Origin: a virus
Taxonomy: Duplodnaviria; Heunggongvirae; Uroviricota; Caudoviricetes
Reading direction: 5' to 3' (one strand)
Virus record (IMG/VR): IMGVR_UViG_2850796239_000011
Span: 29,227-93,226 of that record
Length of the DNA stretch: 64,000 nucleotides
In this document: positions 1-64,000 of the stretch, piece by piece
How the letters are laid out: each line of letters begins with the position of its first letter
Position numbering within the stretch: position 1 is the stretch's first letter
Translations under genes and position numbers: made by a program
Notes under the pieces: generated by a model
What the model saw: only the letters and a program-made list of their open reading frames with translations
What the model was told of the DNA's origin: nothing
Database searches by the model: none

Positions 1-24
1 CAGATTCCGGAAAAATCAACCTTG

Positions 25-846
25 TTACCTAGTTACCTTTTTTAACTGCCGCTCAGCCCATGCTTCTTCAATATCAAACCGGGTCACCAGCGCATCATAG
101 AATTTCTTAACTGTTTTTTCCCATGACGCGCGTGTTATCTGGTTTGTCACCTCGCATATAGCATTAAATGCCTCCGTTGATGGTAGTCTTTCATAGCCAC
201 GACCACCACAACGCTGGCAGTCTCTGATAACAGGCATACCACGTTTTACCGACTCTTCACGATGAATGGCGACACCACGCCCACGGCAATCCTTACAGGC
301 GGTGGAAACCTCACCCTTTCCGCCACACTCCGGACAGGCAACTTTTACCACCTCCCTGACTTTTTTCCATTCTTCCCAGTAAGACGGATACACACCTTTC
401 GTACACTTTGCCCATACCGGCGGCTTACCATCCGGATACTGGACCTTGTTTGTAAAAACTACGCTTTCAATAAATTTTTCCCCATAGCAACAAGGGCACT
501 GCTTTTTACTCGCTGCGCTGCGGGCATAATCCTCAAAAGCGTACGAAGCCATAATGCGCATCACTACCGGTTTTATTTCTGCCGGAAGTTTTCTCAACGC
601 CGCCACACGATCGCACCGACTGAGTGCATAATCAGCCAGTAATTCTGTTGCCCGCGCCCTGTCATTCATACTGATGCCCATTTTCCCCAGGAACGCAGAA
701 AACCCCATCTCAGCCCGATTCTGTGTCATGCCCTGCGCGGCCATCACATCAGTGATACTCAGCGCATCTTTTGACGTTGAGGCCGATGCATCGGTCAGGC
801 AAGGGGATTTTGGGGAGTAGTATTTCGGTAAATCTTCCAGTTTCAT
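25..846 (-). CDS. Late-gene antiterminator Q-like protein (273 aa)
   Basis: N-terminus and Cys-rich zinc-finger region align by eye with lambda Q (compare the 207-aa Q at 42836..43459). Confidence 0.85.
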   Translation of the reverse strand: MKLEDLPKYYSPKSPCLTDASASTSKDALSITDVMAAQGMTQNRAEMGFSAFLGKMGISMNDRARATELLADYALSRCDRVAALRKLPAEIKPVVMRIMASYAFEDYARSAASKKQCPCCYGEKFIESVVFTNKVQYPDGKPPVWAKCTKGVYPSYWEEWKKVREVVKVACPECGGKGEVSTACKDCRGRGVAIHREESVKRGMPVIRDCQRCGGRGYERLPSTEAFNAICEVTNQITRASWEKTVKKFYDALVTRFDIEEAWAERQLKKVTR

Positions 847-1217
847 TTTTTGACCTGCTCTTCATGCATTATGGGGTAAATCTTCACCCCCAGACGTCCT
901 CCAGATACTGGCTGACCACGAACGATATTGATTTCATCAAACTGCTCATCGTCCATTAACACTCCCGCATGTGTCAGTGCATCCAGTGGTGCTTTCAGGA
1001 TATTGTCCAGGTCACGACGGCGCTTATCCGGTGGCTCTGCAATAATCTTTATCGCCAGTCTTCCGGACAGGCTTAATTTCAGTCGCTGCTGACGGAAAAT
1101 AAGCGCCACATCCCGGCGATAACGCTCACCGGCTTTTGATACAAAATATGTGTTGTCACGACGTCGCCAGTAAGTATTCACCGTCGGCGGATAAGGTAAA
1201 ATAAACTCATGGCGCAT
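843..1217 (-). CDS. rusA: Holliday-junction resolvase RusA
   Basis: PYPPxxNxYWRRR and RRRDLDN motifs; paralogue of 43641..44003; 4-bp overlap with Q. Confidence 0.9.
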   Translation of the reverse strand: MRHEFILPYPPTVNTYWRRRDNTYFVSKAGERYRRDVALIFRQQRLKLSLSGRLAIKIIAEPPDKRRRDLDNILKAPLDALTHAGVLMDDEQFDEINIVRGQPVSGGRLGVKIYPIMHEEQVKK

Positions 1218-1474
1218 CAGCGCAGCACCTCCTGCACCAGTTTTTCAAACTTTCCGACTCTGGTTTCCAGCTCTGCCACACAGTCCACCAGCTCATCTAC
1301 TGCTTTCTGTGCGCGATGCTTCGCCTGCATCAGTTCCCGAAGCGCGGGTACCATATCTTTACGGATAGCATCTTTTGTTATGCCCGTTTTTTCGAGTTGT
1401 TCAGCATGACGCAGCATTTCCTGCGCGTGTTTACGCAATTGTTCAGGGGTAAAAGTCATTGTCTGGTTGTTCAA
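1217..1474 (-). CDS. Hypothetical small phage protein (85 aa)
   Basis: ORF tightly packed between DnaB-like and RusA genes in the operon. Confidence 0.5.
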   Translation of the reverse strand: MNNQTMTFTPEQLRKHAQEMLRHAEQLEKTGITKDAIRKDMVPALRELMQAKHRAQKAVDELVDCVAELETRVGKFEKLVQEVLR

Positions 1475-2862
1475 AAGAAACGCTCCATCTTACTGCTGTC
1501 AGTTCGTTTATTACTGTATCTGCGCGGATTGCCGGGCTTCATGGGAGTGGAAAGCACCCGTGCACTTTCCTGGTCCACAGGCAGAAAATGTCCGTTATAA
1601 AAACGCCGGTAAATCGTTCCCAGAGAACCGTTACGTTGTTTCGTGATATTGATTTCTGCGATGCCCCTGGCCTGCGTATCCGGGTTGTACACTTCATCCC
1701 TGTAAAGCATCAGAATGATGTCTGCATCCGCCTCTATTTCTCCGGAATTTTTCAGGTCTGAGTTCATGGGACGTTTATTGGGTCTGGACTCCACACCGCG
1801 GGAGAGCTGGCTCAGCGCAATCAACGGAAAACCACCGGATTTTGCCAGGCCTTTAAGCCCCTTTGAGATTTCACCCACGGCAAGGTCATGACGCCCCGTG
1901 GTTCGGGTTTTTATCAGCCCGAGATAATCAACCACCACCAGCGCCGTTTCCGGATGTTTAATCAGATGGTGTTTCGTTGTTGCGCATATCTCATCAATGG
2001 TCAGGTTCGCCTGGTCCACCATCCAGATATTGCGCCCGGTCATCCGCCCCACCCCTTGTGAGAAACGCGCCCAGTCTTCATCTTCAAAGTGAGCCACAGA
2101 TTTCAGGCGTGATACTGGCATCCCTCCAGCCGCAGACACCATACGTTCACCAATCTGGATGTTCGCCATCTCCATGGTGAACAGAAGCACACCATGCCCC
2201 TGCTCAGTCACCTTGTCGATGATGTCCAGCGCAAGTTCGGTTTTCCCCATCGAAGGACGAGCCGCAATAAATACCAGGTCGCCGGGCTCCATGCCGCCTG
2301 TTTTTGCGTCCAGTTCATCAATACCGGTCATCAACGTCCTGGATTTCTCCAGTCCCTGATTCCGGCATTCAACACGCTCAACCACCTCCGGAAGCACATC
2401 ATCAATATGTACCGACTGAATAACGCCCTTTTCCGTCGACAATGAGGCCATCATGTTCTGTGCATCCTTAAGAGCATCTTCAGCTGCTTCACAGGTATGC
2501 GCATCGCGTAATTTCTGTAATGCCTCGTTCAGTGTTTTTTCTGCATCGCGCAGTGCGGCATTGCGCCGCAACGCTGCAACATAGTGCTCCAGTGAAGACT
2601 TCACCCAGGTTTTACGCCCGGTATCAGTAATCACCGGGGCAAGTTCTGGCATCTCATTGCACAACAGCACAGGATCAATCACGCCGGACACACGGGCCTG
2701 TCTGCAGATGCCTGTGTAGATATCCCGGTACGGTCGTACAGAAAAAACGTCCGCCGGTAGTGTGGCCAGAATATCCATCACTTCAGGATCTGCTCCGCGC
2801 AGAAAGAACGCGCCGATGACAGCGCCTTCAAGGTCATCGTTACGCCATACTGGAGTTGTCAT
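1471..2862 (-). CDS. Replicative DNA helicase, DnaB family (phage-encoded)
   Basis: 463 aa; Walker A PSMGKTE, DnaB C-terminal motifs SQLSRxxExR and ITKQRNG. Confidence 0.9.
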   Translation of the reverse strand: MTTPVWRNDDLEGAVIGAFFLRGADPEVMDILATLPADVFSVRPYRDIYTGICRQARVSGVIDPVLLCNEMPELAPVITDTGRKTWVKSSLEHYVAALRRNAALRDAEKTLNEALQKLRDAHTCEAAEDALKDAQNMMASLSTEKGVIQSVHIDDVLPEVVERVECRNQGLEKSRTLMTGIDELDAKTGGMEPGDLVFIAARPSMGKTELALDIIDKVTEQGHGVLLFTMEMANIQIGERMVSAAGGMPVSRLKSVAHFEDEDWARFSQGVGRMTGRNIWMVDQANLTIDEICATTKHHLIKHPETALVVVDYLGLIKTRTTGRHDLAVGEISKGLKGLAKSGGFPLIALSQLSRGVESRPNKRPMNSDLKNSGEIEADADIILMLYRDEVYNPDTQARGIAEINITKQRNGSLGTIYRRFYNGHFLPVDQESARVLSTPMKPGNPRRYSNKRTDSSKMERFF

Positions 2863-3746
2863 GCAGCCACACCTCTGATACGAGAACGGTAACTGGGCCA
2901 GTTAAACGACAACCAGTTGCGTCCCCCGTCTGTGATCCTGTCGGCAATTCGGGGACTGATGAACGCCCACAACTCTTCCGGTGAGAGGTTACTGATCAGA
3001 ATGGTGGGCAAGATACTTTCGTACCTGGCGTTGATAATTTCCTGCAAAATAGCCATTTCAGCCGCGCTGCCAAACTGAACGCCAACTTCGTCGATGATCA
3101 GCAAATCCATTGACGCATAACGCTCAATAACTTCATCCGCTGTTTTTTCGCTGTCATTCCGCCAGCAATTTTTCACAGCACGGGTAAGGCGCATCACGTC
3201 GGTGATCTCCACACTGGCCAGATAGTTACGGATGATGTGTTTTGCCATAGCCACAGCCAGATGATTTTTTCCGGTACCACAACTGCCGGTCATAACAAGA
3301 CTGGTACCGTTCTCCAGCATATCTGGCCAGTTCTCCGCATAGCGGCGACAGGCCGCAAGATTTCTGGCTGCGTCAGGATTAACCTCCAGATAATTATCAA
3401 ACTCGCAGTCCCGAAAACGCAGGGCAATTCCGGCGTTATCAGTCAGCTCTTCCGCCTTGATGGACGACAGCTCCATGGTCAAATCGTTGGCCTCAGCGAT
3501 TAAGCAGTCAGGGCAGCATGAAATTTTTTCTCTGTCCTCGCCATTACGATCGCTCCACACCAGTATATGCGTGTGATATTCGCCATGTTTTTCGCAATAT
3601 CCGCGACCTTCACGCATCAGGCAGGAACGATAAGGCCATGGCTTTTCGCCCTTCTGAGCAAATGCAATCTCTGCCCGTAACTCATCCATTCGCGCCTGTA
3701 GTCTTTTTTGTTGTTCACGCAGGTTAAACGTCATCATCGCTGTCAC
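2859..3746 (-). CDS. DnaC/IstB-like helicase loader ATPase with N-terminal Cys cluster
   Basis: Walker A GSCGTGKNHLA and Walker B LLIIDEVG; overlaps DnaB start. Confidence 0.8.
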   Translation of the reverse strand: MTAMMTFNLREQQKRLQARMDELRAEIAFAQKGEKPWPYRSCLMREGRGYCEKHGEYHTHILVWSDRNGEDREKISCCPDCLIAEANDLTMELSSIKAEELTDNAGIALRFRDCEFDNYLEVNPDAARNLAACRRYAENWPDMLENGTSLVMTGSCGTGKNHLAVAMAKHIIRNYLASVEITDVMRLTRAVKNCWRNDSEKTADEVIERYASMDLLIIDEVGVQFGSAAEMAILQEIINARYESILPTILISNLSPEELWAFISPRIADRITDGGRNWLSFNWPSYRSRIRGVAA

Positions 3747-3747
3747 C

Positions 3748-4662
3748 TCAGAATGTCAGTTTGTCACTGGATTTACCGAATTTGTCAGACATGGCTCCCA
3801 GGCCAGCCAGGACATCGACCTGTCGCTGTCGCCCACCTCCGGGAGCGGCTGGCTGTTGCCAGAAGTCTTCGAAGTGACGATCGGGTCCAAAGAACGTCGC
3901 TGCCTGCTTCACGAACTGTGTGCCGTTATTTCCTGTGGCACGTATCCAGGCGGCATACCGCTTCACGCCATCAAGCATGGTCTCCGGTTTTATTCCCTCC
4001 CTGATACGGGCTTTCCAGGCTTTGAAGGCTGCGGATTTTGAGTTACCACCAGCACGTTTTGGATATTCCTGCCAGGCCTGTTCAAATTCCGGTGAATATT
4101 CCTGTCGGGCAGAACGCGCTGGTGCAGACGCGTCAGCGGATGCGCCAATAGTGTTTTTACTCTCTGTAGTATTCTCTGAAGTAATCTCTGTTGTATTCTC
4201 TGTAAGATCGAAATTGGTTTTCCCTTCTCCGCGGCGAGGGGTTTCCCGTGTCCGCGGTGAAGGCTTTCCCTCCTCCGCGAAATTGGGTTTTACAGTTTCC
4301 CGAAAACGGGTTTCCCCATTTCGGGAAAACTGATTGTTTTCATTGATAATTTCATTAAGGCGCTCACAATCTATACGGTAGAACATTTTGTGCTCAAGAC
4401 GCTTGTTGGTTTCAACCAAAATGCCTCTGGACACAAGATGCTTACGCGCTACAGCCTGTTGTTCAAATGTAAGTCCGGTTTCGTGTTGTATCTCTTCACG
4501 CGTTTTATGTACGCCTTCCGCTGCATGTGCTTTATCCTGCCAGTAAAAAATCTGACCAAAGAAAATAACAGCGTGCGGACTTCCCATGTATTTAACGAGC
4601 CCAGGGTAATAAGCAACCGGATGTCCAAAATCGAGCAGAAGATCAGACGGACGCATAGCCAC
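3748..4662 (-). CDS. Replication initiator (lambda O-like) containing the origin
   Basis: Position upstream of helicase loader; internal iterons and AT-rich tract; repeated peptide (ENTTEIT) encoded by the repeats. Confidence 0.7.
   Translation of the reverse strand: MAMRPSDLLLDFGHPVAYYPGLVKYMGSPHAVIFFGQIFYWQDKAHAAEGVHKTREEIQHETGLTFEQQAVARKHLVSRGILVETNKRLEHKMFYRIDCERLNEIINENNQFSRNGETRFRETVKPNFAEEGKPSPRTRETPRRGEGKTNFDLTENTTEITSENTTESKNTIGASADASAPARSARQEYSPEFEQAWQEYPKRAGGNSKSAAFKAWKARIREGIKPETMLDGVKRYAAWIRATGNNGTQFVKQAATFFGPDRHFEDFWQQPAAPGGGRQRQVDVLAGLGAMSDKFGKSSDKLTF
4165..4360. repeat. Putative replication origin: TTCTCTG x3, five ~22-bp TTTCCC...TCCGCG iterons, AT-rich tract
   Basis: Direct repeats read directly at 4170..4206 and 4218..4331, followed by AT-rich 4332..4360, inside the O-like gene. 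Confidence 0.5.
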
Positions 4663-4876
4663 CTCCCAGGCGTTTAAACATTTTTCCGGACTGAAACGCC
4701 ACCAGCGGATAACTCAGGGTATGAGTACGTCCCTGAACCTGGCAGACAACCTTCTGGCTTTCTGTATTGACCAGGCAAACCCGCAGAACGTGGCCGTTGC
4801 TGGTGGTGAACCACTGCCCCACTCGGGGGCAACGGTTGTATCGGTGATACAGGGAATTAACGATGCGGCGAATCAT
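4643..4876 (-). CDS. Hypothetical small protein (77 aa)
   Basis: Start overlaps stop of upstream Rha gene (ATGA); overlaps O-like start by 20 bp. Confidence 0.4.
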   Translation of the reverse strand: MIRRIVNSLYHRYNRCPRVGQWFTTSNGHVLRVCLVNTESQKVVCQVQGRTHTLSYPLVAFQSGKMFKRLGGGYASV

Positions 4877-5436
4877 GGACGCACCTCCTTGTCAGAACCA
4901 TTCAGCCTGGAATCAACAAGTGCAGCACCAAAAACAGCATCACCTACACGGTCGTACAGTTTGCTGGCCAGCGGAGATTCAACAGCCTTAAGCATTGGGT
5001 AAAGCTGGCTTGTCCAGATTTGATGGATTTCACGCAAATGCAGGTATACGCCTCTGGCGTTTTGTGCGACAGATGACATGTCAGCCGCACCAGCTCCTGA
5101 TAAGCTCCTCTCCATCTGGTTAAAGGCATTGATGTATGCCTCTTTGAACCGGGCGGCACGTTTACCAGTGAAGCCCATAGCAAGGAAGGCGAAGCCGTCG
5201 CGGGTGATTTGGTAGCAGGGAAGTTTGCGAGTACCGCCGTTGGGCTGGCGTACCAAAATTGATGTCTCCGCAAAATTGCGGGCACAAAACTCTGGAGAAC
5301 AATCCAAAATGCGGATCTTTTTCAGAACATCGTCATGACGTTTAGAGAAGAAGTTGGCAACAGCCAGGGATGAAGTAACAGCCTGACCATCAACGATGGC
5401 AATTTCAGGTTGAGTGAGGGTTGGGATCGTAGCCAT
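4873..5436 (-). CDS. Phage regulatory protein, Rha family (187 aa)
   Basis: Rha-like N-terminal motif TSSLAVANFFSKRHDDVLKKI; only the 3' 187 codons of track ORF 4873..6735 are protein-like. Confidence 0.8.
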   Translation of the reverse strand: MATIPTLTQPEIAIVDGQAVTSSLAVANFFSKRHDDVLKKIRILDCSPEFCARNFAETSILVRQPNGGTRKLPCYQITRDGFAFLAMGFTGKRAARFKEAYINAFNQMERSLSGAGAADMSSVAQNARGVYLHLREIHQIWTSQLYPMLKAVESPLASKLYDRVGDAVFGAALVDSRLNGSDKEVRP

Positions 5437-5733
5437 GATGGCAGCCTCTTTGGTGATTTTTAATAACTCACCACCAAAGCTTCTCACGGCAATAGGTGGT
5501 GAGACGTACAGGGGTGAGAAACCGGTCACCAAAGAACCCGGCCCAACCGAAGTTGGCCCTGCACGCCCCACCATAATTTGGGCGTAATGCTGCTCATGAC
5601 ACAAAAAAACCGCAAGAGCGCGGTTGTGCGCTTTGGTGAATTCCGGGTTCTCACGCCCGGCACCCGCTTTATAAGGTGCGGAGACAGTGTAACGTCCCGA
5701 AATTGCAGAATCAATATCAAAATGTTGTAGCTG

Positions 5734-5772
5734 TGGACAACGCGAAGCCTTGTTGTTATTGTTTACAACAAG
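5734..5772 (+). promoter_or_regulatory. Putative promoter (-35 TGGACA, -10 TATTGT) overlapped by inverted repeat CTTGTTGT-N8-ACAACAAG
   Basis: Read from sequence; 17-bp spacer; palindrome 5749..5772 overlaps the -10; lies 20-60 bp upstream of 5791 start. Confidence 0.4.
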
Positions 5773-5790
5773 AACCAGAGGAAGCTTTAA

Positions 5791-6078
5791 ATGCCATCCA
5801 GACTGTATAAACAGTTCATCCGTCATCTCGGTGAATCTGAATACATACGAATCCGCATATGGGAAGTGGAGCCTGCTGTATTGGGTAGCCAGCACAACTA
5901 CAAATACAGCATGGCTTATGTCGTTGATGGCATGTGTGTGATGCGTTACGACAACGAACGGGGTAAAGGCGATCACAAACACATTGGTAGTCAGGAAGTC
6001 AGCACCAGCTTTGTCACCATTGAACAACTGCTCGCTGATTTTCTGGCTGACGTTGAATCCATCCGCAGAGGTATCTGA
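5791..6078 (+). CDS. TumE-like toxin candidate (DUF6516-like), 95 aa
   Basis: Motif YKYS...RYDNERGKGDHKH recalled as the DUF6516/TumE signature; good RBS GAGGAAG; stop followed by partner start one base later. Confidence 0.55.
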   Translation: MPSRLYKQFIRHLGESEYIRIRIWEVEPAVLGSQHNYKYSMAYVVDGMCVMRYDNERGKGDHKHIGSQEVSTSFVTIEQLLADFLADVESIRRGI

Positions 6079-6079
6079 C

Positions 6080-6439
6080 ATGAGAACCGTAACAATCCGA
6101 ATCGAGTCAATGGATAATTTCACGGCTGATGTGCTGTCTGCGTTCCAGGAAGCAGCTACCGGAGCAAAAGCAACCAGAGAAAACGTTATTTCATTTCCTG
6201 ACTGGCAAATGATGCATAAGGTACTGACACCAAAACGCATGGACATTCTGATGGCAATGACTGGTGCCGGAGAAATGTCCATCCGAAAAATTGCAGCCCT
6301 GGTTGGACGTGATGTAAAAAGCGTGCATACTGACGTGACCGCACTCATCAGCAACGGTTTACTGGAAAAAAGCGAGCGCGGAACGTCATTCCCGTATGAC
6401 GACATCCACTTTGATTTTACGCTGGGCAAGGCGGCGTAA
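6080..6439 (+). CDS. Winged-helix DNA-binding protein (HVO_A0114-like), putative antitoxin/regulator
   Basis: LTPKRxxIL...SIRKIAALVGRDVKSVHTDVxxL...PYDDI pattern recalled for partners of DUF6516 proteins. Confidence 0.55.
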   Translation: MRTVTIRIESMDNFTADVLSAFQEAATGAKATRENVISFPDWQMMHKVLTPKRMDILMAMTGAGEMSIRKIAALVGRDVKSVHTDVTALISNGLLEKSERGTSFPYDDIHFDFTLGKAA

Positions 6440-6460
6440 TTTTTCGTATATACCGTGCCG

Positions 6461-6637
6461 TCATTCCGGCGGCGCTTCACACTCCACAAAATCACGCCTG
6501 AACAACCACAACGGGCTGAAACATTCATATGGATAACCATCACGCAGATAAATAACCCGCTGTGTTTCAGGCTCCCAGCGTATAACGTGGACGCGGCGCC
6601 CTCTGCCATCACGGAACCAGCGATTGAGGACTTGCAT
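6461..6637 (-). CDS. Small phage protein, DUF4222-like (58 aa)
   Basis: Translated by hand: MQVLNRWFRDGRGRRVHVIRWEPETQRVIYLRDGYPYECFSPLWLFRRDF...; below the 60-aa ORF-track cutoff. Confidence 0.5.
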   Translation of the reverse strand: MQVLNRWFRDGRGRRVHVIRWEPETQRVIYLRDGYPYECFSPLWLFRRDFVECEAPPE

Positions 6638-6656
6638 AAATTACCCGTAAACATCG

Positions 6657-7370
6657 TCACACCTGCCAGCCAGTAGCCTGAAACAGGCCCATTCTCGGGT
6701 GATACCAGCGGGTACCACGCTGAACGGCACCACACATCATGTGATGAAACGCCTTCAGAAACGGTTCCACAGCAACAATTTCACGACGTGCCAGTAATCC
6801 ATCTGGCGTCAAAAATTCATGAGTGTCTGTCGGGATGTTGTATGCATTTACAAGCGTGCGACATTTCGCATCTGACATACCGGTTTTTGCTTTCAGCTGG
6901 CGATATCCGGCATAGCCCTCACGAATGGTACCCTTTTTGATTTGCTCAACTGTTTCGGCAACATGGCTGACTTTTTCTTCCACCTGAGTGATCCGTTTCT
7001 GCTGGCGAACGGCTTCAAGAGCCATCGCGGCAACCATTTCGATTTCGCTCATTGGCTTACGGATCTGTTCTTCCAGTTCGCGCCAGCGATCTACCAGGCG
7101 AGCAGTGAATTCAGGACAGAGCTGTGCGACGACAATGATACTGTCGCGCTTACCTTGTTCTCCTTCAAACAGGTAATGCTCATATTGAACTTTAAAACCT
7201 AAGTTATTGATTCTTTCGGAAACCTCAATTTGAGGAGACCGGACAACGCCACCTTTGGCTAATGTTTCAATAGTGCGTTTCACATTGTCATGACGCTTAC
7301 CCACCAGTTCTGCGATCTCAACGCTGGTCATGGATGCTTTGTCGTTAAAAATTGCGGTGTTCACTGCCAT
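6657..7370 (-). CDS. Phage antirepressor (Rha/KilAC-type), 237 aa
   Basis: N-terminal block matches paralogue 44350..45018; start reassigned to ATG at 7370 with RBS TAAGGAG. Confidence 0.8.
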   Translation of the reverse strand: MAVNTAIFNDKASMTSVEIAELVGKRHDNVKRTIETLAKGGVVRSPQIEVSERINNLGFKVQYEHYLFEGEQGKRDSIIVVAQLCPEFTARLVDRWRELEEQIRKPMSEIEMVAAMALEAVRQQKRITQVEEKVSHVAETVEQIKKGTIREGYAGYRQLKAKTGMSDAKCRTLVNAYNIPTDTHEFLTPDGLLARREIVAVEPFLKAFHHMMCGAVQRGTRWYHPRMGLFQATGWQV

Positions 7371-7504
7371 CTCCTTACGGATAAATTCTTTTAAGATTCC
7401 GCACATTCGTACTTGTTGGTGCCGAACCTTCCTTCAGTTATCCTTTTGATCCCTATAAACAAAAGAACCAAAGGAGGTTCGACATGAAAGTTCAGGCCGT
7501 TGGT

Positions 7505-7837
7505 TTATTCTGGTTTCGCGATGCTATTCAGTATCATGAGTTCAAAAAGATTTTTACTGATGCAGATGTGCTCTCCGACAGTTACACCTAGTGGAAACAC
7601 GACGCTGAAAAATTGATTAAGCGTGTCGAAAGAAGCGGGCAACGAGTTATTAAAGTTGAAGCGGATACAACCGAGTTCATCACCTGGTGTACAAGCGAAG
7701 GCATTGGACTCAATGCCAAAGGTAGAATGCAGTTCGCATCCTTTAAGGCTTACCAACAACTTCTCAGCGAACGCTAATGTGATTGGGGCAATCGAAATGG
7801 TTGCCCCATCGTATTTAATAGTTATTTTTTCGCTCAT
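7505..7837 (-). CDS. Hypothetical protein in cII position (110 aa)
   Basis: Directly downstream of cro-like gene in the same operon; no recognisable cII motif. Confidence 0.4.
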   Translation of the reverse strand: MSEKITIKYDGATISIAPITLAFAEKLLVSLKGCELHSTFGIESNAFACTPGDELGCIRFNFNNSLPASFDTLNQFFSVVFPLGVTVGEHICISKNLFELMILNSIAKPE

Positions 7838-7847
7838 ATCACCACCA

Positions 7848-8057
7848 TCACTTCTCATCCTCTGTGTGCGCTAAGCTTGGATGTGTATATGGAATGTTCG
7901 GATCCAGATGGCAGAGAATGGCAACATCCTCCGGAACGCCCCGCGTTTTCCACTTTCCAACTCCCTGACTACCACGAGGCTTTCCTTTCTTTGGAAACCT
8001 GCGGCCAATAGCGGCATTGGTTTTAAATTGAGTTTTTAATATTTCATAAAGGGTCAT
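7848..8057 (-). CDS. Putative Cro-like early regulator (69 aa)
   Basis: Divergent from cI across an operator-like region; sequence not a canonical Cro. Confidence 0.4.
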   Translation of the reverse strand: MTLYEILKTQFKTNAAIGRRFPKKGKPRGSQGVGKWKTRGVPEDVAILCHLDPNIPYTHPSLAHTEDEK

Positions 8058-8168
8058 TCTTTAGCCTCACACCGGATACTCTGTTATCCAAGAATGTTAA
8101 ACATGAGAATCCAAAGTATCAAGATATTCTGTTACTTTAGTATCAGCAGCCATGAAAGGAGAAGAAAA
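8058..8168. promoter_or_regulatory. Divergent immunity control region (OR-like) of prophage 1
   Basis: Intergenic between cro-like and cI; palindrome GGATAC-N4-TTATCC at 8073..8088 and repeated AAGTATC motifs. Confidence 0.45.
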
Positions 8169-8825
8169 ATGAAATCTTTAGGTGAACGCCTAATCAACGC
8201 ACGACAAAAAGCTGGGTTAACGCAAGATGCGTTGGCTAAAAAAGCAGGGGTCACCAGAGTTGCAATCAGTAAAGCCGAGCAAGGCCTTACAAAAAGTTTC
8301 AACGGTGACACCCTTTTTAAAGTCGCAGCTGCACTGCAGTGTTCACCGCAGTGGCTTCAGAACGGAGATGAGAAAGGTAAGCATTGGGAAAATAATGTTA
8401 AGAGTTGCCCCCAGAGGGACACAGCACACTCTTACCCTGTAATTAACTGGGTTCAGGCAGGATTATTCACAACTGCAGGTGATGACTACAACATGTATGA
8501 TCAGGATAACTGGAGGCATTCTGTAAAATACGCTGGTGAGAGGGGGTTCTGGCTGGAAGTGCACGGAGACTCAATGACTTCGCCTATAGGAATAACATTT
8601 CCTGAAGGAATGTCGATCCTTGTCAACCCAGATAAAGAAGTTTTTTCAGGGTGTTACGTCATTGCCAGAAAAAAATCCACCAATGAAGCAACATTCAAAA
8701 AATATATTTCTGAAATGGGAAAGGCGTTTCTAAAGCCCCTTAATCCACAATACCCAATCATAGAAATGGACAATGATTGCGAAATAGTAGGCGTTGTGGT
8801 TGATGCCAGATGGGATATTTTCTGA
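8169..8825 (+). CDS. CI-type repressor (HTH + LexA/S24 peptidase domain)
   Basis: N-terminal HTH, C-terminal HGDSM serine and KK lysine motif; RBS AAAGGAG. Confidence 0.85.
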   Translation: MKSLGERLINARQKAGLTQDALAKKAGVTRVAISKAEQGLTKSFNGDTLFKVAAALQCSPQWLQNGDEKGKHWENNVKSCPQRDTAHSYPVINWVQAGLFTTAGDDYNMYDQDNWRHSVKYAGERGFWLEVHGDSMTSPIGITFPEGMSILVNPDKEVFSGCYVIARKKSTNEATFKKYISEMGKAFLKPLNPQYPIIEMDNDCEIVGVVVDARWDIF

Positions 8826-8852
8826 CCAGATACAAAATACAAAAAGAAACCT

Positions 8853-8886
8853 AAGTATCAAAAACACTTGCAACACCTTGATACTT
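8853..8886. promoter_or_regulatory. Operator-like inverted repeat AAGTATCAA-N16-TTGATACTT (OL-like)
   Basis: Perfect 9-bp arms read from sequence, immediately downstream of cI and upstream of 8928 gene. Confidence 0.45.
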
Positions 8887-8927
8887 TAGTTACCATAAAA
8901 CAAAGTTCGTAACTGAGGTATCATCTC

Positions 8928-9377
8928 ATGATCAATAAAGCTACAACTCTTGACTGTCTCGAAGAACTGAAAAACCTCGGCAGCCTCATTACACTAATAG
9001 CAAAAGCAACGGCAGATGCTACGCTCTCTAGCGATATAGAGTCATGCGCAGGACTGGCATGGGATATGACAAATAGCATATCCAGAAAGCTATCGTCAGC
9101 AATGCTTTTACAGAACAAAAATTCTGCAATCAACAACCGCCTTCGCACCCAACGCGAAGCCTGCGGCTTAACAACAGCCGAACTCGCCAGGCTGCTCGAT
9201 CTCGATGAAGAAATTATCATCCAGTGGGAGAGCGGAGAGTATGAACCAACTATCAGTATGCTTATCCCACTGGCAAATATTCTTGGCTGCGATCCGATGT
9301 GGCTGTTAACTGGTGAGGTTACTCCTCCGGAGCAACCAAAAAGTGAGGAGCAGCAACACCATGACGCATCTCAATAA
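8928..9377 (+). CDS. HTH-XRE domain protein in the N-gene position (149 aa)
   Basis: C-terminal XRE-type HTH (GLTTAELARLLDLDEEIIIQWESGEYEP); unknown N-terminal domain; RBS GAGG. Confidence 0.6.
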   Translation: MINKATTLDCLEELKNLGSLITLIAKATADATLSSDIESCAGLAWDMTNSISRKLSSAMLLQNKNSAINNRLRTQREACGLTTAELARLLDLDEEIIIQWESGEYEPTISMLIPLANILGCDPMWLLTGEVTPPEQPKSEEQQHHDASQ

Positions 9378-9579
9378 GTTTGCCCCTTATCTCGCGAAGC
9401 TCTTCTACGGAAGAACCAATACCAATGGTGACATAATCGCCGCTTCGGCCCTCAAGGTACATGCGAACATTTTTATCAATCATTGCGGAAACAGTCTCAA
9501 TATGAAAACACTTCTGAGACTCGCTATATAGCAGAACATATAAGTCAGCTGAGGAAGCCATGAAAAAGTTCGAAAACAT
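9319..9579 (-). CDS. Hypothetical protein (86 aa)
   Basis: ORF with RBS GGAGA 6 nt upstream; start overlaps divergent start of 9560 gene. Confidence 0.35.
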   Translation of the reverse strand: MFSNFFMASSADLYVLLYSESQKCFHIETVSAMIDKNVRMYLEGRSGDYVTIGIGSSVEELREIRGKLIEMRHGVAAPHFLVAPEE

Positions 9580-9925
9580 AACTGTTCTCCATGTTGATGA
9601 CTTTGATTATACAAACCCGGAACTTCTCCCGGAGGTTGTAAAGGCAATAGATGTTGCCGATATAGTGATTAGAGGAAAGAGAATTGTCAAAAACAGGCTC
9701 GCATGCACTTCAGGAGCAATGACAGAAACAACCTCACAGCAAGATAATTACGAAGGCATTTGTCTGGAGCCTGATTCATTTGCGGTAAATGTTTATCATT
9801 TATTGCATGCAACACAGGTATTACATATGTCCAGTAACCTCGTAACGAAAGCACTTGGCAGCGATATTCTGGACTTTGCATGTGAGTATTCAAAAGCTGC
9901 TGCCGAAAAAGAATTAGCGCAATAA
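9560..9925 (+). CDS. Hypothetical protein (121 aa)
   Basis: RBS AGGAAG; no recognised family. Confidence 0.5.
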   Translation: MKKFENITVLHVDDFDYTNPELLPEVVKAIDVADIVIRGKRIVKNRLACTSGAMTETTSQQDNYEGICLEPDSFAVNVYHLLHATQVLHMSSNLVTKALGSDILDFACEYSKAAAEKELAQ

Positions 9926-10120
9926 CAACAAATATGCCCTGAACGTTTATTGCGGTTTTATCACCGGGGATTGTTACAACCTTAATCCACAGGAGGCTTT
10001 ATTATGACTTTTATAAAGAATATGGCATCACACAAGACCGCCAGCCTTATTGCACAATACGGTGAAAATTACATGCATATTGCCTGCTTATTTCTGCGTA
10101 AAGCATACGGGAAATAACAA

Positions 10121-10480
10121 ATGACACATGAACCCATTAATACATATCGTCGCCGTATAGCTGTTGCGGCACTCCATCGAATAAAACGTAAAACAGGTGG
10201 TGATCTGCTTATTGTTGACCTTCTGGATGGGAACATTACGACCATAGAAATAACAGAACAGTTTATAAACCAGTTGCTGTTGCGCTTTGAAGGTATTACC
10301 CGTGGTGAATTGGGTCGAGTGGAGGGTGAAACAGAAATCCGAACTGCATACCAGAATGCTATCGGGATTAATCAACATACTGAATACCAGGCTGAAACCG
10401 GAAAGTTAATTATAGACAACCTTTTACAAGAGGTTATTGATTACGCGAAAGAAAAATATATCAGAGGAGGAATTAACTGA
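10121..10480 (+). CDS. Hypothetical protein (119 aa)
   Basis: Preceded by a 37-aa ORF (10004..10117) with RBS GGAGG; stop overlaps next start. Confidence 0.5.
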   Translation: MTHEPINTYRRRIAVAALHRIKRKTGGDLLIVDLLDGNITTIEITEQFINQLLLRFEGITRGELGRVEGETEIRTAYQNAIGINQHTEYQAETGKLIIDNLLQEVIDYAKEKYIRGGIN

Positions 10481-10567
10481 TGGCTAATTTATCCCCTGTA
10501 TCTGTTGTGCACGAAAAAGTGCAGTGAGGTGTACTGGCAATAGCGGACACTACCATTTGTTCTTTTT

Positions 10568-11386
10568 TTAAGCAGCCATCTGATGATATTTTTCCCTGAA
10601 GGCTGCCGGGGAGATATTCCCCAGACGAGAGTGACGACGCTGACGATTGTAGAAAATCTCAATGTATTCCCGTATTACTGAGATGGCTTCATCCCGGTTA
10701 TTAAAACGATAGTGGCTCAGGCTCTCATTTTTCAGCGTTCCCCAGAAGCTTTCCATCGGAGCGTTGTCGTAACAGTTACCTTTACGCGACATTGATGTTT
10801 TCAGACCAGACTGCTCCTGTATGACCCGGTAATCGTATGCGCAGTACTGTGAACCTCGATCAGAGTGGTGGATTAGCCCGGCAGGTGGGCGCTGGCTCCT
10901 GAGCGCCATAAACAGGGCTTTACCTGTCAGCTCTTTTGTCATGCGCTCTCCCATGGCGTAGCCGACAATTTCGCACGTATAAACATCTTTGATGCCAGCG
11001 AGGTACAACCATCCCTCCTGTGTGGCAACATACGTCAGGTCCGCCACCCAGACCTGATTTGGTGCTGTAGGAGCGAACGTCTGGTTCAGCAGATTTGGCG
11101 CAACTGGCAGATTGTGGTTCGGGTTCGTAGTCGCTCTGAACTTGCGTTTCTGCTTACAGCGTAGCCTTAGCTCCTTACGAAGACGTGCCAGTCGGTCACG
11201 ACCAACGATGATGCCATTCTCTGCCAGCTCCGTCTGGAGCCGCCGGGTTCCATATGTTTCGCGAGTGCGGATATGTGCCACCTTAATCTCCAGTTTTAGC
11301 CGCTCATCACTTTGTTTTCTGTCTGAGGGTTCATGCTGTACCCAGTTGTAATAACCGCTCCTGGATACACCAAATACCTGACACAT
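10568..11386 (-). CDS. IS600 transposase OrfB (DDE domain)
   Basis: 272 aa, IS3-family catalytic core. Confidence 0.9.
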   Translation of the reverse strand: MCQVFGVSRSGYYNWVQHEPSDRKQSDERLKLEIKVAHIRTRETYGTRRLQTELAENGIIVGRDRLARLRKELRLRCKQKRKFRATTNPNHNLPVAPNLLNQTFAPTAPNQVWVADLTYVATQEGWLYLAGIKDVYTCEIVGYAMGERMTKELTGKALFMALRSQRPPAGLIHHSDRGSQYCAYDYRVIQEQSGLKTSMSRKGNCYDNAPMESFWGTLKNESLSHYRFNNRDEAISVIREYIEIFYNRQRRHSRLGNISPAAFREKYHQMAA

Positions 11387-11421
11387 CGCTTCAATGGGAA
11401 ATTGTTGTCGCCATTGTTCGA

Positions 11422-11724
11422 TTAACGCGTATTTTTCAGCGACTCCTGTGCAAAATACGCTGTTGCTTTTTTTAATATATCTCGCTCAAGGCGAGCTTCA
11501 TTTAACGCCTTACGCAGTTGCAGAATTTCAGATTCCAGTTCAGCCACCGTGCGGGAACCAGGAGTACCGAGCCCTTTTCTGGCGGCGGTAACCCATTGTC
11601 CTAAAGTGCCTTCAGGAAGGGATAATCGGGAAGCGCCTTCACTGATCGAAAGTTGATTTTCAAGAACCGTTCTGACAGCTTCGGCTTTGAACTCTTTAGA
11701 GTAACGTTGGGTTTTTCTGCTCAT
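11422..11724 (-). CDS. IS600 OrfA (HTH)
   Basis: 100 aa, MSRKTQRYSKEFKAEAV..., leucine zipper. Confidence 0.9.
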   Translation of the reverse strand: MSRKTQRYSKEFKAEAVRTVLENQLSISEGASRLSLPEGTLGQWVTAARKGLGTPGSRTVAELESEILQLRKALNEARLERDILKKATAYFAQESLKNTR

Positions 11725-12296
11725 TATTAGCTCCTTCTGATGCCATTCTATTTCAGGAAGGAGTGTCCGTTAAACTCAGGCTACCTCACAGATCGTTATG
11801 ACAATTGAAAATGGCCAGGTAACAGATGTCTGCAAAGTCCGCGATGGAGAGCTGATTGCCAGCATGGATACATTCATACGGCTGGCAGAAAGAGCGGGGT
11901 ATCAGATAACAGCACCTGCTCAGGAGGAAACCAGTGACATTAACAGCAACACGAATTCCTGAGTGGGTCCACCAGCAGGCGTTGCTGGTCCTGCGGCGGT
12001 ACAGATGCCGACGTATATTCCCGCATCGGATACAGCGCAACGGATATCTCAGTCTGAAGGTTAACCGTCGCTGGCGGCTGTTATCGAAAGACGACGGCCG
12101 GAACTGGGAAGTAATGAGTCATGAACGTTATTCGGGGGAAATAAAGAAATGATCGACAACCGCACCGCCAGCGCCATTGACCAGGCATTACAGAAACATG
12201 ATACACCCGTCGGCCCGTTATTTTTTGTAACACGCCACGGAAGAACAAAAAAAATGCCTCACCCGAAAAACGGCAATTCGTTACCTGGCATTCTTT

Positions 12297-12542
12297 ATGA
12301 CCACCCGCGCTTTTGAACGTTCAGGATTCCGACAACGCCATCCTGACAAGCGTTTTATCTTCAACGGGAATGAGATATGGAAACGTGGAGAATCAACCAC
12401 AGAGTATACCCGCGCACACCAGCGAACAATCAGACGACTGCGCAGACTCATCGCCAGGAAACAGTATACAGAAAAATGGTTCAGAAAATATGACACATGG
12501 AGCGCCGGATATTACGAACTGATGGCAACAAAACCATTCTGA
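12297..12542 (+). CDS. Hypothetical small protein (81 aa)
   Basis: One of several small same-strand ORFs (also 11934..12152, 12149..12322). Confidence 0.3.
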   Translation: MTTRAFERSGFRQRHPDKRFIFNGNEIWKRGESTTEYTRAHQRTIRRLRRLIARKQYTEKWFRKYDTWSAGYYELMATKPF

Positions 12543-12602
12543 CGTAAACGAAATTAACCATGACGCAATTAAATAAGGCAAGCCGAATACATCAGGAGGA
12601 CC

Positions 12603-12791
12603 ATGAACATTTATTTCAGAATAGTTATATCACTGGCAATTATCGCATGTATTTACGGATTAATCGTTCCGGCCCTCATATCAATGAAGGATACGGTAGC
12701 AGTGATTTCTGGCTTTGCTCTGGCGTGTCTGACCCCGCCCTGCATTTATGCCATTTATAAGGGTCTTTCTTTCCCCGGGAGGGAAAAATGA
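12603..12791 (+). CDS. Small hydrophobic membrane protein (62 aa)
   Basis: Hydrophobic sequence; stop overlaps start of SPFH gene. Confidence 0.45.
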   Translation: MNIYFRIVISLAIIACIYGLIVPALISMKDTVAVISGFALACLTPPCIYAIYKGLSFPGREK

Positions 12792-13016
12792 AAAAAACAA
12801 TTGCGCTTGTTTTCGCGGTCAGTCTGGCTGTCTTCGGACTTGTAGGTTGCGATCGCGTTGAACCAGGTAATGTGGGTATCAAAGTCAACAAACTGGGCGA
12901 CGACAAAGGTGTCGGTGAAGTGGTCGGTGTTGGTCGCTACTGGACTGGCTGGAATACTGAAGTGAACCGCCCCGGGAATCCTGGAGACTAAACTTCCTGA
13001 GAAAGAGGTAAACAGG

Positions 13017-13342
13017 ATGACTAAAAATACTCGTTTTTCCCCGAAGTCCGTCAGAGGGCGATTCGTATGGTTCTGGAAAGTCAGGGCGAATATGACTCAC
13101 AGTGGGCGGCAATTTGTTCCATTGCCCCAAAGATTGGCTGTACACCGGAGACTCTGCGTGTCCGGGTACGCCAGCATGAGCGGGATACCGGAGGCGGTGA
13201 TGGCGGGCTCACCACCGCTGAACGTCAGCGTCTGAAAGAGCTGGAACGTGAAAATCGTGAACTGCGCCGCAGTAACGATATCCTTCGCCAGGCTTCCGCT
13301 TATTTTGCGAAGGCGGAGTTCGACCGCCTCTGGAAAAAATAA
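13017..13342 (+). pseudogene. IS629 orfA with frameshift in a C4 run
   Basis: Translation leaves the OrfA frame after MTKNTRFSP at CCCC 13039..13042 and resumes at 13067. Confidence 0.6.
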
Positions 13343-14229
13343 TGCCACTGCTGGATAAGCTGCGTGAGCAGTACGGGGTCGGACCGCTATGCAGCGAACT
13401 GCATATTGCCCCGTCAACGTATTACCACTGTCAGCAACAGCGACATCATCCGGATAAACGCAGTGCCCGTGCGCAGCGCGATGAGTGGCTGAAGAAAGAG
13501 ATACAGCGCGTATACGATGAAAATCACAAGGTATACGGTGTGCGTAAAGTCTGGCGTCAGTTGTTACGGGAAGGTATCAGAGTGGCCAGATGCACTGTGG
13601 CACGTCTCATGGCGGTTATGGGACTTGCCGGTGTTCTCCGGGGTAAAAAGGTCCGTACGACCATCAGCCGGAAAGCCGTTGCCGCAGGCGACCGCGTAAA
13701 CCGTCAGTTCGTGGCAGAACGACCTGACCAGCTGTGGGTGGCTGATTTTACTTACGTCAGCACATGGCAGGGCTTCGTCTATGTGGCGTTCATCATTGAT
13801 GTGTTTGCCGGATACATCGTGGGGTGGCGGGTCTCATCGTCCATGGACACGACATTCGTGCTGGATGCACTGGAGCAGGCGTTATGGGCCCGTCGACCGT
13901 CCGGCACGGTCCATCACAGTGATAAAGGTTCTCAGTATGTATCGCTGGGCTACACACAGCGGCTTAAGGAAGCCGGATTACTGGCATCAACAGGAAGTAC
14001 AGGCGACTCGTATGACAACGCGATGGCGGAGAGCATCAATGGTCTTTACAAAGCGGAGGTAATACACCGTAAGAGCTGGAAAAACCGTGCAGAAGTGGAA
14101 CTGGCCACACTCACGTGGGTGGACTGGTATAACAATCGACGATTGCTGGAAAGGCTGGGCCATACTCCTCCGGCAGAAGCAGAAAAAGCTTATTATGCTT
14201 CCATCGGAAACGATGATCTGGCAGCCTGA
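13342..14229 (+). CDS. IS629 transposase OrfB
   Basis: 295 aa, DDE transposase. Confidence 0.9.
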   Translation: MPLLDKLREQYGVGPLCSELHIAPSTYYHCQQQRHHPDKRSARAQRDEWLKKEIQRVYDENHKVYGVRKVWRQLLREGIRVARCTVARLMAVMGLAGVLRGKKVRTTISRKAVAAGDRVNRQFVAERPDQLWVADFTYVSTWQGFVYVAFIIDVFAGYIVGWRVSSSMDTTFVLDALEQALWARRPSGTVHHSDKGSQYVSLGYTQRLKEAGLLASTGSTGDSYDNAMAESINGLYKAEVIHRKSWKNRAEVELATLTWVDWYNNRRLLERLGHTPPAEAEKAYYASIGNDDLAA

Positions 14230-14965
14230 GTTCACAGATAAAACACTCTCCAGGAAAACCGGGGCGGTTCAGAAGTTTACATTTTCCCGACCTTCAAGCA
14301 AATGAAGACCTACGATGAACCGTTCAGTTTCCAGATGAGTGACGGCACAACCATCGGCTATCACATCGGCGTGGCCTACAAAGTTGATCCATCCAAAGTT
14401 ACCACAGTCTTTCAGACTTACCGCAAAGGCGTGGATGACATTACCGACACTGACCTGCGCCAGAAAATTGCCGACGCACTCAATCGGCTGGCCAGCAAAA
14501 TGACCACTGACAAATTTATCGACGGCGGCAAGTCTGAACTACTGGATGCCGCACTTAAAGACATTCAGGAAGAGATGACACCCATCGGCATTCAGGTAAT
14601 GAGCCTCTCTTATGTAGGTAAACCGGAATACCCTCCAACCGTTATCGACAGCATTAACGCCAAAGTCACGGCAAACCAGAAAACCCTGCAGCGCGAACAG
14701 GAAGTCAAGCAACGTGAAGCGGAGGCCAACATGCTACGTGCGGAAGCTGCCGGACAGGCTGATGCCATTCGAACAAAAGCCCAGGCAGAAGCCGATGCCA
14801 TTCGTTTACGCGGCGAAGCTCTACGCCAGAACCCAGGCGTCATGGAGCTGGAAGCCATCAACAAGTGGAACGGTACACTGCCGCAATACATGACCAGTGG
14901 TGCCAATACACCATTTATCCAGATTAAATAACTTATATGCCCGGCAGGCCGCCGGGCTAAGGGAA

Positions 14966-15295
14966 ATGCAGATGAACACCCAGAATACTCAACCGCAAAT
15001 AATGAACTATGACCCGAATCTGACGTCATGCGGACGCATGGCAAAACAAACCGTTCGATTAACTTTCGGACTATGGGAATACCGCGAAACATTCGAAGTT
15101 ACTGTCGGCGGCAATCTGACCGGACTGGATGTTATCAGTTGCGCTATTGAAAGCCTGTACGCAACGCTGCCTTATGAAGAAGTCGAGGATGAGCGCACAG
15201 GGGAAACAGATATCATGGCCACCATTAATATTGGCGAACTGATATGTCAGGATGAAGACCTGTCCGGAGAGCTCTGGCTTGCCGGGATGCTTTGA
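14966..15295 (+). CDS. Hypothetical protein, 3' end interrupted by IS600
   Basis: Stop codon is the first TGA of the IS600 end; frame continues after the IS to ~16608. Confidence 0.45.
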   Translation: MQMNTQNTQPQIMNYDPNLTSCGRMAKQTVRLTFGLWEYRETFEVTVGGNLTGLDVISCAIESLYATLPYEEVEDERTGETDIMATINIGELICQDEDLSGELWLAGML

Positions 15296-15356
15296 GGTAG
15301 CCTGAGTTTAACGGACACTCCTTCCTGAAATAGAATGGCATCAGAAGGAGCTAATA

Positions 15357-15659
15357 ATGAGCAGAAAAACCCAACGTTACTCTAAAGAGTTCAAAGCCGA
15401 AGCTGTCAGAACGGTTCTTGAAAATTAACTTTCGATCAGTGAAGGCGCTTCCCGATTATCCCTTCCTGAAGGCACTTTAGGACAATGGGTTACCGCCGCC
15501 AGAAAAGGGCTCGGTACTCCTGGTTCCCGCACGGTGGCTGAACTGGAATCTGAAATTCTGCAACTGCGTAAGGCGTTAAATGAAGCTCGCCTTGAGCGAG
15601 ATATATTAAAAAAAGCAACAGCGTATTTTGCACAGGAGTCGCTGAAAAATACGCGTTAA
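15357..15659 (+). pseudogene. IS600 orfA with nonsense codon (Gln24 to stop)
   Basis: GAA AAT TAA at 15420..15428 versus CAA in copies 1 and 3. Confidence 0.8.
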
Positions 15660-15694
15660 TCGAACAATGGCGACAACAATTTCCCATTGAAGCG

Positions 15695-16513
15695 ATGTGT
15701 CAGGTATTTGGTGTATCCAGGAGCGGTTATTACAACTGGGTACAGCATGAACCCTCAGACAGAAAACAAAGTGATGAGCGGCTAAAACTGGAGATTAAGG
15801 TGGCACATATCCGCACTCGCGAAACATATGGAACCCGGCGGCTCCAGACGGAGCTGGCAGAGAATGGCATCATCGTTGGTCGTGACCGACTGGCACGTCT
15901 TCGTAAGGAGCTAAGGCTACGCTGTAAGCAGAAACGCAAGTTCAGAGCGACTACGAACTCGAACCACAATCTGCCAGTTGCGCCAAATCTGCTGAACCAG
16001 ACGTTCGCTCCTACAGCACCAAATCAGGTCTGGGTGGCGGACCTGACGTATGTTGCCACACAGGAGGGATGGTTGTACCTCGCTGGCATCAAAGATGTTT
16101 ATACGTGCGAAATTGTCGGCTACGCCATGGGAGAGCGCATGACAAAAGAGCTGACAGGTAAAGCCCTGTTTATGGCGCTCAGGAGCCAGCGCCCACCTGC
16201 CGGGCTAATCCACCACTCTGATCGAGGTTCACAGTACTGCGCATACGATTACCGGGTCATACAGGAGCAGTTTGGTCTGAAAACATCAATGTCGCGTAAA
16301 GGTAACTGTTACGACAACGCTCCGATGGAAAGCTTCTGGGGAACGCTGAAAAATGAGAGCCTGAGCCACTATCGTTTTAATAACCGGGATGAAGCCATCT
16401 CAGTAATACGGGAATACATTGAGATTTTCTACAATCGTCAGCGTCGTCACTCTCGTCTGGGGAATATCTCCCCGGCAGCCTTCAGGGAAAAATATCATCA
16501 GATGGCTGCTTAA
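15695..16513 (+). CDS. IS600 transposase OrfB
   Basis: 272 aa, near-identical to other copies. Confidence 0.9.
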   Translation: MCQVFGVSRSGYYNWVQHEPSDRKQSDERLKLEIKVAHIRTRETYGTRRLQTELAENGIIVGRDRLARLRKELRLRCKQKRKFRATTNSNHNLPVAPNLLNQTFAPTAPNQVWVADLTYVATQEGWLYLAGIKDVYTCEIVGYAMGERMTKELTGKALFMALRSQRPPAGLIHHSDRGSQYCAYDYRVIQEQFGLKTSMSRKGNCYDNAPMESFWGTLKNESLSHYRFNNRDEAISVIREYIEIFYNRQRRHSRLGNISPAAFREKYHQMAA

Positions 16514-16641
16514 AAAAAGAACAAATGGTAGTGTCCGCTATTGCCAGTACACCTCACTTATCTCAGCAGAAATTATCAGTATTGAACCCGCTACAAACAT
16601 ACGGCTCTGAAGTTCTCACTATTCAGAGAGCAGGAGAAAAA

Positions 16642-16884
16642 ATGTTCGCTTTGATTAATCAGGGACAACTGTATACCGACAGTGCCGGTTACCCGGTAAA
16701 AATTATTCGCTGCATAAACAACACTGTGTTGTACAGAAGAATGGATGGGCGAACACAGTCAGTAAAAATAAACGATTTCAATGAACTGTTTGAACGGATC
16801 GATCACCAGGAATACCGACAAATTCTGGCAGAAACAGAGCAGGAAGCTCATCTGAAAAAATTACGGGCCATGAAAAGGAAGTAA
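16642..16884 (+). CDS. Hypothetical phage protein (80 aa)
   Basis: RBS AGGAG; followed by a 48-aa ORF at 16888..17034. Confidence 0.45.
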   Translation: MFALINQGQLYTDSAGYPVKIIRCINNTVLYRRMDGRTQSVKINDFNELFERIDHQEYRQILAETEQEAHLKKLRAMKRK

Positions 16885-17042
16885 AGAATGAATAAAGCGT
16901 TTGAGCTATGGGTACGCCAGCGTTACGGCAATCGCTATGACCTGACGCGAGATGTTGACGGTTTCTACTGTCGTGAAATTGTGAAACGAATGTTTGAAGT
17001 GTGGTGCCACTGCCGTGGGCTGAGTGTTGTGTGAGGTAATGC

Positions 17043-17279
17043 ATGGGCAATGTGATTCAACTGGCTCCCAATGAATGGGTTTGTGAAAGCGTTCTTATCG
17101 CAATTACCGGGCTCAAACCAGGCACAATTCTCCGAGCCCGGAAAGAATGCTGGATGGTAGGAAGAGAGTATATTCACGTATCACCAGACGGTAATCCAAA
17201 GCCATCCAGCGAATGTATGTATAACAGAAAAGCAATAGATGCCTGGGTCTCTTCAATGAAAAACAAACAACCTGGGTGA
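17043..17279 (+). CDS. Excisionase-like DNA-binding protein
   Basis: 78 aa, immediately upstream of integrase; recalled excisionase-like pattern. Confidence 0.65.
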   Translation: MGNVIQLAPNEWVCESVLIAITGLKPGTILRARKECWMVGREYIHVSPDGNPKPSSECMYNRKAIDAWVSSMKNKQPG

Positions 17280-17334
17280 TTTAATGCCATGAAGTATGTA
17301 AGCTCGTATCGCTCTTGGGCGTCTGGAGGTATCA

Positions 17335-18648
17335 ATGGATAAAGTCAAATATCCAACAGGCGTCGAAAACCACGGTGGCACATTACGCATCTGGTTTAAT
17401 TTTAAAGGTAAACGTGTCAGGGAAAATCTTGGTGTCCCTGACACTGCCAAGAACAGGAAGATCGCCGGAGAGCTGCGGACATCTGTATGTTTTGCCATTC
17501 GTACAGGAAATTTTGATTATGCTGCGCAGTTCCCTGACTCTCCTAACCTCAAGGCTTTTGGGGTAAATAAAAAAGAAATTACGGTGAAAGAACTTGAAGA
17601 AAAATGGCTGGATCTGAAACGAATGGAAATCTCTGCAAATGCATTCAATCGCTATGAATCCATTGCAAGGATGATGGTTCCGAAGATTGGTGGCAACCGA
17701 CTGGTATCAGCAGTGACCAAAGAGGAATTGCTGTATATCAGGAAAGATTTGCTGACCGGATACCAAAATCCAACAAAAGGTAAAGCTCCAGTAAAAGGAC
17801 GAAGCGTTGTCACAGTAAATTATTACATGACAACAATCGCTGGAATGTTTCAGTTTGCTGCAGATCACGGTTACATAGAAGCAAATCCCTTCGAGGGAAT
17901 TAAGCCTCTTAAAAGAGCCAGGGCAGAACCAGATCCGCTAACTCGTGACGAATTTATTCGCCTGATAGATGCTTGCCGGCATCAGCAGACAAAAAACCTG
18001 TGGTCATTGGCTGTGTACACAGGAATGCGTCATGGTGAACTGGTCTCCCTGGCCTGGGAAGATATCGATCTGAAAGCAGGAACAATTACTATCAGGCGCA
18101 ATTATACGAAACTCGGTGAGTTCACTCTACCTAAAACTGAAGCAAGTACAAACAGGGTTGTGCATCTTATCCAGCCCGCTATCAGTGTCCTGAAAAATCA
18201 GGCTGAAATGACAAGACTGGGTAAGCAGCACAACATCAAGGTTCAACTACGTGAATATGGACGTTCAGTAAATCATGAATGTACTTTCGTATTTAACCCC
18301 CAGGTGGTTAGAAAAAGCAAACAGGTAGGTTTTATCTACAAGGTAGATTCCATTGGCGACTCATGGGAAACAGCCATTAAACGTGCAGGCATCAGGCATC
18401 GAAAGGCATACCAGTCACGACACACTTATGCGTGCTGGTCATTATCTGCCGGAGCAAATCCAAGCTTCATTGCCAGCCAGATGGGGCATGCAAGTGCCCA
18501 GATGGTGTTCAATGTATACGGAGCATGGATGACTGACAGCAATGCAGAACAGATCGCAATGCTGAATCAGAAGCTGGCAGATTATGTCCCAATGATGTCC
18601 CATGGTCACCAAAGTGACACAAGAGGCTTATTAAAATCAGTGAGTTAG
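17335..18648 (+). CDS. Tyrosine integrase (437 aa)
   Basis: Arm-binding N-terminus and C-terminal catalytic region with R...HxxR...Y context. Confidence 0.9.
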   Translation: MDKVKYPTGVENHGGTLRIWFNFKGKRVRENLGVPDTAKNRKIAGELRTSVCFAIRTGNFDYAAQFPDSPNLKAFGVNKKEITVKELEEKWLDLKRMEISANAFNRYESIARMMVPKIGGNRLVSAVTKEELLYIRKDLLTGYQNPTKGKAPVKGRSVVTVNYYMTTIAGMFQFAADHGYIEANPFEGIKPLKRARAEPDPLTRDEFIRLIDACRHQQTKNLWSLAVYTGMRHGELVSLAWEDIDLKAGTITIRRNYTKLGEFTLPKTEASTNRVVHLIQPAISVLKNQAEMTRLGKQHNIKVQLREYGRSVNHECTFVFNPQVVRKSKQVGFIYKVDSIGDSWETAIKRAGIRHRKAYQSRHTYACWSLSAGANPSFIASQMGHASAQMVFNVYGAWMTDSNAEQIAMLNQKLADYVPMMSHGHQSDTRGLLKSVS

Positions 18649-18751
18649 CTTTTAATACCCGTCATGTTAACTGTTAATGAGGGCATTGAGTCGGGGGCTG
18701 GCAGCATACTGCGCAAGCACAGTGGCAGCCACATTCTGCACGTTATGCCTC

Positions 18752-19984
18752 CTAGAGTTTCACACTGATATCCGACACATCCAGAACCGGAATCTCATCT
18801 ATCCCGAAAGTGACAGCCGTTGTCCATGACGAACCGTCACGGCTCACAGTAAGGCCCAGAATATCAATATGTTCCGGATCGGTTTTGTAAATGCCGGCAT
18901 AGTAGCGCCCGGCAGAGACAACAGAGGCAACCCTTGCCCGCAGACCACCATCTGTACCATTAAATGCGTCCAGCACGGATTGCTGTACCTGTCGGGTAAT
19001 ATCTGAAGGCAGGTAGTCACTTTTTTTCAGCGTCACACTGACATGCAGACTGACGGGTTTGAGTGTCTGCCAGCTGATCACGTATTCAGGATACGGCGGA
19101 TCGTACTCCTTATCTGCAACAGTGAACGTTGTGTTGCCATTCATATCAATACCCGGCGGAGCCTTACGCCAGATGGCCGCCGCGATATCTGCCGGGCTGC
19201 CGCCGTACACGCCAACATAAAGCGAACCGGGTGTTAATGGATACTGACTGACTCCGGCTTTTTGTTCTGTTTTTTTCGGATTATGGGTGACGTAAACATC
19301 CACCACGTTTTCTACCGTGGAGAGTATTTCACCCCGGATGGCTTCCAGAATATTCCGGGCATTACGGGCAACTGAATTACGTCGGCGGTTTTCAAAGTCC
19401 GCACGGGTTTCCTCATCGCTGCCCGGCACACCGGCACTGGCGTTAGTGACACCTGACCAGCCAGGTATTGCCTTATAAATTTTATTCAGCGTCCCCACAG
19501 GACAGCCGACGGGGCCGGTGGACAAATTCAGAAATACCGCATCAACCTGCCCTGATGCGCCGATAGTGACGTCTGACTGACTGACATACTTATAACCGGC
19601 CTCATCCTGCGCCATACTGCCCGCCGGGATCAGCGTGCCAACCAGCCCGGTACAGGTCGCTGTTACTGTCGTACCTGTGGCCCCGCGGCGCTCCAGGAAA
19701 TAAATCCTGCCTATTGCATCCTGAAAGCGACCACTGGAAAAGTCAGGGTTGATCTGGTTAACGATATACAGCAACTGGTCGTTTTTATCCGCAATAATGG
19801 CGCTTTCGCTGGATGCAAGTTGTCCCTGCGGACTGCTCAGACTGGTACTCATGGCCCCGCCCAGCGCCGCCGAAAAATCAGCAAGCCTGCCGCTCAGAAT
19901 ATCCGCTTCATCCGGCACATTCAGCCCGCGATCCGAAATCTGTACAGCGGGCACTGCGGTAGAAAAAGATTTATTTTCACTCAT
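18752..19984 (-). CDS. Baseplate J-like protein (Mu gp47 family)
   Basis: 410 aa; gene order sheath-tube-tape measure-baseplate. Confidence 0.7.
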   Translation of the reverse strand: MSENKSFSTAVPAVQISDRGLNVPDEADILSGRLADFSAALGGAMSTSLSSPQGQLASSESAIIADKNDQLLYIVNQINPDFSSGRFQDAIGRIYFLERRGATGTTVTATCTGLVGTLIPAGSMAQDEAGYKYVSQSDVTIGASGQVDAVFLNLSTGPVGCPVGTLNKIYKAIPGWSGVTNASAGVPGSDEETRADFENRRRNSVARNARNILEAIRGEILSTVENVVDVYVTHNPKKTEQKAGVSQYPLTPGSLYVGVYGGSPADIAAAIWRKAPPGIDMNGNTTFTVADKEYDPPYPEYVISWQTLKPVSLHVSVTLKKSDYLPSDITRQVQQSVLDAFNGTDGGLRARVASVVSAGRYYAGIYKTDPEHIDILGLTVSRDGSSWTTAVTFGIDEIPVLDVSDISVKL

Positions 19985-20337
19985 AGCAATACCGTAAAAA
20001 TGTCATTATTGGTATCTGTAATACGCAGCACACCTGTTACTGTCCGGGTTTGATCAGCTGTGACCTGGCAGACAGCGGCGCTCACGGTCGGCAGTTTAAG
20101 TGCTTCCTGTTGCAGAGTGGCATTCACCAGTTGTGTGCCGGGCCAGTGTCCGAGGATGCGTGGCCAGTAAGGTATGCCAGCCGTTGAGTCGTACCAGCAC
20201 TCCCCCAGAAAAGTACTGCACGCACACGCCACATCCTGAGCTACCGCATGGGGATTATCAGTAATGGCAAGATTTCCGGTATCATCAAGCAGGATATCCC
20301 ATGTCCCGGTGTCAAGAAGAAGTGATCGTGACTGCAT
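19981..20337 (-). CDS. Baseplate protein (Mu gp46-like)
   Basis: 118 aa, overlaps neighbours. Confidence 0.6.
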   Translation of the reverse strand: MQSRSLLLDTGTWDILLDDTGNLAITDNPHAVAQDVACACSTFLGECWYDSTAGIPYWPRILGHWPGTQLVNATLQQEALKLPTVSAAVCQVTADQTRTVTGVLRITDTNNDIFTVLL

Positions 20338-20349
20338 GTTTTCTCCTGT

Positions 20350-21027
20350 TTACCGGGGTCCCTGCGTGGTTGAGCCGCCGGACTCAACGCCGCCGTGAAC
20401 GTGGTTTCCAAAATCAATACCCCCGATGTTCGAACCGCCGGAAAGCCTGGACTGCCCGGTAACGTCAAGCCCCTTACTGACGGCGGTATCGCCGTTCAGC
20501 GCAATTTGTGGTGAATTAACGGTGAAGCTTTTCGGCGCATTAATCACACCCTCAGGCGCGGATATCTCCACTTTCCAGGGAGATACAATCCGTATCTGGT
20601 TGTCATCAAATACCACAAACTGGACGGGATCACCGTTGAGCACGCCACCCAGCCAGATGGCATCAGCATAATTATGGGTACGCTTTGATCCCGGCATCGC
20701 AGCCTGACGCGTGGCTTTTACCGCACTGATATCCCGATCGCAGATGGCAAGAAAACCGATATCCCCCACATGTGGCGGCATAATCACCGCATTACCGCCC
20801 CCCTGTAGTCGCCATACGGGAATGTTATAAATCACCTCATGTTCAACCGGGGAACCGTCTGCTGCAACGCCCATTACCATCGGTCGGGCCTCAATAAATC
20901 CCTCTTCCACGGCTACCACCCGTCCCAGAGTGATAAACGCATGACGTCCGAGAAACTGCCGCAGCATAAAGTCCTGTGCATTGATTTCGCTGTTCACGTC
21001 TGTCGGGTTACTGAGTGGTTGTGCCAT
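20350..21027 (-). CDS. Baseplate assembly protein V-like (spike)
   Basis: 225 aa; Gly-rich C-terminus. Confidence 0.6.
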   Translation of the reverse strand: MAQPLSNPTDVNSEINAQDFMLRQFLGRHAFITLGRVVAVEEGFIEARPMVMGVAADGSPVEHEVIYNIPVWRLQGGGNAVIMPPHVGDIGFLAICDRDISAVKATRQAAMPGSKRTHNYADAIWLGGVLNGDPVQFVVFDDNQIRIVSPWKVEISAPEGVINAPKSFTVNSPQIALNGDTAVSKGLDVTGQSRLSGGSNIGGIDFGNHVHGGVESGGSTTQGPR

Positions 21028-21877
21028 TTTCTTCAGCCCTCATCATGGTACAGTTGGAACTCCACGGACCGCCCACGGTTCGCGAAGTAATGGTGTGTAT
21101 CACCCCTGTGATCGTATAATCGCCCGTCATATCAGGCAGTGACGATTCCAGATGCGCTGGCCTGCCAGTAAAGAGATCGGGGCAGAATATCGTGGTGGCG
21201 CTGAGTCCGGTCATGGTGTAAACCGGATAGCCAGTCAGTCCGTGATCCGGCGAAATCAGTACCGGCGGAATATTCCGGTTCTGCCCTTTCGGCCAGATGG
21301 TGACTTTCTCCACATTCCCCAGATCAATGTTAATATCGGCGGCTGAAGCGACATCCAGCATTTGTTGTACAACATTACCGGAAAAATGCGGGTCAGACAG
21401 ACTGCGGCTGACCCCCTGGTTTTCAAATCCAAGCCCGACAGTTGACGCCAGCGCACGGATAATATCTGCAACCGCAACATCGCCCTTTGCGCTGAAATCT
21501 GCCGCCGGCTGATTACGCAGATTAAAATGAATCTGTCCTGTCAGAATGAGCGGAATATCCGGCGCCTGGTTGTAGTCGGCGTATGCATCAGTAATATCAC
21601 CTTCAAAAATAAGCCGCCCGTCGGCCCACAGCCGCATTTTATTTGCGGTACTCTGCTCCTGTCGCCACACACCGCGCCAGCTTAAATTCGTCATATGCGC
21701 CGGTGACATTCCCCAGATATACAGCGTGATTTGTGTACCAGCCACCCCTCCATATACGCCAATACTGGCAAAACAGCTTGCGTCGGTAATGGTCAGCATA
21801 TTGCCCTGGCCATTACCAAACGTTCGTCCGTCTGAAAGAGTGAACTCCACCGTTATTTTACGTTGTCTGTAGCTCAT
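21008..21877 (-). CDS. Baseplate hub/tail protein
   Basis: 289 aa, position. Confidence 0.5.
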
Positions 21878-22176
21878 ATCAGTTCCTCAGGTAACAGCCA
21901 GTAGAGCCGGTACCGGGATCCGAGCCCCCGCCAGTCAGGGTCACTATTCCCCTCCGTGTCGGTAAAAAACAGGTCCCCCTGAAACGGCAGGTATCCGTAC
22001 CGGACAATCCGGTTATTATTCAGACACAGCACGCCATACAGGCACGGTTCACCATTAACAATGATATCGATATACATCCCCGTAGTACGCTGATTCAGGC
22101 GAATGGTGCAGACCTGAGCGCCCAGTGTCACCGTAAACTGCTGGGCTTTAACGGGAGATAAAACAATTTCCAGCAT
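21874..22176 (-). CDS. Hypothetical tail protein (100 aa)
   Basis: Operon position. Confidence 0.4.
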
Positions 22177-22886
22177 CAGGTGATCCCCCTGTTCGTGGCG
22201 CTTCGTCTGTCAGCGTCTGACGGTTGTGTCACCGACGCCGTAACTGACTGCGTTTTAACCGATGCGGCCCCTTTTGCTTTATCGTTGTCCGTGGGAGACG
22301 ACTTATCCGTACTTCCCACTGACACCTCTCCTGTATTCATTACGGTCTGAAATACCGCAGTAACCGTCAGTAAGGTCGGACCATTATTACTTCGCATTCG
22401 GTAGTCATATTTCACAAGGTCGCAGGATGTCCATGTCTTGTCCGGCGTCTCAATATCGTAGAGTCCTGCCGTGGTACGCATCCTTTCAAGCGTTTCCAGC
22501 ACATTCGTCCGCGAGGTGGTGGAAAAATTTGTCAGGTTCGGGACGGATCCGGAAAAGGCCGTCCACCCCTCTACAGTGAAAGTCACATGCAGTTCCGGCG
22601 ATCTCTGGATTTTATTAAAGGTGGTATAAGCCCCCTGCTCCACGGGGACGGTGGAAACAGAAGCCTCCGCGCCCACCTCAACGACAACAAAAGAATCCGG
22701 GGAGAAAGGTTTGCCACCCTTCTGATGGGCACCTGCCGGATCATTCCGTGCGTAATAAATACCGAATGACGGTGCCAGTACACTGTTAATGAGTCCCAGG
22801 ACACCGCCGCCACGAACTGCACTCAGTACGTTACTTTCACTGAGCGAAAAGTTATTCAGGGAAATATTATCGAAAGAAAAACTCAT
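22176..22886 (-). CDS. Tail protein (236 aa)
   Basis: Operon position downstream of tape measure. Confidence 0.5.
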
Positions 22887-24373
22887 CCTGTTACCCCGCT
22901 GGAATAAACCGACACAAGCGCCGAATTCGTGATACGCCGACGTGCGTCATCGGTAATACCCTTCACATTGTCCGACGTTGTGGTGACATTCAGTGTCCCG
23001 ATATGCGTGGTTTCCGTTACGGTGGACTGCGATACAGGCGCAGGATGGCGCGACCGTATGGCCATTGCCGCACCCGGATAAGGCAGGTTCGCCAGCACCC
23101 GCGGAATATAGTTGCGGGTCTCCTCCGGAGCAGCAGCCAGTCCCTTACGCTGAACATTTCCCTCTCCCCAGTTATATGCCGCCAGAGCCTTAGCCAGATC
23201 GCCATGAAAAAAACGTATCAGGCCACCAAGTTTTCTCGCGGCGGCATCAGCGGCTTTTTCGGGATCAAAGGCATCGTTCCCCTCAGACCAAATTCACTGG
23301 CCGTCTTCGGCATGAACTGAAACAGTCCCATCGCACCAGCAGGTGAGACGGCAAACTGATTACCACGGGATTCGGTGATCGCAACGCTGCGCAGCAGTCC
23401 GGGCGGCAGGTTATATTTTTCCTCCAGTTGAGACAGTTTCGGTTGCAGCCAGCCTAACAGGGCTTCCCCGGTCTTCGTCGGTCGCTGGCGGTTTTGCATG
23501 GCATTACCGAGTTTTTCCTGCGTCGCACGCATACCCTGTAGCCAGGATTCACCGAAGGCTGCTTCCCTCCCGGTTGCCTGAGAAGCCTGAGTATCCAGCA
23601 TGCCCTGCTGCCATACTGTGGGTGATTGTGCCCGGGTGATGTTGCCAGGCTTTTCTCCGGCATCCAGTTTTGTCTGATACGTCTCCATCTCTTTCTTATT
23701 GAAAAAGAAAGTCCCGTCTGAAGCCCAGAAAAAACCATGTGAATCCAGCCAGTCCTTATTTTCCCTGCCAACAATGGATGTCAGTAATCCGTCAACAACC
23801 GGGTAAAGCGCCGTTATCGCAAAAAGAAGGCCTCCGGGGCCACTGAGGGCTTTTGTCAGCCCCCCGCACCCATGACGCCACTTTCAGCCCGATCAGCGTA
23901 ATAATGGCATTCTGCCAGCCCCCCAGTTCTCCGGCAGCCTTATTCGCCAGGGAGGCCACTGACTCAACGTCATTCAGAAATGTGGTGATAAACCTGTTCA
24001 CTTCCTCCGGATGTTGCTGCATCCAGTCACCGAGTGTCTCCAGCCAGTGGCTGAGCTTCAGCGCGTACGGCATCAACGCGGTGCTAATCGTCATCCCGAT
24101 GCCGGACCAGGTCTGATCGAGCTCAACAAGCTCTTTTCGTAGCTTACGGGCCAGCGCTATACGCCCCGGCGTAACCTGCGAACGGGAAGTAAATTCGTCC
24201 ACATCTTTCAGCGCATGACCGGAGCCAAGAAACTGCTGTCCGGCATAACTGAAGCCCAGCGCGTTGCCGTAGGCAGTTTGTTCGGACTTTGTCAGTCGCG
24301 GAAAAATAACCGCCAGCTTGCGCATGATGGCTTCAGTGCTGTCAGTATTTAAATCAACACTAGGCTGTGTCCC

Positions 24374-24889
24374 TTAATTACGTAAGCGTTGATAAAAGAG
24401 TCGGATGCAGCCCAGTTTCACCATCGCCAGGTAATTTCTCGCCGTTTTGTCGTAACGCGTGGCGATGCGGCGATATTCTTTCAGCCGCCCAAAGCACCGT
24501 TCAACGACATTACGATTGCGGTACGCATCACGATCAAGCTGTGCACGTCCATCCGATGCCATTTTCTCATTTGACTTTCGGGGGATTACTGCCTTTATAC
24601 CGTTATTTTTCAGCTCGTTGCGCAATGCGCGCCCTGAATACGCTTTATCAGCCAGTACCGCATGTCCACGGCGTTTCATGCTGCCGTTCTGACGCTGAAC
24701 GCCAATCCCGTCCAGAAGTCGTTGCGCGAACTGGCTTTCATGAGCTTGTCCGGGGCTTAGCACGATATTTAACGGGAGGCCACTTCCGTCTGTTGCCAGA
24801 TGGATTTTGGTGCCAAAACCGCCGCGAGAGCGACCCAGCCCATTATCTCCGTCGATATCGGGATGTTTTTTTGAGCACCGGCGGCACAT
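24374..24889 (-). CDS. IS5-family transposase OrfB (DDE part)
   Basis: Downstream overlapping frame; intact in this copy. Confidence 0.7.
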   Translation of the reverse strand: MCRRCSKKHPDIDGDNGLGRSRGGFGTKIHLATDGSGLPLNIVLSPGQAHESQFAQRLLDGIGVQRQNGSMKRRGHAVLADKAYSGRALRNELKNNGIKAVIPRKSNEKMASDGRAQLDRDAYRNRNVVERCFGRLKEYRRIATRYDKTARNYLAMVKLGCIRLFYQRLRN

Positions 24890-25218
24890 TTCAGCGCCCG
24901 GATATTACTGCCATCCAGCGCGGTGGCAGACCAGTCAATAAAGCCGTTTGCATCAAGTAGCGAAAGCAACCTGTTGAAAATAATATTAATCACGCCTGAC
25001 TTTGACCATCGGTTAAAGCGGTTATAAACAGTTTTCCATGACCCATATCGTTCGGGTAAATCGCGCCATGGTGCACCGGAACATAACACCCAGAACATGC
25101 CATTGATGATTTTACGGTGCTCAGCCCATGGGCGTCCGGCCCGTGGTGTGGCGGGTTCAGGAGGTAACAGGGGCTTGATGATGGTCCATGCCTCATCGGG
25201 AAGGTCGTAGCGAGCCAT
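24769..25218 (-). CDS. IS5-family transposase OrfA
   Basis: LPDEAW...GRP...WRDLPERYGSWKTVYNRFNRW motif. Confidence 0.8.
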   Translation of the reverse strand: MARYDLPDEAWTIIKPLLPPEPATPRAGRPWAEHRKIINGMFWVLCSGAPWRDLPERYGSWKTVYNRFNRWSKSGVINIIFNRLLSLLDANGFIDWSATALDGSNIRALKCAAGAQKNIPISTEIMGWVALAAVLAPKSIWQQTEVASR

Positions 25219-26029
25219 AGTTCAATATGTTGTGTAAACAGACAGTTACTATAGCTCAGATGATTAAGGGACACAGCCTAATGCCCGCCCTGGCTGCAAC
25301 CTGAAACAAATCCTGTAACACAGGATCAAAGGACCTTCCGGCTCTGAAGGCCGCTTTTGCATTTGCAAGCCGGGAAAATGCCCCAGACATTTCCCCTTCA
25401 TCAACATTATTTGCCCGCGCAGCCCGTAACCATCCGTCCAGATTTCTGGCCTTCATGCCAAAAGCATCAGATTCCACGGACAGACGGTTCAGATCACGGG
25501 CAAAACCTGTTACCAGGTTCTTCAGCCCCCCCAGCGTCAGACTGACACCCGCAAGAGCCAGAATCTCGCTACGGATCCCTGAAAAAAAACGGGACGCCCG
25601 TTTCCCGGCATCTTCCATTCGACGGGCCGTTTTATCAGCATCTTTTCCGGTTTTTTCCAGTGATTCACTGGTTTTCTTCTGTCCCTGACTGAATGTGTCA
25701 GCGACACCTTCCATCACCGTCGTGAGCCGGTTAAGGGCAGCATGTACTGCCTGTTCCCCGGCAGTAAAGTCCCTGTCATCAATCCCGAGGGACAGAACAA
25801 GCTCATCAAGTACCTGCGCCATTTCTGTTCTCCTGTATCACCTGTTCGTTATGGGCATCCACATGAATTATTTCCAGCAGATCCCATAAGTCCTGCACAC
25901 CAAGGACAGAATCCAGTTCAGCTTTTGAAGCCTTACCGGAGGAGATAACGGTCGCAATGGTACGGGGAACATTAACGTAATCCACCACCCCGAACGGTCT
26001 GTCGGGGTCGAGATAACGCGGGGGGATAT

Positions 26030-26434
26030 CTAGCTGACGACGGTAGCGAAAAAATCCACATGCAGCTTAAAGACCTCCGCACGCAGATTAAGACGGGTAA
26101 TGATTTCTTCAATATCCTCTTCAACAAGCGGTCTCCGGATGCTGCGTTTTTTCGGATCGGGAACAAACTGCACACAGTCCATCATTTCATCCATCAACGG
26201 ACGCGCCTCATCAGGCGGAATTTTCGATAATGCTTTCAGCCCTTCAAGGGCAAGCGCAGCCATCCCCAGACTACGAACATCATCCGGTAACTCCACGCCA
26301 CCACGCCCCATTGCCATAATGGCACGCATCGCCCACCATTCCGCCTGTAAGGCAGACATTTCGGTAAGATGAAATACCTTGCCCTTATCCCGTCCCTGAC
26401 CTTCAATAGTGATAAATTTCTCTTTACGGGCCAT
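26030..26434 (-). CDS. Putative tail assembly chaperone
   Basis: 134 aa between tube and tape measure. Confidence 0.45.
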   Translation of the reverse strand: MARKEKFITIEGQGRDKGKVFHLTEMSALQAEWWAMRAIMAMGRGGVELPDDVRSLGMAALALEGLKALSKIPPDEARPLMDEMMDCVQFVPDPKKRSIRRPLVEEDIEEIITRLNLRAEVFKLHVDFFATVVS

Positions 26435-26880
26435 CAGTTAAAAACCTCCGGAGTAATGGTTTCCCACTCAATAACCGCCTGCCCTGGCTGCAACGTACGA
26501 GCTGCATCAGGCAGCGCTTTCCATTGTTTGAGTACGCCATTCACGCAGGTATATTTACGGCCAATCGCCGGAAGCAGGACGACAGCGTTACAACGGAATA
26601 CAGCCCGACTGGCCCGGGATGTGGTTGACCAGGTATCAAAAATATCCCGGCTGGGGGAATCCGGCATGATATGAAACGTCTGGATAATGTTGCTGTACAC
26701 AAATCCCGCGGACAGTTTACCGTCAATACCGCGGGCAGTTTCCGCCAGTACCAGTGGATCGGTGCCATAAACGTTATCTGTTGCAAATCCCTGAAGTCGT
26801 ACGCCGGAGGGATACAGATTATTCACTGTCAGCGTGATAATGGCATCCGCCGCAGTGATGGTGTTGTTGTTACCCGACAT
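26434..26880 (-). CDS. Tail tube protein
   Basis: 148 aa immediately downstream of sheath. Confidence 0.6.
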   Translation of the reverse strand: MSGNNNTITAADAIITLTVNNLYPSGVRLQGFATDNVYGTDPLVLAETARGIDGKLSAGFVYSNIIQTFHIMPDSPSRDIFDTWSTTSRASRAVFRCNAVVLLPAIGRKYTCVNGVLKQWKALPDAARTLQPGQAVIEWETITPEVFN

Positions 26881-28365
26881 TTACTGGACCTCCGTGGATG
26901 CAATAACAAGTTTCTGGATACTACCGCCGTCACAGTACCAGAGCGTACAGGACGGACTGCTACGGGTTGCCCGCAAAGAGGGAAGCATATCGCCGATATA
27001 CAGGTAATAGCCGGTGGCAAACAACGTTGAAGAAACATCTGCCCCCACAACATTGTTAATCTGTTTCTTCTGCGCCTCCGTCAGTGTCACCCCTTCACGG
27101 ATCCCTCCCCAGCGTTTGTACTGCTGGATAACGTCACTCATTGACGCTGCAACCAGCGCCCGCCCTTCATTGTTGTAGGGGATCGTCTGGTTTGACTTGA
27201 ATAACGCGATCACCGCCCCCTGCAAACTGGCATTCAGCCAGATTTGCCCGCAGAAACTGTCCAGCCATTTAAAATCACCGGTAATAGTGCCATCCGCCCA
27301 GTAATCTTCCACCACACTGTTTTCCGCATATTTTCCGTAGAAATTGTAACCTGCGGCGATCAGCGCATCATAATCGCTGCCACTGGTAACATCAGCGGCC
27401 AGCCCCTCATACTCGCGGAACTTGAATGATACACGCCCCTCTGGTCGGACAAAATCAAGGCACGCTGCATACCCCAGTACCGCTGCAGCCCGGTTACCAT
27501 CAGTCGCGAAAACAGGTACAACAGAGCTGTAGTTATTGACAGCAATTATCTGGTAAGCGATGTGTTTAGTACTGCCTTTTACTCTGGCGTTGCCGCTGGT
27601 TGTCCATGCCACATAAAAGTAACGCTTGCCCTGCCCGTTTGCCCATGCAGAAAACGCCAGGTGTTGCTCGTCAGTGACCTCAGATACCGTGGAAAAACCC
27701 GCCCATTGCTGGGAAGCGGCCTTAATGGCTGCCATTGTGTCAGGGACATCAGATACAGGCGCGCCCCGGGATATCACCGCACCGGTGTTACTGGTCATCT
27801 TCAGGAGTTCTGCTGCCGATCCACTGCCGAACGTTATCGTGGTACTCCCGGGTTTCGCACCGGCGACAGTAATGACAAAAGCATTCTGTGTGGTATCGAA
27901 TACCACTGTAGCCACTGCTGCGGTCAGCGCTGTCTGTAGTGCCGTTGCAGCAGCGGCGAAGCTGGCGACACCGTTAAAATTCACTTCAATGCTGACGCTT
28001 TTCCCGTTAATACTCAGCATCAGCGTGCCGGAAAGTTTTTGTAGCTGTTCAACAGTCGCGCCCTTAAACGAACCGCTACGTAACCAGGCCGCCGATGGGG
28101 CAGGACTGAAACGGGAAAACAACAATTGCCCCGGCGTCCTGGTGGCATTTTTGAAGCCCTGGAAATAAAGCTGAGCGCGTGCGTACTCATCGGATAATGC
28201 ACCAAAATACGCGGCCACATCATCCGGAGAGGAAAACGGAACCACAGTGCCGACCGGAAGTAACGGATTACTGGTCAACAGCAGGCCGTTAAGATCAACG
28301 GCATTACCCGCCACAGCCAGCACACCGGGATTTATCTGTACATCTTTACTGAGTGGAATTGGCAT
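26881..28365 (-). CDS. Tail sheath protein
   Basis: 494 aa, position and size. Confidence 0.75.
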
Positions 28366-28891
28366 TATCAGCCTCCGTTGTCCGGGTGATCACGTTGTCA
28401 AAAAACATCAGGGAAGTTGTGACCACAGGGTTAATCTGCATCTGAATATCAAGCGTCCAGCGCGGTTCATACTGTTGCTGACCGTTGGGGAATGTGGTGT
28501 TAAAGGGCTCTGAGCAATACAGCGGGGAAATCAGCCCACCGCCCTGCCGGAAAAGCCGTACGGAAAATTCAGACCGGAAAAGCGTTGCCAGCACCTGCGC
28601 GTTATCTGCCGCGTGAGGGCCGTAGAAATCAAGCTGGCAACGCCATTTTGTGGTACGGGTGATATGCTGAGAGCCCTCACCAGCCTGCGCTGGCGCAGAA
28701 TATGCCACTACCGCAGTGGATAATCCGGTAACATCAATGCCCGTCATGGTGATGAAATTCCCCTGAGGCATCGGGACCTGGTTCTGCTGCGTTCGTTCAA
28801 TCCCGGCATCAGAAAAAAGCCCCCGGAGATAATCACCGAGGGCCTGATAAAGAGCGCTTTCCGTAACGGAGAGGGTCACACCTGAAGGCAT
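28346..28891 (-). CDS. Hypothetical tail protein
   Basis: 181 aa. Confidence 0.45.
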
Positions 28892-29241
28892 ACAATAACC
28901 CTCGTCCAGTCAGGCCAGATTTCCGGTACCTCAATCACCAGCCACGTTTCATCGCCAATAACAAATTTATCGCCTCCCTGTTGCCGGGCACGGTTAAGCC
29001 CGCACCAGTTACCATCGGTATACAATGTGGCGAAAACTCCCTGCTGGTTAAGATTATCAAGATGACGTAAATCAGCCTGGGTGACAGCCTGCTTTTGCAC
29101 CCTGACGGAAACCGGATCTTCATACTCAGGTACGCGGGAATAATCTGCCTGCTGTGTACTCCCGCGGGAACGATAAACCAGCGCGTCTGTAAAGGGATTT
29201 ACCCGACGTACTGCGCCGGAAACAATACCGTGAAAGTTCAT
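28876..29241 (-). CDS. Hypothetical head-tail protein
   Basis: 121 aa. Confidence 0.45.
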   Translation of the reverse strand: MNFHGIVSGAVRRVNPFTDALVYRSRGSTQQADYSRVPEYEDPVSVRVQKQAVTQADLRHLDNLNQQGVFATLYTDGNWCGLNRARQQGGDKFVIGDETWLVIEVPEIWPDWTRVIVCLQV

Positions 29242-29822
29242 TTTTTGCCCCCGTCTACAGAATAATCAACGCTGTCCATCATATGTCCGGTTTCAATAAG
29301 CGGGTTGTTAAAACCCTTTTGCCGGGCAGTGGATGCAGCGTTGGGCGGACTTTCCCAGTCGCGAACAGACATCTGCAACTGCCCTTTGATATGTTCTCCC
29401 ATACACACCAGAGCGGTCGCAGTATCAAAATCATTCGCCCGTAATAAGGTCGCCATTTTTTCGCCCCATTCGGGACTTTTATGTTCGATCATCTTACGGA
29501 AGAACGGACGGGGGGGAATGGTGACCGTGTGCTCAGGAATAACCACATCCTGAACAAAATTCCCTTTACCGGCTTTGACAAAGCGGTGCCCGGTTTCTCC
29601 CGTTTTTTCGTTATAGCGAAAGTGGAGCGTCTGCTCACGGGCGGGTATGACCGCTCTTCCACCAAACTCCTGAACTGCGGCAATATAAGCCACTGACGTA
29701 CCGTCAGGGTAAGTTGCTCCCTCAAGAAAACCCACTTTGAGTTTTTTACCCAATGAAAGGTTCGCGGCAACCTGTTTCAGCTTCTGCCGGAACTGTTTGC
29801 CACCTGTGACTTTATTTACCAT
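29238..29822 (-). CDS. Virion morphogenesis/tail completion protein
   Basis: Start reassigned to MVNKVTGG; upstream part of track ORF is out-of-frame overlap. Confidence 0.5.
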
Positions 29823-30270
29823 CGACGCCCCTCCCGTATCCCCGGTAATAATGCCCCGGATATCGCGAAGGTGACCCCCCGGAATGATACTGCATTGAGC
29901 GGTATGGCGCTGTCGCCTGCCAGTAGTCAGCACCCCAGGGGGTCTGGAGATACCACCACGACGCATCATTACTGCCGCTATTATCCACCGATACCGATAC
30001 AGAACCTTCCGACGCACTGGTGATACGCCCCACCAGACCAGCCTGCCCGTCTCTCCCGTTTCCCAGCCCCCGCAATGCGCACAGATGCGCAACCAGCAGG
30101 AACAGAAGCTGTTCCCGCTCCTTCAGGTCGGTAACCGGACTGTCGTCCGTGTTATCCAGGTACAACGCGGTCGCCTGGTTAAACACCGCCGTCAGTAGCT
30201 CCGGTGTCACCGTGGAAAACTCCGGGTACAGACTGACAAACATCCGACAGTCAAACGTCACCGTACCCAT
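29812..30270 (-). CDS. Head-tail connector-like protein (DUF4054-like)
   Basis: 152 aa. Confidence 0.45.
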
Positions 30271-30275
30271 AGCGT

Positions 30276-30614
30276 TTACTCCTGAGGTTTACCCATCACT
30301 TCATCATTGCGGTTAACGCCCGGAGCCGGATTTTTCTGCGGCAGCGGTTCAAGGCCGGATTTAACGGCTTTCTGCTCCGTAGCCTGCGAGACTGCACTGT
30401 TCGCCTTATCCTGCGCAAAAATAACGCCATTTTTCACATAAGGTTGCTGTCCGTGCTCCGCCAGCCAGGCGTCAAAAAACACCTTATCGACCTGCGTCAG
30501 ACCATAGCCCCCACAATTTTAACCGCGTTATTCCGCCAGCCTGCCACCTGAACCCGTTTCTGACCCACTTCCAGCACCAGACCGTTCGGCAGTTTGCAGC
30601 CCACTGTTACCATT
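30276..30614 (-). pseudogene. Hypothetical head protein with frameshift at a C5 run
   Basis: Two frames join into one ~110-aa protein across 30508..30512. Confidence 0.45.
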
Positions 30615-31652
30615 TCAGCCATAACTCACACCCCAGCATTTGTGCATACGCCAGCGGCTGGCGAATAATCGCCCCCAGGTACCAGCGGATTTTTTCTGTT
30701 TCCAGGAAGACGTATCTGCCACTACCGCATGGGCGCGCATTTTTTCAGTGAAAGCGCAATAGACTGTATCCTGTTCACCCAGACGCTCCGCGATAAGCTG
30801 TACCAGCTCGCCAGCGTCAGAGGTGTATTCCACCGCCGTTTCAATGGTCATCGCCGGGAAATTTTTCGCCAGCAGATCGGACACGTTAACCCTGTACTGG
30901 TTTGTTTTGGTGAGGTTCACCTCTGCCAGCGGCGACATGCACAGTTTCATTTTGTCGGTACGCTCAATATGACCGTTAGTCTGTTTCACCAGTTGCTTAA
31001 AGAGTTTCACGATATCGTCATACACGCCCTGTCCGTCCTTGTCGTCCCACTTCAGTTTACCGTCAACGGTATCCGGGGTGATTGGTGCAGATAACGACGG
31101 ATCATTCAGCAAACCGTAGTTCGTCAGTCCGGCAATACCGTAGAAATAGGACTTATTCTGGAACTTATTCAGCGTCAGTGCTGACGCCACGTTCAGCTCT
31201 GCCGCCCAGCCAATACGGGCTGCGCCGTACATCTCCAGCTCACGTTCGCCCCATACGGTGAAGGTCTGGAAGTGATAGCTCTGGCGCGGTACCCAGTTGA
31301 CGTTTGCGCTTACCACCCCGTTGTTGCTGTAATCCCCGTAGGAACTCACCTCCCCGTCAGATTCTGCAATCGGGAATTGTGCCGACAGTGTCGTCCAGTC
31401 ACCTTTTTTGGTTTCGCCCAGAATCTGAGCGGCTTTCATCGGCGTCACCAGCACGCGGATCAGTTCTGGCTCAACGTAATTGGTGAAATACGCAGGGATA
31501 CCGCTGTTAGCCGCTGTGACCAGCGCAGGCTGCGCGTCCATCGCCAGTCCGTAATCGGCGGCGTACTCCTTCGGCAAATAAGCCTGTGCTCCGGGAAGAA
31601 TAATCCCGTAGTCGCGACTTGCCGTCGCATAATGCTGTTTAAATTTATTCAT
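30615..31652 (-). CDS. Major capsid protein
   Basis: 345 aa after scaffold-like gene; C-terminal ~40 aa look out of frame. Confidence 0.7.
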
Positions 31653-32134
31653 TATTTACTCCAGGTACTGATCTTAATGACTTCTTTTGCCGCCGCAGCG
31701 CTGGCAACGGAAAACCAGGTTTCGACAAACCCCGCCATCGAGGTGCCAGCCGCCCCCGTGGCTATCTCCCCGGTGGCCAGTGAGGCAAATACTTTCTGCC
31801 CGATCGTCGCAGTAGTGGTGGTCAGCGCCCAGAAATCCCCCGACACCATCAGGGTGCATTCACGCCCCGGATAAATGGTGTTCGAGTCCCCGGCCAGCCA
31901 TTCCACAATGGAAGCCTGCCCGTCACGAGGAACAAAACCCGCCGGTGCGCCGACCCCCTTATTAGCGGCAACACCTTTGGTTACCCAGGCAAACCGGGCA
32001 ATTACCAGCCCGTCAGGGCCGGTAATCAGCCCGCCATCTCCCGCCACATACGAGGCATGAGGGTTAGCACTGGCAAACGCCCCCGGAATACCCGGTGCCG
32101 GGTACTGGTTCATGTGTGTCTGAAAAGTATTCAT
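31652..32134 (-). CDS. Head protein (decoration/structural)
   Basis: 160 aa, Gly/Ala-rich. Confidence 0.45.
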
Positions 32135-32135
32135 A

Positions 32136-33473
32136 TCAGTAACCTCGTTTCAGTTTTGCACCGGGGAAATCTGCCGCAAACGTCGATGCGCTGGCCTGAT
32201 CCATCGCCACACGAGGAGAGGATTTGGCCGTCTGCTTCTGCTCAACGGCAAACTTCACCATGCTGCGGTACGCACCGGGGTGAATACCCTGAATATCGAT
32301 CCCCGTCTGTTCCAGCGCGGTACGGTAAACATCTTCGGCGCAGTCCATCGCCACCACATCGCCAATCAGCGGTCGCACTTCAGCTTCAGCCACACGGACG
32401 GCGCGGAAATTTTCAGCAGCCCGTTTCGTTGCCTGGTCAGTTGCCAGCCTGATTGCTGCATCCATCGCAGGTTTATCGACTTTCACATCGTCGGGTTTCA
32501 CATCAGCCTCTTTTGTTTCGGGGGCTTCGTCGGTTGTCGGAGACAGTGCGGATTTAATTTTTTCCAGCACATCATCAGGAACTTTGCCGGACAGCAACGC
32601 CAGTACACTTTCCATCGGGCTGTCGGTATCAAATGCCTTCGACTCGTCAGTTAACCCGGTATCATCATCCCCGACCAGCTCCGGTACGGCTTCTGCTGAT
32701 TCCATCAGTTGCGCCAGCTCCGCCGGTTCAATATCCATATCCTGTGCCAGCCGTTCGCTGTAAGCAGTTTTTACCGCGCTGGCGATAGCTGCCGGACGCT
32801 TATACTGTAACAAATCCCCGGGAGCCGCATCCTGCGCCAGACGCGGCGCAAGATAGGTTCCCAGCGCGGTAAGCACCGCCACTTCTTTTTTACTCAGTTT
32901 CATGCGTTTTAGCTCCTGAGGGAGAGAGTCCATAACAAGACAGTCCGACCCTACCCGGCCATCGCCGACCAGGGCCACATGATTTCCCACGATATTCCGC
33001 ATAACGCCGTCATACGGCTCACCGTCGGGGGTGGTTCCCGGCGTCATATCTGCCACATAGGCATATGACGATGAGATTTCCCGTTGTTCATCCGTTTCTA
33101 TCCCCGCGATGGCGGAGTTGTCCCAGATGGACATGCCGTTAACCAGATAGGTACCGTCAAACTCGCTGTTGGCATGAGTCGTCCCCACCCGGTACTCGCG
33201 CGCGGGCGCGCCCGGATAATCGGGTTTGTGTCGGCACAGGACGGGAATATTGTTGAAGGTTGAAACTGCCTTGCGCAGTTCATCGGGGTCACGGTAAAGC
33301 TGATAAAGTTTTTTGGGGTCGAGTCCCAGCGCTTCCGCCCCCGGTATTTCATACCCGAAATAACCGCAGACGTTCGCCTTGCTGAGATTACTGCGCTCAA
33401 TCTGGAGGCGACCGACTTTATCGAACTGCCTTACCGATGCCCGGTCAAACGCCAGCATTTCGGTAATAATCAT
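32136..33473 (-). CDS. Prohead protease/scaffold-like protein
   Basis: Start reassigned to MIITEML; acidic Ala-rich C-terminal half. Confidence 0.5.
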
Positions 33474-34290
33474 TTTTTCTCCAGTCCGGGAATAACGGCC
33501 TCCCAGCCACACCGGCAGTTGATTTCTTCGCCCGGCAGTACCCACTTACCATCCAGAAACATCCCCTTTCGCAGGTCAAACCGTTTACCGTTCGCCTTCA
33601 CATGCGACGGACGCCATGTTTTACCCGCGCGGGAATGCCTCCAGACACCTTCAGTGATACCCACCGAACGCTGTCTGGCGGCCTGCATTACCGACGTTGC
33701 CTTATTGTTCTGGTCGCGGGCAATCAGCGCCGCGCGCCGTCGTGTGATGCCGTAACGTTTTTCCAGTTCATCGGTCAGCGTTTTCAGGTCACGTCCCCGG
33801 CCAACAGACTGCATGACCAGTGTTTCCACCTGGGTGAGATGTTGCTGCGGGATGGAGCGAATGAGGTTCACATTCTCCGTGATGCTGGCCTGAAGTGCGG
33901 TATTCATCTCCGTTGTCATACGGAAAGGAACCGTAAACCCGGCATCACGGAGCGCAGTGTACAGTGACGCATCGCTGTTTTTCAGGACATCACCGGCAAA
34001 CCGCCTCGCCAGCCGCAGGGCCATTTCGTCAAAATTTTTCTGCCAGCGCCGGGCAAGTTGCTGCATGGCACCACGCATCAGGTTAACGGGGACGCATCCT
34101 GCGCGAGGTCTGTTTTACGGTACTCAGCCCGCAGCCAGTAAAGTACACTGTTGTGCATCCCACTGACGGCATTATCCAGTTGTCTGCGGTACCAGGCCTC
34201 AATCCCCGCGTTGGGTGAAATCCGCCTCAGGGTCTGCATTCGGGCCTTGCGGCGGATTTTCTTCGGTGTTGTCAATTTCAGTGTCGTCAA
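33470..34290 (-). pseudogene. Head morphogenesis protein (Mu gpF / SPP1 gp7 family) with frameshift
   Basis: N- and C-terminal frames rejoin if GGGG at 34088..34091 gains one base. Confidence 0.55.
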
Positions 34291-35749
34291 TTTCGATGTC
34301 CCCGCTCAGGTCAATACCGCTGTACGGGCTGTCCTGCGCAGTCGCCAGCCGTTCGCGTACTTCGTTATTGGTCACTGCTCCGGTGCTCTCATAAATCTGA
34401 TCCGTTTCCGCCTCAGTTTTACGGATATTCGCCAGTTGCTCTCGCGTCAGTTCATGCAGGGGTTCAAATTCAAACGTGATATCAGGATCGATATCGCCGA
34501 ACTCAGACAACTGGATAATATCCAGCACCTTTTTCAGCGGTTTCTTCAGAAGACGGGTGGCAAGTGCAGCAATGGTGTCGTAAAACACCCGGATTTCACC
34601 CTCACTCGACGCATTCAGTCCCGTTGGGCTCAGCCCGGCGAATTTTACGGACGGTATGGCACTGACAAAGAACATGTGTTCCTGTGCCTGCGCCTGAAGG
34701 GTGTCGAGGCCGCTCAGGGGAGTGTTGAACTGGAAAAACTCTTCGTTCGTCTTGTCCAGCATCAGCAGCCCGCGGTTATCACGGGTACGGTTAAACAACT
34801 CCGCGCGTTTTGCGTAATTCGGGTCCCTTTTACCACTTAATACCTGTGTCATATCCGTCTTAATCCCGCTCAGCGAAAACGAATGCAGCATATCGCCCAC
34901 GCTGTCGCGTGTTCGCAGCCAGTTATCAACATAAGGCTCAGCAATCTGAACCAGTGACAGGCCGCCAAAGTTGTAGGCCGGCTTCAGCATGTCCGGAACC
35001 GGACGGGAGATCAGATCAATCATGCGGCTGGCGTGAACCGTTTTTCCCATTACGTACCATTCGGACGGACGGTAAAAATCATCACTCAGCGGATCATCCG
35101 CGTTATATATACCCGGATACGTCCAGACGGGTTCAATAACACGAAGCCCCAGCAGGGAACCTTTCGGGATTTTTTTGTCGGAAATAAACAGTCCGGATCC
35201 CAGCTCCGCCGGGTCAGTCCAGGCAGATATACCCGATGGCGAACGCACATCAATATAAATCTGCCCTCGCCCGAAAAAGCCGTCGTGCTCAATCGCCAGT
35301 CTGAAAACGTCCTGTACGTTATAGTGCTCCAGTGCGTCAGTAAGCTGCGCTATGCGTGACGCGTGGCTGTCGTCCCCTTCTCCGACCGCCTTAACCTTTA
35401 TCCACTTACGGGTCATCTCCTCGGCAAGCACACTGACCATACGCCGGTACTCCGGTAACTGCGCCTGAAGTGCCAGATACGGATAGCCCGGGAAACCACC
35501 ATAAACAAAATCAGGATAATGACTGTTCAGGGTGTCATACGGTGTTGCATCCATTGCCAGCACAGCGTCGCGAACCGGTGCCGGGATAACGCCCGGTGGT
35601 GGCTCATAGCGAACAAACTCCCTCCGTGGTTTCTGCCGGACGGAAGCGATCACCTCATCGTTAATTTCCGGTGGCTGTGGTTCAGGTTGTTTGTCCGGTA
35701 CCGCCGGCGCTGACGGTTCTTTTCGTTTAAACGGCCACATCAGATCCAC
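34199..35749 (-). CDS. Portal protein
   Basis: 516 aa between terminase and head morphogenesis genes. Confidence 0.8.
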
Positions 35750-37359
35750 TCCATAAAGTCATCAGAAATTACGATGGGCATTTCCATCGGGGCATAAGCA
35801 ATCATCACAGAATCAGCCAGGTTTGGAGATTTCGTTCCGTCAGGTTGCTTATCCACAAGAATTTTTCCGGTGGCATTTTTTGACCAGGTAGGTTGTGACA
35901 GCTCCATCAACAACCGGTCTTTATTTTCCATTGTGCTGCTGATGGAAATAATCTCATCCGGGTCATACTCCATACCCTGTAGTGCACGAAATGTATTGCG
36001 GAATAATTTGCGAAGATGCCACCACCCCTGGGCTTTGGCATTGACAAAAAAGTCCTTATTCAGACGAGCCGGTTTACCATTATCACCGGGAACAGCTTCA
36101 TTTTCAGGATGAAACACGCTCCCGCTGCCCCGGAATGGAGTGGCGGTGATTTGACAGATGCCCTCCGCTTCACGCAGTTCGTTGATAGCGCGCGCATCAC
36201 CACGAACGCCAGCACCCAATCCGTCCTCATCAAAGCGAAACTCATCGGCACCAAAGTCATCGCACAGACCAAAAACCTTAACCACAGAGTCATAGATGTC
36301 ACTCCCCTTACCTGACCACTCCTGTACGTCATTCAGCAGGATGCCATAACGGAGCGAACAGGCGTTTTTATCCCGCCCTTCGTCGGCGACATCCATTGCA
36401 CCAAGCCGTTGGCCGCCGGGCTGAATGCCCAGTCTGATATGTGCATCAACCGCAGCCTGTACCCATTCTGAGGGGATCAGGATGCCTTCTGCTGATGCCT
36501 GGTAATTAAGATCCAGTTCCTGGGCAACGATGACTGGGTTATCAATTTTATCGCACTCCTTGTGATACCACTCATCGTCTTTACGCGGATCGCTACGCCA
36601 GTGAAACGTAAACACCGGGATTTTTCCACTGTGCCGCTTCTGTGCGAAGGGGTTGTTCATGCCGTTAACCGATGAGAGATCGATACGACATCGGGTTGTC
36701 TGAGAAAGCGCGGCATCAATAAGTAATGGTCGCTGGAGAAAAGCAGCCTCATCCACAAAATAAAGGGTCGTACGGTCACCACGACCGATATTATCGCCAG
36801 CCTCACCTTTGATAACCGCGCCAGTTTCAGGAAACTCAACACGCATATATGGCGCGTGCTTCTTCTCGCTCCACGAACCGCGAAACTCTACAGGTAGCGT
36901 TTCCACGAACTTGCGCGCCTTCCAGAACAATGCCTTCGGGTCACCGGTGCTGTCGACGTATTCCTCTTTACGGGAGCCGAAACCGATAACCATTTCTTTG
37001 TTGAAGAGACAAAGCGAGCAGGCCAGTCCGATCGCGGTCCAACTGAGCCCCATTTCACGGGATTTTTCGGTAATACCATTCTCCCGATTGCTCCAGCGTT
37101 CCATAATCCAGTGGATCCACTCCTCCTGCTTAGGGAAGAGTAAAAACGGAATGGTCACCGGCAGGCCATAATCAATATTACGCGGGTCCGTTGTCATGCC
37201 CCAGTCGATGATGAACTGAGCCGGATTGGTTCGGTAAAACTGCTTCAATACGGGCAATATTTCAGGGTTCTGGCGAATGCGCTGTAGGCGTTCCATCCGC
37301 CATTCAAAAACCATCTGGTAATCAGGATGTTTAAAATCGAAGGGGAATGGTAACGGCAT
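35740..37359 (-). CDS. Terminase large subunit
   Basis: 539 aa; Walker-like motifs and nuclease-domain acidic residues. Confidence 0.9.
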
Positions 37360-37491
37360 ACTTAGCCCATCATTTTTCTATACACCTCTGCGGCCTGCTC
37401 AGGCGTTAATTTGGTAATTTCTGTTCTGACTGGTCCTCCGTCAGCGCCTGAGGTGTACTGGCAATAGCGGACACTACCATTTGTTCTTTTT

Positions 37492-38310
37492 TTAAGCAGC
37501 CATCTGATGATATTTTTCCCTGAAGGCTGCCGGGGAGATATTCCCCAGACGAGAGTGACGACGCTGACGATTGTAGAAAATCTCAATGTATTCCCGTATT
37601 ACTGAGATGGCTTCATCCCGGTTATTAAAACGATAGTGGCTCAGGCTCTCATTTTTCAGCGTTCCCCAGAAGCTTTCCATCGGAGCGTTGTCGTAACAGT
37701 TACCTTTACGCGACATTGATGTTTTCAGACCAAACTGCTCCTGTATGACCCGGTAATCGTATGCGCAGTACTGTGAACCTCGATCAGAGTGGTGGATTAG
37801 CCCGGCAGGTGGGCGCTGGCTCCTGAGCGCCATAAACAGGGCTTTACCTGTCAGCTCTTTTGTCATGCGCTCTCCCATGGCGTAGCCGACAATTTCGCAC
37901 GTATAAACATCTTTGATGCCAGCGAGGTACAACCATCCCTCCTGTGTGGCAACATACGTCAGGTCCGCCACCCAGACCTGATTTGGTGCTGTAGGAGCGA
38001 ACGTCTGGTTCAGCAGATTTGGCGCAACTGGCAGATTGTGGTTCGGGTTCGTAGTCGCTCTGAACTTGCGTTTCTGCTTACAGCGTAGCCTTAGCTCCTT
38101 ACGAAGACGTGCCAGTCGGTCACGACCAACGATGATGCCATTCTCTGCCAGCTCCGTCTGGAGCCGCCGGGTTCCATATGTTTCGCGAGTGCGGATATGT
38201 GCCACCTTAATCTCCAGTTTTAGCCGCTCATCACTTTGTTTTCTGTCTGAGGGTTCATGCTGTACCCAGTTGTAATAACCGCTCCTGGATACACCAAATA
38301 CCTGACACAT
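37492..38310 (-). CDS. IS600 transposase OrfB
   Basis: 272 aa. Confidence 0.9.
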   Translation of the reverse strand: MCQVFGVSRSGYYNWVQHEPSDRKQSDERLKLEIKVAHIRTRETYGTRRLQTELAENGIIVGRDRLARLRKELRLRCKQKRKFRATTNPNHNLPVAPNLLNQTFAPTAPNQVWVADLTYVATQEGWLYLAGIKDVYTCEIVGYAMGERMTKELTGKALFMALRSQRPPAGLIHHSDRGSQYCAYDYRVIQEQFGLKTSMSRKGNCYDNAPMESFWGTLKNESLSHYRFNNRDEAISVIREYIEIFYNRQRRHSRLGNISPAAFREKYHQMAA

Positions 38311-38345
38311 CGCTTCAATGGGAAATTGTTGTCGCCATTGTTCGA

Positions 38346-38648
38346 TTAACGCGTATTTTTCAGCGACTCCTGTGCAAAATACGCTGTTGCTTTTTTTAAT
38401 ATATCTCGCTCAAGGCGAGCTTCATTTAACGCCTTACGCAGTTGCAGAATTTCAGATTCCAGTTCAGCCACCGTGCGGGAACCAGGAGTACCGAGCCCTT
38501 TTCTGGCGGCGGTAACCCATTGTCCTAAAGTGCCTTCAGGAAGGGATAATCGGGAAGCGCCTTCACTGATCGAAAGTTGATTTTCAAGAACCGTTCTGAC
38601 AGCTTCGGCTTTGAACTCTTTAGAGTAACGTTGGGTTTTTCTGCTCAT
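38346..38648 (-). CDS. IS600 OrfA
   Basis: 100 aa, intact. Confidence 0.9.
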   Translation of the reverse strand: MSRKTQRYSKEFKAEAVRTVLENQLSISEGASRLSLPEGTLGQWVTAARKGLGTPGSRTVAELESEILQLRKALNEARLERDILKKATAYFAQESLKNTR

Positions 38649-39284
38649 TATTAGCTCCTTCTGATGCCATTCTATTTCAGGAAGGAGTGTCCGTTAAACT
38701 CAGGCTACCTCAGCCAGTCACTTCATTTTTGACGTTGTCTTTAAACGCCTGAACAGAAACATGACGCCCAAGCAACTCAAGGTTTTTAACCTTATCAGGC
38801 CATTTGATTTTCTTCAGAAGTGCGGCGCTATCTGCGGATACCATCTCCACGACATCCATTCCTGATAGCGTTGTGCGCCATACCTTAGGCCAGTCTTTAA
38901 TGGGCTTTAGCTCACCGTTTTGCAGGAGAATGTCGAGCACATCCATCTGGTCGATTTCAACCAATCTACGAAGAACATAGGCGGCATCTATACCCGTCTG
39001 CTCAACGCGGGCGGATTTAAGTTCAGCAACGAATTTTTGAACATTAACATTTGCTAATAATCGAGATGCCTGCTCATTGGCGGTCTTCTCGCTGTAGCCC
39101 GCCCTGATAGCTGCCTGTGTGCCGTTCAGATCTTTCAGGTACTCACGGGCAAACAGCTCTTGTTTGTCGGTGAGCTTTGCCATTATTTGTGCTCCGTTTA
39201 TCCGTTAAAAGGGATATCAGTTAAGTTATCCCGTGTAGGGTATAAGCCATTATCAAGCCCACCCGTAGATGGGCTTTGTAATGG

Positions 39285-39542
39285 CTACTTCGCTTTTGCT
39301 TCCGCTCGCTTACGCCGGCGCTCTTCTTTCCTCTCGGCTTTTGCCATGTCCATGAATGCCTGCATGATCGAGTTCCGCATCATGTAGCTAACAAAGTGAT
39401 GATTGACACAGCCGTTGAGGCGCAGCTGCTCGCCAAACTCATCCACCGAGGCCAATGCTTCCATCATGCCCTTCTCGCCTTTCATGAACTCTGAGAAGTC
39501 GCGCCCCGCTCTGGAGGCGCATTCAATGACACGATCACTCAT
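39285..39542 (-). CDS. Hypothetical protein (85 aa)
   Basis: Coupled to upstream KilA-N gene. Confidence 0.45.
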   Translation of the reverse strand: MSDRVIECASRAGRDFSEFMKGEKGMMEALASVDEFGEQLRLNGCVNHHFVSYMMRNSIMQAFMDMAKAERKEERRRKRAEAKAK

Positions 39543-40036
39543 CCCGGAAGCCCGGGGATCGTTATCTGCAGCTGGTTAGCCAGGGAGTTAATCTCAGCGA
39601 CCAACACTGGCTTCGTATAGCGCCATGCCGCCAGCCCTTGTCCACAGAAGCTCGCCATATCTTTTTTCTGATCAAACTCATGACACTTCATATTGAGCTG
39701 CGCACTTAATCTGTTGCGATGCTGAAGTTCTCCGGTGAAGTAGTCATCCAGGACTTTATAGGCTGCATATTTAAATCCGGGGTTTAGCCATGCTGCATAA
39801 TCATAAGCAACAAACTTCCCGCCATATGTTCCACCGTGTACACCGCGCTCAGTAAAAACCACAGATTCGTGGTTTTTCTCCAGCTCGGCTAAGAACTCTT
39901 TGGTCTGCTTGTTTCGCAGGTAGTGGTACGGAGATTCAGATTCACTTTTACCACTGGCTTTCCACATATCAGTGAGGCAGATCATTCCTGATTCATCAAC
40001 ACGGATCGGTGTATTAAAAAGCGTGATTGCTTTCAT
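39539..40036 (-). CDS. KilA-N domain protein
   Basis: MKAITLFNTPIRVDESGMICLTDMWKA N-terminus typical of KilA-N. Confidence 0.7.
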   Translation of the reverse strand: MKAITLFNTPIRVDESGMICLTDMWKASGKSESESPYHYLRNKQTKEFLAELEKNHESVVFTERGVHGGTYGGKFVAYDYAAWLNPGFKYAAYKVLDDYFTGELQHRNRLSAQLNMKCHEFDQKKDMASFCGQGLAAWRYTKPVLVAEINSLANQLQITIPGLPG

Positions 40037-40185
40037 GGCGTCTTTACCTTTTAGAAAGATGAGCCTGTTCGCACAGAAAAGCCGTCCCCGAGATGGTCGC
40101 CACCATATACGGCAATTCTCAGGCTCAGCTTTCTGAAAGACTCGGGGTTTATATGCGCTGCGATGCGCGGTTTACTGCGGACATA

Positions 40186-40209
40186 TAAAAGCCCCGCAAG
40201 TGCGAGGCT
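40186..40209 (-). terminator. Putative intrinsic terminator downstream of Rz
   Basis: 7-bp GC-rich stem, tetraloop, then TTTTAT on minus strand. Confidence 0.4.
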
Positions 40210-40241
40210 CATTAAATGGACTTTGTGATTTGCAAAAAAAT

Positions 40242-40709
40242 TTATTTCAGGCACTGAGTCCTGATGTACTCCTGAAGCATTCTCAATGCTGTCTGGTCGC
40301 TGATGATTCCGTCCCGGATACCGAGAACGTTTCGTCCAGCAACTGGAGAGAGTTCGACGGTGGCATCATTGCCCATGCCGGAGGCGCTGGAGGTTTCGGC
40401 TGAGGATGGCACAGGGCATTTTCCTTTGACGAGCACCCGACCACCATTATCAAGCTTGCGCCGAAGAGCATCATTTTCAGCTTTCGCATCAGCTAACTCC
40501 TTCGTGTATTTAGCATCGAGTGCATCAGCAGAACGCTGGCGCTGCTGCATGTCAGTAATGGTTGCGTTCGCCAGCTTCAGTTCTCTTGCGTTTTTGTCGC
40601 GCTGCTCTTTGTAGGTAATGGCGTTATCACGGTAATGAATAACAGTCCATGACAGGCAGACGATGATGCAGATAACCAGAGCGGAGATAATCGCGGTGAC
40701 TCTGCTCAT
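40242..40709 (-). CDS. Rz: Spanin, inner-membrane subunit Rz
   Basis: Close match to lambda Rz ([17 protein letters not shown]...); start taken at MSRV. Confidence 0.85.
40283..40489 (-). CDS. Rz1: Spanin, outer-membrane lipoprotein Rz1 (embedded in Rz)
   Basis: +1 frame inside Rz; lipobox VVGC; Pro-rich. Confidence 0.7.
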
Positions 40710-41193
40710 TGCTGCCCCCACAAACAGACTTCACGCTCAATCTCACGACGGGTCATCAGCCCTTTCCATTGCTTACCGCCAGCATATGTCCAGCGACGTA
40801 GCTGGTCACATGCGCCTTTGATATCGCCCTGGTTTATTTTGCGAAGAAGCGTCGATGTTCTGAAATTGCCAGCGCCCACGTTGTAAACGAACGAGTAAAG
40901 AGCGCCGCGCGTTGTTTCCGGTATATCGACTTTGATGTACGGGTTAATTTGTCTGGCGACAGTGGCAAGGTCTTTATTCAGGAGAGCTTTGCATTCTGCT
41001 TCGGTATACGTTTTACCAGGCATGATGTCTTTTCCGGTGTGTCCGTGACATACAGTCCATACACCAATGATATCTTTGTATGGTATGTAGCTGACACCTT
41101 CCAGACCATCGTTACCACCTGGGCCAGTGATTAGGCTGTGTCCCTTAATCATCTGAGCTATAGTAACTGTCTGTTTACACAACATATTGAACT

Positions 41194-41643
41194 ATGGCTC
41201 GCTACGACCTTCCCGATGAGGCATGGACCATCATCAAGCCCCTGTTACCTCCTGAACCCGCCACACCACGGGCCGGACGCCCATGGGCTGAGCACCGTAA
41301 AATCATCAATGGCATGTTCTGGGTGTTATGTTCCGGTGCACCATGGCGCGATTTACCCGAACGATATGGGTCATGGAAAACTGTTTATAACCGCTTTAAC
41401 CGATGGTCAAAGTCAGGCGTGATTAATATTATTTTCAACAGGTTGCTTTCGCTACTTGATGCAAACGGCTTTATTGACTGGTCTGCCACCGCGCTGGATG
41501 GCAGTAATATCCGGGCGCTGAAATGTGCCGCCGGTGCTCAAAAAAACATCCCGATATCGACGGAGATAATGGGCTGGGTCGCTCTCGCGGCGGTTTTGGC
41601 ACCAAAATCCATCTGGCAACAGACGGAAGTGGCCTCCCGTTAA
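41194..41643 (+). CDS. IS5-family transposase OrfA
   Basis: Identical to copy A OrfA. Confidence 0.8.
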   Translation: MARYDLPDEAWTIIKPLLPPEPATPRAGRPWAEHRKIINGMFWVLCSGAPWRDLPERYGSWKTVYNRFNRWSKSGVINIIFNRLLSLLDANGFIDWSATALDGSNIRALKCAAGAQKNIPISTEIMGWVALAAVLAPKSIWQQTEVASR

Positions 41644-42037
41644 ATATCGTGCTAAGCCCCGGACAAGCTCATGAAAGCCAGTTCGCGCAACGACTTCTGG
41701 ACGGGATTGGCGTTCAGCGTCAGAACGGCAGCATGAAACGCCGTGGACATGCGGTACTGGCTGATAAAGCGTATTCAGGGCGCGCATTGCGCAACGAGCT
41801 GAAAAATAACGGTATAAAGGCAGTAATCCCCGAAAGTCAAATGAGAAAATGGCATCGGATGGACGTGCACAGCTTGATCGTGATGCGTACCGCAATCGTA
41901 ATGTCGTTGAACGGTGCTTTGGGCGGCTGAAAGAATATCGCCGCATCGCCACGCGTTACGACAAAACGGCGAGAAATTACCTGGCGATGGTGAAACTGGG
42001 CTGCATCCGACTCTTTTATCAACGCTTACGTAATTAA
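41523..42037 (+). pseudogene. IS5-family transposase OrfB with frameshift
   Basis: CCCC at 41828..41831 versus five in copy A; frame diverges after KAVIP. Confidence 0.7.
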
Positions 42038-42119
42038 GGGACACAGCCTAACACAGATGCTATAGCAACAGCCCCGCCACCAATAGCAACTGCAACAGCC
42101 TTGCGTAATGATGGCGACA

Positions 42120-42335
42120 TTATTCACCTCTCGCAGCCTTACGCTTGTCTTCTCTTATTTTGAAATACAGATTCGTCAGATAAGTCAGAAGCCCCAGAAG
42201 CAGACTTCCCAGCACACCAATCGCAGCCCACTGTGATGGACTGACCTGATCCAACCACTGCAAAAACCAGTAGCCGGCACTGCCGGCGGAGGTGCCGTAG
42301 GCAATGCCCGTTGAAATTTTGTCCATGGATTTCAT
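42120..42335 (-). CDS. S: Holin, phage 21 S-type (pinholin)
   Basis: [28 protein letters not shown] matches recalled S21; stop overlaps endolysin start. Confidence 0.8.
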
Positions 42336-42450
42336 AGCCTCACCTCCGCAAATAACGGATGGCGTAGTTCTTATATTGGGAAGGGGAAAAGAAGGCCGCA
42401 GCGTAACTGTCACTGATGAATTCAGGATAGCCAGTGGCTACGGCTCAGTT

Positions 42451-42526
42451 ATGGTGCTGGTTAACGGACTTGAACCGCTACCCATTCGCTTACAAGGCGA
42501 CTGCTCTACCATTAGAGCTAAACCAG
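42451..42526 (-). tRNA. tRNA-Thr (anticodon UGU)
   Basis: Hand-folded cloverleaf: perfect 7-bp acceptor stem, 4-bp D stem, loop CUUGUAA, TTCAAGT T-loop, 3' CCA. Confidence 0.7.
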
Positions 42527-42531
42527 CATAT

Positions 42532-42606
42532 TTGGCGGGACAGCGTGGACTCGAACCACGATAAGAAGGTTAACAGCCTTCCGTAATGACCTTTATACGA
42601 CTGACC
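42532..42606 (-). tRNA. tRNA-like gene (possible Asn, anticodon GUU), imperfect
   Basis: Perfect anticodon stem, loop CUGUUAA, GGTTCGAGTCC T-arm, 3' CCA; one acceptor-stem mismatch and 3-bp D stem. Confidence 0.45.
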
Positions 42607-42796
42607 CAAATAAAAAATCCCGAAAGCAGGCTCTATTCCTATGTGCTCTCGAGTTTATGATGCGCATGTCAGTGCGCTTAGCGAAAAACGCCGTAAACCC
42701 TCGCCCGACAGGGCGGGGAGCAGTCACAACTTAAAGATGAGGTGGGTAAAAAACCGAAAGAATGTGAACGGATATAAACCTGCCATTCTTGAGTCA

Positions 42797-42825
42797 AATT
42801 TACCCAACTTTATTCAAAAAGTCAA
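42797..42825 (-). promoter_or_regulatory. Late promoter PR' (-35 TTGACT, -10 TAAATT)
   Basis: Same hexamers and context as recalled lambda PR', just downstream of Q. Confidence 0.6.
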
Positions 42826-42835
42826 TATCATGCCG

Positions 42836-43459
42836 CTAACGTGTGACCGCATTCAAAATGTTGTCTGCGATTGACTCTTCTTTGTGGCATTGCACCACCA
42901 GAGCGTCATACAGCGGCTTAACAGTGCGTGACCATGTGGGTTGGGTGAGGTTTGGGATTAGCATCGTTACAGCGCGATATGCTGCACTTGCTGGCATCCT
43001 TGAATAGCCGACACCTTTGCATCTTCCGCACTCTTTCTCGACAACTCTCCCCCACTGCTCTGTTTTGGCTATATCAACTGCCAGACCTGTTCCGTGGCAA
43101 TCTCTGCATCTTGCGCCCGGCGTCGCGGCACTACGGCAATAATCCGCATAAGCGAATGTTGCGAGCACTTGCAGTACCTTTGCCTTAGTATTTCCTTCGA
43201 GCTTTGCCACACCACGGTATTTCCCCGATACCTTGTGTGCAAATTGCATCAGATAGTTGATAGCCTTTTGTTTGTCGTTCTGGCTGAGTTCATGCTTACC
43301 GCAAAATGCAGCCATTCCGAATCCGGCTTGTGATTGCGCCATCCCCATAGCAGCCATCACATCAGTACCGGAAAGAGAGTCAGAAGCCGTAGCCCGTGGT
43401 GAGTCGCTCATCATCGGGCTTTTTGGCGAATGAAATTTAGCTACGCTTTCGAGTCTCAT
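42836..43459 (-). CDS. Q: Antiterminator Q (lambda type)
   Basis: 207 aa, near-identical to recalled lambda Q. Confidence 0.95.
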   Translation of the reverse strand: MRLESVAKFHSPKSPMMSDSPRATASDSLSGTDVMAAMGMAQSQAGFGMAAFCGKHELSQNDKQKAINYLMQFAHKVSGKYRGVAKLEGNTKAKVLQVLATFAYADYCRSAATPGARCRDCHGTGLAVDIAKTEQWGRVVEKECGRCKGVGYSRMPASAAYRAVTMLIPNLTQPTWSRTVKPLYDALVVQCHKEESIADNILNAVTR

Positions 43460-43644
43460 CGTCTTCCCCTCTTGCCCTGTTTGACCATCAGGACGCCGTT
43501 AACTATTACGTGACGCTCGCCTTTGCTGTCTCGGTTGTACTTGAGCACTGTTCCTCTTGCGCAGGAAAGCATCCTCGCCACTTCGGTCTGATTGCCTCGT
43601 GTCTGGATAAGAAGCTCTGGTATCGTTTGAATTGTGGCGTTCAT
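43456..43644 (-). CDS. ninH: NinH-like protein
   Basis: 62 aa; resembles lambda NinH. Confidence 0.6.
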   Translation of the reverse strand: MNATIQTIPELLIQTRGNQTEVARMLSCARGTVLKYNRDSKGERHVIVNGVLMVKQGKRGRR

Positions 43645-44003
43645 ACGTTCTCCAGTTCGGTGATTTTTATTCCAAGCCTTCCGCCTGGTACTTTCACACC
43701 ACGAATTACGCGAATGTCATCGAATTGCTCGTCGTCTTCCGCAAATCCGGCGTGGATAAGAGAGTCGAGTAGCCCCTTCAGGATGTTGTCGAGGTCGCGG
43801 CGGCGGGAGTCTGGAACGTCTGCGATGACTTTGATGCGGAGTCGTGCTTTGGTGAAAATATCTAACTTGAGTTGGCGGATGATTTGCTGAACGTCTTTTC
43901 GGTATTTCTGGCCTTTATCGCTGATGTAGTATCGGCTTCCCCGTCTTCGCCAGTAGGTGTTCAGCGACGGTGGGTATGGAAGCACAAACTGATATTCGTT
44001 CAT
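43641..44003 (-). CDS. rusA: Holliday-junction resolvase RusA
   Basis: 120 aa; RusA motifs. Confidence 0.9.
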   Translation of the reverse strand: MNEYQFVLPYPPSLNTYWRRRGSRYYISDKGQKYRKDVQQIIRQLKLDIFTKARLRIKVIADVPDSRRRDLDNILKGLLDSLIHAGFAEDDEQFDDIRVIRGVKVPGGRLGIKITELENV

Positions 44004-44290
44004 GGCTTAATCTTCCCCTCCTTCAGCAGTATCGCCTGCGTCCTGATCACGCCTTCGAGGTGGTAAAGTCTGGCGTCTTTGTTGTCGAGGTTATGGGTGC
44101 GTCGGTCGATTTCATCGTGACACGCGCTACAAGCCCATGCGCCGATCAGGTCGTCAGGCTTCATTCCCGTTCCGCAAATTCCAGCCATCCGGTAATGTGC
44201 CAGAACTGTAGTTTCAGGATTGCCATTGCATACGCCGTAAATACGTACCTGGCATTCTCTGCCGCGCGCTTCTTTGCGTAAGTTAGCCAT
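44000..44290 (-). CDS. YbcO-like protein (DUF1364)
   Basis: Cys-rich pattern recalled from DLP12 YbcO. Confidence 0.7.
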   Translation of the reverse strand: MANLRKEARGRECQVRIYGVCNGNPETTVLAHYRMAGICGTGMKPDDLIGAWACSACHDEIDRRTHNLDNKDARLYHLEGVIRTQAILLKEGKIKP

Positions 44291-44349
44291 TAAGCAGCCT
44301 CCCCTGTTACTTTCAGCATTCCGTTATAGAGCAGCTTTCTGGTCAGCCA

Positions 44350-45018
44350 CTATTGGCCACGCCCGGTGATTTTTGTGGTGAACGATATCTGTATTCCGTG
44401 ATTTGTGTTGACTGCTGTTTCTTTCACTGTGAAATAGCCGCGATCCATATATTCCTGCATTGGCACATTGCGCCGGGAACCTGAAGCAATAAGGATTTTG
44501 TGATCGCGCATCCACGCAAACAGTTTGTTTGGACCAATTCCAACAACCTTTGCAAAGTTTCCAATCAAAATTCCGCTGGCCTCGCTAACGCGATCGGCAA
44601 ACTCAACTTTAGGTGCTGCGAGAGCAAGCTGTTTCTCCAGTTCAGCCTTCTGGTCTTCAAGGTCGGCCGCAAGGCGCAATGCCTCAGAAAAGGTTTGTGG
44701 GATTTTCGCGGTTGCCCCTTCAAGCTCTCGCCAACGGTCAACAAGACGAGCGGTGAATTCCGGCGACAACTGGGCAACGACAATAATGCTGTCGCGCTTA
44801 CCTTGTTCGCCTTCGAAGACGTAATGCTCGTACTGAACATTGAACCCTAAGTTATTGATTCTTTCGGAAACCTCAAATTGAGGATGCCGGATAACACCAT
44901 TTTTAGCCAGCGTTTCGATGGTACGTTTCACATTGTCATGACGCTTACCCACCAACTCAGCGATTTCAATGCTGGTCATTTTGATGGCGTTGCTATTTAT
45001 CAGCTCGTTCATTGTCAT
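44350..45018 (-). CDS. Phage antirepressor (KilAC domain)
   Basis: Paralogue of 6657..7370. Confidence 0.8.
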   Translation of the reverse strand: MTMNELINSNAIKMTSIEIAELVGKRHDNVKRTIETLAKNGVIRHPQFEVSERINNLGFNVQYEHYVFEGEQGKRDSIIVVAQLSPEFTARLVDRWRELEGATAKIPQTFSEALRLAADLEDQKAELEKQLALAAPKVEFADRVSEASGILIGNFAKVVGIGPNKLFAWMRDHKILIASGSRRNVPMQEYMDRGYFTVKETAVNTNHGIQISFTTKITGRGQ

Positions 45019-45086
45019 GTCCTCTCATATTGAAAATTCAGCAATAAAAAACCCAGCCGAAGCTGGGTCGTTGCGTTGGCAATCTG

Positions 45087-45773
45087 TCAGTAGTGATGTA
45101 GTGAAGGAGGTAATTCTTTGTTCTTAAGTCTTACCCATGCAGAAAGATTCGTTGGTCCGTCTGGCTCATTAATATCAACATCTCGTGTGTGATTGATTAA
45201 AACGTCTCTCGCCATTCCGATAACATACGAGAACTCATGACCGTAGTCGTGGCATCTGCCGGAATAGTTAGACTGAATTTGTCTTAGCGCCGGATACAGT
45301 TCGCGGAATAATGCCTGTGAGCGGTTGGCATAATCCCACAACCATACCAGACTGTTTGCATCTTTTGCAGAAAGCTCGCTGGTTTTCTTCTCGTGATGAC
45401 CTGCGCTTTTCGAAGTCTGGCTGAAATAGCAGTCTTCCAGTTTTTCGAACACGTCCCATGCCTGATCGGTTTCGAGCATCTTCGCGTGACGAGCTGCGCC
45501 GCGTTCTGTCCAGAGGATGAGGGAGCGGGTTTTTGGAGAAATTTTCACCTCATTTTGCGACTCGTTTAAAACTAGTCGCAAATTTTTGAGCTCATCACCA
45601 ACAGCTTTAAAGAAGTGTTTTCCCTCAATAAATCGAGATTTATTTTCATGGTGATTCTGCTGTATACGGATTGCTTCTGTTCCGTAAAGGCGGGCGAGTA
45701 ACTCAGTTGTGATTACAGGAATCTGGTTATAAGTGACAGGGGAAAGGTTTTTGACAGCAACTTGAACAGTCAT
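45087..45773 (-). CDS. Roi-like DNA-binding/antirepressor-family protein
   Basis: 228 aa; ORF6N/Bro-N-like N-terminus by recall. Confidence 0.55.
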
Positions 45774-45939
45774 AACGACCTCGCGTTTCGATAATTTTTA
45801 CCTCACCACCTTCAGGTTCCAATCATCGGGTGGCGAACTGTGCAGGGTTGGAACTACCGGTCGAAACATCCGGCGCACCTTTCGGTGCCCCCACACAGCC
45901 CGCCATAAATCGCGAATGTGACTGTGCTTAGCGCATAAA

Positions 45940-45965
45940 AAAACCGCCAGCGCGGTATGCACCGT
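45940..45965 (-). terminator. Putative weak intrinsic terminator (tR-like) in nin region
   Basis: Short GC stem followed by U7 on minus strand. Confidence 0.3.
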
Positions 45966-46091
45966 TTCGATATCCGGGGTTCCAATCCCGACGCCAGATT
46001 TTGCTGGCGCGTGAGGAATATAGCCCCGGATATGTGTTGTCGTCAACTACAGGCCTTGAATGCATATAACGATTTTGTTATGTTGATACCT

Positions 46092-46421
46092 ATGAACTAC
46101 ACTATCGAATACTACAGTGAAGATGTAAGGCTGGAAGTCGATCGGCTTCCATTGAGTATGCGTGCCCGATACCAACATCTCGTTGAACGTATGAAGATAT
46201 ATGGCAGCAATCTCGGAGAACCTCACACCAGCGCCTTTGGTGACGGACTTTTCGAACTCAGAATTAAAGGCAACGATGGGATCGCGCGTGTTTTTTACTG
46301 CACTCTGACAGGGAAACGCATCATCATGCTGCATAGTTTTGTAAAGAAAACGCAGAAAACACCGCCAGCCGAACGCAAGAAAGCTGAAACCAGAATGAAG
46401 GAGGTTAAGCATGACTGGTAA
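46092..46421 (+). CDS. Type II toxin, RelE/HigB-like (Gp49 family)
   Basis: ARVFY...IIMLHSFVKKTQKTP motif; 11-bp overlap with downstream antitoxin. Confidence 0.7.
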   Translation: MNYTIEYYSEDVRLEVDRLPLSMRARYQHLVERMKIYGSNLGEPHTSAFGDGLFELRIKGNDGIARVFYCTLTGKRIIMLHSFVKKTQKTPPAERKKAETRMKEVKHDW

Positions 46422-46719
46422 ACGCACTCTCCCCACCATGACACACGACGAAATGGCAGCCAAATGGATGGAAGACCCGGCTTTTAAAGCAGAATACGAC
46501 GCTATCGCTGACGAATTCGCACTGCTTGATGAAATGCTGGCAGCACGCAAAGAAGCTGGCTTAACTCAGGCTGAAGTTGCCGAGCGAATGGGAACAAAAG
46601 CGACCGCGATCACCAGAATGGAAAGTAATCTCGCATCAGGTATCAGCGGCCCATCATTTGCCACCCTAAAAAAATTCGCCCGCGCTACTGGAAAAAAACT
46701 CCAGATCCGCTTCGTTTAA
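46411..46719 (+). CDS. Type II antitoxin, HTH-XRE (HigA-like)
   Basis: HTH GLTQAEVAERMGTKATAITRME...; operon partner. Confidence 0.7.
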   Translation: MTGKRTLPTMTHDEMAAKWMEDPAFKAEYDAIADEFALLDEMLAARKEAGLTQAEVAERMGTKATAITRMESNLASGISGPSFATLKKFARATGKKLQIRFV

Positions 46720-46760
46720 CCACACCGCGCCGTCATTCTGGCGGCGCACCGGATAAATAG

Positions 46761-46937
46761 TCATTTCCTCGCACGATGTCTTAGCCACCGGATATCCCAC
46801 AGGTGAGCCGTGTAGTTGAAGGTTTTTACGTCAGATTCTTTTGGGATTGGCTTGCATTTATTTCTGGAGCGTTTCGTTGGAAGGTATTTGCAGTTTTCAC
46901 AGATGATGTCGGTGAAACTTCGTCGCTGTCGCCTCAT
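46761..46937 (-). CDS. ninE: NinE
   Basis: Hand translation [27 protein letters not shown]... matches recalled lambda NinE; ATGA overlap with NinB. Confidence 0.75.
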
Positions 46938-47344
46938 TCATACCTCCTGTCGGTAAATCTGACACCCTGACCAATAGCCCAGGCTGTCGTGTACTCAATC
47001 AGACTTGCCATACGCTTCACACTCATCTGCGCGCTGCTTTCGCGAATGTTGACGAATTCGCCTTCAAGGCCGCGCAAAACATCAGCTTCCTGTTTTGTTG
47101 CCACTGCATGACCGCTAATCAACAAAACCTTCCATTGTTCCGGTTTTAACCATTTGCCGCACCATTGAACCTGACGAGCGATATCCGCCAGCATCGCGTG
47201 AAATTTTGCGTTCTGGTCAAGATTTCGCTTGTAGTCAGTAATGCGGATTGTGACTGGCTTGTCTTTATCGAGTGGTGTTGAGAGGATGGCGTTGATTGCG
47301 GCTTGCTGTTGTTGCTTACTTCGGAGGAAGATTGTTTGCTTCAT
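46934..47344 (-). CDS. ninB: NinB recombination protein
   Basis: 136 aa; resembles lambda NinB. Confidence 0.8.
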
Positions 47345-47346
47345 CG

Positions 47347-47619
47347 TTACTCCTTCACTTTGACTCCAGCAGCGCGGATGTTTTCCTCATAAGCATCCAT
47401 TGCATCACCGAAGCCATTGGAATAATCAACAGTAAACCCTTTGGATAATGCTTCTCTGCTGTCGATAAACTTTGGCGCGGTTATTTCAATATCTGCTCGC
47501 GATGCCTGCCACGCCTCCCATGCAATCTCAACCTTGATGTGCATCATCTTCATCACGTCACTTGAAACGTGATATTTGTTTTTAAACCATTCTTCAAACT
47601 GCTTTCTTGATTCATCCAT
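47347..47619 (-). CDS. Hypothetical phage protein (90 aa)
   Basis: Operon position. Confidence 0.5.
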   Translation of the reverse strand: MDESRKQFEEWFKNKYHVSSDVMKMMHIKVEIAWEAWQASRADIEITAPKFIDSREALSKGFTVDYSNGFGDAMDAYEENIRAAGVKVKE

Positions 47620-47636
47620 CGATACTTACCCTCAGT

Positions 47637-47843
47637 TCAACTCACAAAACGCCACGCCATTTTTGCTATAGCGACAGGCATAACACCGATAATCACCCAG
47701 ACAAATGTAGCGCCAAACAACGTATACCATGGGTCTTTACCGTCATTCACAAGACGAATGTAGCCATGCAGAACAATAAAAAACGTCAGAAGAATCCATC
47801 CAACGCCAACGCATTTGAGTGCGACGAGCATAAACTCAACCAC
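47637..47843 (-). CDS. Small membrane protein (68 aa)
   Basis: Two hydrophobic segments. Confidence 0.4.
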   Translation of the reverse strand: MVEFMLVALKCVGVGWILLTFFIVLHGYIRLVNDGKDPWYTLFGATFVWVIIGVMPVAIAKMAWRFVS

Positions 47844-47918
47844 GATTTACTCTCCCCCAAATAAAAAGGCCTGCGATTACCAGCAGGCCTGTTATTAGCT
47901 CAGTGATGTAGATGGTCA

Positions 47919-49370
47919 TCAGAATCCTCCTTTCTTCTTGGACTGCGGTTCCTCGCGTTCACGTCGGCGCATTTCAGCAGACTGTTGGTCTGTGTCATAA
48001 ATAGCGCCATTTGCCTGAATGCAATACACCGTGCCGGTATTGCCATGACGATTGAGACGAAGGATTAGTTCGGTTTCACCAGGTGGAACACTGTCATCAA
48101 AAGCACCTTCACGATGGATCCCCACCCAATAATCGCAATCCTGTTCAATCTGCCCTGTATCTCGTGAGTCACTTGGTAATGGGCGTTTATTGGTTCGGCT
48201 TTCCAGTGCGCGGTTAAGCTGCGTCAGAAGCACAACAACGCAATCAAGCTCTTTGGCAAGGTTCTTCAGTCCTTTGGTGATCATGCCGTAGGCAAGGTCG
48301 TTGCGATCGGCCTTTTCAGCGGTCATTAGTGTCAGGTAATCGACCAGAATCATGCCAACACATCCTTTTTCTCGCTTGATTCGACGGCTTTCGCTGACGA
48401 TTTGAGCCAGAGATAATCCCGGCGTGTCGTCGATGTAAAGCAGGTCGATTTCACTCAAGCGATTGGCTGTTTCGATCGCCCTGTTGAAGTCACCATCGTA
48501 ATCACCCTGATAGCCGTCATCGGCGTCATTTGTCGCCGGAAGGTAAAAAATATTCGGGTTAACACCAGACTTCTGCCCTACCAGTTTTTCCAGTATCTGA
48601 TCACCTGGCATTTCAAGGCTGAACATCAGAGCGGGCTTTTTCTCATGCACTGCGCAGTTGATTGCCATCTGGCTGTATAGCGTCGTTTTCCCCATCTTAG
48701 GGCGAGCGCCAATGACAAACAGAGAGCCTTTCACCAGACCTTTCGGTGACAGCATCCTGTCCAGCGATGGGATCCCTGTGCTCATTCCTCGTTGTTCGCC
48801 TGACGGGTCAAAACGCTTCTCAAGGTCGCTAACCCAGTCTTCCATGACCTCACCAAATGAGCGAAGGCCGCGACGTGATCCGGTTTTTGCATGGTCTGTC
48901 AGTTGCGTGAAAATCGCCTGAATAGCTTCGTACTTCTGCGTTGCAGTCATTCCGTTGCGGGAATAGAGCAATTCCGTCGCTTCAGTCATGCGGTTGATGG
49001 CGTAGCGTTCCATTGCGGTTTCGCGAACCTGCATTGCATAGGCAACGATGTTTGCGGCGCTTGGCGTGTTCTTTGCGATCTCAGCGATATAAGCAAAACC
49101 GCCAACAGACACCGTTAACGATTTACGCTCCAGTTCATCGAAAAGCGTCAGGCCATCTACTGGCTTTTGCTCCCGGTGCATTCTGGTTATTTCTTCGAAA
49201 AGGATTTTGTGTGGCCGGCTGTAAAATGAGTCAGGCTTCAGCATCGCAAGAACCTTCTGGACGCGCTCACTGCTGTCATCATCCAGAAGCAATCCACCAA
49301 TCACCGCCTGCTCTGCCTCGATGCTATGGGGCGGCGCATAAAAATTATCGGTCATCGTGTTCACCCTCAC
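47919..49370 (-). CDS. Replicative DNA helicase, DnaB family
   Basis: 483 aa; Walker A GARPKMGKTT; start may be at MTDNFY. Confidence 0.9.
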   Translation of the reverse strand: MRVNTMTDNFYAPPHSIEAEQAVIGGLLLDDDSSERVQKVLAMLKPDSFYSRPHKILFEEITRMHREQKPVDGLTLFDELERKSLTVSVGGFAYIAEIAKNTPSAANIVAYAMQVRETAMERYAINRMTEATELLYSRNGMTATQKYEAIQAIFTQLTDHAKTGSRRGLRSFGEVMEDWVSDLEKRFDPSGEQRGMSTGIPSLDRMLSPKGLVKGSLFVIGARPKMGKTTLYSQMAINCAVHEKKPALMFSLEMPGDQILEKLVGQKSGVNPNIFYLPATNDADDGYQGDYDGDFNRAIETANRLSEIDLLYIDDTPGLSLAQIVSESRRIKREKGCVGMILVDYLTLMTAEKADRNDLAYGMITKGLKNLAKELDCVVVLLTQLNRALESRTNKRPLPSDSRDTGQIEQDCDYWVGIHREGAFDDSVPPGETELILRLNRHGNTGTVYCIQANGAIYDTDQQSAEMRRREREEPQSKKKGGF

Positions 49371-50232
49371 GAACTTTCAGGTAGGTATTATCGTTAAGCA
49401 GGTAATCAAATCCCTTTTTGTACCAGACGGTTCCGCGCTGATGGTTTGGGCGCTCTTCGAACATCCATCGGCAATTTTCGCCTACGTAGCTCAAATAATT
49501 TCTCCAGTCCTGCATCGTGAACCCATGCCCGTCAAGCTGGCGGGTTATCACTCCGGCTTTGCGCCAGAACGTTCGGCTCTGGTTTTTACGCTTGTCATTC
49601 AGTGCGCGGATTCTTGGCGCTTCAGGAAGGATTTCGTGGTAAGCATCGACAACATCCTGACAGCTAACGGAAGGTTTTTTCTTGTCAGACTTTTTGTCTG
49701 CTGTGGCACTCTCTAATACGTCAGTATTAGAGATATTATTTATATTCTTGTTAATACCTTCTTGTTCATGATGTGCGGTTGTTTGTGCGGCTTCATGTGC
49801 GGGTGAATTGTCCATTTTTTGAGCATATTCATGGTAATTTGTGATGGTGATCACACGACCTTTTTGCTTCTCTCCATCAATGGAGATCATCCCCTCTTTC
49901 ACAAAAACCTGAAGCATCCGCTCAACCTGATCACGGCTTGCTGGCTTGCCATGCCTGTCGCATAACTGAAGACCTAAATCAGCTGCTGTCACAACCAGTT
50001 GACCGGGTTGCACATGCCATTCATGACCTTTGAAATTCGCTTTGTATGGCTTTCTGGCAGCATTCAGGAGAAGGTTTTCCCACAGGGTGCGAAGATAAAC
50101 ATCTTTCGCCCATGACTGTTTCAGAATGCTCCGGTACAACGGAATGTAACCAGTTTTCTGGTTCTCCATCCTGTTGCTCCTGCGCTCGTGTGCGGCGCTG
50201 AAATCGTAGATTTTTGCTGTATTGCTCATCAC
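49345..50232 (-). CDS. Replication initiator (O-like) containing the origin
   Basis: Position; internal iterons and AT-rich tract; start ambiguous. Confidence 0.7.
   Translation of the reverse strand: MMSNTAKIYDFSAAHERRSNRMENQKTGYIPLYRSILKQSWAKDVYLRTLWENLLLNAARKPYKANFKGHEWHVQPGQLVVTAADLGLQLCDRHGKPASRDQVERMLQVFVKEGMISIDGEKQKGRVITITNYHEYAQKMDNSPAHEAAQTTAHHEQEGINKNINNISNTDVLESATADKKSDKKKPSVSCQDVVDAYHEILPEAPRIRALNDKRKNQSRTFWRKAGVITRQLDGHGFTMQDWRNYLSYVGENCRWMFEERPNHQRGTVWYKKGFDYLLNDNTYLKVREGEHDDR
49715..49802. repeat. Putative origin: TGTGCGG x3 at ~11-bp spacing plus AT-rich tract
   Basis: Repeats at 49773, 49784, 49796; AT-rich 49717..49760. Confidence 0.5.
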
Positions 50233-50504
50233 TACCTGCCTTGACGAAAGACCTTAAGAACATCGTTAAACTGACTTACGGATATGTCTTCTTTGAGCAG
50301 CTTTTCCAGAAATGCGTTTGGAATGAACGTATATCCCTCCTCTTTTGGTAGAGACGGGAGCAACGCCCTCGCCTCAGCTTTCAGAAGCTCAGTTCTGGCA
50401 ACTTTCACAAAAGAGATTTGAGTTCTTTCATCAATGGAACGAAGGAAGCGCAAACGCTTAGCTTCTTTGTGTGTATCAGGTGGATTAAAGCCTTTGTTTC
50501 GCAT
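50232..50504 (-). CDS. Hypothetical protein (90 aa) between cII and O
   Basis: Start reassigned to MRNKGF with RBS GAGGT. Confidence 0.45.
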   Translation of the reverse strand: MRNKGFNPPDTHKEAKRLRFLRSIDERTQISFVKVARTELLKAEARALLPSLPKEEGYTFIPNAFLEKLLKEDISVSQFNDVLKVFRQGR

Positions 50505-50526
50505 ATAATTACCTCGTTGGATGTTG

Positions 50527-50826
50527 TTAAAATTCCATCTGGATTTGTTCAGAACGCTCGGTCTTGCACACCGGGCGTTTTTTATTGGTGAGTCCATCAA
50601 GCGCATACTTAAAAGCCCTGCTAATCGGACTGATGTCTGATGCCATTCCGAAAGCACACAAGACCGAAGCAATAAACCGCCAGTCGGTACGACTGATCTT
50701 CGATTCATGGCAGCCAATCATCTTTGCCAGACCGCGCTGTGTAAGCGTTGACAGGTTGATAAGTAAATCTGTTTCTGCGCGATCAACGTCGCGCTGTGAT
50801 AGTTTGCTGTAACTTGTTTGTTCCAT
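50527..50826 (-). CDS. cII: Transcriptional activator CII
   Basis: C-terminus TNKKRP..ERSEQIQMEF as in lambda CII. Confidence 0.85.
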   Translation of the reverse strand: MEQTSYSKLSQRDVDRAETDLLINLSTLTQRGLAKMIGCHESKISRTDWRFIASVLCAFGMASDISPISRAFKYALDGLTNKKRPVCKTERSEQIQMEF

Positions 50827-50911
50827 TTCTTAAGATTTCCAATAGTGAATAGTTAGTTGAAAGGTATGCATGGAAACGCATATGGCCTTAGTTGGTCAGA
50901 TATCTTGGGGC

Positions 50912-50926
50912 TCGCTTTGTCAGCGA
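50912..50926 (-). promoter_or_regulatory. nutR boxB-like hairpin
   Basis: TCGCTGACAAAGCGA hairpin on the transcribed strand between cro and cII. Confidence 0.5.
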
Positions 50927-50964
50927 CGTAGGACGAATGCCCATTGTGAAAATAGCGGTGTTAC

Positions 50965-51189
50965 TTATGCTGCCTGATTCGGTTTTGGAAACAGGTGTGG
51001 TAAATCTGGGCGAATTTCGTAAGCCTTGATCTGCCCTCCAGTGGCGTTAACGATGGCGGTAACTTTCTCTGGAGAAACCTGCCCGCCTTTCAGCCATTTG
51101 TGTACTGCTGGCTGCGTTACACCACACTTGTCGGCAAGCCGCTTTTGACTACCGACAATCTTCAAGGCTCGTTGAATTACTAAATTCAT
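50965..51189 (-). CDS. Cro-like repressor
   Basis: HTH LADKCGVTQPAVHKWL; start chosen at MNLVIQ with RBS AGAGG. Confidence 0.75.
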   Translation of the reverse strand: MNLVIQRALKIVGSQKRLADKCGVTQPAVHKWLKGGQVSPEKVTAIVNATGGQIKAYEIRPDLPHLFPKPNQAA

Positions 51190-51225
51190 GAGCATACCTC
51201 TTTCAGCCATTACTTATAACCAAGG

Positions 51226-51288
51226 ATAACCCAAGTTATAAAAGATAGCAATAACCTTTATTATTTTACTTTGGATAACCGTAGTTAT
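51226..51288. promoter_or_regulatory. OR operators ATAAC-N4-GTTAT (two sites)
   Basis: ATAACCCAAGTTAT at 51226..51239 and ATAACCGTAGTTAT at 51275..51288 between cro and cI. Confidence 0.5.
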
Positions 51289-51300
51289 AGATTTGTGGAT

Positions 51301-52008
51301 ATGAAAACATTCGCAGAAAGACTAAATGCAGCCATGAGATCGGCAGGGGTGTCGCAATCACAGCTTGCGGACATGGTTGGAATATCTCAGCCAGCCATAC
51401 AGAAGATGTCATCCGGTAAAACAAACGGATCTCGCAAGATGGTTGAGTTAGCTAATGCTTTAAAAGTACGCCCTGAATGGCTTAGTTCTGGTATTGGTGA
51501 AATGAGGGATGGTACACATGAAGAACCATCCAATATCCGTGAGTCATCTTTAAAAGCTGTGGTATGGGAAGACATTAAAAAAAACGATGACGAGTTTGTC
51601 GCATTGCCTCTTCTTAACGTTTCGCTTTCGGCTGGAAGCGGTAGCTGCGAGATAGAAGAATCATCAGAGTTCTCTTTGGTTTTCAGAAAGTACTATCTGA
51701 AAAAGATGGGGGTAACTGAAAGTTCTGCCAAGCTGGTAAGGGTAACAGGTCAAAGCATGGAACCAACTCTTCACGATGGCGATGTTGTTGGTGTTAACAC
51801 ACAAGATACCACCATCAGAGATGGTAAAACCTACGCTATTTGCCAGTCTGATTTGTTGCGAGTAAAAACATTAATCGCCACTCCTACATCGGTGATAATC
51901 AGATCAATAAATCGCGAAGAGTACCCGGATGAAGTAATGGATAGAGATGAATTTCATAAAACCGTAAGGATTATTGGCAGAGTATTCTGGTCATCGCATA
52001 GCTGGTAA
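51301..52008 (+). CDS. CI-type repressor (HTH + S24 peptidase)
   Basis: HTH at N-terminus, GQSMEP serine motif. Confidence 0.85.
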   Translation: MKTFAERLNAAMRSAGVSQSQLADMVGISQPAIQKMSSGKTNGSRKMVELANALKVRPEWLSSGIGEMRDGTHEEPSNIRESSLKAVVWEDIKKNDDEFVALPLLNVSLSAGSGSCEIEESSEFSLVFRKYYLKKMGVTESSAKLVRVTGQSMEPTLHDGDVVGVNTQDTTIRDGKTYAICQSDLLRVKTLIATPTSVIIRSINREEYPDEVMDRDEFHKTVRIIGRVFWSSHSW

Positions 52009-52045
52009 CCAGTGGCCTGAAGAAACGTTTGGGTGAGGAGGATAG

Positions 52046-52387
52046 ATGGCGTTCACTGACCTTGAATATCAAGCGGTCAAAAAAGAAGTTCACCAATTCA
52101 TTGAAAGCATAAGGCCGCCTGAACATATCCGCAATGAACTGGATATTGTTTATAGCATCAATGACCAAACGATAGATATCGGCGAACAGCGCCCCGTGTG
52201 GCAGGGCAACCCAGGTGAAACAAACATCCTGCCATCAGCAAGAATCAAGTACATACGTTCTCTGGATAGATGGAAAATCTATTGGATGCGGAAGGATATG
52301 AAATGGCATCAGTACAGTACTGAACTTTCGCTGACTGATGCGCTTGAGCTTGTGCGTGCTGACCCGGATTGCTGCTTCTTCGGATGA
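52046..52387 (+). CDS. DUF3024-like protein (113 aa)
   Basis: Recalled family resemblance (C-terminal CCFFG); 38 bp downstream of cI. Confidence 0.5.
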   Translation: MAFTDLEYQAVKKEVHQFIESIRPPEHIRNELDIVYSINDQTIDIGEQRPVWQGNPGETNILPSARIKYIRSLDRWKIYWMRKDMKWHQYSTELSLTDALELVRADPDCCFFG

Positions 52388-52549
52388 GTGAAGAGACATT
52401 TTGGTGATGGATGGTCGCAGAAGTGCGGCCTTTAATGTAATCGAAGAAAAGTAATCCTTGTAAAACTTGATTTGACTGTATTGTCACAAAGAAAGGAATC
52501 AACGATCGTTTCTTGGGTCTTGATTTGTTTTGACGATCAAATTAGTATT

Positions 52550-52576
52550 GCCTCATCAACTGTATGAGGCTTTTTT
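52550..52576 (+). terminator. Terminator/attenuator-like hairpin abutting the 52577 start codon
   Basis: GCCTCAT-N7-ATGAGGC then TTTTTT; stem contains the only SD-like GAGG. Confidence 0.45.
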
Positions 52577-53110
52577 ATGCAAACCAAAAGCTACACCATC
52601 AAAGCATTTCAGGACTTCTTACAGATGCTTCCTGAGCTTGGTATCGTCAATGATGCTACAGCCCGCAATCTCCGTGACTCTTCCCTGCGCCTTCTTACTG
52701 TTCTTGGGTCGGATTTCACCGATGCCGATATCCGTGATTATAGCGTTGCCAACTTAGCAAGTTCGTACGCAGACTCAGCAGAAAGCAAACCCTCTGAATC
52801 ATCTTTGCAGGCATACAAAAGCCGGATGCAAAGTGCTATTGATAAATTTATCTCCTACCAGAATGGTGAGATTAATGTGTCAGTTGGTGATGTAAATAAA
52901 AAAAAGGAGCGTAAAAAGATGGCACCTAAGAAGAAGGCGGTAGCTGACGTACAGGTTGGTGTAAAAACATTTGAACTGCCGATTCCATTGCGCGGAGATC
53001 TTATCGTCACCATTGGCAACCTGCCTCGCGACCTGACAAAAGATGAAGCCAAGCGTATCAGTCTGATTGTGGAATCTTTTGCGATGATTGATGGCGGAAC
53101 AAAAGAATAA
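52577..53110 (+). CDS. Hypothetical protein (177 aa), no recognised family
   Basis: Two-domain protein with Lys-rich linker; possible promoter TTGATT-17-TAGTAT at 52520..52548. Confidence 0.55.
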   Translation: MQTKSYTIKAFQDFLQMLPELGIVNDATARNLRDSSLRLLTVLGSDFTDADIRDYSVANLASSYADSAESKPSESSLQAYKSRMQSAIDKFISYQNGEINVSVGDVNKKKERKKMAPKKKAVADVQVGVKTFELPIPLRGDLIVTIGNLPRDLTKDEAKRISLIVESFAMIDGGTKE

Positions 53111-53134
53111 AGCCCCGAGGGAACGGGCTTTTTG
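53111..53134 (+). terminator. Putative intrinsic terminator
   Basis: GCCCC...GGGC hairpin followed by TTTTT just after stop codon. Confidence 0.45.
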
Positions 53135-53283
53135 GGTCGGAAATATATCCAGTATTTCCGAAGTGTATGGAGGATTACCTACCGCTACACCCTTGGCAAC
53201 CGCAAGCCAAGGATAGCGGTTCTCCCAACAAACTACAACCTGTTCGGGTAAACAGGCTGTATACAAAAACAGGAGAAAAGCTA

Positions 53284-53418
53284 TGGCTCACGATGTTAAT
53301 CGCGATAACTTCATCTACGAACACGACAAGCCGGTTTATGTGCGCAGTTACTGCCGCATACGTTTCGGTGAGCTCGAACATGTTCGTCAGCACTTCCGCT
53401 CTTATCCGAGCTGCTGAA
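53284..53418 (+). CDS. Small hypothetical protein (44 aa)
   Basis: Hand translation MAHDVNRDNFIYEHDKPVYVRSYCRIRFGELEHVRQHFRSYPSC; RBS AGGAG. Confidence 0.35.
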
Positions 53419-53648
53419 AATAACTAAATCTCAAACCCGGCTTCCGCGCCGGGTTTTCTTTGCCTCGCGATCGTCCCCCATATTTAACAGCCGCAAATGC
53501 GGTAAACCACGAACCAACACGCCAGCAATACAGCGCCCCCCTTCCAATACCGACCAATCCGCAACATTTACAAAAATAAAATACCTTTATTATCCATCAC
53601 TTATAACTTATTTATCAGAATCCATAAATTAAGTTATTGACCACCGTT

Positions 53649-53662
53649 ATAACCTAGGTTAT
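53649..53662. promoter_or_regulatory. OL operator ATAACCTAGGTTAT
   Basis: Perfect palindrome matching the OR consensus. Confidence 0.5.
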
Positions 53663-53733
53663 CTTTAAGCCATCAGCAGGACGCACTACTCACCAGGGCG
53701 GTGAATATACAACGATTCGAATATGAATCTACG

Positions 53734-53748
53734 GCGCTGACAAAGCGC
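53734..53748 (+). promoter_or_regulatory. nutL boxB hairpin (P22 type)
   Basis: GCGCTGACAAAGCGC as recalled for P22 boxB; upstream of P22-type N. Confidence 0.6.
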
Positions 53749-53913
53749 AATAACCAAAGTGAACTTTGGGGTGTGGTGAAGGGTTCATGGATGGGAATAT
53801 GTCGCACGTAAAGCGGCGAGGCCTGCGGGACTATTGCCGAATTGAAGTAGGCCGAAACAGGTCAAAATGGGTCTCCCACTTACCACACCACCAAAGTTCA
53901 TCAGGAGGTCTAT

Positions 53914-54297
53914 ATGACACGCAGAACTCAGTTCAAAGGCAATTCACGTTCTCGTCGTCGTGAGCGTTTAAAGGCAAAGGCATTAGCTAACGGCGTGCTG
54001 GCCCGCGAAGAAGCAATAAGTTCAGAAGTATTACACCGCCCTACTCTAAGCAGAGCGCAGATTCAGGCTAAAGGTACTCACGAAACGCCTGAGCGCATAG
54101 AAGACGCTAAGCCAATTAAGTTCATGGCACAGGACGTGATCTGGCAACAGAAAGAATACAGACGCAATCTGGAGCGAGCGGCCATTGTGTACGCGAATGA
54201 GTTTGGACATAAGCAACCAGAAACTGGTGTATGTCTTCCAAATGTAGCTCTTTACGCGGCAGGCTACAGGAAATCCAAACAGCTGACAGCGAGGTAA
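53914..54297 (+). CDS. Antitermination protein N (P22 gp24 type)
   Basis: Arg-rich N-terminus; C-terminus VALYAAGYRKSKQLTAR resembles P22 N. Confidence 0.75.
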   Translation: MTRRTQFKGNSRSRRRERLKAKALANGVLAREEAISSEVLHRPTLSRAQIQAKGTHETPERIEDAKPIKFMAQDVIWQQKEYRRNLERAAIVYANEFGHKQPETGVCLPNVALYAAGYRKSKQLTAR

Positions 54298-54299
54298 TT

Positions 54300-54731
54300 A
54301 TGGATTTAAATAAATTAGAAGCGTTATTAGAAGCATCAGTAAAAAATTTTATCTCAGTACTTGATGAAAAAACTGAAGATATTAAGAAGGCAAATATTGT
54401 CGAACTTGTAAAAACAAGAGCCAGTACATTTGATCATCTTCCTGATGATGTCCGGTCAGCGGCAATTCGCGTATATGTAACGGCACTAAGCAATAGTGAA
54501 CCACCAATTGATGAAGAATCAAGAGATATTCAGAAAAAACGGTTTGAGATGTTAGCCAGCAACATTATCGCTGGTTTCACACGGCTCTTAACAAAAGAGC
54601 ATGCCAGTGAAGCTATTCGCCAGCAGGCTCAGGTAATTATTAATCAGGCAGAAACTATTTCACGTGAGCGAAAAGAATTTCGTAAAGAGGTTTCTGAGCT
54701 TCAAGCATCTCAACCGCAATCCACTATTTAA
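54300..54731 (+). CDS. Hypothetical protein (143 aa)
   Basis: Translationally coupled to N; followed by a 28-aa acidic ORF at 54740..54826. Confidence 0.5.
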   Translation: MDLNKLEALLEASVKNFISVLDEKTEDIKKANIVELVKTRASTFDHLPDDVRSAAIRVYVTALSNSEPPIDEESRDIQKKRFEMLASNIIAGFTRLLTKEHASEAIRQQAQVIINQAETISRERKEFRKEVSELQASQPQSTI

Positions 54732-54809
54732 GGTGATATATGGAAGAAGAATTTGAAGAGTTCGAAGAGCATCCTCAGGATGTGATGGAACAATACCAGG
54801 ACTATCCTT

Positions 54810-55010
54810 ATGACTACGACTATTGATAAAAATCAATGGTGTGGACAATTCAAGCGATGCAATGGATGCAAGCTGCAATCGGAATGCATGGTTAAGCCTG
54901 AAGAAATGTTTCCTGTAATGGAAGATGGGAAATATGTCGATAAATGGGCAATACGAACGACGGCAATGATTGCCAGAGAACTTGGTAAACAGAACAACAA
55001 AGCTGCCTGA
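54810..55010 (+). CDS. ral: Restriction alleviation protein Ral
   Basis: 66 aa, matches recalled lambda Ral. Confidence 0.8.
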   Translation: MTTTIDKNQWCGQFKRCNGCKLQSECMVKPEEMFPVMEDGKYVDKWAIRTTAMIARELGKQNNKAA

Positions 55011-55192
55011 TAGTGGCCTTTATTTTTGGCATAAATAACAGAATAAACACTACACTGTGTATTCATTCCAACGAGTGAATACACGGAGCAATGTCGCTCG
55101 TAACTAAACAGGAGCCGACTTGTTCTGATTATTGGAAATCTTCTTTGCCCTCCAATGTGAGGGCGATTTTTTATCTGTGAGGATATGAACAG

Positions 55193-55561
55193 ATGCCAAA
55201 CATCAAAAAATACATCATTGATTACGACTGGAAAGCATCAATAGAAATTGAAATCGACCATGACGTAATGACAGAGGAAAAACTTCACCAGATTAATAAT
55301 TTCTGGTCAGACTCTGAATACCGACTAAATAAACACGGCTCTTTATTAAATGCTGTATTAATCATGCTGGCGCAACATGTTCTGCTTATAGCAATTTCGA
55401 AAGACTTAAATGCATATGGTGTTGTGTGTGAGTTCGACTGGAATGATGGAAATGGTCAGGAAGGATGGCCTCCAATGGATGGTAGCGAAGGAATAAGAAT
55501 TACCGATATCGATACATCAGGAATATTTGATTCAGATGATATGACTATCAAGGCCGCCTGA
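55193..55561 (+). CDS. Lambda Ea10-like protein
   Basis: 122 aa in the lambda ea10 position. Confidence 0.55.
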   Translation: MPNIKKYIIDYDWKASIEIEIDHDVMTEEKLHQINNFWSDSEYRLNKHGSLLNAVLIMLAQHVLLIAISKDLNAYGVVCEFDWNDGNGQEGWPPMDGSEGIRITDIDTSGIFDSDDMTIKAA

Positions 55562-55633
55562 GTGCGGCTTTACCGCATACCAATAACGCTTCACTCGAGG
55601 CGTTTTTCGTTATGTATAAATAAGGAGCACACC

Positions 55634-55798
55634 ATGCAATATGCCATTGCAGGGTGGCCTGTTGCTGGCTGCCCTTCCGAATCTTTACTTGAACGAATCA
55701 CCCGTAAATTACGTGACGGATGGAAACGCCTTATCGACATACTTAATCAGCCAGGAGTCCCAAAGAATGGATCAAACACTTATGGCTATCCAGACTAA
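55634..55798 (+). CDS. cIII: CIII (FtsH inhibitor)
   Basis: 54 aa identical to recalled lambda CIII. Confidence 0.9.
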   Translation: MQYAIAGWPVAGCPSESLLERITRKLRDGWKRLIDILNQPGVPKNGSNTYGYPD

Positions 55799-55910
55799 AT
55801 TCACTATCGCCACTTTTATTGGCGATGAAAAGATGTTTCGTGAAGCCGTCGACGCTTATAAAAAATGGATATTAATGCTGAAACTGAGATCAAGCAAAAG
55901 CATTCACTAA
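55767..55910 (+). CDS. kil: Kil (host killing protein)
   Basis: 47 aa, lambda Kil; overlaps cIII 3' end. Confidence 0.85.
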
Positions 55911-56281
55911 CCCCCTTTCCTGTTTTCCTAATCAGCCTAGCATTTCGCGGGCGATATTTTCACAGCTATTTCAGGAGTTCAGCCATGAACGCTTATTACA
56001 TTCAGGATCGTCTTGAGGCTCAGAGCTGGGCGCGTCACTACCAGCAGATCGCCCGTGAAGAGAAAGAGGCAGAACTGGCAGACGACATGGAAAAAGGCCT
56101 GCCCCAGCACCTGTTTGAATCGCTATGCATCGATCATTTGCAACGCCACGGGGCCAGCAAAAAAGCCATTACCCGTGCGTTTGATGACGATGTTGAGTTT
56201 CAGGAGCGCATGGCAGAACACATCCGGTACATGGTTGAAACCATTGCTCACCACCAGGTTGATATTGATTCAGAGGTATAA
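55865..56281 (+). CDS. gam: Gam (RecBCD inhibitor)
   Basis: 138 aa, near-identical to lambda Gam. Confidence 0.95.
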
Positions 56282-56286
56282 AACGA

Positions 56287-57072
56287 ATGAGTACAGCACT
56301 CGCAACGCTGGCAGGGAAGCTGGCTGAACGTGTCGGCATGGATTCTGTCGACCCACAGGAACTGATCACCACTCTTCGCCAGACGGCATTTAAAGGCGAT
56401 GCCAGCGATGTGCAGTTCATCGCATTGCTGATCGTCGCCAACCAGTACGGCCTTAATCCGTGGACGAAAGAAATTTACGCCTTTCCTGACAAGCAGAACG
56501 GCATCGTTCCGGTGGTGGGCGTTGATGGCTGGTCCCGCATCATCAATGAAAACCAGCAGTTTGATGGCATGGACTTTGAGCAGGACAATGAATCCTGTAC
56601 ATGCCGGATTTACCGCAAGGACCGCAATCATCCGATCTGCGTTACCGAATGGATGGATGAATGCCGCCGCGAACCATTCAAAACCCGCGAAGGCAGAGAA
56701 ATCACGGGGCCGTGGCAGTCGCATCCCAAACGGATGTTACGGCATAAAGCCATGATTCAGTGTGCCCGTCTCGCCTTCGGATTTGCTGGTATCTATGACA
56801 AGGATGAAGCCGAGCGCATTGTCGAAAATACCGCATACACTGCAGAACGTCAGCCGGAACGCGACATCACTCCGGTTAACGATGAAACCATGCAGGAGAT
56901 TAACACTCTGCTGATCGCCCTGGATAAAACATGGGATGACGACTTATTGCCGCTCTGTTCCCAGATATTTCGCCGCGACATTCGAGCATCGTCAGAACTG
57001 ACACAGGCCGAAGCAGTGAAAGCTCTTGGATTCCTGAAACAGAAAGCCACTGAGCAGAAGGTGGCAGCATGA
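56287..57072 (+). CDS. bet: Bet (Red-beta single-strand annealing protein)
   Basis: 261 aa, lambda Bet. Confidence 0.95.
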
Positions 57073-57749
57073 CACCGGACATTATCCTGCAGCGTACCGG
57101 GATCGACGTGAGAGCTGTCGAACAGGGGGATGATGCATGGCACAAATTACGGCTCGGCGTCATCACCGCTTCAGAAGTTCACAACGTGATAGCAAAGCCC
57201 CGCTCAGGAAAGAAGTGGCCTGACATGAAAATGTCCTACTTCCACACCCTGCTGGCTGAGGTTTGCACCGGTGTGGCTCAGGAAGTTAATGCTAAGGCGC
57301 TGGCATGGGGAAAACAGTACGAGAACGACGCCAGAACTCTGTTTGAATTCACTTCCGGCGTGAATGTTACTGAATCCCCGATCATCTATCGCGACGAAAG
57401 TATGCGCACCGCCTGCTCTCCCGATGGTTTATGCAGTGACGGCAATGGCCTTGAGCTGAAATGCCCGTTTACCTCCCGGGATTTCATGAAGTTCCGGCTC
57501 GGTGGTTTCGAGGCCATAAAGTCGGCTTACATGGCCCAGGTGCAGTACAGCATGTGGGTGACACGAAAAGATGCCTGGTACTTTGCCAACTATGACCCGC
57601 GTATGAAGCGTGAAGGACTGCATTATGTCGTGGTTGAGCGGGATGAAAAGTACATGGCGAGTTTTGACGAGATGGTGCCGGAGTTCATCGAAAAAATGGA
57701 CGAGGCACTGGCTGAAATTGGTTTTGTATTTGGGGAGCAATGGCGATGA
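57069..57749 (+). CDS. exo: Exo (lambda exonuclease)
   Basis: 226 aa, lambda Exo. Confidence 0.95.
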
Positions 57750-57928
57750 CGCATCCTCACGATAATATCCGCGTAGGCACGATCACTTTCGTCTACTCCG
57801 TTACGAAGCGAGGCTGGGTATTTCCCGGCCTTTCTGTTATCCGAAATCCCCTGAAAGCACAGCGGCTGGCTGAGGAGATAAATAATAAACGGGGAGCTGT
57901 ATGCACAAAGCATCTCCCGTTGAGTTAA
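57740..57928 (+). CDS. Lambda orf60a-like protein
   Basis: 62 aa, position after exo. Confidence 0.6.
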
Positions 57929-58092
57929 GAACGAGTATCGAGATGGCACATAGCCTCGCTCAAATTGGAGTCAGGTTTGTGCCAATACCAGTAGAAACAG
58001 ACGAAGAATTTCATACGTTAGCCGCATCCCTTTCACAAAAGCTGGAAATGATGGTGGCGAAAGCAGAAGCAGATGAGAGAGACCAGGTATGA
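57901..58092 (+). CDS. Lambda orf63-like protein
   Basis: 63 aa. Confidence 0.6.
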   Translation: MHKASPVELRTSIEMAHSLAQIGVRFVPIPVETDEEFHTLAASLSQKLEMMVAKAEADERDQV

Positions 58093-58168
58093 CAACCACG
58101 GAATGCATTTTTCTGGCAGCGGGCTTCATATTTTGTGTGCTTATGCTTGCCGACATGGGACTTGTTCA

Positions 58169-58384
58169 ATGACACCTCAGCAAGAAAACGCCCTTCGCAG
58201 CATTGCCCGTCTGGCTAACTCTGAAATCAAAAAAGCCAGACAGCAGTTTCCGGATAAAAACGTCGATGACATTTGCCGTAGCGTACTGAAGAAGCATCGC
58301 GAAACGGTAACGCTGATGGGATTCACACCGACTCATTTAAGTCTGGCGATCGGCATGTTAAACGGCGTCTTTAAGGAGCGATGA
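58169..58384 (+). CDS. Lambda orf61-like protein
   Basis: 71 aa from ATG 58169. Confidence 0.55.
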   Translation: MTPQQENALRSIARLANSEIKKARQQFPDKNVDDICRSVLKKHRETVTLMGFTPTHLSLAIGMLNGVFKER

Positions 58385-58482
58385 ACATGAAAAGCAAAAT
58401 CATCAGGGAGCTACAGGCTCCTTTTTTATTGTTCGCATTCACCCTCAAGCGTATTAACCAACAATTCAGGGATTAATGGAAG

Positions 58483-58704
58483 ATGGCAGACATCATTGAT
58501 TCAGCATCAGAAATTGAAGAATTACAGCGCAACACAGCAATAAAAATGCGCCGCCTGAACCACCAGGCTATATCTGCCACTCATTGTTGTGAGTGTGGCG
58601 ATCCGATAGATGAACGAAGACGCCTGGTCGTTCAGGGTTGTCGGACTTGTGCAAGTTGCCAGGAAGATCTGGAGCTTATCAGTAAACAGAGAGGTTCGAA
58701 GTGA
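58483..58704 (+). CDS. DksA/TraR-type C4 zinc-finger protein
   Basis: CCECGDPIDERRR...CRTCASCQ motif. Confidence 0.7.
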   Translation: MADIIDSASEIEELQRNTAIKMRRLNHQAISATHCCECGDPIDERRRLVVQGCRTCASCQEDLELISKQRGSK

Positions 58705-59072
58705 GTGAAATTAACTCTCAGGCACTGCGTGAAGCGGCAGAACGCGCTATTCCGGCAATGGAACGATTGTTGATACTTTCATTTGATGATAGGTTGTTAA
58801 GCGACCAGGAACTAAAAGATTACGACGTGGATATTGATGCGATTAACAACTTCAAACTGCTGGCCGGTCCGAAAACGGTACTGGCGCTGCTAGATGAACG
58901 GGAAAGAAACCAGCAATACATCAAACGCCGCGACCAGGAGAACGAGGAAATTGCGCTAACGGTAGGAAAGCTGCGCGTTGAGCTGGAAGCAGCAAAATCA
59001 AAACTCAACGAGCAGCGTGAATATTACGAAGGTGTTATCTCGGATGGAAGTAAGCGTATTGCTGAACTGTAG
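58701..59072 (+). CDS. Hypothetical protein (123 aa)
   Basis: Coupled to upstream gene; coiled-coil-like C-terminus. Confidence 0.5.
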   Translation: MSEINSQALREAAERAIPAMERLLILSFDDRLLSDQELKDYDVDIDAINNFKLLAGPKTVLALLDERERNQQYIKRRDQENEEIALTVGKLRVELEAAKSKLNEQREYYEGVISDGSKRIAEL

Positions 59073-59322
59073 GCCTAGGTTGTATGTACAAGATTTGCAT
59101 ACGTAAGAGCAAAAGACAAGGGAGAATTGATCAGAGTTATTACCTGCCAACCAACGGGATATTACGCTTACGTACCATGTAACTAGGAATCCTTGAAGTG
59201 GCAGCCTAACTGTGGATACACTGAAATGGCGATTTGGTAACATGTTTCGCACAAGGCTGTTACTACGCTTAGAGATAATCAGTCATGATTAAATGCTTTG
59301 TAAAAAGTAAAAGGAAATTACA

Positions 59323-59937
59323 ATGAAAAAATCAACACTAATTTTAGGGCTTACGTTAATTGTCTCATCTCAAATACCATCGGCAATGGCAAAAAATGAA
59401 TCAAAACTTTGGGTTGTTGTTGATCGAACGGAAAGACATACCTGCCCTTCAAGTAAATGTGGAGTGGCTGGGAAACTATTTTTCAGGGAAGGCGTAGATT
59501 TTCTAGAAAAAAAAGGTGAATGGGTTCGTATAACTGAGCCATATTCAGCCTCATGTATGGGAGGGGAAAGCGAATATATTAAAGAAGGTAATAAATCCTG
59601 CACAAGAAAAAACGGAATCGTTAATGGCAAGTTTTCAGAATGGGTTAAACTTAGTGATCTTAGCAGTGAAAGGCCATCAGATCCTGCTGAAAATGCGAGC
59701 GGAAATGATACCTTAATCAAAGGATCTGATGACTACCGTATATACAAAAAAGAGTTTTCTTCGGCAGCTAGGAAGTTAATAAGTGAAGGTGTCTGCACGG
59801 AGAGCGATTTTAAGGAAATTGGAGGGTGGATGGCATCAAGCAATAAGGGTGAAAACATCTATTTCACATATTGCGGAGGAATGACGTTGTCGAACAGAAT
59901 ATATCTAGACGTTAAAAGTGGAAAGACTTTTAGATAA
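59323..59937 (+). CDS. Secreted protein of unknown function (moron)
   Basis: Signal peptide ending AMA; several Cys; visibly AT-rich; followed by hairpin. Confidence 0.6.
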   Translation: MKKSTLILGLTLIVSSQIPSAMAKNESKLWVVVDRTERHTCPSSKCGVAGKLFFREGVDFLEKKGEWVRITEPYSASCMGGESEYIKEGNKSCTRKNGIVNGKFSEWVKLSDLSSERPSDPAENASGNDTLIKGSDDYRIYKKEFSSAARKLISEGVCTESDFKEIGGWMASSNKGENIYFTYCGGMTLSNRIYLDVKSGKTFR

Positions 59938-60005
59938 TATGATATTACCAATGACAGCATTAATTTAATGCCTCCATAGAATTATCTCTAGGAAGTAAGT
60001 ATAAG

Positions 60006-60040
60006 AAAAGCCCGCACAATGAGCTGCTGCGGGCTTTGTG
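60006..60040. terminator. Putative terminator hairpin after moron
   Basis: AGCCCGCA-N11-TGCGGGCT with T-rich flank. Confidence 0.4.
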
Positions 60041-60239
60041 TTATTCGCCATATTTTATGAAGCAAATACGACACTATAGATAATTAAGCGTTACTGGTTG
60101 TCGATTCCTCACTCATTCCTGCTGATGGCTGTCTTCTTGTATGTGCCATTGAAGGGTAATATCGCGTAAAAAGATACCGGAAGTATCCGCGCCGCCATGA
60201 TTGTCTTTCTCCTGATGCAGGAAAAGCAGAATGACTAAA

Positions 60240-60570
60240 TCAGCAGCAGAGCGCAAAGCCGATCAGAGAGCCAAGCAAGCATCATCCGGTATGCGTAAGC
60301 TGGAGCTTGTACTTGATGCTCAGGAAATTGAAATGCTGGAGCGTAACTGAGCCACGCGCCGCTTCAGGCGTGCGCCTTACGAGTTTGGTGAGTACATAGC
60401 GTTACTGAGCCGCCAGGATGATGCACGTGTGCGCTGGCGTATAAAATCGATTAGCAGAAAACGTTGCCGTAAGTGCGGCGAGAGAGTTCCTGTTAATTCA
60501 TGCCCGTGTAATGGTGACTCACAATACTGGGTGACCAAAGGCTGGCACGAAACAAAATTAATGATATAAA
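60240..60570 (+). pseudogene. Small Cys-rich ORF split by an in-frame TGA
   Basis: Hand translation: 39 codons, TGA at 60357..60359, then 70 in-frame codons with CxxC...CxC. Confidence 0.35.
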
Positions 60571-60597
60571 TCTCTGTGACATGTCACGGAGGCGGCA

Positions 60598-61026
60598 ATG
60601 AAATTAGACCAGCAATATCTAAAAGATCTACTTATCGCATTCGAAAAAACTTATGGCCCTGACACGATGCTTAGTGAACTAGAGGATAATGGCTTTAATA
60701 GATATGACCAAAATTTTATTTTCCATATGCGATTATTATGTGACTACGAATTAATAGTTAGGGTTGATGGAAAACCTGGGTTCGGTCATATAATGTCCAA
60801 CGAGTTAGGGGAAGGTGTTGAATATAGTTGGATCGAAGTACCACTGAGGTTGACAGCAAGAGGGCATGATTTTATTGCTGACTTACGTCAAAAGGAGGTC
60901 TGGCAAGCTATAAAAACAAACTTTAAGGATGAGGGAATTAGTACTCTTATGAGTGTTTCAAAATCACTAGCAAAAGGCTTTGCAAGGAAAAAAATAAAAG
61001 ATATTACAGGAATAGATATTGAATAA
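60598..61026 (+). CDS. DUF2513-like protein (142 aa)
   Basis: AT-rich gene near int; family by recall. Confidence 0.5.
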   Translation: MKLDQQYLKDLLIAFEKTYGPDTMLSELEDNGFNRYDQNFIFHMRLLCDYELIVRVDGKPGFGHIMSNELGEGVEYSWIEVPLRLTARGHDFIADLRQKEVWQAIKTNFKDEGISTLMSVSKSLAKGFARKKIKDITGIDIE

Positions 61027-61316
61027 TTCTTAGCATCAAGCAACTACTGCCTTTGGTAAAAATTATATCTGAACTCGATACGGCGAGTTTTGTTTTACGG
61101 AGATGATAAATGCACTTCAGAGTCACTGGTGAATGGAATGGAGAACCATTCAACAGAGTTATCTAAGCAGAGAACATCAATGACTGCTATGACCACTGGA
61201 TGATATGGGCGCAGATAGCACATGCAGACATAACCAATATTCGAATTGAAGAACTGAAAGAACACCAAGCCGCCTGATGGCGGTTTTTTCTTGCGTGTAA
61301 TTGCGGAGACTTTGCG

Positions 61317-61535
61317 ATGTACTTGACACTTCAGGAGTGGAACGCTCGCCAGCGACGCCCAAGAAGCCTTGAAACAGTTCGTCGATGGGTGCGCGAATGC
61401 AGGATATTCCCTCCTCCGGTTAAGGATGGAAGAGAATATCTGTTCCACGAATCAGCGGTAAAGGTTGACTTAAATCGACCAGTAACAGGTAGCCTTTTGA
61501 AGAGGATCAGAAATGGGAAGAAGGCGAAGTCATGA
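61317..61535 (+). CDS. xis: Excisionase Xis (lambda)
   Basis: 72 aa, near-identical to lambda Xis. Confidence 0.95.
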   Translation: MYLTLQEWNARQRRPRSLETVRRWVRECRIFPPPVKDGREYLFHESAVKVDLNRPVTGSLLKRIRNGKKAKS

Positions 61536-62583
61536 GCGCCGGGATTTACCCCCTAACCTTTATATAAGAAACAATGGATATTACTGCTACAGGGACCCAA
61601 GGACGGGTAAAGAGTTTGGATTAGGCCGAGACAGGCGAATCGCAATCACTGAAGCTATACAGGCCAACATTGAGTTATTTTCAGGACACAAACACAAGCC
61701 TCTGACAGCGAGAATCAACAGTGATAATTCCGTTACGTTACATTCATGGCTTGATCGCTACGAAAAAATCCTGGCCAGCAGAGGAATCAAGCAGAAGACA
61801 CTCATAAATTACATGAGCAAAATTAAAGCAATAAGGAGGGGTCTGCCTGATGCTCCACTTGAAGACATCACCACAAAAGAAATTGCGGCAATGCTCAATG
61901 GATACATAGACGAGGGAAAGGCGGCATCAGCCAAGTTAATCAGATCAACACTGAGCGATGCATTCCGAGAGGCTATGGCTGAAGGCCATATAACAACAAA
62001 CCCGGTCGCAGCCACTCGCGCTGCAAAATCAGAGGTAAGGAGATCAAGACTTACGGCTGACGAATACCTGAAAATTTATCAAGCAGCAGAATCATCACCA
62101 TGTTGGCTTAGACTTGCAATGGAACTGGCTGTTGTTACCGGGCAGCGAGTTGGTGATTTATGCGAAATGAAGTGGTCTGATATCGTAGATGGATATCTTT
62201 ATGTCGAGCAAAGCAAAACAGGCGTAAAAATTGCCATCCCAACAACATTGCATGTTGATGCTCTCGGGATATCAATGAAGGAAACACTTGATAAATGCAA
62301 AAAGATTCTTGGCGGAGAAACCATAATTGCATCTACTCGTCGTGAACCGCTTTCATCCGGCACAGTATCAAGGTATTTTATGCGCGCACGAAAAGCATCA
62401 GGTCTCTCCTTCGAAGGGGATCCGCCAACCTTTCACGAGTTGCGCAGTTTGTCTGCAAGACTCTATGAGAAGCAGATAAGCGATAAATTTGCTCAACATC
62501 TTCTCGGGCATAAGTCGGACACCATGGCATCACAGTATCGTGATGACAGAGGCAGGGAGTGGGACAAAATTGAAATCAAATAA
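61513..62583 (+). CDS. int: Integrase Int (lambda)
   Basis: 356 aa, near-identical to lambda Int. Confidence 0.95.
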   Translation: MGRRRSHERRDLPPNLYIRNNGYYCYRDPRTGKEFGLGRDRRIAITEAIQANIELFSGHKHKPLTARINSDNSVTLHSWLDRYEKILASRGIKQKTLINYMSKIKAIRRGLPDAPLEDITTKEIAAMLNGYIDEGKAASAKLIRSTLSDAFREAMAEGHITTNPVAATRAAKSEVRRSRLTADEYLKIYQAAESSPCWLRLAMELAVVTGQRVGDLCEMKWSDIVDGYLYVEQSKTGVKIAIPTTLHVDALGISMKETLDKCKKILGGETIIASTRREPLSSGTVSRYFMRARKASGLSFEGDPPTFHELRSLSARLYEKQISDKFAQHLLGHKSDTMASQYRDDRGREWDKIEIK

Positions 62584-62671
62584 TGATTTTATTTTGACTG
62601 ATAGTGACCTGTTCGTTGCAACAAATTGATAAGCAATGCTTTTTTATAATGCCAACTTAGTATAAAAAGCA
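62584..62671. other. attL (lambda P' arm plus core) at the prophage-chromosome junction
   Basis: P' arm sequence, core TTAGTATAAAAAGC (five A), then chromosomal arm AGGCTTCAACGGATTC. Confidence 0.8.
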
Positions 62672-62716
62672 GGCTTCAACGGATTCATTTTTCTATTTTA
62701 TAGCCCGGAGCAACCT

Positions 62717-64000
62717 GTGAACACATTTTCAGTTTCCCGTCTGGCGCTGGCATTGGCTTTTGGCGTGACGCTGACCGCCTGTAGCTCAACCCCGCCCGAT
62801 CAACGTCCTTCTGATCAAACCGCGCCTGGTACCTCTTCTCGCCCGATTCTGTCGGCAAAAGAAGCGCAGAATTTCGATGCTCAACACTATTTTGCATCCC
62901 TGACACCAGGTGCGGCAGCGTGGAATCCTTCCCCGATTACCCTGCCTGCGCAACCTGACTTTGTTGTCGGCCCGGCGGGCACTCAAGGTGTAACGCATAC
63001 CACGATTCAGGCGGCGGTAGATGCGGCAATTATCAAGCGTACCAACAAGCGCCAGTATATTGCCGTGATGCCTGGTGAGTATCAGGGAACGGTATATGTC
63101 CCTGCCGCTCCGGGTGGAATTACTCTGTACGGTACAGGTGAAAAACCGATTGATGTGAAGATTGGGCTTTCCCTTGATGGTGGCATGAGCCCTGTCGACT
63201 GGCGTCACGACGTCAACCCGCGCGGCAAATATATGCCAGGTAAACCAGCGTGGTATATGTACGATAGCTGCCAGAGCAAACGCAGCGACAGTATCGGTGT
63301 TCTCTGTTCTGCGGTCTTCTGGTCACAAAACAATGGCCTGCAACTGCAAAATCTGACCATCGAAAACACGCTGGGCGATAGCGTAGATGCAGGTAACCAT
63401 CCGGCGGTGGCACTGCGTACTGACGGTGACCAAGTACAGATTAACAACGTTAACATTCTCGGTCGTCAGAACACCTTCTTTGTCACCAACAGCGGTGTGC
63501 AGAACCGTCTGGAAACGAATCGTCAGCCGCGTACGCTGGTGACCAACAGCTACATTGAAGGGGATGTGGATATCGTTTCTGGTCGCGGCGCAGTGGTGTT
63601 CGATAACACCGAATTCCGCGTGGTGAACTCACGTACTCAGCAAGAAGCGTATGTGTTTGCACCGGCAACGCTGTCCAACATTTACTACGGTTTCCTCGCC
63701 GTAAACAGCCGTTTCAATGCTTTCGGTGATGGCGTGGCGCAACTGGGCCGCTCGCTGGATGTTGATGCAAATACCAACGGTCAGGTGGTGATCCGTGATA
63801 GTGCCATCAACGAAGGTTTTAACACGGCTAAACCGTGGGCCGATGCGGTGATCTCTAATCGTCCGTTTGCGGGTAATACCGGCAGCGTAGATGATAACGA
63901 CGAAATACAGCGCAATCTGAATGACACTAACTACAACCGCATGTGGGAATACAATAACCGCGGCGTGGGTAGTAAAGTGGTTGCAGAGGCGAAGAAGTAA
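62717..64000 (+). CDS. ybhC: YbhC, pectinesterase-family outer-membrane lipoprotein (chromosomal)
   Basis: 427 aa matching recalled E. coli YbhC; lipobox LTAC; GTG start. Confidence 0.9.
   Translation: MNTFSVSRLALALAFGVTLTACSSTPPDQRPSDQTAPGTSSRPILSAKEAQNFDAQHYFASLTPGAAAWNPSPITLPAQPDFVVGPAGTQGVTHTTIQAAVDAAIIKRTNKRQYIAVMPGEYQGTVYVPAAPGGITLYGTGEKPIDVKIGLSLDGGMSPVDWRHDVNPRGKYMPGKPAWYMYDSCQSKRSDSIGVLCSAVFWSQNNGLQLQNLTIENTLGDSVDAGNHPAVALRTDGDQVQINNVNILGRQNTFFVTNSGVQNRLETNRQPRTLVTNSYIEGDVDIVSGRGAVVFDNTEFRVVNSRTQQEAYVFAPATLSNIYYGFLAVNSRFNAFGDGVAQLGRSLDVDANTNGQVVIRDSAINEGFNTAKPWADAVISNRPFAGNTGSVDDNDEIQRNLNDTNYNRMWEYNNRGVGSKVVAEAKK

Follow-up and report, generated by a model that had tools for sequence, protein, structure and literature searches.

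A Gp49-type toxin-antitoxin gene pair carried as a cargo cassette antisense to the nin operon of a lambdoid prophage

Introduction

In Gp49-type toxin-antitoxin (TA) modules, a toxin-first gene order with overlapping genes is the rule (PMC5906591). The homologues N15 gp49/gp48 and those of SXT and pAMI2 were reported as stabilizing Tad-Ata systems (Dziewit 2007, as relayed in PMC2701414 and PMC5906591). In Acinetobacter baumannii, HigA2 autorepresses its promoter together with the co-repressor HigB2, an RNase, and the HigBA proteins are ~20% identical to those of Tad-type modules (PMC5906591). HigB1 of the Mycobacterium tuberculosis TAC system (HigB-TAC) is a ribosome-bound mRNase for which residues including K58 and N73 are important, and some other Gp49 toxins, namely M. 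tuberculosis HigB2 and HigB3, are non-toxic when expressed (PMC9098466). In prophage CP-933P, a proposed role of the paaR2-paaA2-parE2 system is addiction, along with protection of the immunity region from recombinational replacement (PMC8630535). The layout of the Gifsy-1 IsrK-AnrP module has also been described (PMC4825925).

Here we analyzed a gene pair of this kind in a lambdoid prophage, within a window of 64 kb (the whole stretch of DNA that was analyzed). The pair is a real, intact and strongly conserved member of an already known family, and it is ordinary in kind. Its best explanation, which we hold to be very probable, is a self-contained type II TA operon of the Gp49 (Tad-Ata or "reverse" HigBA) type, carried as a prophage cargo cassette antisense to the early-right (nin) operon. 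The only unusual trait of the pair is its nearly constant back-to-back position with an RNA-controlled antirepressor module.

Results

Organization of the gene pair

The pair consists of two genes:

46092..46421, plus strand: toxin gene, 109 aa; Gp49/Tad-type, HigB-like, RelE superfamily, predicted ribosome-dependent mRNA endonuclease
46411..46719, plus strand: antitoxin gene, 102 aa; ~40-aa N-terminal extension and C-terminal HTH-XRE domain (residues 44-98), HigA/Ata-like

The original prediction of a 109-aa toxin and a 102-aa HTH-XRE protein on the plus strand, with an overlap of 11 bp, was borne out by the list of open reading frames (ORFs) and by the sequence, in which the overlap spans 46411-46421 (ATGACTGGTAA). 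Given the Pfam scores reported below, neither ORF is a chance ORF. The toxin-first order, with the HTH-XRE gene following directly on the same strand, is the operon organization of reverse HigBA/Tad-Ata modules. In close relatives the antitoxin start lies 319 nt after the toxin start (318 nt in one frameshifted locus), and of the viral loci, followed down to a toxin identity of 40%, only one lacked an antitoxin match downstream.

The toxin N-terminus from the ATG at 46092 reads MNYTIEYY, and this start is backed by homologues from many phyla, which share the same Met and have a length of 109-111 aa; the ATG was kept in 30 of the 32 distinct upstream variants. An in-frame ATG at 46080 was rejected as the start, being part of the conserved -10/operator region and reading ATA in one variant (L120). 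A 154-aa version of the ORF beginning with the ATG at 45957 was likewise rejected, as it would cross isrK and its promoter, which lie on the other strand, and is contradicted by the homologues of many phyla that start at the Met of MNYT. The cassette is also covered by long antisense ORFs, with lengths of 167 aa in the window, 524 aa in L097 and 558 aa in L136, which were rejected as coding. A dS of ~1 in the sense frame leaves no room for a conserved antisense protein, and the sole Pfam signal of these ORFs (Phage_ASH, pRha) maps to the part over isrK/C4 and the antirepressor gene.

The toxin has a Gp49-type sequence, fold and active site

The toxin matched the Pfam family Gp49 (PF05973) with 90.5 bits (cut-off 23.9; E 7.4e-26) over profile positions 3-90 of 90, and PHROG 2523 with an E value of 2.6e-45. 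Gp49 was the sole Pfam family at E <= 0.01, and the canonical HigB profile PF05015 (Proteus vulgaris/E. coli HigB) gave no match at this cut-off; "HigB-like" is thus a functional label and not a statement of family membership, in line with PMC5906591. Profile matches in the PDB were HigB of 6AF3 (E 2.9e-8) and HigB1 of 7NBU/7AWK (E about 5e-3). The AF2 model (pLDDT 90.7) showed a beta-alpha-alpha-beta4 core and a long C-terminal helix (E4-7, H10-17, H21-37, four strands, H92-108). The fold is RelE-like, and the long terminal helix is a typical feature of Gp49-like toxins. In Foldseek comparisons, the model matched 6AF4, 7NBU and 7AWK with TMq values of 0.75-0.78 and a probability of 1.00; HigB and HigB1 ranked first, followed by YafQ, RelE and YoeB.

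[quoted passage not shown] The two HigB-TAC residues K58 and N73 align with S47 and D62 and have no equivalents. E55, R57, R66, F83, K85 and K89 were invariant in 30 homologues, whereas Q88 was not invariant but is retained here; across phyla, E55, R57, K59, R66, F83, K85, K86 and K89 were invariant.

The score above the Pfam threshold, the predicted fold and the presence of most catalytic residues all uphold the assignment of the toxin to a Gp49/RelE-type family. The original prediction had been made to depend on a profile match to the RelE/ParE superfamily, and the Gp49 match is such a hit. That the pair belongs to a known type II family is also correct: RefSeq and phage records already annotate it, either as a RelE/ParE toxin with an HTH protein or as HigB/HigA.

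The antitoxin matched Pfam HTH_3 with 43.5 bits (cut-off 23; E 3.4e-11), and its best PDB match was the HigA antitoxin 6AF3_B (E 1e-3). Among solved structures, toxin and antitoxin each match best the corresponding chain of a single complex, S. pneumoniae HigB-HigA, which indirectly supports neutralization of the toxin by the antitoxin, and the HTH_3 and HigA matches together support the HTH-XRE antitoxin assignment. The HTH extends to residue 98 of 102. Identity with TAC/HigBAC systems was rejected, since the protein ends shortly after the HTH, the next gene is the convergent ninE and a chaperone gene is missing.

Promoter, operator and translation signals

Four signals were located in and around the two genes:

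46056..46084, plus strand: candidate sigma-70 promoter of the pair; -35 TTGAAT (46056-61), 17-nt spacer, -10 TATGTT (46079-84)
46064..46083, either strand: candidate palindromic operator ATATAAC-N6-GTTATGT, overlapping the -10 (family consensus ACATAAC-N6-GTTATGT)
46399..46404, plus strand: Shine-Dalgarno sequence AGGAGG, 6 nt before the antitoxin ATG and within the end of the toxin gene
46727..46747, either strand: GC-rich hairpin of 9 bp between the stop codons of the convergent genes higA and ninE; folding energy -19.1 kcal/mol, z -2.4

The candidate promoter agrees with the consensus at 8 of 12 positions, which is below the threshold of the promoter scan, so it was not reported there. In 32 distinct variants, conservation extended to the -35 TTG, its distance from the -10, the -10 itself and the gap of 7 nt that follows, and the layout recurs in distant homologues. 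Since only these 7 nt, devoid of a Shine-Dalgarno sequence, separate the -10 from the toxin ATG, the toxin mRNA is probably leaderless or nearly so.

The palindrome was the only invariant block between the -35 and the ATG across the variants, and TAAC-N6-GTTA recurs at the same position in distant taxa. It is presumably the binding site of HigA or the HigBA complex for autorepression, as judged from its conservation and placement. The core ATAAC-N6-GTTAT had one exact match in the window, and no second operator was found near the isrK promoter. An intrinsic terminator after higA was considered and rejected, as the hairpin has no U-tract and the terminator-like sites reported by the scan were only at the isrK end.

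The pair occupies a swappable cargo slot

The pair is a swappable cargo cassette of ~0.72 kb (about 46030-46747) in the lambdoid prophage. Its left boundary at about 46030-46033 lies inside the spacer of the isrK promoter, a junction mapped by comparison with the phages POCJ13, Min27 and PA8. Its right boundary is the GC hairpin adjoining ninE, and homology to POCJ13 stops at 46747. POCJ13 has the same TA unit in a different context, in Min27 about 23 bp replace 46033-46763, and PA8 has other cargo between the same junction and the hairpin. The hairpin is common to other cargo variants and also closes the PA8-type cargo. The alternative cargo in the slot consists of HTH and antitoxin-like genes, and some phages have nothing there. 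We considered whether the PA8 cargo could be the O157 paaR2-paaA2-parE2 system and rejected this, as the latter sits in the cI/cro region (PMC8630535).

On the right, the cassette is followed by one gene of the nin region:

46761-46937, minus strand: ninE, convergent with the antitoxin gene; Pfam PF05322, E 2.2e-42

The pair had been placed antisense in the nin region, between ninE and a Roi-like gene. The antisense orientation is correct, with the plus-strand pair convergent with the minus-strand ninE, and the PF05322 match confirms the ninE side. The Roi-like side does not hold, however, as isrK/C4 and an antirepressor gene intervene:

46017..46046, minus strand: promoter of the isrK/C4-antirepressor operon, TTGACG-18-TATATT; promoter scan, 10/12 matches
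45971-46023, minus strand: c4-a1b1 target region; Rfam, 50.1 bits, above the gathering score, overlapping isrK
45937-46010, minus strand: isrK sRNA; Rfam, 72.1 bits, above the gathering score
45826-45910, minus strand: C4 antisense RNA; Rfam, 75.2 bits, above the gathering score
45087-45773, minus strand: ORF6N/P22_AR_C antirepressor gene, Ant/AnrP-like; PF10543 E 2.6e-20, PF10548 E 2.2e-28, PHROG 377 Ant
44350-45018: Rha/KilAC (Roi-type) gene, one gene beyond the antirepressor

The isrK/C4 RNAs between the pair and the antirepressor gene had been overlooked earlier, and the label "Roi-like" was somewhat loose. The isrK, c4-a1b1 and C4 elements (45826..46023) form the leader of the antirepressor operon. 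The neighbor has the composition of the P1-type ImmI/Gifsy-1 IsrK-AnrP modules, with C4, its a1/b1 targets (isrK) and an antirepressor gene downstream.

The isrK promoter and the TA promoter stand back to back, with their -35 hexamers 9 bp apart here and 4-9 bp apart overall. The divergent C4-type RNA module was kept in 52 of 55 close relatives, which represent about 10 sequence lineages, and most of them have isrK at a distance of 75-82 nt from the toxin ATG. The adjacency persists at a dS of >1 and with either of two unrelated intergenic sequences, and the RNA involved belongs to one of two families, isrK/C4 or sRNA-Xcc1. The same divergent arrangement was found with a 53%-identical pair in the viral contig L136, whose upstream sequence is shared by a Paraburkholderia tuberum contig (L021).

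Selection and distribution

Both genes are under strong purifying selection, with a median dN/dS of 0.04 for the toxin (24 alleles) and 0.05 for the antitoxin at a dS of about 1. Both ORFs were intact in 51 of 55 loci. In three relatives, including phage PhiR5_2, the toxin start ATG has become ATA, and one relative is frameshifted; the loss of the start codon in these three indicates that the toxin is dispensable for the phage. Among 5426 complete E. coli genomes, 31 carried the cassette; ~960 E. coli genomes matched the query across isrK/C4, mostly over that part only. The same promoter/operator design was present in 19 chromosomal homologues lacking any C4-like RNA. A literature search for the specific Gp49/XRE pair, or for a link between TA genes and isrK, found no paper.

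Discussion

Proposed mechanism and role

The features above suggest the following mechanism for the operon. In the lysogen, the sigma-70 promoter TTGAAT-17-TATGTT would start a transcript at the toxin ATG or no more than 1-2 nt away from it, and the toxin would be translated poorly from this leaderless mRNA. The antitoxin would be made from the strong AGGAGG, its gene overlapping the toxin stop by 11 nt; we propose that this difference in translation keeps the antitoxin in excess. The antitoxin would neutralize the toxin through its N-terminal extension of ~40 residues, and its HTH-XRE domain would bind ACATAAC-N6-GTTATGT over the -10 and repress the operon, probably helped by the toxin as a co-repressor. 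If the antitoxin supply dropped, through loss of the cassette or a shut-off of its expression, free toxin could enter the ribosomal A site and cleave mRNA, leading to an arrest of translation and growth. The net effect would most likely be addiction, with the cassette securing its own maintenance together with that of the surrounding prophage segment; phage exclusion, which had also been suggested earlier, may bring a further advantage. Since segregation does not remove a chromosomal prophage as it can a plasmid, classical post-segregational killing would be limited to excision or deletion.

Alternative explanations

The same TA system could instead have been selected for anti-phage defense, which we consider possible but rather unlikely as its main role. 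A second phage that shuts off host transcription or causes loss of the antitoxin would free the RNase, and the infection would be aborted to the benefit of the lysogen population. The cassette does occupy a variable cargo slot of temperate phages, on the strand expressed in the lysogen, and such slots often hold defense genes; the very low dN/dS argues that the toxin is kept active; and the HigB toxin of HigBAC, a relative of the Gp49-like toxin of M. tuberculosis TAC, protects E. coli against lambda (bioRxiv 10.1101/2024.02.24.581848). However, phage sensing by HigBAC needs the SecB-like chaperone and the ChAD tail, both of which the pair lacks, and the cassette is rare in E. coli. PADLOC 2.0 returned no full system match; its hits were weak HTH ones (capH and others) and, in favor of a defense role, a 51-residue match of the toxin to the C-terminal domain of the candidate defense protein NsnC (E 8e-10). 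A defense role would be compatible with addiction. The pair might also be a relic whose toxicity is absent or weakened, in which a DNA-binding regulator is joined by an inert protein and no TA phenotype results, comparable to HigB2 and HigB3. Some Gp49 toxins are indeed non-toxic (PMC9098466), K58 and N73 of HigB-TAC are unconserved here, and three relatives have lost the toxin start codon while a fourth is frameshifted. Yet the toxin dN/dS and the eight residues invariant across phyla make this improbable, the equivalents of F93 and K99 that are missing in HigB2 and HigB3 are present, and a design of weak toxin and strong antitoxin translation is needed only if the toxin is harmful. Least probable is a ParE-like gyrase poison in place of an mRNA interferase. 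The generic RefSeq name "RelE/ParE family toxin" would allow it, and ParE2 was among the Foldseek matches, but only at rank 13 with a TMq of 0.44, against 0.75-0.78 for HigB/HigB1; the top matches were all ribosome-dependent RNases, and the conserved E/R/R/F/K/Q/K set fits the RNase active site of HigB-TAC.

The back-to-back position with the antirepressor operon invites a functional reading. It is unlikely, in our view, that the pair and the C4/isrK antirepressor operon form a conserved unit in which the HTH antitoxin or the TA complex co-regulates or "guards" the antirepressor switch, either by setting the activity of the antirepressor promoter or through the killing of cells whose region was replaced by recombination. 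Slightly less likely again is a coupling in which the HTH protein or the complex would control the antirepressor promoter and the toxin would modulate induction. P22 immI, where Mnt controls ant divergently, is a model for such coupling. The divergent C4-type module in 52 of 55 close relatives, the closely spaced -35 hexamers and the recurrence of the arrangement with the 53%-identical pair are consistent with it, and the alternative cargo of the slot likewise comprises HTH and antitoxin-like genes. On the other hand, the antirepressor module works without the cassette, as only 31 of the E. coli genomes carry the latter against ~960 with isrK/C4 matches. Moreover, the window has a single exact copy of the operator core, which does not overlap the isrK promoter core, the 19 chromosomal homologues show the same promoter/operator design without a C4-like RNA, and POCJ13-type phages separate the TA and isrK/C4 units. 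The synteny can also be explained without any function, by the close linkage of the two units and the recombination junction that they share.

Significance and comparison with known systems

As one further uncharacterized member of a well-populated TA subfamily, the pair has a small general impact. It nevertheless illustrates that the expression design of the subfamily is deeply conserved, with an operator over the -10, a toxin gene without leader or Shine-Dalgarno sequence and an antitoxin gene with a strong one. This design offers a concrete, testable answer to how an excess of antitoxin arises in "reverse" TA operons, a question raised in PMC5906591. The cassette also marks a defined cargo slot of lambdoid/Stx phages, from the antirepressor promoter to the GC hairpin by ninE, in which TA-like genes are exchanged. 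The near-obligate adjacency to C4/isrK, if functional, would connect the TA system to the control of prophage induction; were the two operons truly a unit, the TA system would be linked to the induction decision itself.

Among known systems, S. pneumoniae HigB-HigA (6AF3/6AF4) resembles the pair in that its toxin joins a RelE-like core to a long C-terminal helix and its antitoxin is composed of an N-terminal extension and an HTH. However, the identity in the structural alignment is only ~20%, the system is chromosomal in a Gram-positive host, and its operator and promoter are unrelated. M. tuberculosis HigB1 (TAC; 7NBU/7AWK) resembles the toxin in its Gp49-like fold and aligned catalytic set (PMC9098466), whereas TAC and HigBAC have a SecB-like chaperone gene and a ChAD antitoxin tail that the pair lacks. 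A. baumannii HigBA2 also has a GP49-domain toxin first, followed by an HTH antitoxin (PMC5906591), but is plasmid-borne and only distantly related. The paaR2-paaA2-parE2 system of CP-933P likewise places TA genes beside the regulatory switch of a lambdoid prophage (PMC8630535); it differs in having a ParE2 toxin, three components and a location in the cI/cro region instead of next to a C4/isrK module. In N15 gp49/gp48 (Tad-Ata), as in the present pair, a Gp49/DUF891 toxin precedes an HTH-XRE antitoxin on a mobile element, and N15 gp49 is 46% identical to the toxin over residues 15-105. N15 is a linear plasmid prophage, in which addiction follows straightforwardly from segregational loss, whereas the pair described here resides in the nin region of an integrated lambdoid prophage.

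Genes of the pair and its surroundings

The original prediction placed two overlapping plus-strand ORFs in the nin region, and its coordinates, lengths, strand and 11-bp overlap (ATGACTGGTAA) agreed with the ORF listing and the sequence. The Pfam matches of both ORFs indicate that they are real genes and not chance reading frames. ninE lies on the right of the pair as described. On the left, the Roi-like gene given as the direct neighbour is separated from the pair by isrK, C4 and an antirepressor gene; the isrK/c4-a1b1/C4 elements had been missing from that description, and Rfam found all three above their gathering scores. They form a module of the P1 ImmI / Gifsy-1 IsrK-AnrP type (45826-46023, minus strand) between the pair and the antirepressor gene.

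Genes, RNAs and sites at the locus
44350-45018, minus: Rha/KilAC (Roi-type) gene, beyond the antirepressor gene
45087-45773, minus: ORF6N/P22_AR_C antirepressor, next after C4
45826-45910, minus: C4 antisense RNA
45937-46010, minus: isrK sRNA, adjoining the pair on the left
45964-45943, minus: terminator-like site at the end of isrK, found with its promoter
45971-46023, minus: c4-a1b1 target region, overlapping isrK
46046-46017, minus: isrK promoter, sigma-70-like, TTGACG-18-TATATT (promoter scan)
46092 (ATG)-46421, plus: toxin ORF, 109 aa; Pfam Gp49 (PF05973), 90.5 bits, E 7.4e-26
46411-46719, plus: antitoxin ORF, 102 aa; Pfam HTH_3, 43.5 bits, E 3.4e-11
46727-46747: 9-bp hairpin between the convergent higA and ninE stops, right boundary of the cassette
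46761-46937, minus: ninE, right of the pair
46934-47344, minus: ninB, right of the pair

Several repeats were observed elsewhere in the window. The Rha/KilAC antirepressor gene is 82.6% identical over 44718-44979 to 7070-7331, part of a similar gene at 6657-7406, which points to a further prophage remnant in the window. Three copies of a 1264-bp element, at least 99.6% identical, are present (10525-11788, 15293-16556 inverted, and 37449-38712); its 272-aa ORF is transposase-like and of IS3-family appearance. The late region of the prophage contains one of these copies, which makes a defective prophage possible; the host has an IS-rich look, either Shigella-like or E. coli. A 922-bp inverted repeat of 99.9% identity (24361-25282 and 41130-42050), within or between phage regions, could be a substrate or a trace of inversion.

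Family, fold and active site

The reading as a Gp49(HigB-like)/XRE(HigA-like) type II pair was supported by Pfam, solved-structure relatives and an AlphaFold model. The closest solved structures by sequence were HigB for the toxin and HigA for the antitoxin, both from the Streptococcus pneumoniae HigBA complex (6AF3/6AF4). About 2,900 toxin homologues were found, the top-scoring ones typically of 109-111 aa and sharing the Met start, and a profile built from 30 of them reached M. tuberculosis HigB1, the ribosome-bound TAC toxin. The toxin model (pLDDT 90.7, pTM 0.84) showed a RelE core with a long C-terminal helix, and its closest superpositions were with HigB of S. pneumoniae and HigB1 of M. 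tuberculosis (TMq 0.75-0.78); YafQ, RelE and YoeB ranked next, with ParE2 far behind.

In the profile alignment, E55, R57, R66, F83, K85, Q88 and K89 of the toxin corresponded to E66, R68, R77, F93, K95, Q98 and K99 of HigB-TAC, whose importance is known from mutagenesis (PMC9098466). All except Q88 were invariant in the toxin family alignment, and the equivalents of HigB-TAC K58 and N73 were not conserved. The pair falls in the Gp49/Tad-Ata branch of the 'reverse' HigBA-like modules (PMC2701414, PMC5906591), since the Pfam search gave no toxin match with canonical HigB (PF05015), no gene for a chaperone was found beside the pair, and PADLOC returned no complete defence-system match for it. 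RefSeq names the products a RelE/ParE family toxin and an HTH protein, and the PhiR5_2 record names them HigB/HigA.

Conservation of the pair

We compared 55 loci with a toxin identity of at least 72% from IMG/VR, phage and genome records. Both ORFs were intact in 51 of them and, with one exception, the distance from the toxin start to the antitoxin start was 319 nt. At dS close to 1, the median pairwise dN/dS came to 0.04 across 24 toxin alleles and 0.05 across 20 antitoxin alleles. These values point to strong purifying selection on both partners, which argues against a decaying relic. Toxin loss with the antitoxin kept happens occasionally among relatives; the toxin ATG was changed to ATA in three loci (L004 from PhiR5_2, L131 and L132) with an intact antitoxin, and one locus (L135) carried a toxin frameshift.

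A mosaic breakpoint relative to 46092-46719 was seen within the toxin gene of loci L005 and L122-L133. Identity to the window was 47-75% over their first ~200 nt and mostly 83-96% over the remaining cassette, resulting in amino-acid identities of 73% for the toxin and 91% for the antitoxin. Locus L120 also encodes a hok/sok-type sok antitoxin RNA (1935-2085, minus strand; Rfam, 115 bits) ~4 kb from the pair, which gives this region a second, type I TA system.

Putative promoter and operator, and translation signals

Four signals were located on or near the two genes.

Expression signals of the pair
46056-61, plus: -35 hexamer TTGAAT
46064-83: palindrome ATATAAC-N6-GTTATGT, containing the -10
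46079-84, plus: -10 hexamer TATGTT
46399-46404, plus: Shine-Dalgarno AGGAGG, 6 nt before the antitoxin ATG

Across all 32 distinct variants of the sequence before the toxin, the only conserved blocks were the TTG of the -35 hexamer, the palindrome (consensus ACATAAC-N6-GTTATGT) with its -10, a 7-nt gap and the ATG. The gap was fixed in length, variable in sequence and devoid of a Shine-Dalgarno motif. The palindrome core had one exact match within the 64-kb window. With a consensus match of just 8 out of 12 positions, the toxin promoter went undetected in the generic promoter scan. Homologues at 50-67% identity, from Methylotenera, Thiomicrospira, Burkholderiales, Acidobacteriota and others, showed TAAC-N6-GTTA over a TATCAT/TATTAT-type -10, followed by 6-8 nt and the start codon; this recurrence marks the layout as a subfamily trait. 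From the conserved promoter, palindrome and gap and the antitoxin AGGAGG, we infer that the promoter is autorepressed, that the toxin mRNA is leaderless or nearly so and hence weakly translated, and that the antitoxin is well translated. Such a difference would explain an antitoxin excess from a toxin-first operon.

A cargo unit in a variable slot

Shigella phages POCJ13 and 75/02 Stx had only ~46029-46747 in common with the window, in a different gene context. In Min27 and related Stx phages, isrK/C4 and ninE were present and only ~23 bp replaced 46033-46763. Stx2a phage PA8 had the same left junction (GGATATGTGTTGTCGTCAAC), which sits within the isrK promoter spacer, and the same right GC hairpin. 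Its cargo (1843-2920 of L166, E. coli WG5::PA8) comprised a ParD-like antitoxin gene, a small lipoprotein-like ORF, an unannotated ~70-bp remnant of the higA 3' end (46651-46723 of the window) and a different HigA-family HTH gene. The remnant implies that an ancestral HigBA-like cassette was replaced in PA8-type slots; such slots also occur in ~40 further complete E. coli genomes, many of which are O157:H7. All 21 distinct loci with this left junction carried either the present HigBA-like pair or PA8-type cargo. These comparisons and boundaries indicate that the pair is a ~0.72-kb cargo unit in a variable slot.

The cassette is rare, with at least 80% of it present in 31 of 5426 complete E. 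coli genomes; ~960 genomes matched a longer query including isrK/C4, mostly over the isrK/C4 part alone. Its transcription runs counter to the early-right operon, the orientation expected of lysogen-expressed genes.

Linkage to the C4-type RNA module

In 52 of the 55 close relatives, Rfam scans and purpose-built nhmmer profiles detected a C4-type module immediately upstream of the toxin, on the strand opposite to it; the relatives without such a module were POCJ13-type phages. The distance from isrK to the toxin ATG was 75-82 nt in most; in an Edwardsiella-type lineage sRNA-Xcc1 took the place of isrK, ~325-335 nt off. The linkage spans two unrelated intergenic sequences. A 53%-identical pair on viral contig L136 had a C4-like RNA (sRNA-Xcc1 model) divergently upstream, and the betaproteobacterium Paraburkholderia tuberum (L021) had the same upstream sequence, the RNA lying ~215 nt from the toxin in both and followed by a Rha-domain gene. 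The same searches found no C4-type module at 19 of 21 more distant, mostly chromosomal homologues. A functional coupling of the pair to the C4/isrK antirepressor module is conceivable but improbable, because the 55 loci are not independent (~ten lineages), close physical linkage with a common recombination junction may suffice for the adjacency, and the antirepressor module clearly functions without a TA pair in most phages.

Six loci (L097, L098, L099, L101, L107 and L109) had two tandem isrK-C4 copies, ~75/176 and 731/832 nt upstream of the toxin. In L097, the Pfam 'Phage_ASH' match of a long minus-strand ORF (5665-5937) mapped exactly onto isrK and C4; part of this family may thus be translated non-coding RNA, or a short ORF overlapping it.

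Putative role and relation to known systems

The pair is most likely a classical type II TA. HigA/Ata would bind the operator and neutralise the toxin, a putative ribosome-dependent mRNase, which would be freed when the antitoxin supply is lost. We favour a role in addiction, by which the cassette and the prophage segment beside the regulatory switch would be stabilised. Abortive-infection defence is a non-exclusive alternative, compatible with addiction, since a related HigB toxin in HigBAC defends E. coli (bioRxiv 10.1101/2024.02.24.581848). The pair, with its predicted activity, thus appears to be a further member of an already known kind of TA. Three features add slightly to its interest: the leaderless/operator design and its conservation, the clearly delimited cargo slot, and the unexplained adjacency to C4/isrK. 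Within the Gp49/Tad-Ata branch, gp49 of phage N15 is 46% identical to the toxin and has been described as a toxin with a stabilising role (Dziewit 2007, as cited in PMC2701414). The addiction role favoured here also parallels that of paaA2-parE2 in CP-933P, for which a comparable stabilising role has been proposed (PMC8630535).

Follow-up and report, generated by a model that had tools for sequence, protein, structure and literature searches.

Gene content of the slot between cI and N

The plus strand of the window (the whole stretch of 64,000 nt that was analyzed) carries, in this order, cI, a DUF3024 gene, a gene for a 177-aa protein (X), a gene for a 44-aa miniprotein (Y), a terminator, OL/PL and N; cro, cII, O and P are encoded on the minus strand. 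All features described below lie on the plus strand. The start of the slot is marked by the gene of a cI-type repressor at 51301-52008 (Peptidase_S24, 3.5e-18, and HTH_3; phrog_4). A PL-like promoter (TTGACC-17-TATCTT), located by sequence scan, lies at 53637-53665, and N (PF25694) lies at 53914-54297. With these three markers located in the same orientation, the original prediction of cargo genes in the slot between cI and OL was borne out. The slot had also been described as a hotspot for exclusion and defense genes, and the same cI-PL slot indeed holds stk in 933W-like phages and BstA in a Yersinia prophage. Terminator-like sites were frequent within 51900-53950, with 6 sites as compared with 1.8 expected from shuffled sequences.

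The first cargo gene encodes a protein of 113 aa (52046-52387). It is preceded by the strong Shine–Dalgarno (SD) sequence GAGGAGG (52035-41) and is probably co-transcribed with cI. Its anticipated likeness to DUF3024 was confirmed by a match to PF11225 with an E-value of 2.4e-31 and 108.7 bits (cut-off 24.9), which spans positions 2-112 of the 112 in the profile. The protein also belongs over its full length to the PADLOC candidate PDC-S43 (E 7e-42, 1-115 of 115 covered). PDC-S43 is a computational phage-defense candidate that is listed in a genome survey; a literature search for DUF3024 retrieved nothing, and no solved structural relative of the sequence was found. Many 933W-like Stx2 phages share the block 51997-52431 at 97.5% identity and continue downstream with other genes. 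The right edge of the block is a hairpin 3' of the DUF3024 gene (GGTCGCA/TGCGGCC, 52413-52430; −12.1 kcal/mol, z −2.8), which was found by terminator scan and is also kept in phage Sp5, whose copy of DUF3024 is a pseudogene. The DUF3024 gene is a separate mosaic unit and lies outside the cassette of X, RNA and Y described below.

The X gene and its upstream region

The regulatory region of the cassette (52451-52549) contains TAATCC within 52451-60, GATC at 52504 and 52535, and the inverted repeat TTGAT-N11-ATCAA (52520-40). GATC was dense upstream of X, with a mean of 2.3 sites per 130 nt in 24 loci, as compared with a background of about 0.4. The promoter that had been suspected upstream of X is present as a −35 element TTGATT (52520-25), a spacer of 17 nt and a −10 element TAGTAT (52543-48). 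With 8 of 12 consensus matches it fell under the scan threshold, but its position is conserved in relatives from Salmonella, Yersinia and Symbiopectobacterium. Inverted repeats overlap the promoter and are clade-specific.

A hairpin that sequesters the SD sequence lies directly 5' of the ATG of X at 52577 (52550-52576; −10.1 kcal/mol, z −2.6). Its arms GCCTCAT (52550-56) and ATGAGGC (52564-70) are followed by T6 (52571-76), and GAGG (52566-69) lies within the 3' arm. Thus, the SD sequence does sit in a stem of 7 bp as predicted, but the stem ends 6 nt rather than 1 nt before the ATG, with the T6 run in between. The outer G-C pair is changed to A-T in Salmonella, and Yersinia carries a 9-bp version without the T run; the Sp5, type B and type C clades either lack the hairpin or have another one in its place. 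This element and the one at 53434-53463 both have the form of an intrinsic terminator, i.e., a GC-rich stem and a U run, and termination is predicted for both. Owing to its T6 run, the SD hairpin could also act as a terminator. Since the −10 element is followed by 1-2 nt and then by the 5' arm, the own-promoter transcript of X would start inside this arm. With such a start, the SD hairpin would form mainly in transcripts reading through from cI, and this geometry suggests that it insulates X rather than locks it.

X (52577-53110) had been described as a protein of no recognized family, and no Pfam, NCBIfam or PADLOC family matched. It did match phrog_2602, of unknown function (E 5e-79, positions 1-171). 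The family of X is unannotated and has about 1,090 representatives, and the similarity of X to it is full-length and includes the C-terminal motif. Profile searches revealed no homology of X to housekeeping or structural phage proteins, in line with the original prediction. The AlphaFold2 model (mean pLDDT 88.8) comprises an N-terminal four-helix domain (8-95), a basic disordered linker and a C-terminal beta-hairpin plus helix (131-168); no catalytic or membrane features were seen in it. An A8 run is located in the linker (52896-52903). The C-terminal motif PIPLR…LP.DLT..EA is near-invariant across 142 aligned representatives of the approximately 1,090, and the N-terminal half is variable.

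When the N-terminal domain was compared with the PDB by Foldseek, the best match was the integrase-type structure 3lys, although this match was weak (E about 0.5, TM 0.54). Weak HMM matches, all with sub-threshold scores, also pointed toward the integrase N-terminal domain. The four-helix domain may therefore resemble the core-binding (SAM-like) domain of integrases and is putatively nucleic-acid-binding. While the N-terminal domain of tyrosine integrases (3lys; lambda Int, PDB 1z1b) weakly resembles residues 8-95, the four-helix domain of X is followed by just the linker and a 40-aa beta-beta-alpha unit; since the catalytic domain is missing, X is not a recombinase. A CsrA-like fold of the C-terminal domain (Foldseek probability about 0.1) was set aside. 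Neither X profiles nor Y had a significant sequence match in the PDB.

The RNA leader, Y and the terminator

X is followed by a GC hairpin (53111-53129, plus T5). The original prediction had X bracketed by two hairpins with T runs; the upstream one stood, but the downstream one is weak here (−8.6 kcal/mol, z −0.65). In the window, it has lost 1 nt, a G present in relatives. The GC hairpin was found in every locus examined, often without a good U tract, and it is probably a leaky attenuator.

The gap of 172 nt between X and Y holds a conserved structured RNA, which the original prediction had missed. This leader of about 150 nt (53139-53282), delineated by covariance model and covariation, consists of H1 (53139-59), P1 (GGAGGA 53169-74/TTCTCC 53220-25), a bulge TTACCTA, P2 (CCGCTA 53182-87/TAGCGG 53214-19), P3 (CCTTGGC 53191-97/GCCAAGG 53206-12), H4 (53234-61) and the SD sequence of Y (GGAGAA, 53272-77). 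Covariance model R1, which was built with the window's clade left out, matched the window once, with 39.9 bits and an E-value of about 1e-6. In the alignment, 88.5% of cells were paired, as compared with 29-43% when partners were slid, and double (compensatory) changes occurred in 13 pairs. The covariation score of 0.311 exceeded that of shuffled alignments (0.151) and was reached by 0 of 500 shuffles. One single-stranded and 3'-strand sequence of the leader is near-invariant, and the RNA carries (A/G)TAGCGG(T/A)T. A search with a 17-nt RNA pattern retrieved 51 new viral loci; X was located directly upstream in all 22 full-model matches among them and in none of the other 29.

For these analyses, covariance-model alignment was used, since MAFFT and RNAalifold misaligned the mixed clades and thereby lost most of the helices. 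The leaders of the type C and Sp5-type loci and of two further loci escaped the model built from type B loci, and their equivalence was judged by eye. Rfam yielded no match in 50000-55000 at E ≤ 1 and sub-threshold matches only in 53100-53470 at E ≤ 10. The weak matches to sok, isrJ and leader families were terminator-like or sub-threshold and were rejected. The leader is a conserved, previously undescribed RNA structure without an Rfam family. No tandem repeats were found in 52000-53700.

The SD sequence of Y is predicted to be paired in the window (p about 1), with an opening cost of +9 kcal/mol; in four relatives, this cost was +1.8 to +5.6 kcal/mol. Pairing of the 3' strand of the leader with SD sequences averaged −6.8 kcal/mol within the own clade type and −4.2 kcal/mol with other types. 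In type B loci, RNAfold paired the SD sequence of Y with coding sequence instead. A three-way switch between 5' strand, anti-SD and SD fits type A, partly type B and weakly type C. Since the partner that occludes the SD sequence differs among clades, such a switch is only partly supported.

Y (53283-53417) is a hydrophilic protein of 44 aa (pI 7.9, GRAVY −0.9) that matched phrog_21154 (2.8e-30). Its dN/dS of 0.04-0.09 against 8 relatives (about 0.05) indicates strong purifying selection and marks Y as a genuine gene under constraint. The 44-aa ORF had been listed as a separate item; it exists, but as the conserved partner of X and with its own SD sequence occluded. Between the window and most relatives compared, Y is about 85-95% identical, and X is just about 45% identical in several of those. 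Across the X family, the slot of the mini-ORF is occupied by three sequence types of 40-57 aa. Y showed no likeness to known toxins and no match in Pfam, NCBIfam or PADLOC. The cassette ends with a strong intrinsic terminator (AACCCGGC/GCCGGGTT plus T run, 53434-53463; −15.8 kcal/mol, z −4.2). None of 200 shuffles was as stable, and relatives, Yersinia and Sp5 among them, retain the terminator.

Distribution and possible function of the cassette

The order X, GC hairpin, RNA, mini-ORF and terminator was observed in all intact loci examined, which comprise about 35 different downstream sequences and X proteins of 25-100% identity. This joint travel of the three elements had likewise escaped the original prediction. 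The cassette occupies cI-N slots in the window, in Yersinia, in Sp5 and in one further locus. Elsewhere, it was found after replication genes, in satellites without cI and N (two loci), and beside pepN in Salmonella, where it ends a decayed prophage remnant that retains almost no phage genes. Distant metagenomic members retain the mini-ORF, on contigs that are too short to show a lambdoid setting.

The only member of the X family with experimental data is ECs1184 (VT2-Sap23) of the Stx2 phage Sp5 (VT2-Sakai) from E. coli O157:H7 Sakai, a phrog_2602 protein that is 40% identical to X over 171 aa. In the Sp5 slot, cI is likewise followed by what is left of DUF3024, with the same hairpin, and then by X, the structured RNA, an ORF of 40 aa that is type-A-like, the terminator and PL/N; the slot differs by another upstream regulatory region, which lacks the SD-sequestering hairpin. 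The mini-ORF and the RNA are unannotated in two Sakai records examined, and the accessible portions of PMC7618764 and PMC5155283 do not mention them. As stated in the available text of PMC5155283, an in-frame deletion of ORF23/ECs1184 from the lysogen was unobtainable and 'appears to be lethal', which its authors ascribed to lost lysogen maintenance and not to a toxin. According to the available part of PMC7618764, ECs1184 was cloned in the arabinose-inducible vector pBAD24, gave a band on the autoradiogram and was enriched in the RNA-associated proteome (FDR 0.065). In the PNK assay reported there, its signal was not above that of the GFP control, and the authors described it as 'not a strong RBP'.

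Since ECs1184 could not be deleted, the cassette may work like an addiction or phage-exclusion module. We favor, at somewhat less than even confidence, the joint reading that 52451-53463 is one autonomous, horizontally mobile cassette ('moron') of X, a cis-acting RNA leader and Y, and that it acts as a toxin-antitoxin-like addiction or exclusion system. X is probably not the toxin, as its Sp5 paralogue, which could not be deleted and yet was cloned and gave a band, behaved like a protective or regulatory partner. X would have this role, comparable to that of an antitoxin or repressor, and would be made in excess over Y because it comes first and is followed by the leaky hairpin. Y would be a small effector gated by the RNA leader, and it would be kept nearly silent by the attenuator and by the leader with its paired SD sequence. 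X may restrain Y via its near-invariant C-terminal domain, with either the leader hairpin, on its invariant AUAGCGGUU side, or Y itself as the target. Its variable N-terminal domain may confer specificity for the promoter inverted repeats (autoregulation) or sense a trigger. If X were lost or inactivated, Y would be released and growth would stop; this release would stabilize the element (addiction), and the infection of the cell by a second phage could be aborted. The hairpin 5' of X would mainly block translation from cI read-through transcripts, and mRNA from the own promoter would leave the SD sequence free. Three contigs carry a frameshifted X with an intact Y. If these frameshifts are real, X would be dispensable there, unless an internal start yields a C-terminal fragment.

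Alternatively, X could be a regulator of lysogeny maintenance that keeps the prophage quiet, e.g., via PL/N expression or cI-operon read-through, with RNA and Y in the same circuit and without a role in addiction or exclusion. This is how undeletable ORF23 was understood in the available text of PMC5155283, and it is consistent with the recurrence of the cassette in the cI-N slot of four independent clades, with the putative nucleic-acid-binding domain of X and with the inverted repeats over the promoter. However, the cassette also occurs far from immunity regions, namely after replication genes, beside the pepN remnant and in satellites without cI and N, which is unexpected for a factor tied to lambdoid immunity, and this explanation appears unlikely.

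The combination of a variable, sensor-like half and an invariant output half in X would also suit anti-phage defense without addiction. The cassette and, separately, the DUF3024/PDC-S43 gene would then be exclusion systems, and the N-terminal domain of X would sense an invader component and free the translation of Y, which would block the invader. The distribution over accessory sites in prophages and satellites, one distant X member that adjoins a gene for an Mrr-like nuclease, and the match of DUF3024 to PDC-S43 fit this explanation. Its probability is nevertheless low, as neither X nor Y matched PADLOC, PDC-S43 itself is just a computational candidate, and pure defense leaves the undeletability of X unexplained.

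The strongly conserved fold of the RNA and its near-invariant single-stranded and 3'-strand sequence might also point to the RNA as the functional product, i.e., a DicF-like trans-acting small RNA or decoy that is processed from the operon, with ends that the flanking hairpins could protect. X and Y would then be incidental or serve as processing or chaperone factors. This is quite improbable, since the leader runs straight into the SD sequence and ATG of Y in every locus without a terminator in between, Y is under strong purifying selection, and no Rfam small-RNA family matched. Very improbable is the original view that X itself is the effector of toxicity or abortive infection and that a hairpin covering its SD sequence keeps it off: while the hairpin-bound SD sequence with a T run behind it, a slot known for exclusion genes and the lack of housekeeping or structural homology would agree with it, the paralogue is undeletable and yet was cloned in an arabinose-inducible vector with a band on the autoradiogram (available text of PMC5155283 and PMC7618764), three clades (Sp5, type B and type C) lack the hairpin or carry another, the promoter geometry places the start within the 5' arm, and the model shows no catalytic or membrane features.

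With the cassette recognized, three ORFs that were 'hypothetical' and occupy the rexAB position in Shiga-toxin prophages become one defined unit that is clonable and testable. The cassette also offers a hypothesis for the ten-year-old puzzle of the undeletable ORF23 of Sp5, the cause of which would be an unannotated downstream mini-gene. About a thousand unannotated protein clusters are tied to a common architecture, and a role of the cassette in addiction or exclusion, if real, would matter for Stx prophage stability and for phage competition in EHEC. A wider and rather doubtful extension is that X, RNA and Y represent an unrecognized class of three-component modules across Proteobacteria. 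In these, an integrase-core-binding-like sensor and an invariant beta-beta-alpha output would gate an effector of 40-57 aa via a cis-RNA switch, Dam methylation of paired GATC sites would set transcription, and the modules would serve as addiction and abortive-infection triggers in prophages and satellites, including EHEC Stx phages.

Among known systems, type II toxin-antitoxin pairs resemble the cassette in their two small co-oriented genes, in an upstream partner that is undeletable (for Sp5, as far as described in the accessible text of PMC5155283), in inverted repeats over the promoter, and in their occurrence on mobile elements with persistence in decayed ones. However, X and Y match no known toxin or antitoxin family, so homology does not place them among type II systems. 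Moreover, a leaky hairpin and an RNA of about 150 nt separate X and Y, whereas the ORFs of classical pairs overlap or abut, and the putative toxin of the Y type is hydrophilic and has just 40-57 aa. Type III systems (ToxIN, CptIN, TenpIN), which are carried by prophages and plasmids and work through abortive infection, share with the cassette a protein gene and a structured RNA with a terminator-like hairpin in between, which sets the ratio of the two. In contrast to these, the order is reversed here, with the protein preceding the RNA, and a third component, which is coding, follows on from the RNA. Tandem RNA repeats are missing and X lacks a Kid/CcdB-like endoribonuclease fold, and the cassette is not a type III system by these features. 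Nor does it qualify as a type I system of the hok/sok kind, as Rfam sok scored 18.7 bits against a gathering threshold of 59 and Y, with its GRAVY of −0.9, is not hydrophobic.

In IS10, fold-back inhibition relies on a hairpin that occludes the SD sequence and has its 5' arm transcribed only when transcription reads in from outside. The SD-occluding hairpin of X and the GATC sites in its promoter region resemble this arrangement in geometry only, with the start deduced here from the promoter-like site, and the X hairpin differs by also bearing a T6 run. Lambda RexAB, 933W Stk and BstA share with the cassette the position beside the repressor gene and a predicted expression in the lysogen, but no sequence or domain similarity to X or Y was detected in PADLOC, Pfam and PHROG scans. 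In related phages, Stk and BstA occupy the same slot instead of or alongside the X-RNA-Y cassette.

A conserved cassette and its structured RNA

The window contains a lambdoid immunity region with its leftward operon on the + strand and a cro-like gene, cII, O and a DnaB-type helicase gene on the - strand. The repressor gene cI (51301-52008, +; Peptidase_S24 and HTH domains) is followed on the same strand by three ORFs, a PL-like promoter (53637-53665, +) amid repeated operator-like sequences, and N (53914-54297, +; PF25694). Thus, the original prediction of cargo in the slot between cI and OL was borne out by gene order. The 95%-identical match to phage SH2026Stx1 (L001) stops at 53684, in the operator/PL-like region upstream of N, marking a mosaic joint inside the operator region; the N genes differ (127 aa in the window, 113 aa in SH2026Stx1).

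The second and third ORFs are termed X (177 aa; 52577-53110, +) and Y (44 aa; 53283-53417, +). In every intact locus examined, the same elements lay behind X in the same order: first a GC hairpin, then some 100-150 nt of structured sequence, then a mini-ORF (40-57 aa) and last a strong terminator. These loci came from Stx phages of E. coli and Shigella, from Salmonella, Yersinia, Raoultella, Enterobacter, Citrobacter, Leminorella and Symbiopectobacterium, and from metagenomic members whose identity to X is only 25%. X, the RNA and Y form one cassette, and this conserved tripartite architecture and its RNA are new.

The covariance model R1, built from 12 sequences of other clades with the window's clade left out, found the window at 53130-53285 (39.9 bits, E about 1e-6). 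Each locus gave a single R1 match, in every case immediately behind X, and the rest of the 64-kb window gave none. In the model alignment of 18 distinct sequences, paired cells amounted to 88.5% as compared to 29-43% with slid partners; an alignment fitted to the model is biased towards structure, the margin over the slid controls being large nonetheless. Double changes occurred in 13 of 29 pairs, and the covariation score of 0.311 (0.151 in shuffles) was attained by none of 500 shuffles. In window coordinates (+ strand), H1 (53139-59) precedes a long irregular hairpin made up of P1 (53169-74/53220-25), P2 (53182-87/53214-19) and P3 (53191-97/53206-12); H4 (53234-61), the Shine-Dalgarno sequence (SD) of Y (GGAGAA, 53272-77) and its ATG (53283) follow. 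The 3' strand, (A/G)TAGCGG(T/A)T, is nearly invariant between clades, and variants are compensated, as in TAACGG, which pairs with CTGTTA. A search with a 17-nt pattern taken from the strand retrieved 51 new loci from viruses: X lay directly upstream in 22 of them, and exactly these 22 gave a full R1 match; the 29 chance matches had neither. No Rfam family matched the leader at its threshold. In Symbiopectobacterium (L016 4600-4640), the P3 loop of the leader repeats the initial ~30 nt of the mini-ORF downstream (CATGATGTAAATCGCGACGATTTCATCTAAC).

The mini-ORFs fall into three sequence types: type A (window and Sp5, the Stx2 phage VT2-Sakai of E. coli O157:H7), type B (CxxC…CxC, with a weak likeness to treble-clef zinc fingers) and type C (very basic). 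Since type A is under strong purifying selection (dN/dS 0.04-0.09 at dS up to about 1) and far more conserved than X, the 44-aa ORF is a real gene.

Predicted control of X and Y

The hairpin upstream of X (52550-70, followed by T6; -10.1 kcal/mol, z -2.6) holds the GAGG in its 3' arm, as had been noticed from sequence; the original observation as a whole was largely correct, with one positional error, the stem ending 6 nt rather than 1 nt before the ATG. The candidate promoter TTGATT-17-TAGTAT (52520-48) is a weak consensus match. It occupies the same place in the Salmonella, Yersinia and Symbiopectobacterium clades, in each case 1-2 nt ahead of the 5' arm. Transcription starting 6-8 nt past the -10 hexamer would begin inside the 5' arm, so that the hairpin would be complete only in cI/DUF3024 read-through transcripts and may insulate X from them. 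In IS10, fold-back inhibition insulates a gene from read-through transcripts, and the arrangement proposed here would be analogous. The hairpin is not family-defining, because its Yersinia version lacks the T run and it is absent from the Sp5, type B and type C clades.

Within 130 nt upstream of X, 24 diverse loci (among them L003, L007, L010, L013, L016 and L044-L070) carried on average 2.3 GATC (Dam) sites, about 6-fold above the background of about 0.4. Enrichment was seen in all 24 loci; the window sites are at 52504 and 52535. The sites are paired, often fall within inverted repeats particular to a clade, and are seen repeatedly near -74 and -50. This pattern suggests that transcription of X may be methylation-sensitive or phase-variable.

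For Y, the strand TTCTCC has two possible partners in the window, GGAGGA upstream (as P1) and the SD GGAGAA, of which RNAfold favours the SD (p about 1). The predicted cost of freeing the SD is +9 kcal/mol in the window and +1.8 to +5.6 kcal/mol in four relatives. Predicted occlusion of the mini-ORF SD is a general feature. The 5' strand, anti-SD strand and SD vary jointly between clades (GGAGGA/TTCTCC/GGAGAA in type A, CAGGTTAA/TTAACCTG/CAGGTAA in type B, GGGGAT/ATCCCC/GAGGAT in type C), and same-type duplexes were stabler than cross-type ones (means of -6.8 and -4.2 kcal/mol). In type B loci, however, the predicted SD partner is coding sequence, and a specific three-segment switch controlling Y is a hypothesis. 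The post-X hairpin (53111-53129) is short of one G compared to the near-identical SH2026Stx1 and IMG/VR copies (AGCCCCG…CGGG-CT). The attenuator is thereby reduced to -8.6 kcal/mol, and read-through into Y might be higher in the window strain.

The DUF3024 gene and distribution of the cassette

The first ORF (52046-52387, +) encodes a full-length DUF3024 protein (PF11225, E 2.4e-31); PDC-S43, a PADLOC candidate, is matched over its entire length (E 7e-42). It starts 37 nt past the cI stop behind a strong SD (GAGGAGG, 52035-41); neither promoter nor terminator signals were seen in the gap, and co-transcription with cI is likely. The block 51997-52431, bounded by the end of cI and the 52413-30 hairpin, recurs at 97.5% identity in many 933W-like Stx2 phages, where a 153-aa gene, stk and a 54-aa gene follow. 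Among 5,426 complete E. coli genomes, 227 contained it, and only six the entire stretch 52046-53460. In Sp5, DUF3024 is a frameshifted pseudogene and the same hairpin is kept (L081 3000-3500; NC_002695 1255462-1256031). The DUF3024 gene is a unit apart from the cassette. A literature search found no mention of DUF3024, and PDC-S43 only as an entry in a genome survey; the function predicted for this gene is a computational guess.

The cassette occupies cI-N slots in the window, Sp5, L077 and Yersinia (once beside BstA). Elsewhere, it lies behind the replication genes of a different prophage, sits next to a DinI-like gene both at the end of Salmonella prophages and in a roughly 3.5-kb remnant adjoining pepN, and is carried by phage satellites of Raoultella and Enterobacter. 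Such a distribution is that of an autonomous accessory module. In a Yersinia pseudotuberculosis prophage (L007 2899-3829), BstA (KilA-N and BstA_C) lies in the cI-N slot directly upstream of the X homologue; thus, one slot can hold a known abortive-infection gene and the cassette. The mini-ORF there looks like a degraded type C. In distant metagenomic L072 (1152-2060), a Mrr_cat nuclease-like gene lies 3' of the cassette, and in another such locus, L074 (1441-3028), the place of the RNA and mini-ORF after X is taken by an overlapping 198-aa gene of unknown family.

Protein X and the putative function of the cassette

X matched no Pfam, NCBIfam or PADLOC family and falls in phrog_2602 (function unknown). 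Among 1.84 billion cluster representatives, a profile search identified 1,090 relatives (E<=1e-3), nearly all of 155-200 aa and matched over full length. The AlphaFold2 model (142-sequence alignment, mean pLDDT 88.8) has an N-terminal domain of four helices (residues 8-95), then a basic linker of low confidence (96-130) and, at 131-168, a beta-hairpin with a helix. Structurally, the N-terminal domain was closest to N-terminal (SAM-like, core-binding) phage integrase domains (3lys, TM 0.54, E about 0.5), in agreement with two weak sequence matches, to lambda Int residues 76-167 (E 0.7) and, for one family member, PF13102 (E 0.03). The modelled likeness is a resemblance, not membership; unlike tyrosine integrases, X has no catalytic domain. 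Conservation is only 25-45% in the N-terminal half, and the C-terminal unit carries the near-invariant motif (F/L)P(I/V)P(L/I)R…(L/I/V)P.DL(T/S)..EA.(K/R)I.

The Sp5 paralogue ORF23/ECs1184 is 40% identical to X, with the same architecture. In systematic in-frame markerless deletions in a K-12 Sp5 lysogen, it was not deletable, and its loss "appears to be lethal" (PMC5155283). We tentatively favour a putative toxin-antitoxin-like addiction or exclusion module in which X protects and Y acts, since X comes first and is not deletable in Sp5, a leaky attenuator follows, Y is strongly constrained with an occluded SD, and the cassette is mobile and survives in decayed elements. X would be the protective partner, with the leaky attenuator behind it, and the miniprotein Y the acting one. 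Against this count the frameshifted X alleles with intact Y, a switch model that is not uniform between clades, and a PNK assay for RNA binding that was negative or weak: cloned in arabinose-inducible pBAD24, ECs1184 gave a signal no higher than that of the GFP control (PMC7618764). In the EHEC RNA-associated proteome screen of the same study, ECs1184 fell just short of significance (FDR 0.065).

Of the main rival readings, a regulator of lysogeny maintenance, the role suggested by the authors of the deletion set (PMC5155283), is unlikely, and a purely defensive role is equally so. An RNA-centred function is more doubtful still. That X itself is the toxin, as originally predicted, is the least probable; the original interpretation was partly right, on slot and tight control, and probably wrong in its assignment of the dangerous gene.

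The available portions of PMC5155283 and PMC7618764 contained no mention of the RNA and mini-ORF downstream of ECs1184. This 40-aa mini-ORF is unannotated in RefSeq (L081 3000-3500; NC_002695 1255462-1256031), the opposite-strand GeneMark ORF VT2-Sap22 being annotated instead in Sakai. The gene after N in Sp5 (ORF21/ECs1180) is the other non-deletable gene and has no length homology to the 143-aa gene after N in the window (54300-54731), for which no significant family match was found; a lambda Kil-like ORF lies at 55641-55910.

The A8 run in the X linker (52896-52903) is A7 in three independent viral contigs (L035, L036, L037), leaving X frameshifted and Y intact. Isoform production, slippage or sequencing error could explain the difference. 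Directly after the run, GGAG-N9-ATG (Met114; 52904-52918) could start a 64-aa product with the C-terminal domain only, and phrog_36396 (63 aa) and two short family representatives are counterparts of this fragment.

Follow-up and report, generated by a model that had tools for sequence, protein, structure and literature searches.

In the 64,000-nucleotide stretch of DNA analysed here (hereafter the window), we detected a lambda-like prophage whose attB lies beside ybhC. Comparison with lambda (J02459) by blastn showed that a block of 1,992 bp (59070-61061, plus strand), for which no lambda counterpart was found, stands in place of 762 bp of lambda (30095-29334), with ea8.5 missing altogether and ea22 lacking its 3' end. 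Lambda homology stops within ea22 at position 59069 (lambda 30096), which sets the left junction at 59069/59070, and a truncated Ea22-like ORF of 123 amino acids (58701-59072, plus strand; PF13935, E = 1e-33) marks this border; the equivalent gene is called partial by PGAP. To the right, homology resumes at 61062-61316 (plus strand), a segment with a terminator-like hairpin (61267-61286) just 5' of xis and an orf55-like ORF (61110-61277) that is interrupted early, at codon 19, by TAA. The right-hand neighbours, also on the plus strand, are xis (61317-61535; Pfam Exc) and int (61513-62583; Pfam Phage_integrase and Arm-DNA-bind_1), followed by the equivalent of the lambda att core (about 62657-62671; the alignment to lambda extends to 27727) and by ybhC, whose annotated start is 62717.

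The adjoining lambda genes (orf60a, orf63, orf61, an orf73-like gene and the truncated ea22) are those of the exo-xis region, so the block occupies the exo-xis variable slot and not the b region in which the initial annotation had placed it. The variable part of this region holds ea8.5 and orf55 in lambda and diverse genes in Stx phages (PMC8614690), and exo-xis genes are early modulators transcribed from pL (PMC8614690; PMC3824215). That the cargo is absent from lambda, as the same annotation had stated, was confirmed by blastn and by tblastn against 50,697 phage records including lambda; these comparisons showed no homology between the block and the lambda exo-xis genes ea8.5, ea22 (C-terminus) or orf55. 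The whole block is present in 131 of 5,426 complete E. coli genomes (about 2%) and in phage Chlobot. A search of 58900-61600 with Rfam gave only a sub-threshold Thr_leader match, and hence neither a riboswitch nor an sRNA between the genes.

Two plus-strand genes in the block had been proposed, and both proved real, with exact coordinates: a gene of 204 codons (orf204; 59323-59937), which matches phrog_8310 (no function recorded), and a gene for a 142-residue DUF2513 protein (60598-61026; phrog_585). A third gene between them had been overlooked, a disrupted ORF of 112 amino acids (p112; 60231-60569, plus strand; phrog_536). Between orf204 and p112 lies a short umuD remnant (UmuD/HumD-like, S24 peptidase; 60091-60168, plus strand; translation LLVVDSSLIPADGCLLVCAIEG), and in ATCC 8739 and 0H25 the PGAP annotation at the equivalent place is a partial "DNA repair protein". 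The visible AT-richness of the two genes held up in the comparison with flanking genes that had been suggested as a check. They are the most AT-rich coding DNA of the window, with a GC content of 0.384 for orf204 (GC3 0.307) and 0.352 for the DUF2513 gene (GC3 0.287) against 0.492 for the whole window and 0.45-0.53 for the flanking genes. Across the 64 kb, 1.0% of the equal-length windows are as AT-rich as orf204 and 0.06% as AT-rich as the DUF2513 gene.

The hairpin reported downstream of orf204 was identified as an intrinsic terminator (60007-60045, plus strand). It consists of a GC-rich hairpin (60007-60037) of about -18 kcal/mol (centroid; the minimum free energy is -19.3 for the whole 56-nt stretch) followed by the U-tract UUUGUGUUAUU, with z = -2.4 relative to shuffled sequences; the scan also sees it from the minus strand. 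Upstream, we identified a candidate sigma-70 promoter (59193-59222, plus strand), in which TTGAAG and TACACT are separated by an 18-nt spacer (8/12 match to consensus). A consensus promoter scan called no plus-strand site, and this weak match was not among its calls. Between the lambdoid copies and the copy in a P1-like element of E. fergusonii, both hexamers are invariant and the spacer is variable.

The protein encoded by orf204 begins with a signal peptide, as the initial annotation had read it: inspection and hydropathy revealed an n-region (MKK), a hydrophobic h-region (STLILGLTLIV; Kyte-Doolittle values up to 2.35) and a c-region (SSQIPSAMA-K) in which an A-x-A motif marks cleavage after residue 23, corresponding to Sec type I export. 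Residues 1-24 are disordered in the AF2 model, and homologues carry signal or lipoprotein leaders of variable sequence at the same place. We rejected the protein itself as a lipoprotein, as its leader has no lipobox Cys and its LPAM_1 match is below threshold. Its cysteine content, also remarked upon earlier, comprises six residues (41, 46, 78, 93, 158 and 184), all conserved in at least 90% of the family.

The AF2 models (pLDDT 89) predict an SH3b-type fold at about residues 27-110, with a disulfide-bearing insert, joined by an RPxDPA linker to an uncharacterised C-terminal domain (about 125-204). The sequence scores 16.1 bits against PF08239 (SH3_3), below the gathering threshold of 27, and several homologues have a precomputed PF08239 match. 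A PDB sequence search returned spurious summed matches to designed TIM barrels and only marginal SH3b matches. For the C-terminal domain, the best Foldseek match in BFVD had an E-value of 0.84. This module of about 80 residues is recognised by the motifs SDDY...C...GGW.xS...YFTYCGG...NRIYL and by one conserved Cys pair, which is kept even in homologues that miss the other four cysteines. It is autonomous: two viral contigs (L072 and L076) encode stand-alone ORFs made of a signal peptide and this domain. An enzymatic function was judged unlikely for it because there is no conserved His and the two cysteines behave as a disulfide pair.

Using a library clustered at 50% identity, we found about 1,500 clusters that match the orf204 domain (E <= 0.001), spanning Escherichia, Pseudomonas, Aeromonas, Vibrio and metagenomes. 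Among the 50,697 phage records, tblastn detected orf204 in phage Chlobot only. The P1-like element of E. fergusonii carries a homologue with 84% DNA identity; the homology starts at 59181 of the window and includes 142 bp upstream of the gene and excludes the downstream DNA. Other homologues are found in Pseudomonas integrase islands, on a ColE1-type plasmid of 5.3 kb, between the lysis and terminase genes of a viral contig (L061), and in Aeromonas in an accessory region that separates Q from the holin gene and also contains restriction-modification and toxin-antitoxin genes. IncA plasmids with a captured prophage fragment also carry the orf204 cassette, and several E. coli-type loci (L098 and L115-117) have p112 and DUF2513 and lack orf204. 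A scan for functional clues among the neighbouring genes, in the islands of Pseudomonas and on the small plasmid, yielded nothing beyond an integrase and a weak match to a PHROG named "transcriptional regulator". More distant homologues are ordinary chromosomal lipoproteins, and thus the domain may have a housekeeping role in the envelope rather than an anti-phage one. IS elements have inserted within or beside orf204 in several strains, which indicates that the gene is dispensable.

The 112-residue protein has an RHH-like N-terminal region (weak match to NF008671, E = 0.007) and a Cys-rich, zinc-ribbon-like C-terminal region, and its gene is the partner of the DUF2513 gene. It is inactivated in the window by an in-frame TGA (60348-60350, codon 40) that replaces a Cys codon, and is called a pseudogene by PGAP; the window allele further has Tyr for a conserved Cys at position 99 in the Cys-rich region. 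The gene is intact in Chlobot and 0H25, and the codon-40 stop is found in 17 of the 39 E. coli-type loci, with DUF2513 intact. Readthrough as selenocysteine was considered and rejected: the downstream hairpin does not differ from shuffled sequences (z = -0.12), there was no SECIS match, and the Tyr at position 99 and the pseudogene call also speak against it.

The assignment of the 142-residue protein to DUF2513 was borne out by a match of 42.7 bits to PF10711 (gathering threshold 29.6) that covers the full model (1-100 of 100). We identified 113 homologues in Enterobacterales; all 28 that were aligned match PF10711 and are full length, and they share 19 invariant residues. Among the phage records, tblastn detected the protein only in Chlobot and two distant phages. 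Members of the family recurrently give weak winged-helix matches, and DUF2513 is probably a winged-helix protein, judging from these sequence matches; PDB searches with the single sequence and with a profile returned nothing. The gene has no promoter or terminator of its own, only a weak hairpin (61071-61090; -7 kcal/mol, z = -1.0). Elsewhere it sits inside the early operons of other lambdoid prophages, often 29-32 nt behind the 112-codon partner, and the two-gene arrangement recurs in Cronobacter prophages. Among 41 divergent DUF2513 loci, 13 have p112 directly upstream and 25 have no p112 homologue at all. Since it lacks its own signals and is sited in early operons, the gene looks more like an early-operon accessory gene than like a lysogenic-conversion moron; it forms with p112 a portable pair in which p112 comes first.

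Function searches were negative. At E <= 1, no defence-protein HMM of PADLOC-DB 2.0 matched orf204, DUF2513 or the 112-residue protein, and NCBIfam gave nothing for orf204 or DUF2513. All family members are annotated as "hypothetical", and we found no paper that names DUF2513, PF10711, the two PHROG identifiers or the RefSeq accessions.

The interval is routine mosaic phage cargo, already present in public genomes as hypothetical genes. We are fairly confident that it combines an exported SH3b-type cargo cassette with a separate p112/DUF2513 cassette of the early operon. The first would comprise a likely promoter of its own, a long 5' leader, the ORF and the strong intrinsic terminator. Its product would be exported by Sec and cut after Ala23, and in the periplasm it would fold into the SH3b-type domain and an alpha/beta domain of about 80 residues, probably with three disulfides. 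The SH3b domain may tether the protein to peptidoglycan, and the effector part may be the C-terminal domain, which is also found in phages on its own, preceded only by a signal peptide. The most likely role of such a protein would be to protect the envelope of the lysogen, whether by interfering with the proteins that superinfecting phages use for wall degradation or ejection, or through immunity to exogenous wall-targeting toxins. Envelope protection specifically is a tentative proposal to which we give well under even odds, and it is more doubtful than the architecture. The p112/DUF2513 pair (the former a nonsense pseudogene here) would be transcribed from pL when the phage grows lytically or is induced, and DUF2513 would most likely act as a nucleic-acid-binding regulator or host-takeover factor; that it is a nucleic-acid-binding early protein is plausible, at a little under even chances. 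Established by the analysis are the anatomy, the folds, the export signal, the evidence of selection, and the distribution and mobility of the cassettes; the activity of the promoter, the disulfides, the attachment to peptidoglycan and all biological roles are inferences. Taken as a whole, a mosaic cargo block of two independently mobile modules, with an exported, envelope-protecting orf204 and an early-operon pair, is an account that we favour slightly.

Alternatively, both genes might simply be passengers, expressed by read-through of the early pL transcript under N antitermination. They would then serve the phage when it grows lytically or is induced, as do other exo-xis genes, which adjust the choice between lysis and lysogeny, and would have no part in lysogenic conversion. 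In the pL operon they share their orientation with bet, exo, xis and int, the exo-xis genes are early pL-transcribed modulators (PMC8614690; PMC3824215), DUF2513 homologues lie within the early-right operons of other prophages, no promoter rose above the scan threshold, and a free-living phage, Chlobot, retains the block. For orf204, however, the strong terminator 3' of the gene, its transfer into non-lambdoid elements together with the 142 bp of conserved DNA that precede it, its presence on a small plasmid and in islands that are not phages, and the predicted export of a wall-binding protein, unlike the cytoplasmic regulators of the region, all argue against such passengers, and we consider this explanation rather unlikely. 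A further alternative for orf204 is a lysis accessory, a periplasmic peptidoglycan binder that modulates the phage's own endolysin/spanin step or prevents premature lysis. SH3b domains commonly occur in endolysins and wall hydrolases, and homologues are found beside endolysin genes in two viral contigs (L061 and L070) and between Q and the holin gene in Aeromonas. Yet orf204 lies about 19 kb from the lysis genes here, in the opposite transcription unit, many homologues reside in islands or plasmids without lysis genes, and cargo is classically found in the slot that lies between lysis and terminase genes; a role in lysis seems improbable.

For p112 and DUF2513, the compact cassette with its 29-nt spacer, the upstream RHH-like N-terminus and the portability between phages resemble a toxin-antitoxin or abortive-infection pair, in which an RHH antitoxin would precede a small toxin. 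We found that the upstream gene is not indispensable: its nonsense codon beside an intact DUF2513 speaks against a classical antitoxin, which would not tolerate such a loss, as do the many divergent DUF2513 loci without any p112. With no PADLOC match and the resemblance of DUF2513 to winged-helix DNA binders, such a pair is still less probable than a lysis role for orf204. Decay at a degrading prophage end would explain why p112 and the orf55-like neighbour are pseudogenes here, why a umuD remnant is present and why IS elements lie nearby in some strains. That the ORFs are functionless junk is already contradicted by selection and conservation and is very improbable, for orf204 has a dN/dS of 0.09-0.17, has kept an intact reading frame in E. 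coli, E. fergusonii, Pseudomonas and Aeromonas and is modelled with confidence by AF2, and every aligned DUF2513 homologue keeps its full length and invariant residues.

The two-cassette reading can be extended, as speculation, to a C-terminal module of orf204 that would represent an undescribed exported domain family of a new periplasmic superinfection-exclusion or anti-wall-toxin immunity class, and, separately, to p112 and DUF2513 as a new portable two-gene cassette with a regulatory or anti-defence role in the early operons of lambdoid phages. This domain family may be used by phages, phage-plasmids, integrase islands and small plasmids, either alone or tethered to peptidoglycan by SH3b. 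If orf204 does protect the lysogen envelope, a widespread exported domain would join the catalogue of prophage-encoded exclusion and immunity functions, and part of the poorly understood exo-xis variable slot would have its first function. The pair of DUF2513 and its 112-residue partner provides an entry point to the uncharacterised Pfam family DUF2513 (PF10711; PHROG 585), of which the 142-residue protein is a full member and for which sequence searches give no solved structure.

Compared with the SH3b domains (PF08239) of endolysins, lysostaphin and NlpC/P60 hydrolases, the domain of orf204 has no catalytic domain attached, carries a C-x4-C motif in the RT-loop region and a two-Cys insert, and belongs to a predicted Gram-negative periplasmic protein that scores below the Pfam gathering threshold. 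Exclusion and immunity proteins such as T4 Sp (spackle), T5 Llp, phi80 Cor and P22 SieA, and those against T6SS effectors and colicin M, are small envelope proteins borne by mobile elements, with signal peptides and often with disulfide bonds. They are our favoured functional analogy for orf204, an analogy and not a membership, as no homology or fold match was detected. The slot is identical to the variable part of the exo-xis region (PMC8614690), 3' of orf60a-orf63-orf61-orf73-ea22 and 5' of xis, with ea8.5 physically replaced; neither orf204 nor DUF2513 is homologous to ea8.5, ea22 or orf55, and the characterised proteins of this region are small cytoplasmic regulators, whereas the orf204 product is predicted to be exported.

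Both genes had been called morons, a class defined with HK97 gp15 and lambda bor and lom (Cumby et al. 2012, PMC3594210), and one of them resembles this class in most structural respects. The block is extra DNA between otherwise contiguous genes (1,992 bp for 762 bp), and the composition of both genes is unlike that of their surroundings (the lowest 1% and 0.06% of windows); orf204 alone has its own terminator, and DUF2513, without transcription signals of its own and sited in early operons elsewhere, differs from morons (PMC3594210). The orf204 cassette shares most of the structural traits of a moron: it differs in composition, has a terminator, travels horizontally as a cassette that includes its upstream region, and is carried by some prophages and missing from others that are otherwise identical. 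Like the morons described (PMC3594210), it spreads as a unit and occupies a site at a module boundary, and the candidate promoter upstream may be its own. Although its product shows no sequence or fold relationship to the characterised moron products, gp15, Bor and Lom are located in the envelope, and the same location is predicted for the product of orf204.

The window closes with ybhC (62717-64000), just upstream of which lie int (61513-62583, plus strand) and xis (61317-61535, plus strand). Encoded on the same strand 5' of xis/int are bet, exo and small ORFs for DUF1317, DUF1382, a TraR/DksA zinc finger and an Ea22-like protein, and together these genes form the pL early-left operon of a lambda-like prophage that occupies the lambda attB site. 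Using direct alignment with lambda J02459, we mapped the junctions: window 55800-58741 corresponds to lambda 33297-30355 (97.6% identity), 58878-59069 to lambda 30287-30096, inside ea22 (92.7%), and 61062-62668 to lambda 29333-27727 with orf55, xis, int and the att core (97.6%). The block at 59070-61061 (1,992 bp) found no counterpart in lambda J02459 in this alignment and replaces lambda 30095-29334, the 3' end of ea22 and the whole of ea8.5; it therefore lies in the exo-xis region and not, as the initial annotation had placed it, next to the b region. The ea22-like gene (58701-59072) is truncated or fused, its stop codon falling exactly at the recombination junction where lambda homology ends at 30096. 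Just 5' of xis, an orf55-like ORF (61110-61277) is cut short by a TAA at codon 19; it is intact in ATCC 8739 and 0H25.

The prophage tail genes (18752-22886, minus strand) encode Baseplate_J, E217 gp41-like baseplate hub and Dit-like proteins, and the virion module is thus not lambda-like, despite an early-left region 97.6% identical to lambda. Adjoining the tail end of the prophage, the left third of the window (1-18650) is a second mobile element with a DnaB-like helicase (1471-2862), a Rha/Ash regulator (4873-6735), three copies of an IS3-family transposase (10568-11386, 13342-14229 and 15695-16513) and a different tyrosine integrase with an Arm-DNA-bind_2 domain (17335-18648); it may represent a tandem or nested integration at or near attB.

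Two ORFs of the block, of 204 aa (orf204, 59323-59937) and 142 aa (a DUF2513 gene, 60598-61026), had been reported as AT-rich, the former with a signal peptide and a downstream hairpin. This observation holds, and at the sequence level its description is correct: both ORFs exist at these coordinates, with GC 0.384 and GC3 0.307 for orf204 and GC 0.352 and GC3 0.287 for the DUF2513 gene (window, 0.492; flanking genes, 0.45-0.53), and an AT content this high is reached by just 1.0% and 0.06%, respectively, of windows of the same size in the 64 kb. By inspection, orf204 has the n-, h- and c-regions and A-x-A site of a signal peptide; the hairpin (60007-60037; about -18 kcal/mol in the centroid structure, z = -2.4 against shuffles) is followed by a U-tract, and DUF2513 scores 42.7 bits against a Pfam gathering threshold of 29.6. 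Absent from that first description, and located between the two ORFs, are a UmuD-like gene remnant of ~75 nt (60091-60168, from the PGAP annotation of identical DNA) and a 112-aa RHH/zinc-ribbon ORF (60231-60569, GC 0.50) that matches phrog_536 ("transcriptional regulator").

The orf204 leader (MKK-STLILGLTLIV-SSQIPSAMA/K) has a Sec-signal layout; residues 1-24 are unstructured in the AF2 model, and homologues carry variable leaders (signal, lipoprotein or membrane-anchor) at the equivalent place. A homology search returned about 80 close relatives, mostly of about 204 aa, from Escherichia, Pseudomonas, Aeromonas and metagenomes, with no named protein among them. In a library clustered at 50% identity, 1,489 clusters match the orf204 profile at E <= 0.001, some with N-terminal ankyrin repeats, a zinc ribbon and membrane anchor, or additional SH3b copies; by sequence, orf204 itself is under the Pfam SH3_3 threshold (16.1 vs 27 bits). 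Cys41, 46, 78, 93, 158 and 184 are each retained by 90% or more of the 35 relatives aligned. Two distant relatives lack the first four and keep Cys158 and Cys184, a pattern that fits a C-domain with one putative disulfide and an SH3b insert with two. The C-domain is autonomous: two viral contigs encode it by itself, preceded by a signal peptide in one (L072:5917-6225) and by a lipoprotein signal in the other (L076:886-1215). Since orf204 has no conserved His and no other obvious catalytic set, we read it as a probable binder rather than an enzyme. The exported C-terminal domain family, which is unnamed, is one of two modestly new points.

Homologues of orf204 occur in diverse contexts. On an E. 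fergusonii P1-like phage-plasmid, the gene for an 88%-identical protein lies just after a HumD-like gene, and DNA homology with the window covers only 59181-59939, that is 142 bp upstream and the ORF. Here, TTGAAG (59193-59198) and TACACT (59217-59222) are invariant and the 18-nt spacer varies, which makes TTGAAG-18-TACACT a plausible but weak candidate sigma-70 promoter, not called by a consensus scan; the ATG is preceded at 7 nt by AAGGA, a good Shine-Dalgarno sequence. In ~5-kb Pseudomonas islands, the homologue is immediately 3' of a tyrosine integrase, always beside sdhE and nadB; six such loci (~5-6 kb, ORFs otherwise unannotated) lie between sdhE/cptA and nadB, near the algU operon. In an Aeromonas prophage, the 12-kb accessory region that separates Q from the holin gene includes a homologue, adjoining RM and HigBA-like genes; another copy is on a 5.3-kb ColE1-type plasmid, and those of more distant organisms are apparently chromosomal lipoproteins. 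At every locus compared, the small plasmid excepted, the surrounding DNA has a lower AT content than the gene. Some E. coli-type prophages have the 112-aa and DUF2513 genes without orf204. UmuD/UmuC-type genes or remnants recur near the homologues (window 60091-60168, L025:3681-4073, L070:2144-3842), and in two divergent contexts (L078:6145-6945, L079:1861-2184) the neighbors are secreted Excalibur-domain or SNase proteins, which suggests that exported cargo proteins are clustered.

Of 5,426 complete E. coli genomes, 131 contain the entire block (96.8-99.5% identity), as does one isolated phage, Chlobot; counted singly, orf204 is found in 132 of these genomes and DUF2513 in 183. Chlobot is the one carrier of orf204 in a set of 50,697 deposited phage genomes; DUF2513 was detected there in Chlobot and two distant relatives. 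Large plasmids of Citrobacter, Klebsiella and Enterobacter have also picked up a prophage fragment with the block (an IncA replicon in the Citrobacter freundii plasmid inspected). Six viral loci combine the same block and an identical xis with an integrase only 74% identical to that of the window, thus the block circulates among lambdoid prophages with divergent integrases. Its genes are all annotated as "hypothetical protein" or "DUF2513 domain-containing protein". The block is ordinary mosaic cargo, in a slot already known as variable and in many sequenced genomes. One carrier is an ATCC 8739 derivative with IS1 upstream of orf204, about 60 bp 5' of the ATG; several strains have IS1, IS3 or IS5 within orf204 or immediately 5' of it. 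These insertions show that orf204 is dispensable and make the AT-rich block an apparent IS target.

The 113 relatives of DUF2513 (47-98% identity; every organism-named one from Enterobacterales) have 19 invariant residues in common, including FHMRLL..D...R.DG and PLRLT..GHDF, the latter a motif that typically closes a winged helix. Weak winged-helix matches recur among members (wHTH-PRTase_assc in 11/28, HTH_12 in 4/28); no solved homologue, mention in the literature or defence-system match was found. Prophages of Citrobacter, Cronobacter and Serratia have the gene inside the early-right operon, 3' of the replication and nin genes or just 5' of the small terminase gene, where it behaves like an accessory gene of early lytic growth. 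The assignment we tentatively favor for DUF2513 is a protein that binds nucleic acid and is expressed early, from pL. In Cronobacter, a 112-aa homologue precedes DUF2513 at 27 nt and the pair aligns as a single DNA unit with window 60230-60903; among 80 viral loci, the 112-aa gene is 29-32 nt 5' of DUF2513 in nearly all E. coli-type copies and in 13 of 41 divergent copies. Thus the two genes recur as a cassette without being obligatory partners, which is the other modestly new point.

Such tight pairing could suit a TA pair. An in-frame TGA (60348-60350) interrupts the 112-aa gene of the window, which is intact in Chlobot and 0H25, where the codon is TGC (Cys); because this codon-40 stop allele is common (17/39 E. 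coli-type viral loci, with 16/39 intact), it argues against an antitoxin role. A selenocysteine reading of the TGA was considered and rejected. The truncated product is matched by phrog_34005, a 40-aa PHROGs family. Junk is a very unlikely reading of the ORFs: orf204 is clearly under purifying selection, with dN/dS of 0.17 in comparison with Chlobot and 0.09 with the E. fergusonii copy. A lysis accessory would suit two viral contigs, in which the homologue lies between lysis and terminase genes or, in Pseudomonas, beside an endolysin gene and umuDC (2 kb upstream); it is an unlikely reading, as many homologues occupy islands or plasmids devoid of lysis genes. A pure pL passenger would agree with its place in the operon, and has to be weighed with its terminator and its occurrence on plasmids.

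We consider it quite likely that orf204 is an exported SH3b-type cargo cassette. As an autonomous cargo unit, it would encode an exported, disulfide-bonded product held on peptidoglycan through SH3b, with the C-domain displayed in the periplasm. Given that it is carried by phages, phage-plasmids, integrase islands and a small plasmid, at classic cargo sites with RM, TA and umuDC-type genes, its likeliest role would be to shield the envelope of the carrier cell, by excluding superinfecting phages or by immunity to wall-targeting toxins; even so, this specific role is a rather doubtful proposal. Morons have been described as having different GC, their own promoter and terminator, and horizontal spread (PMC3594210). 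Compared with this description, orf204 agrees in composition, terminator, insertion and mobility, whereas its promoter is a weak candidate only.
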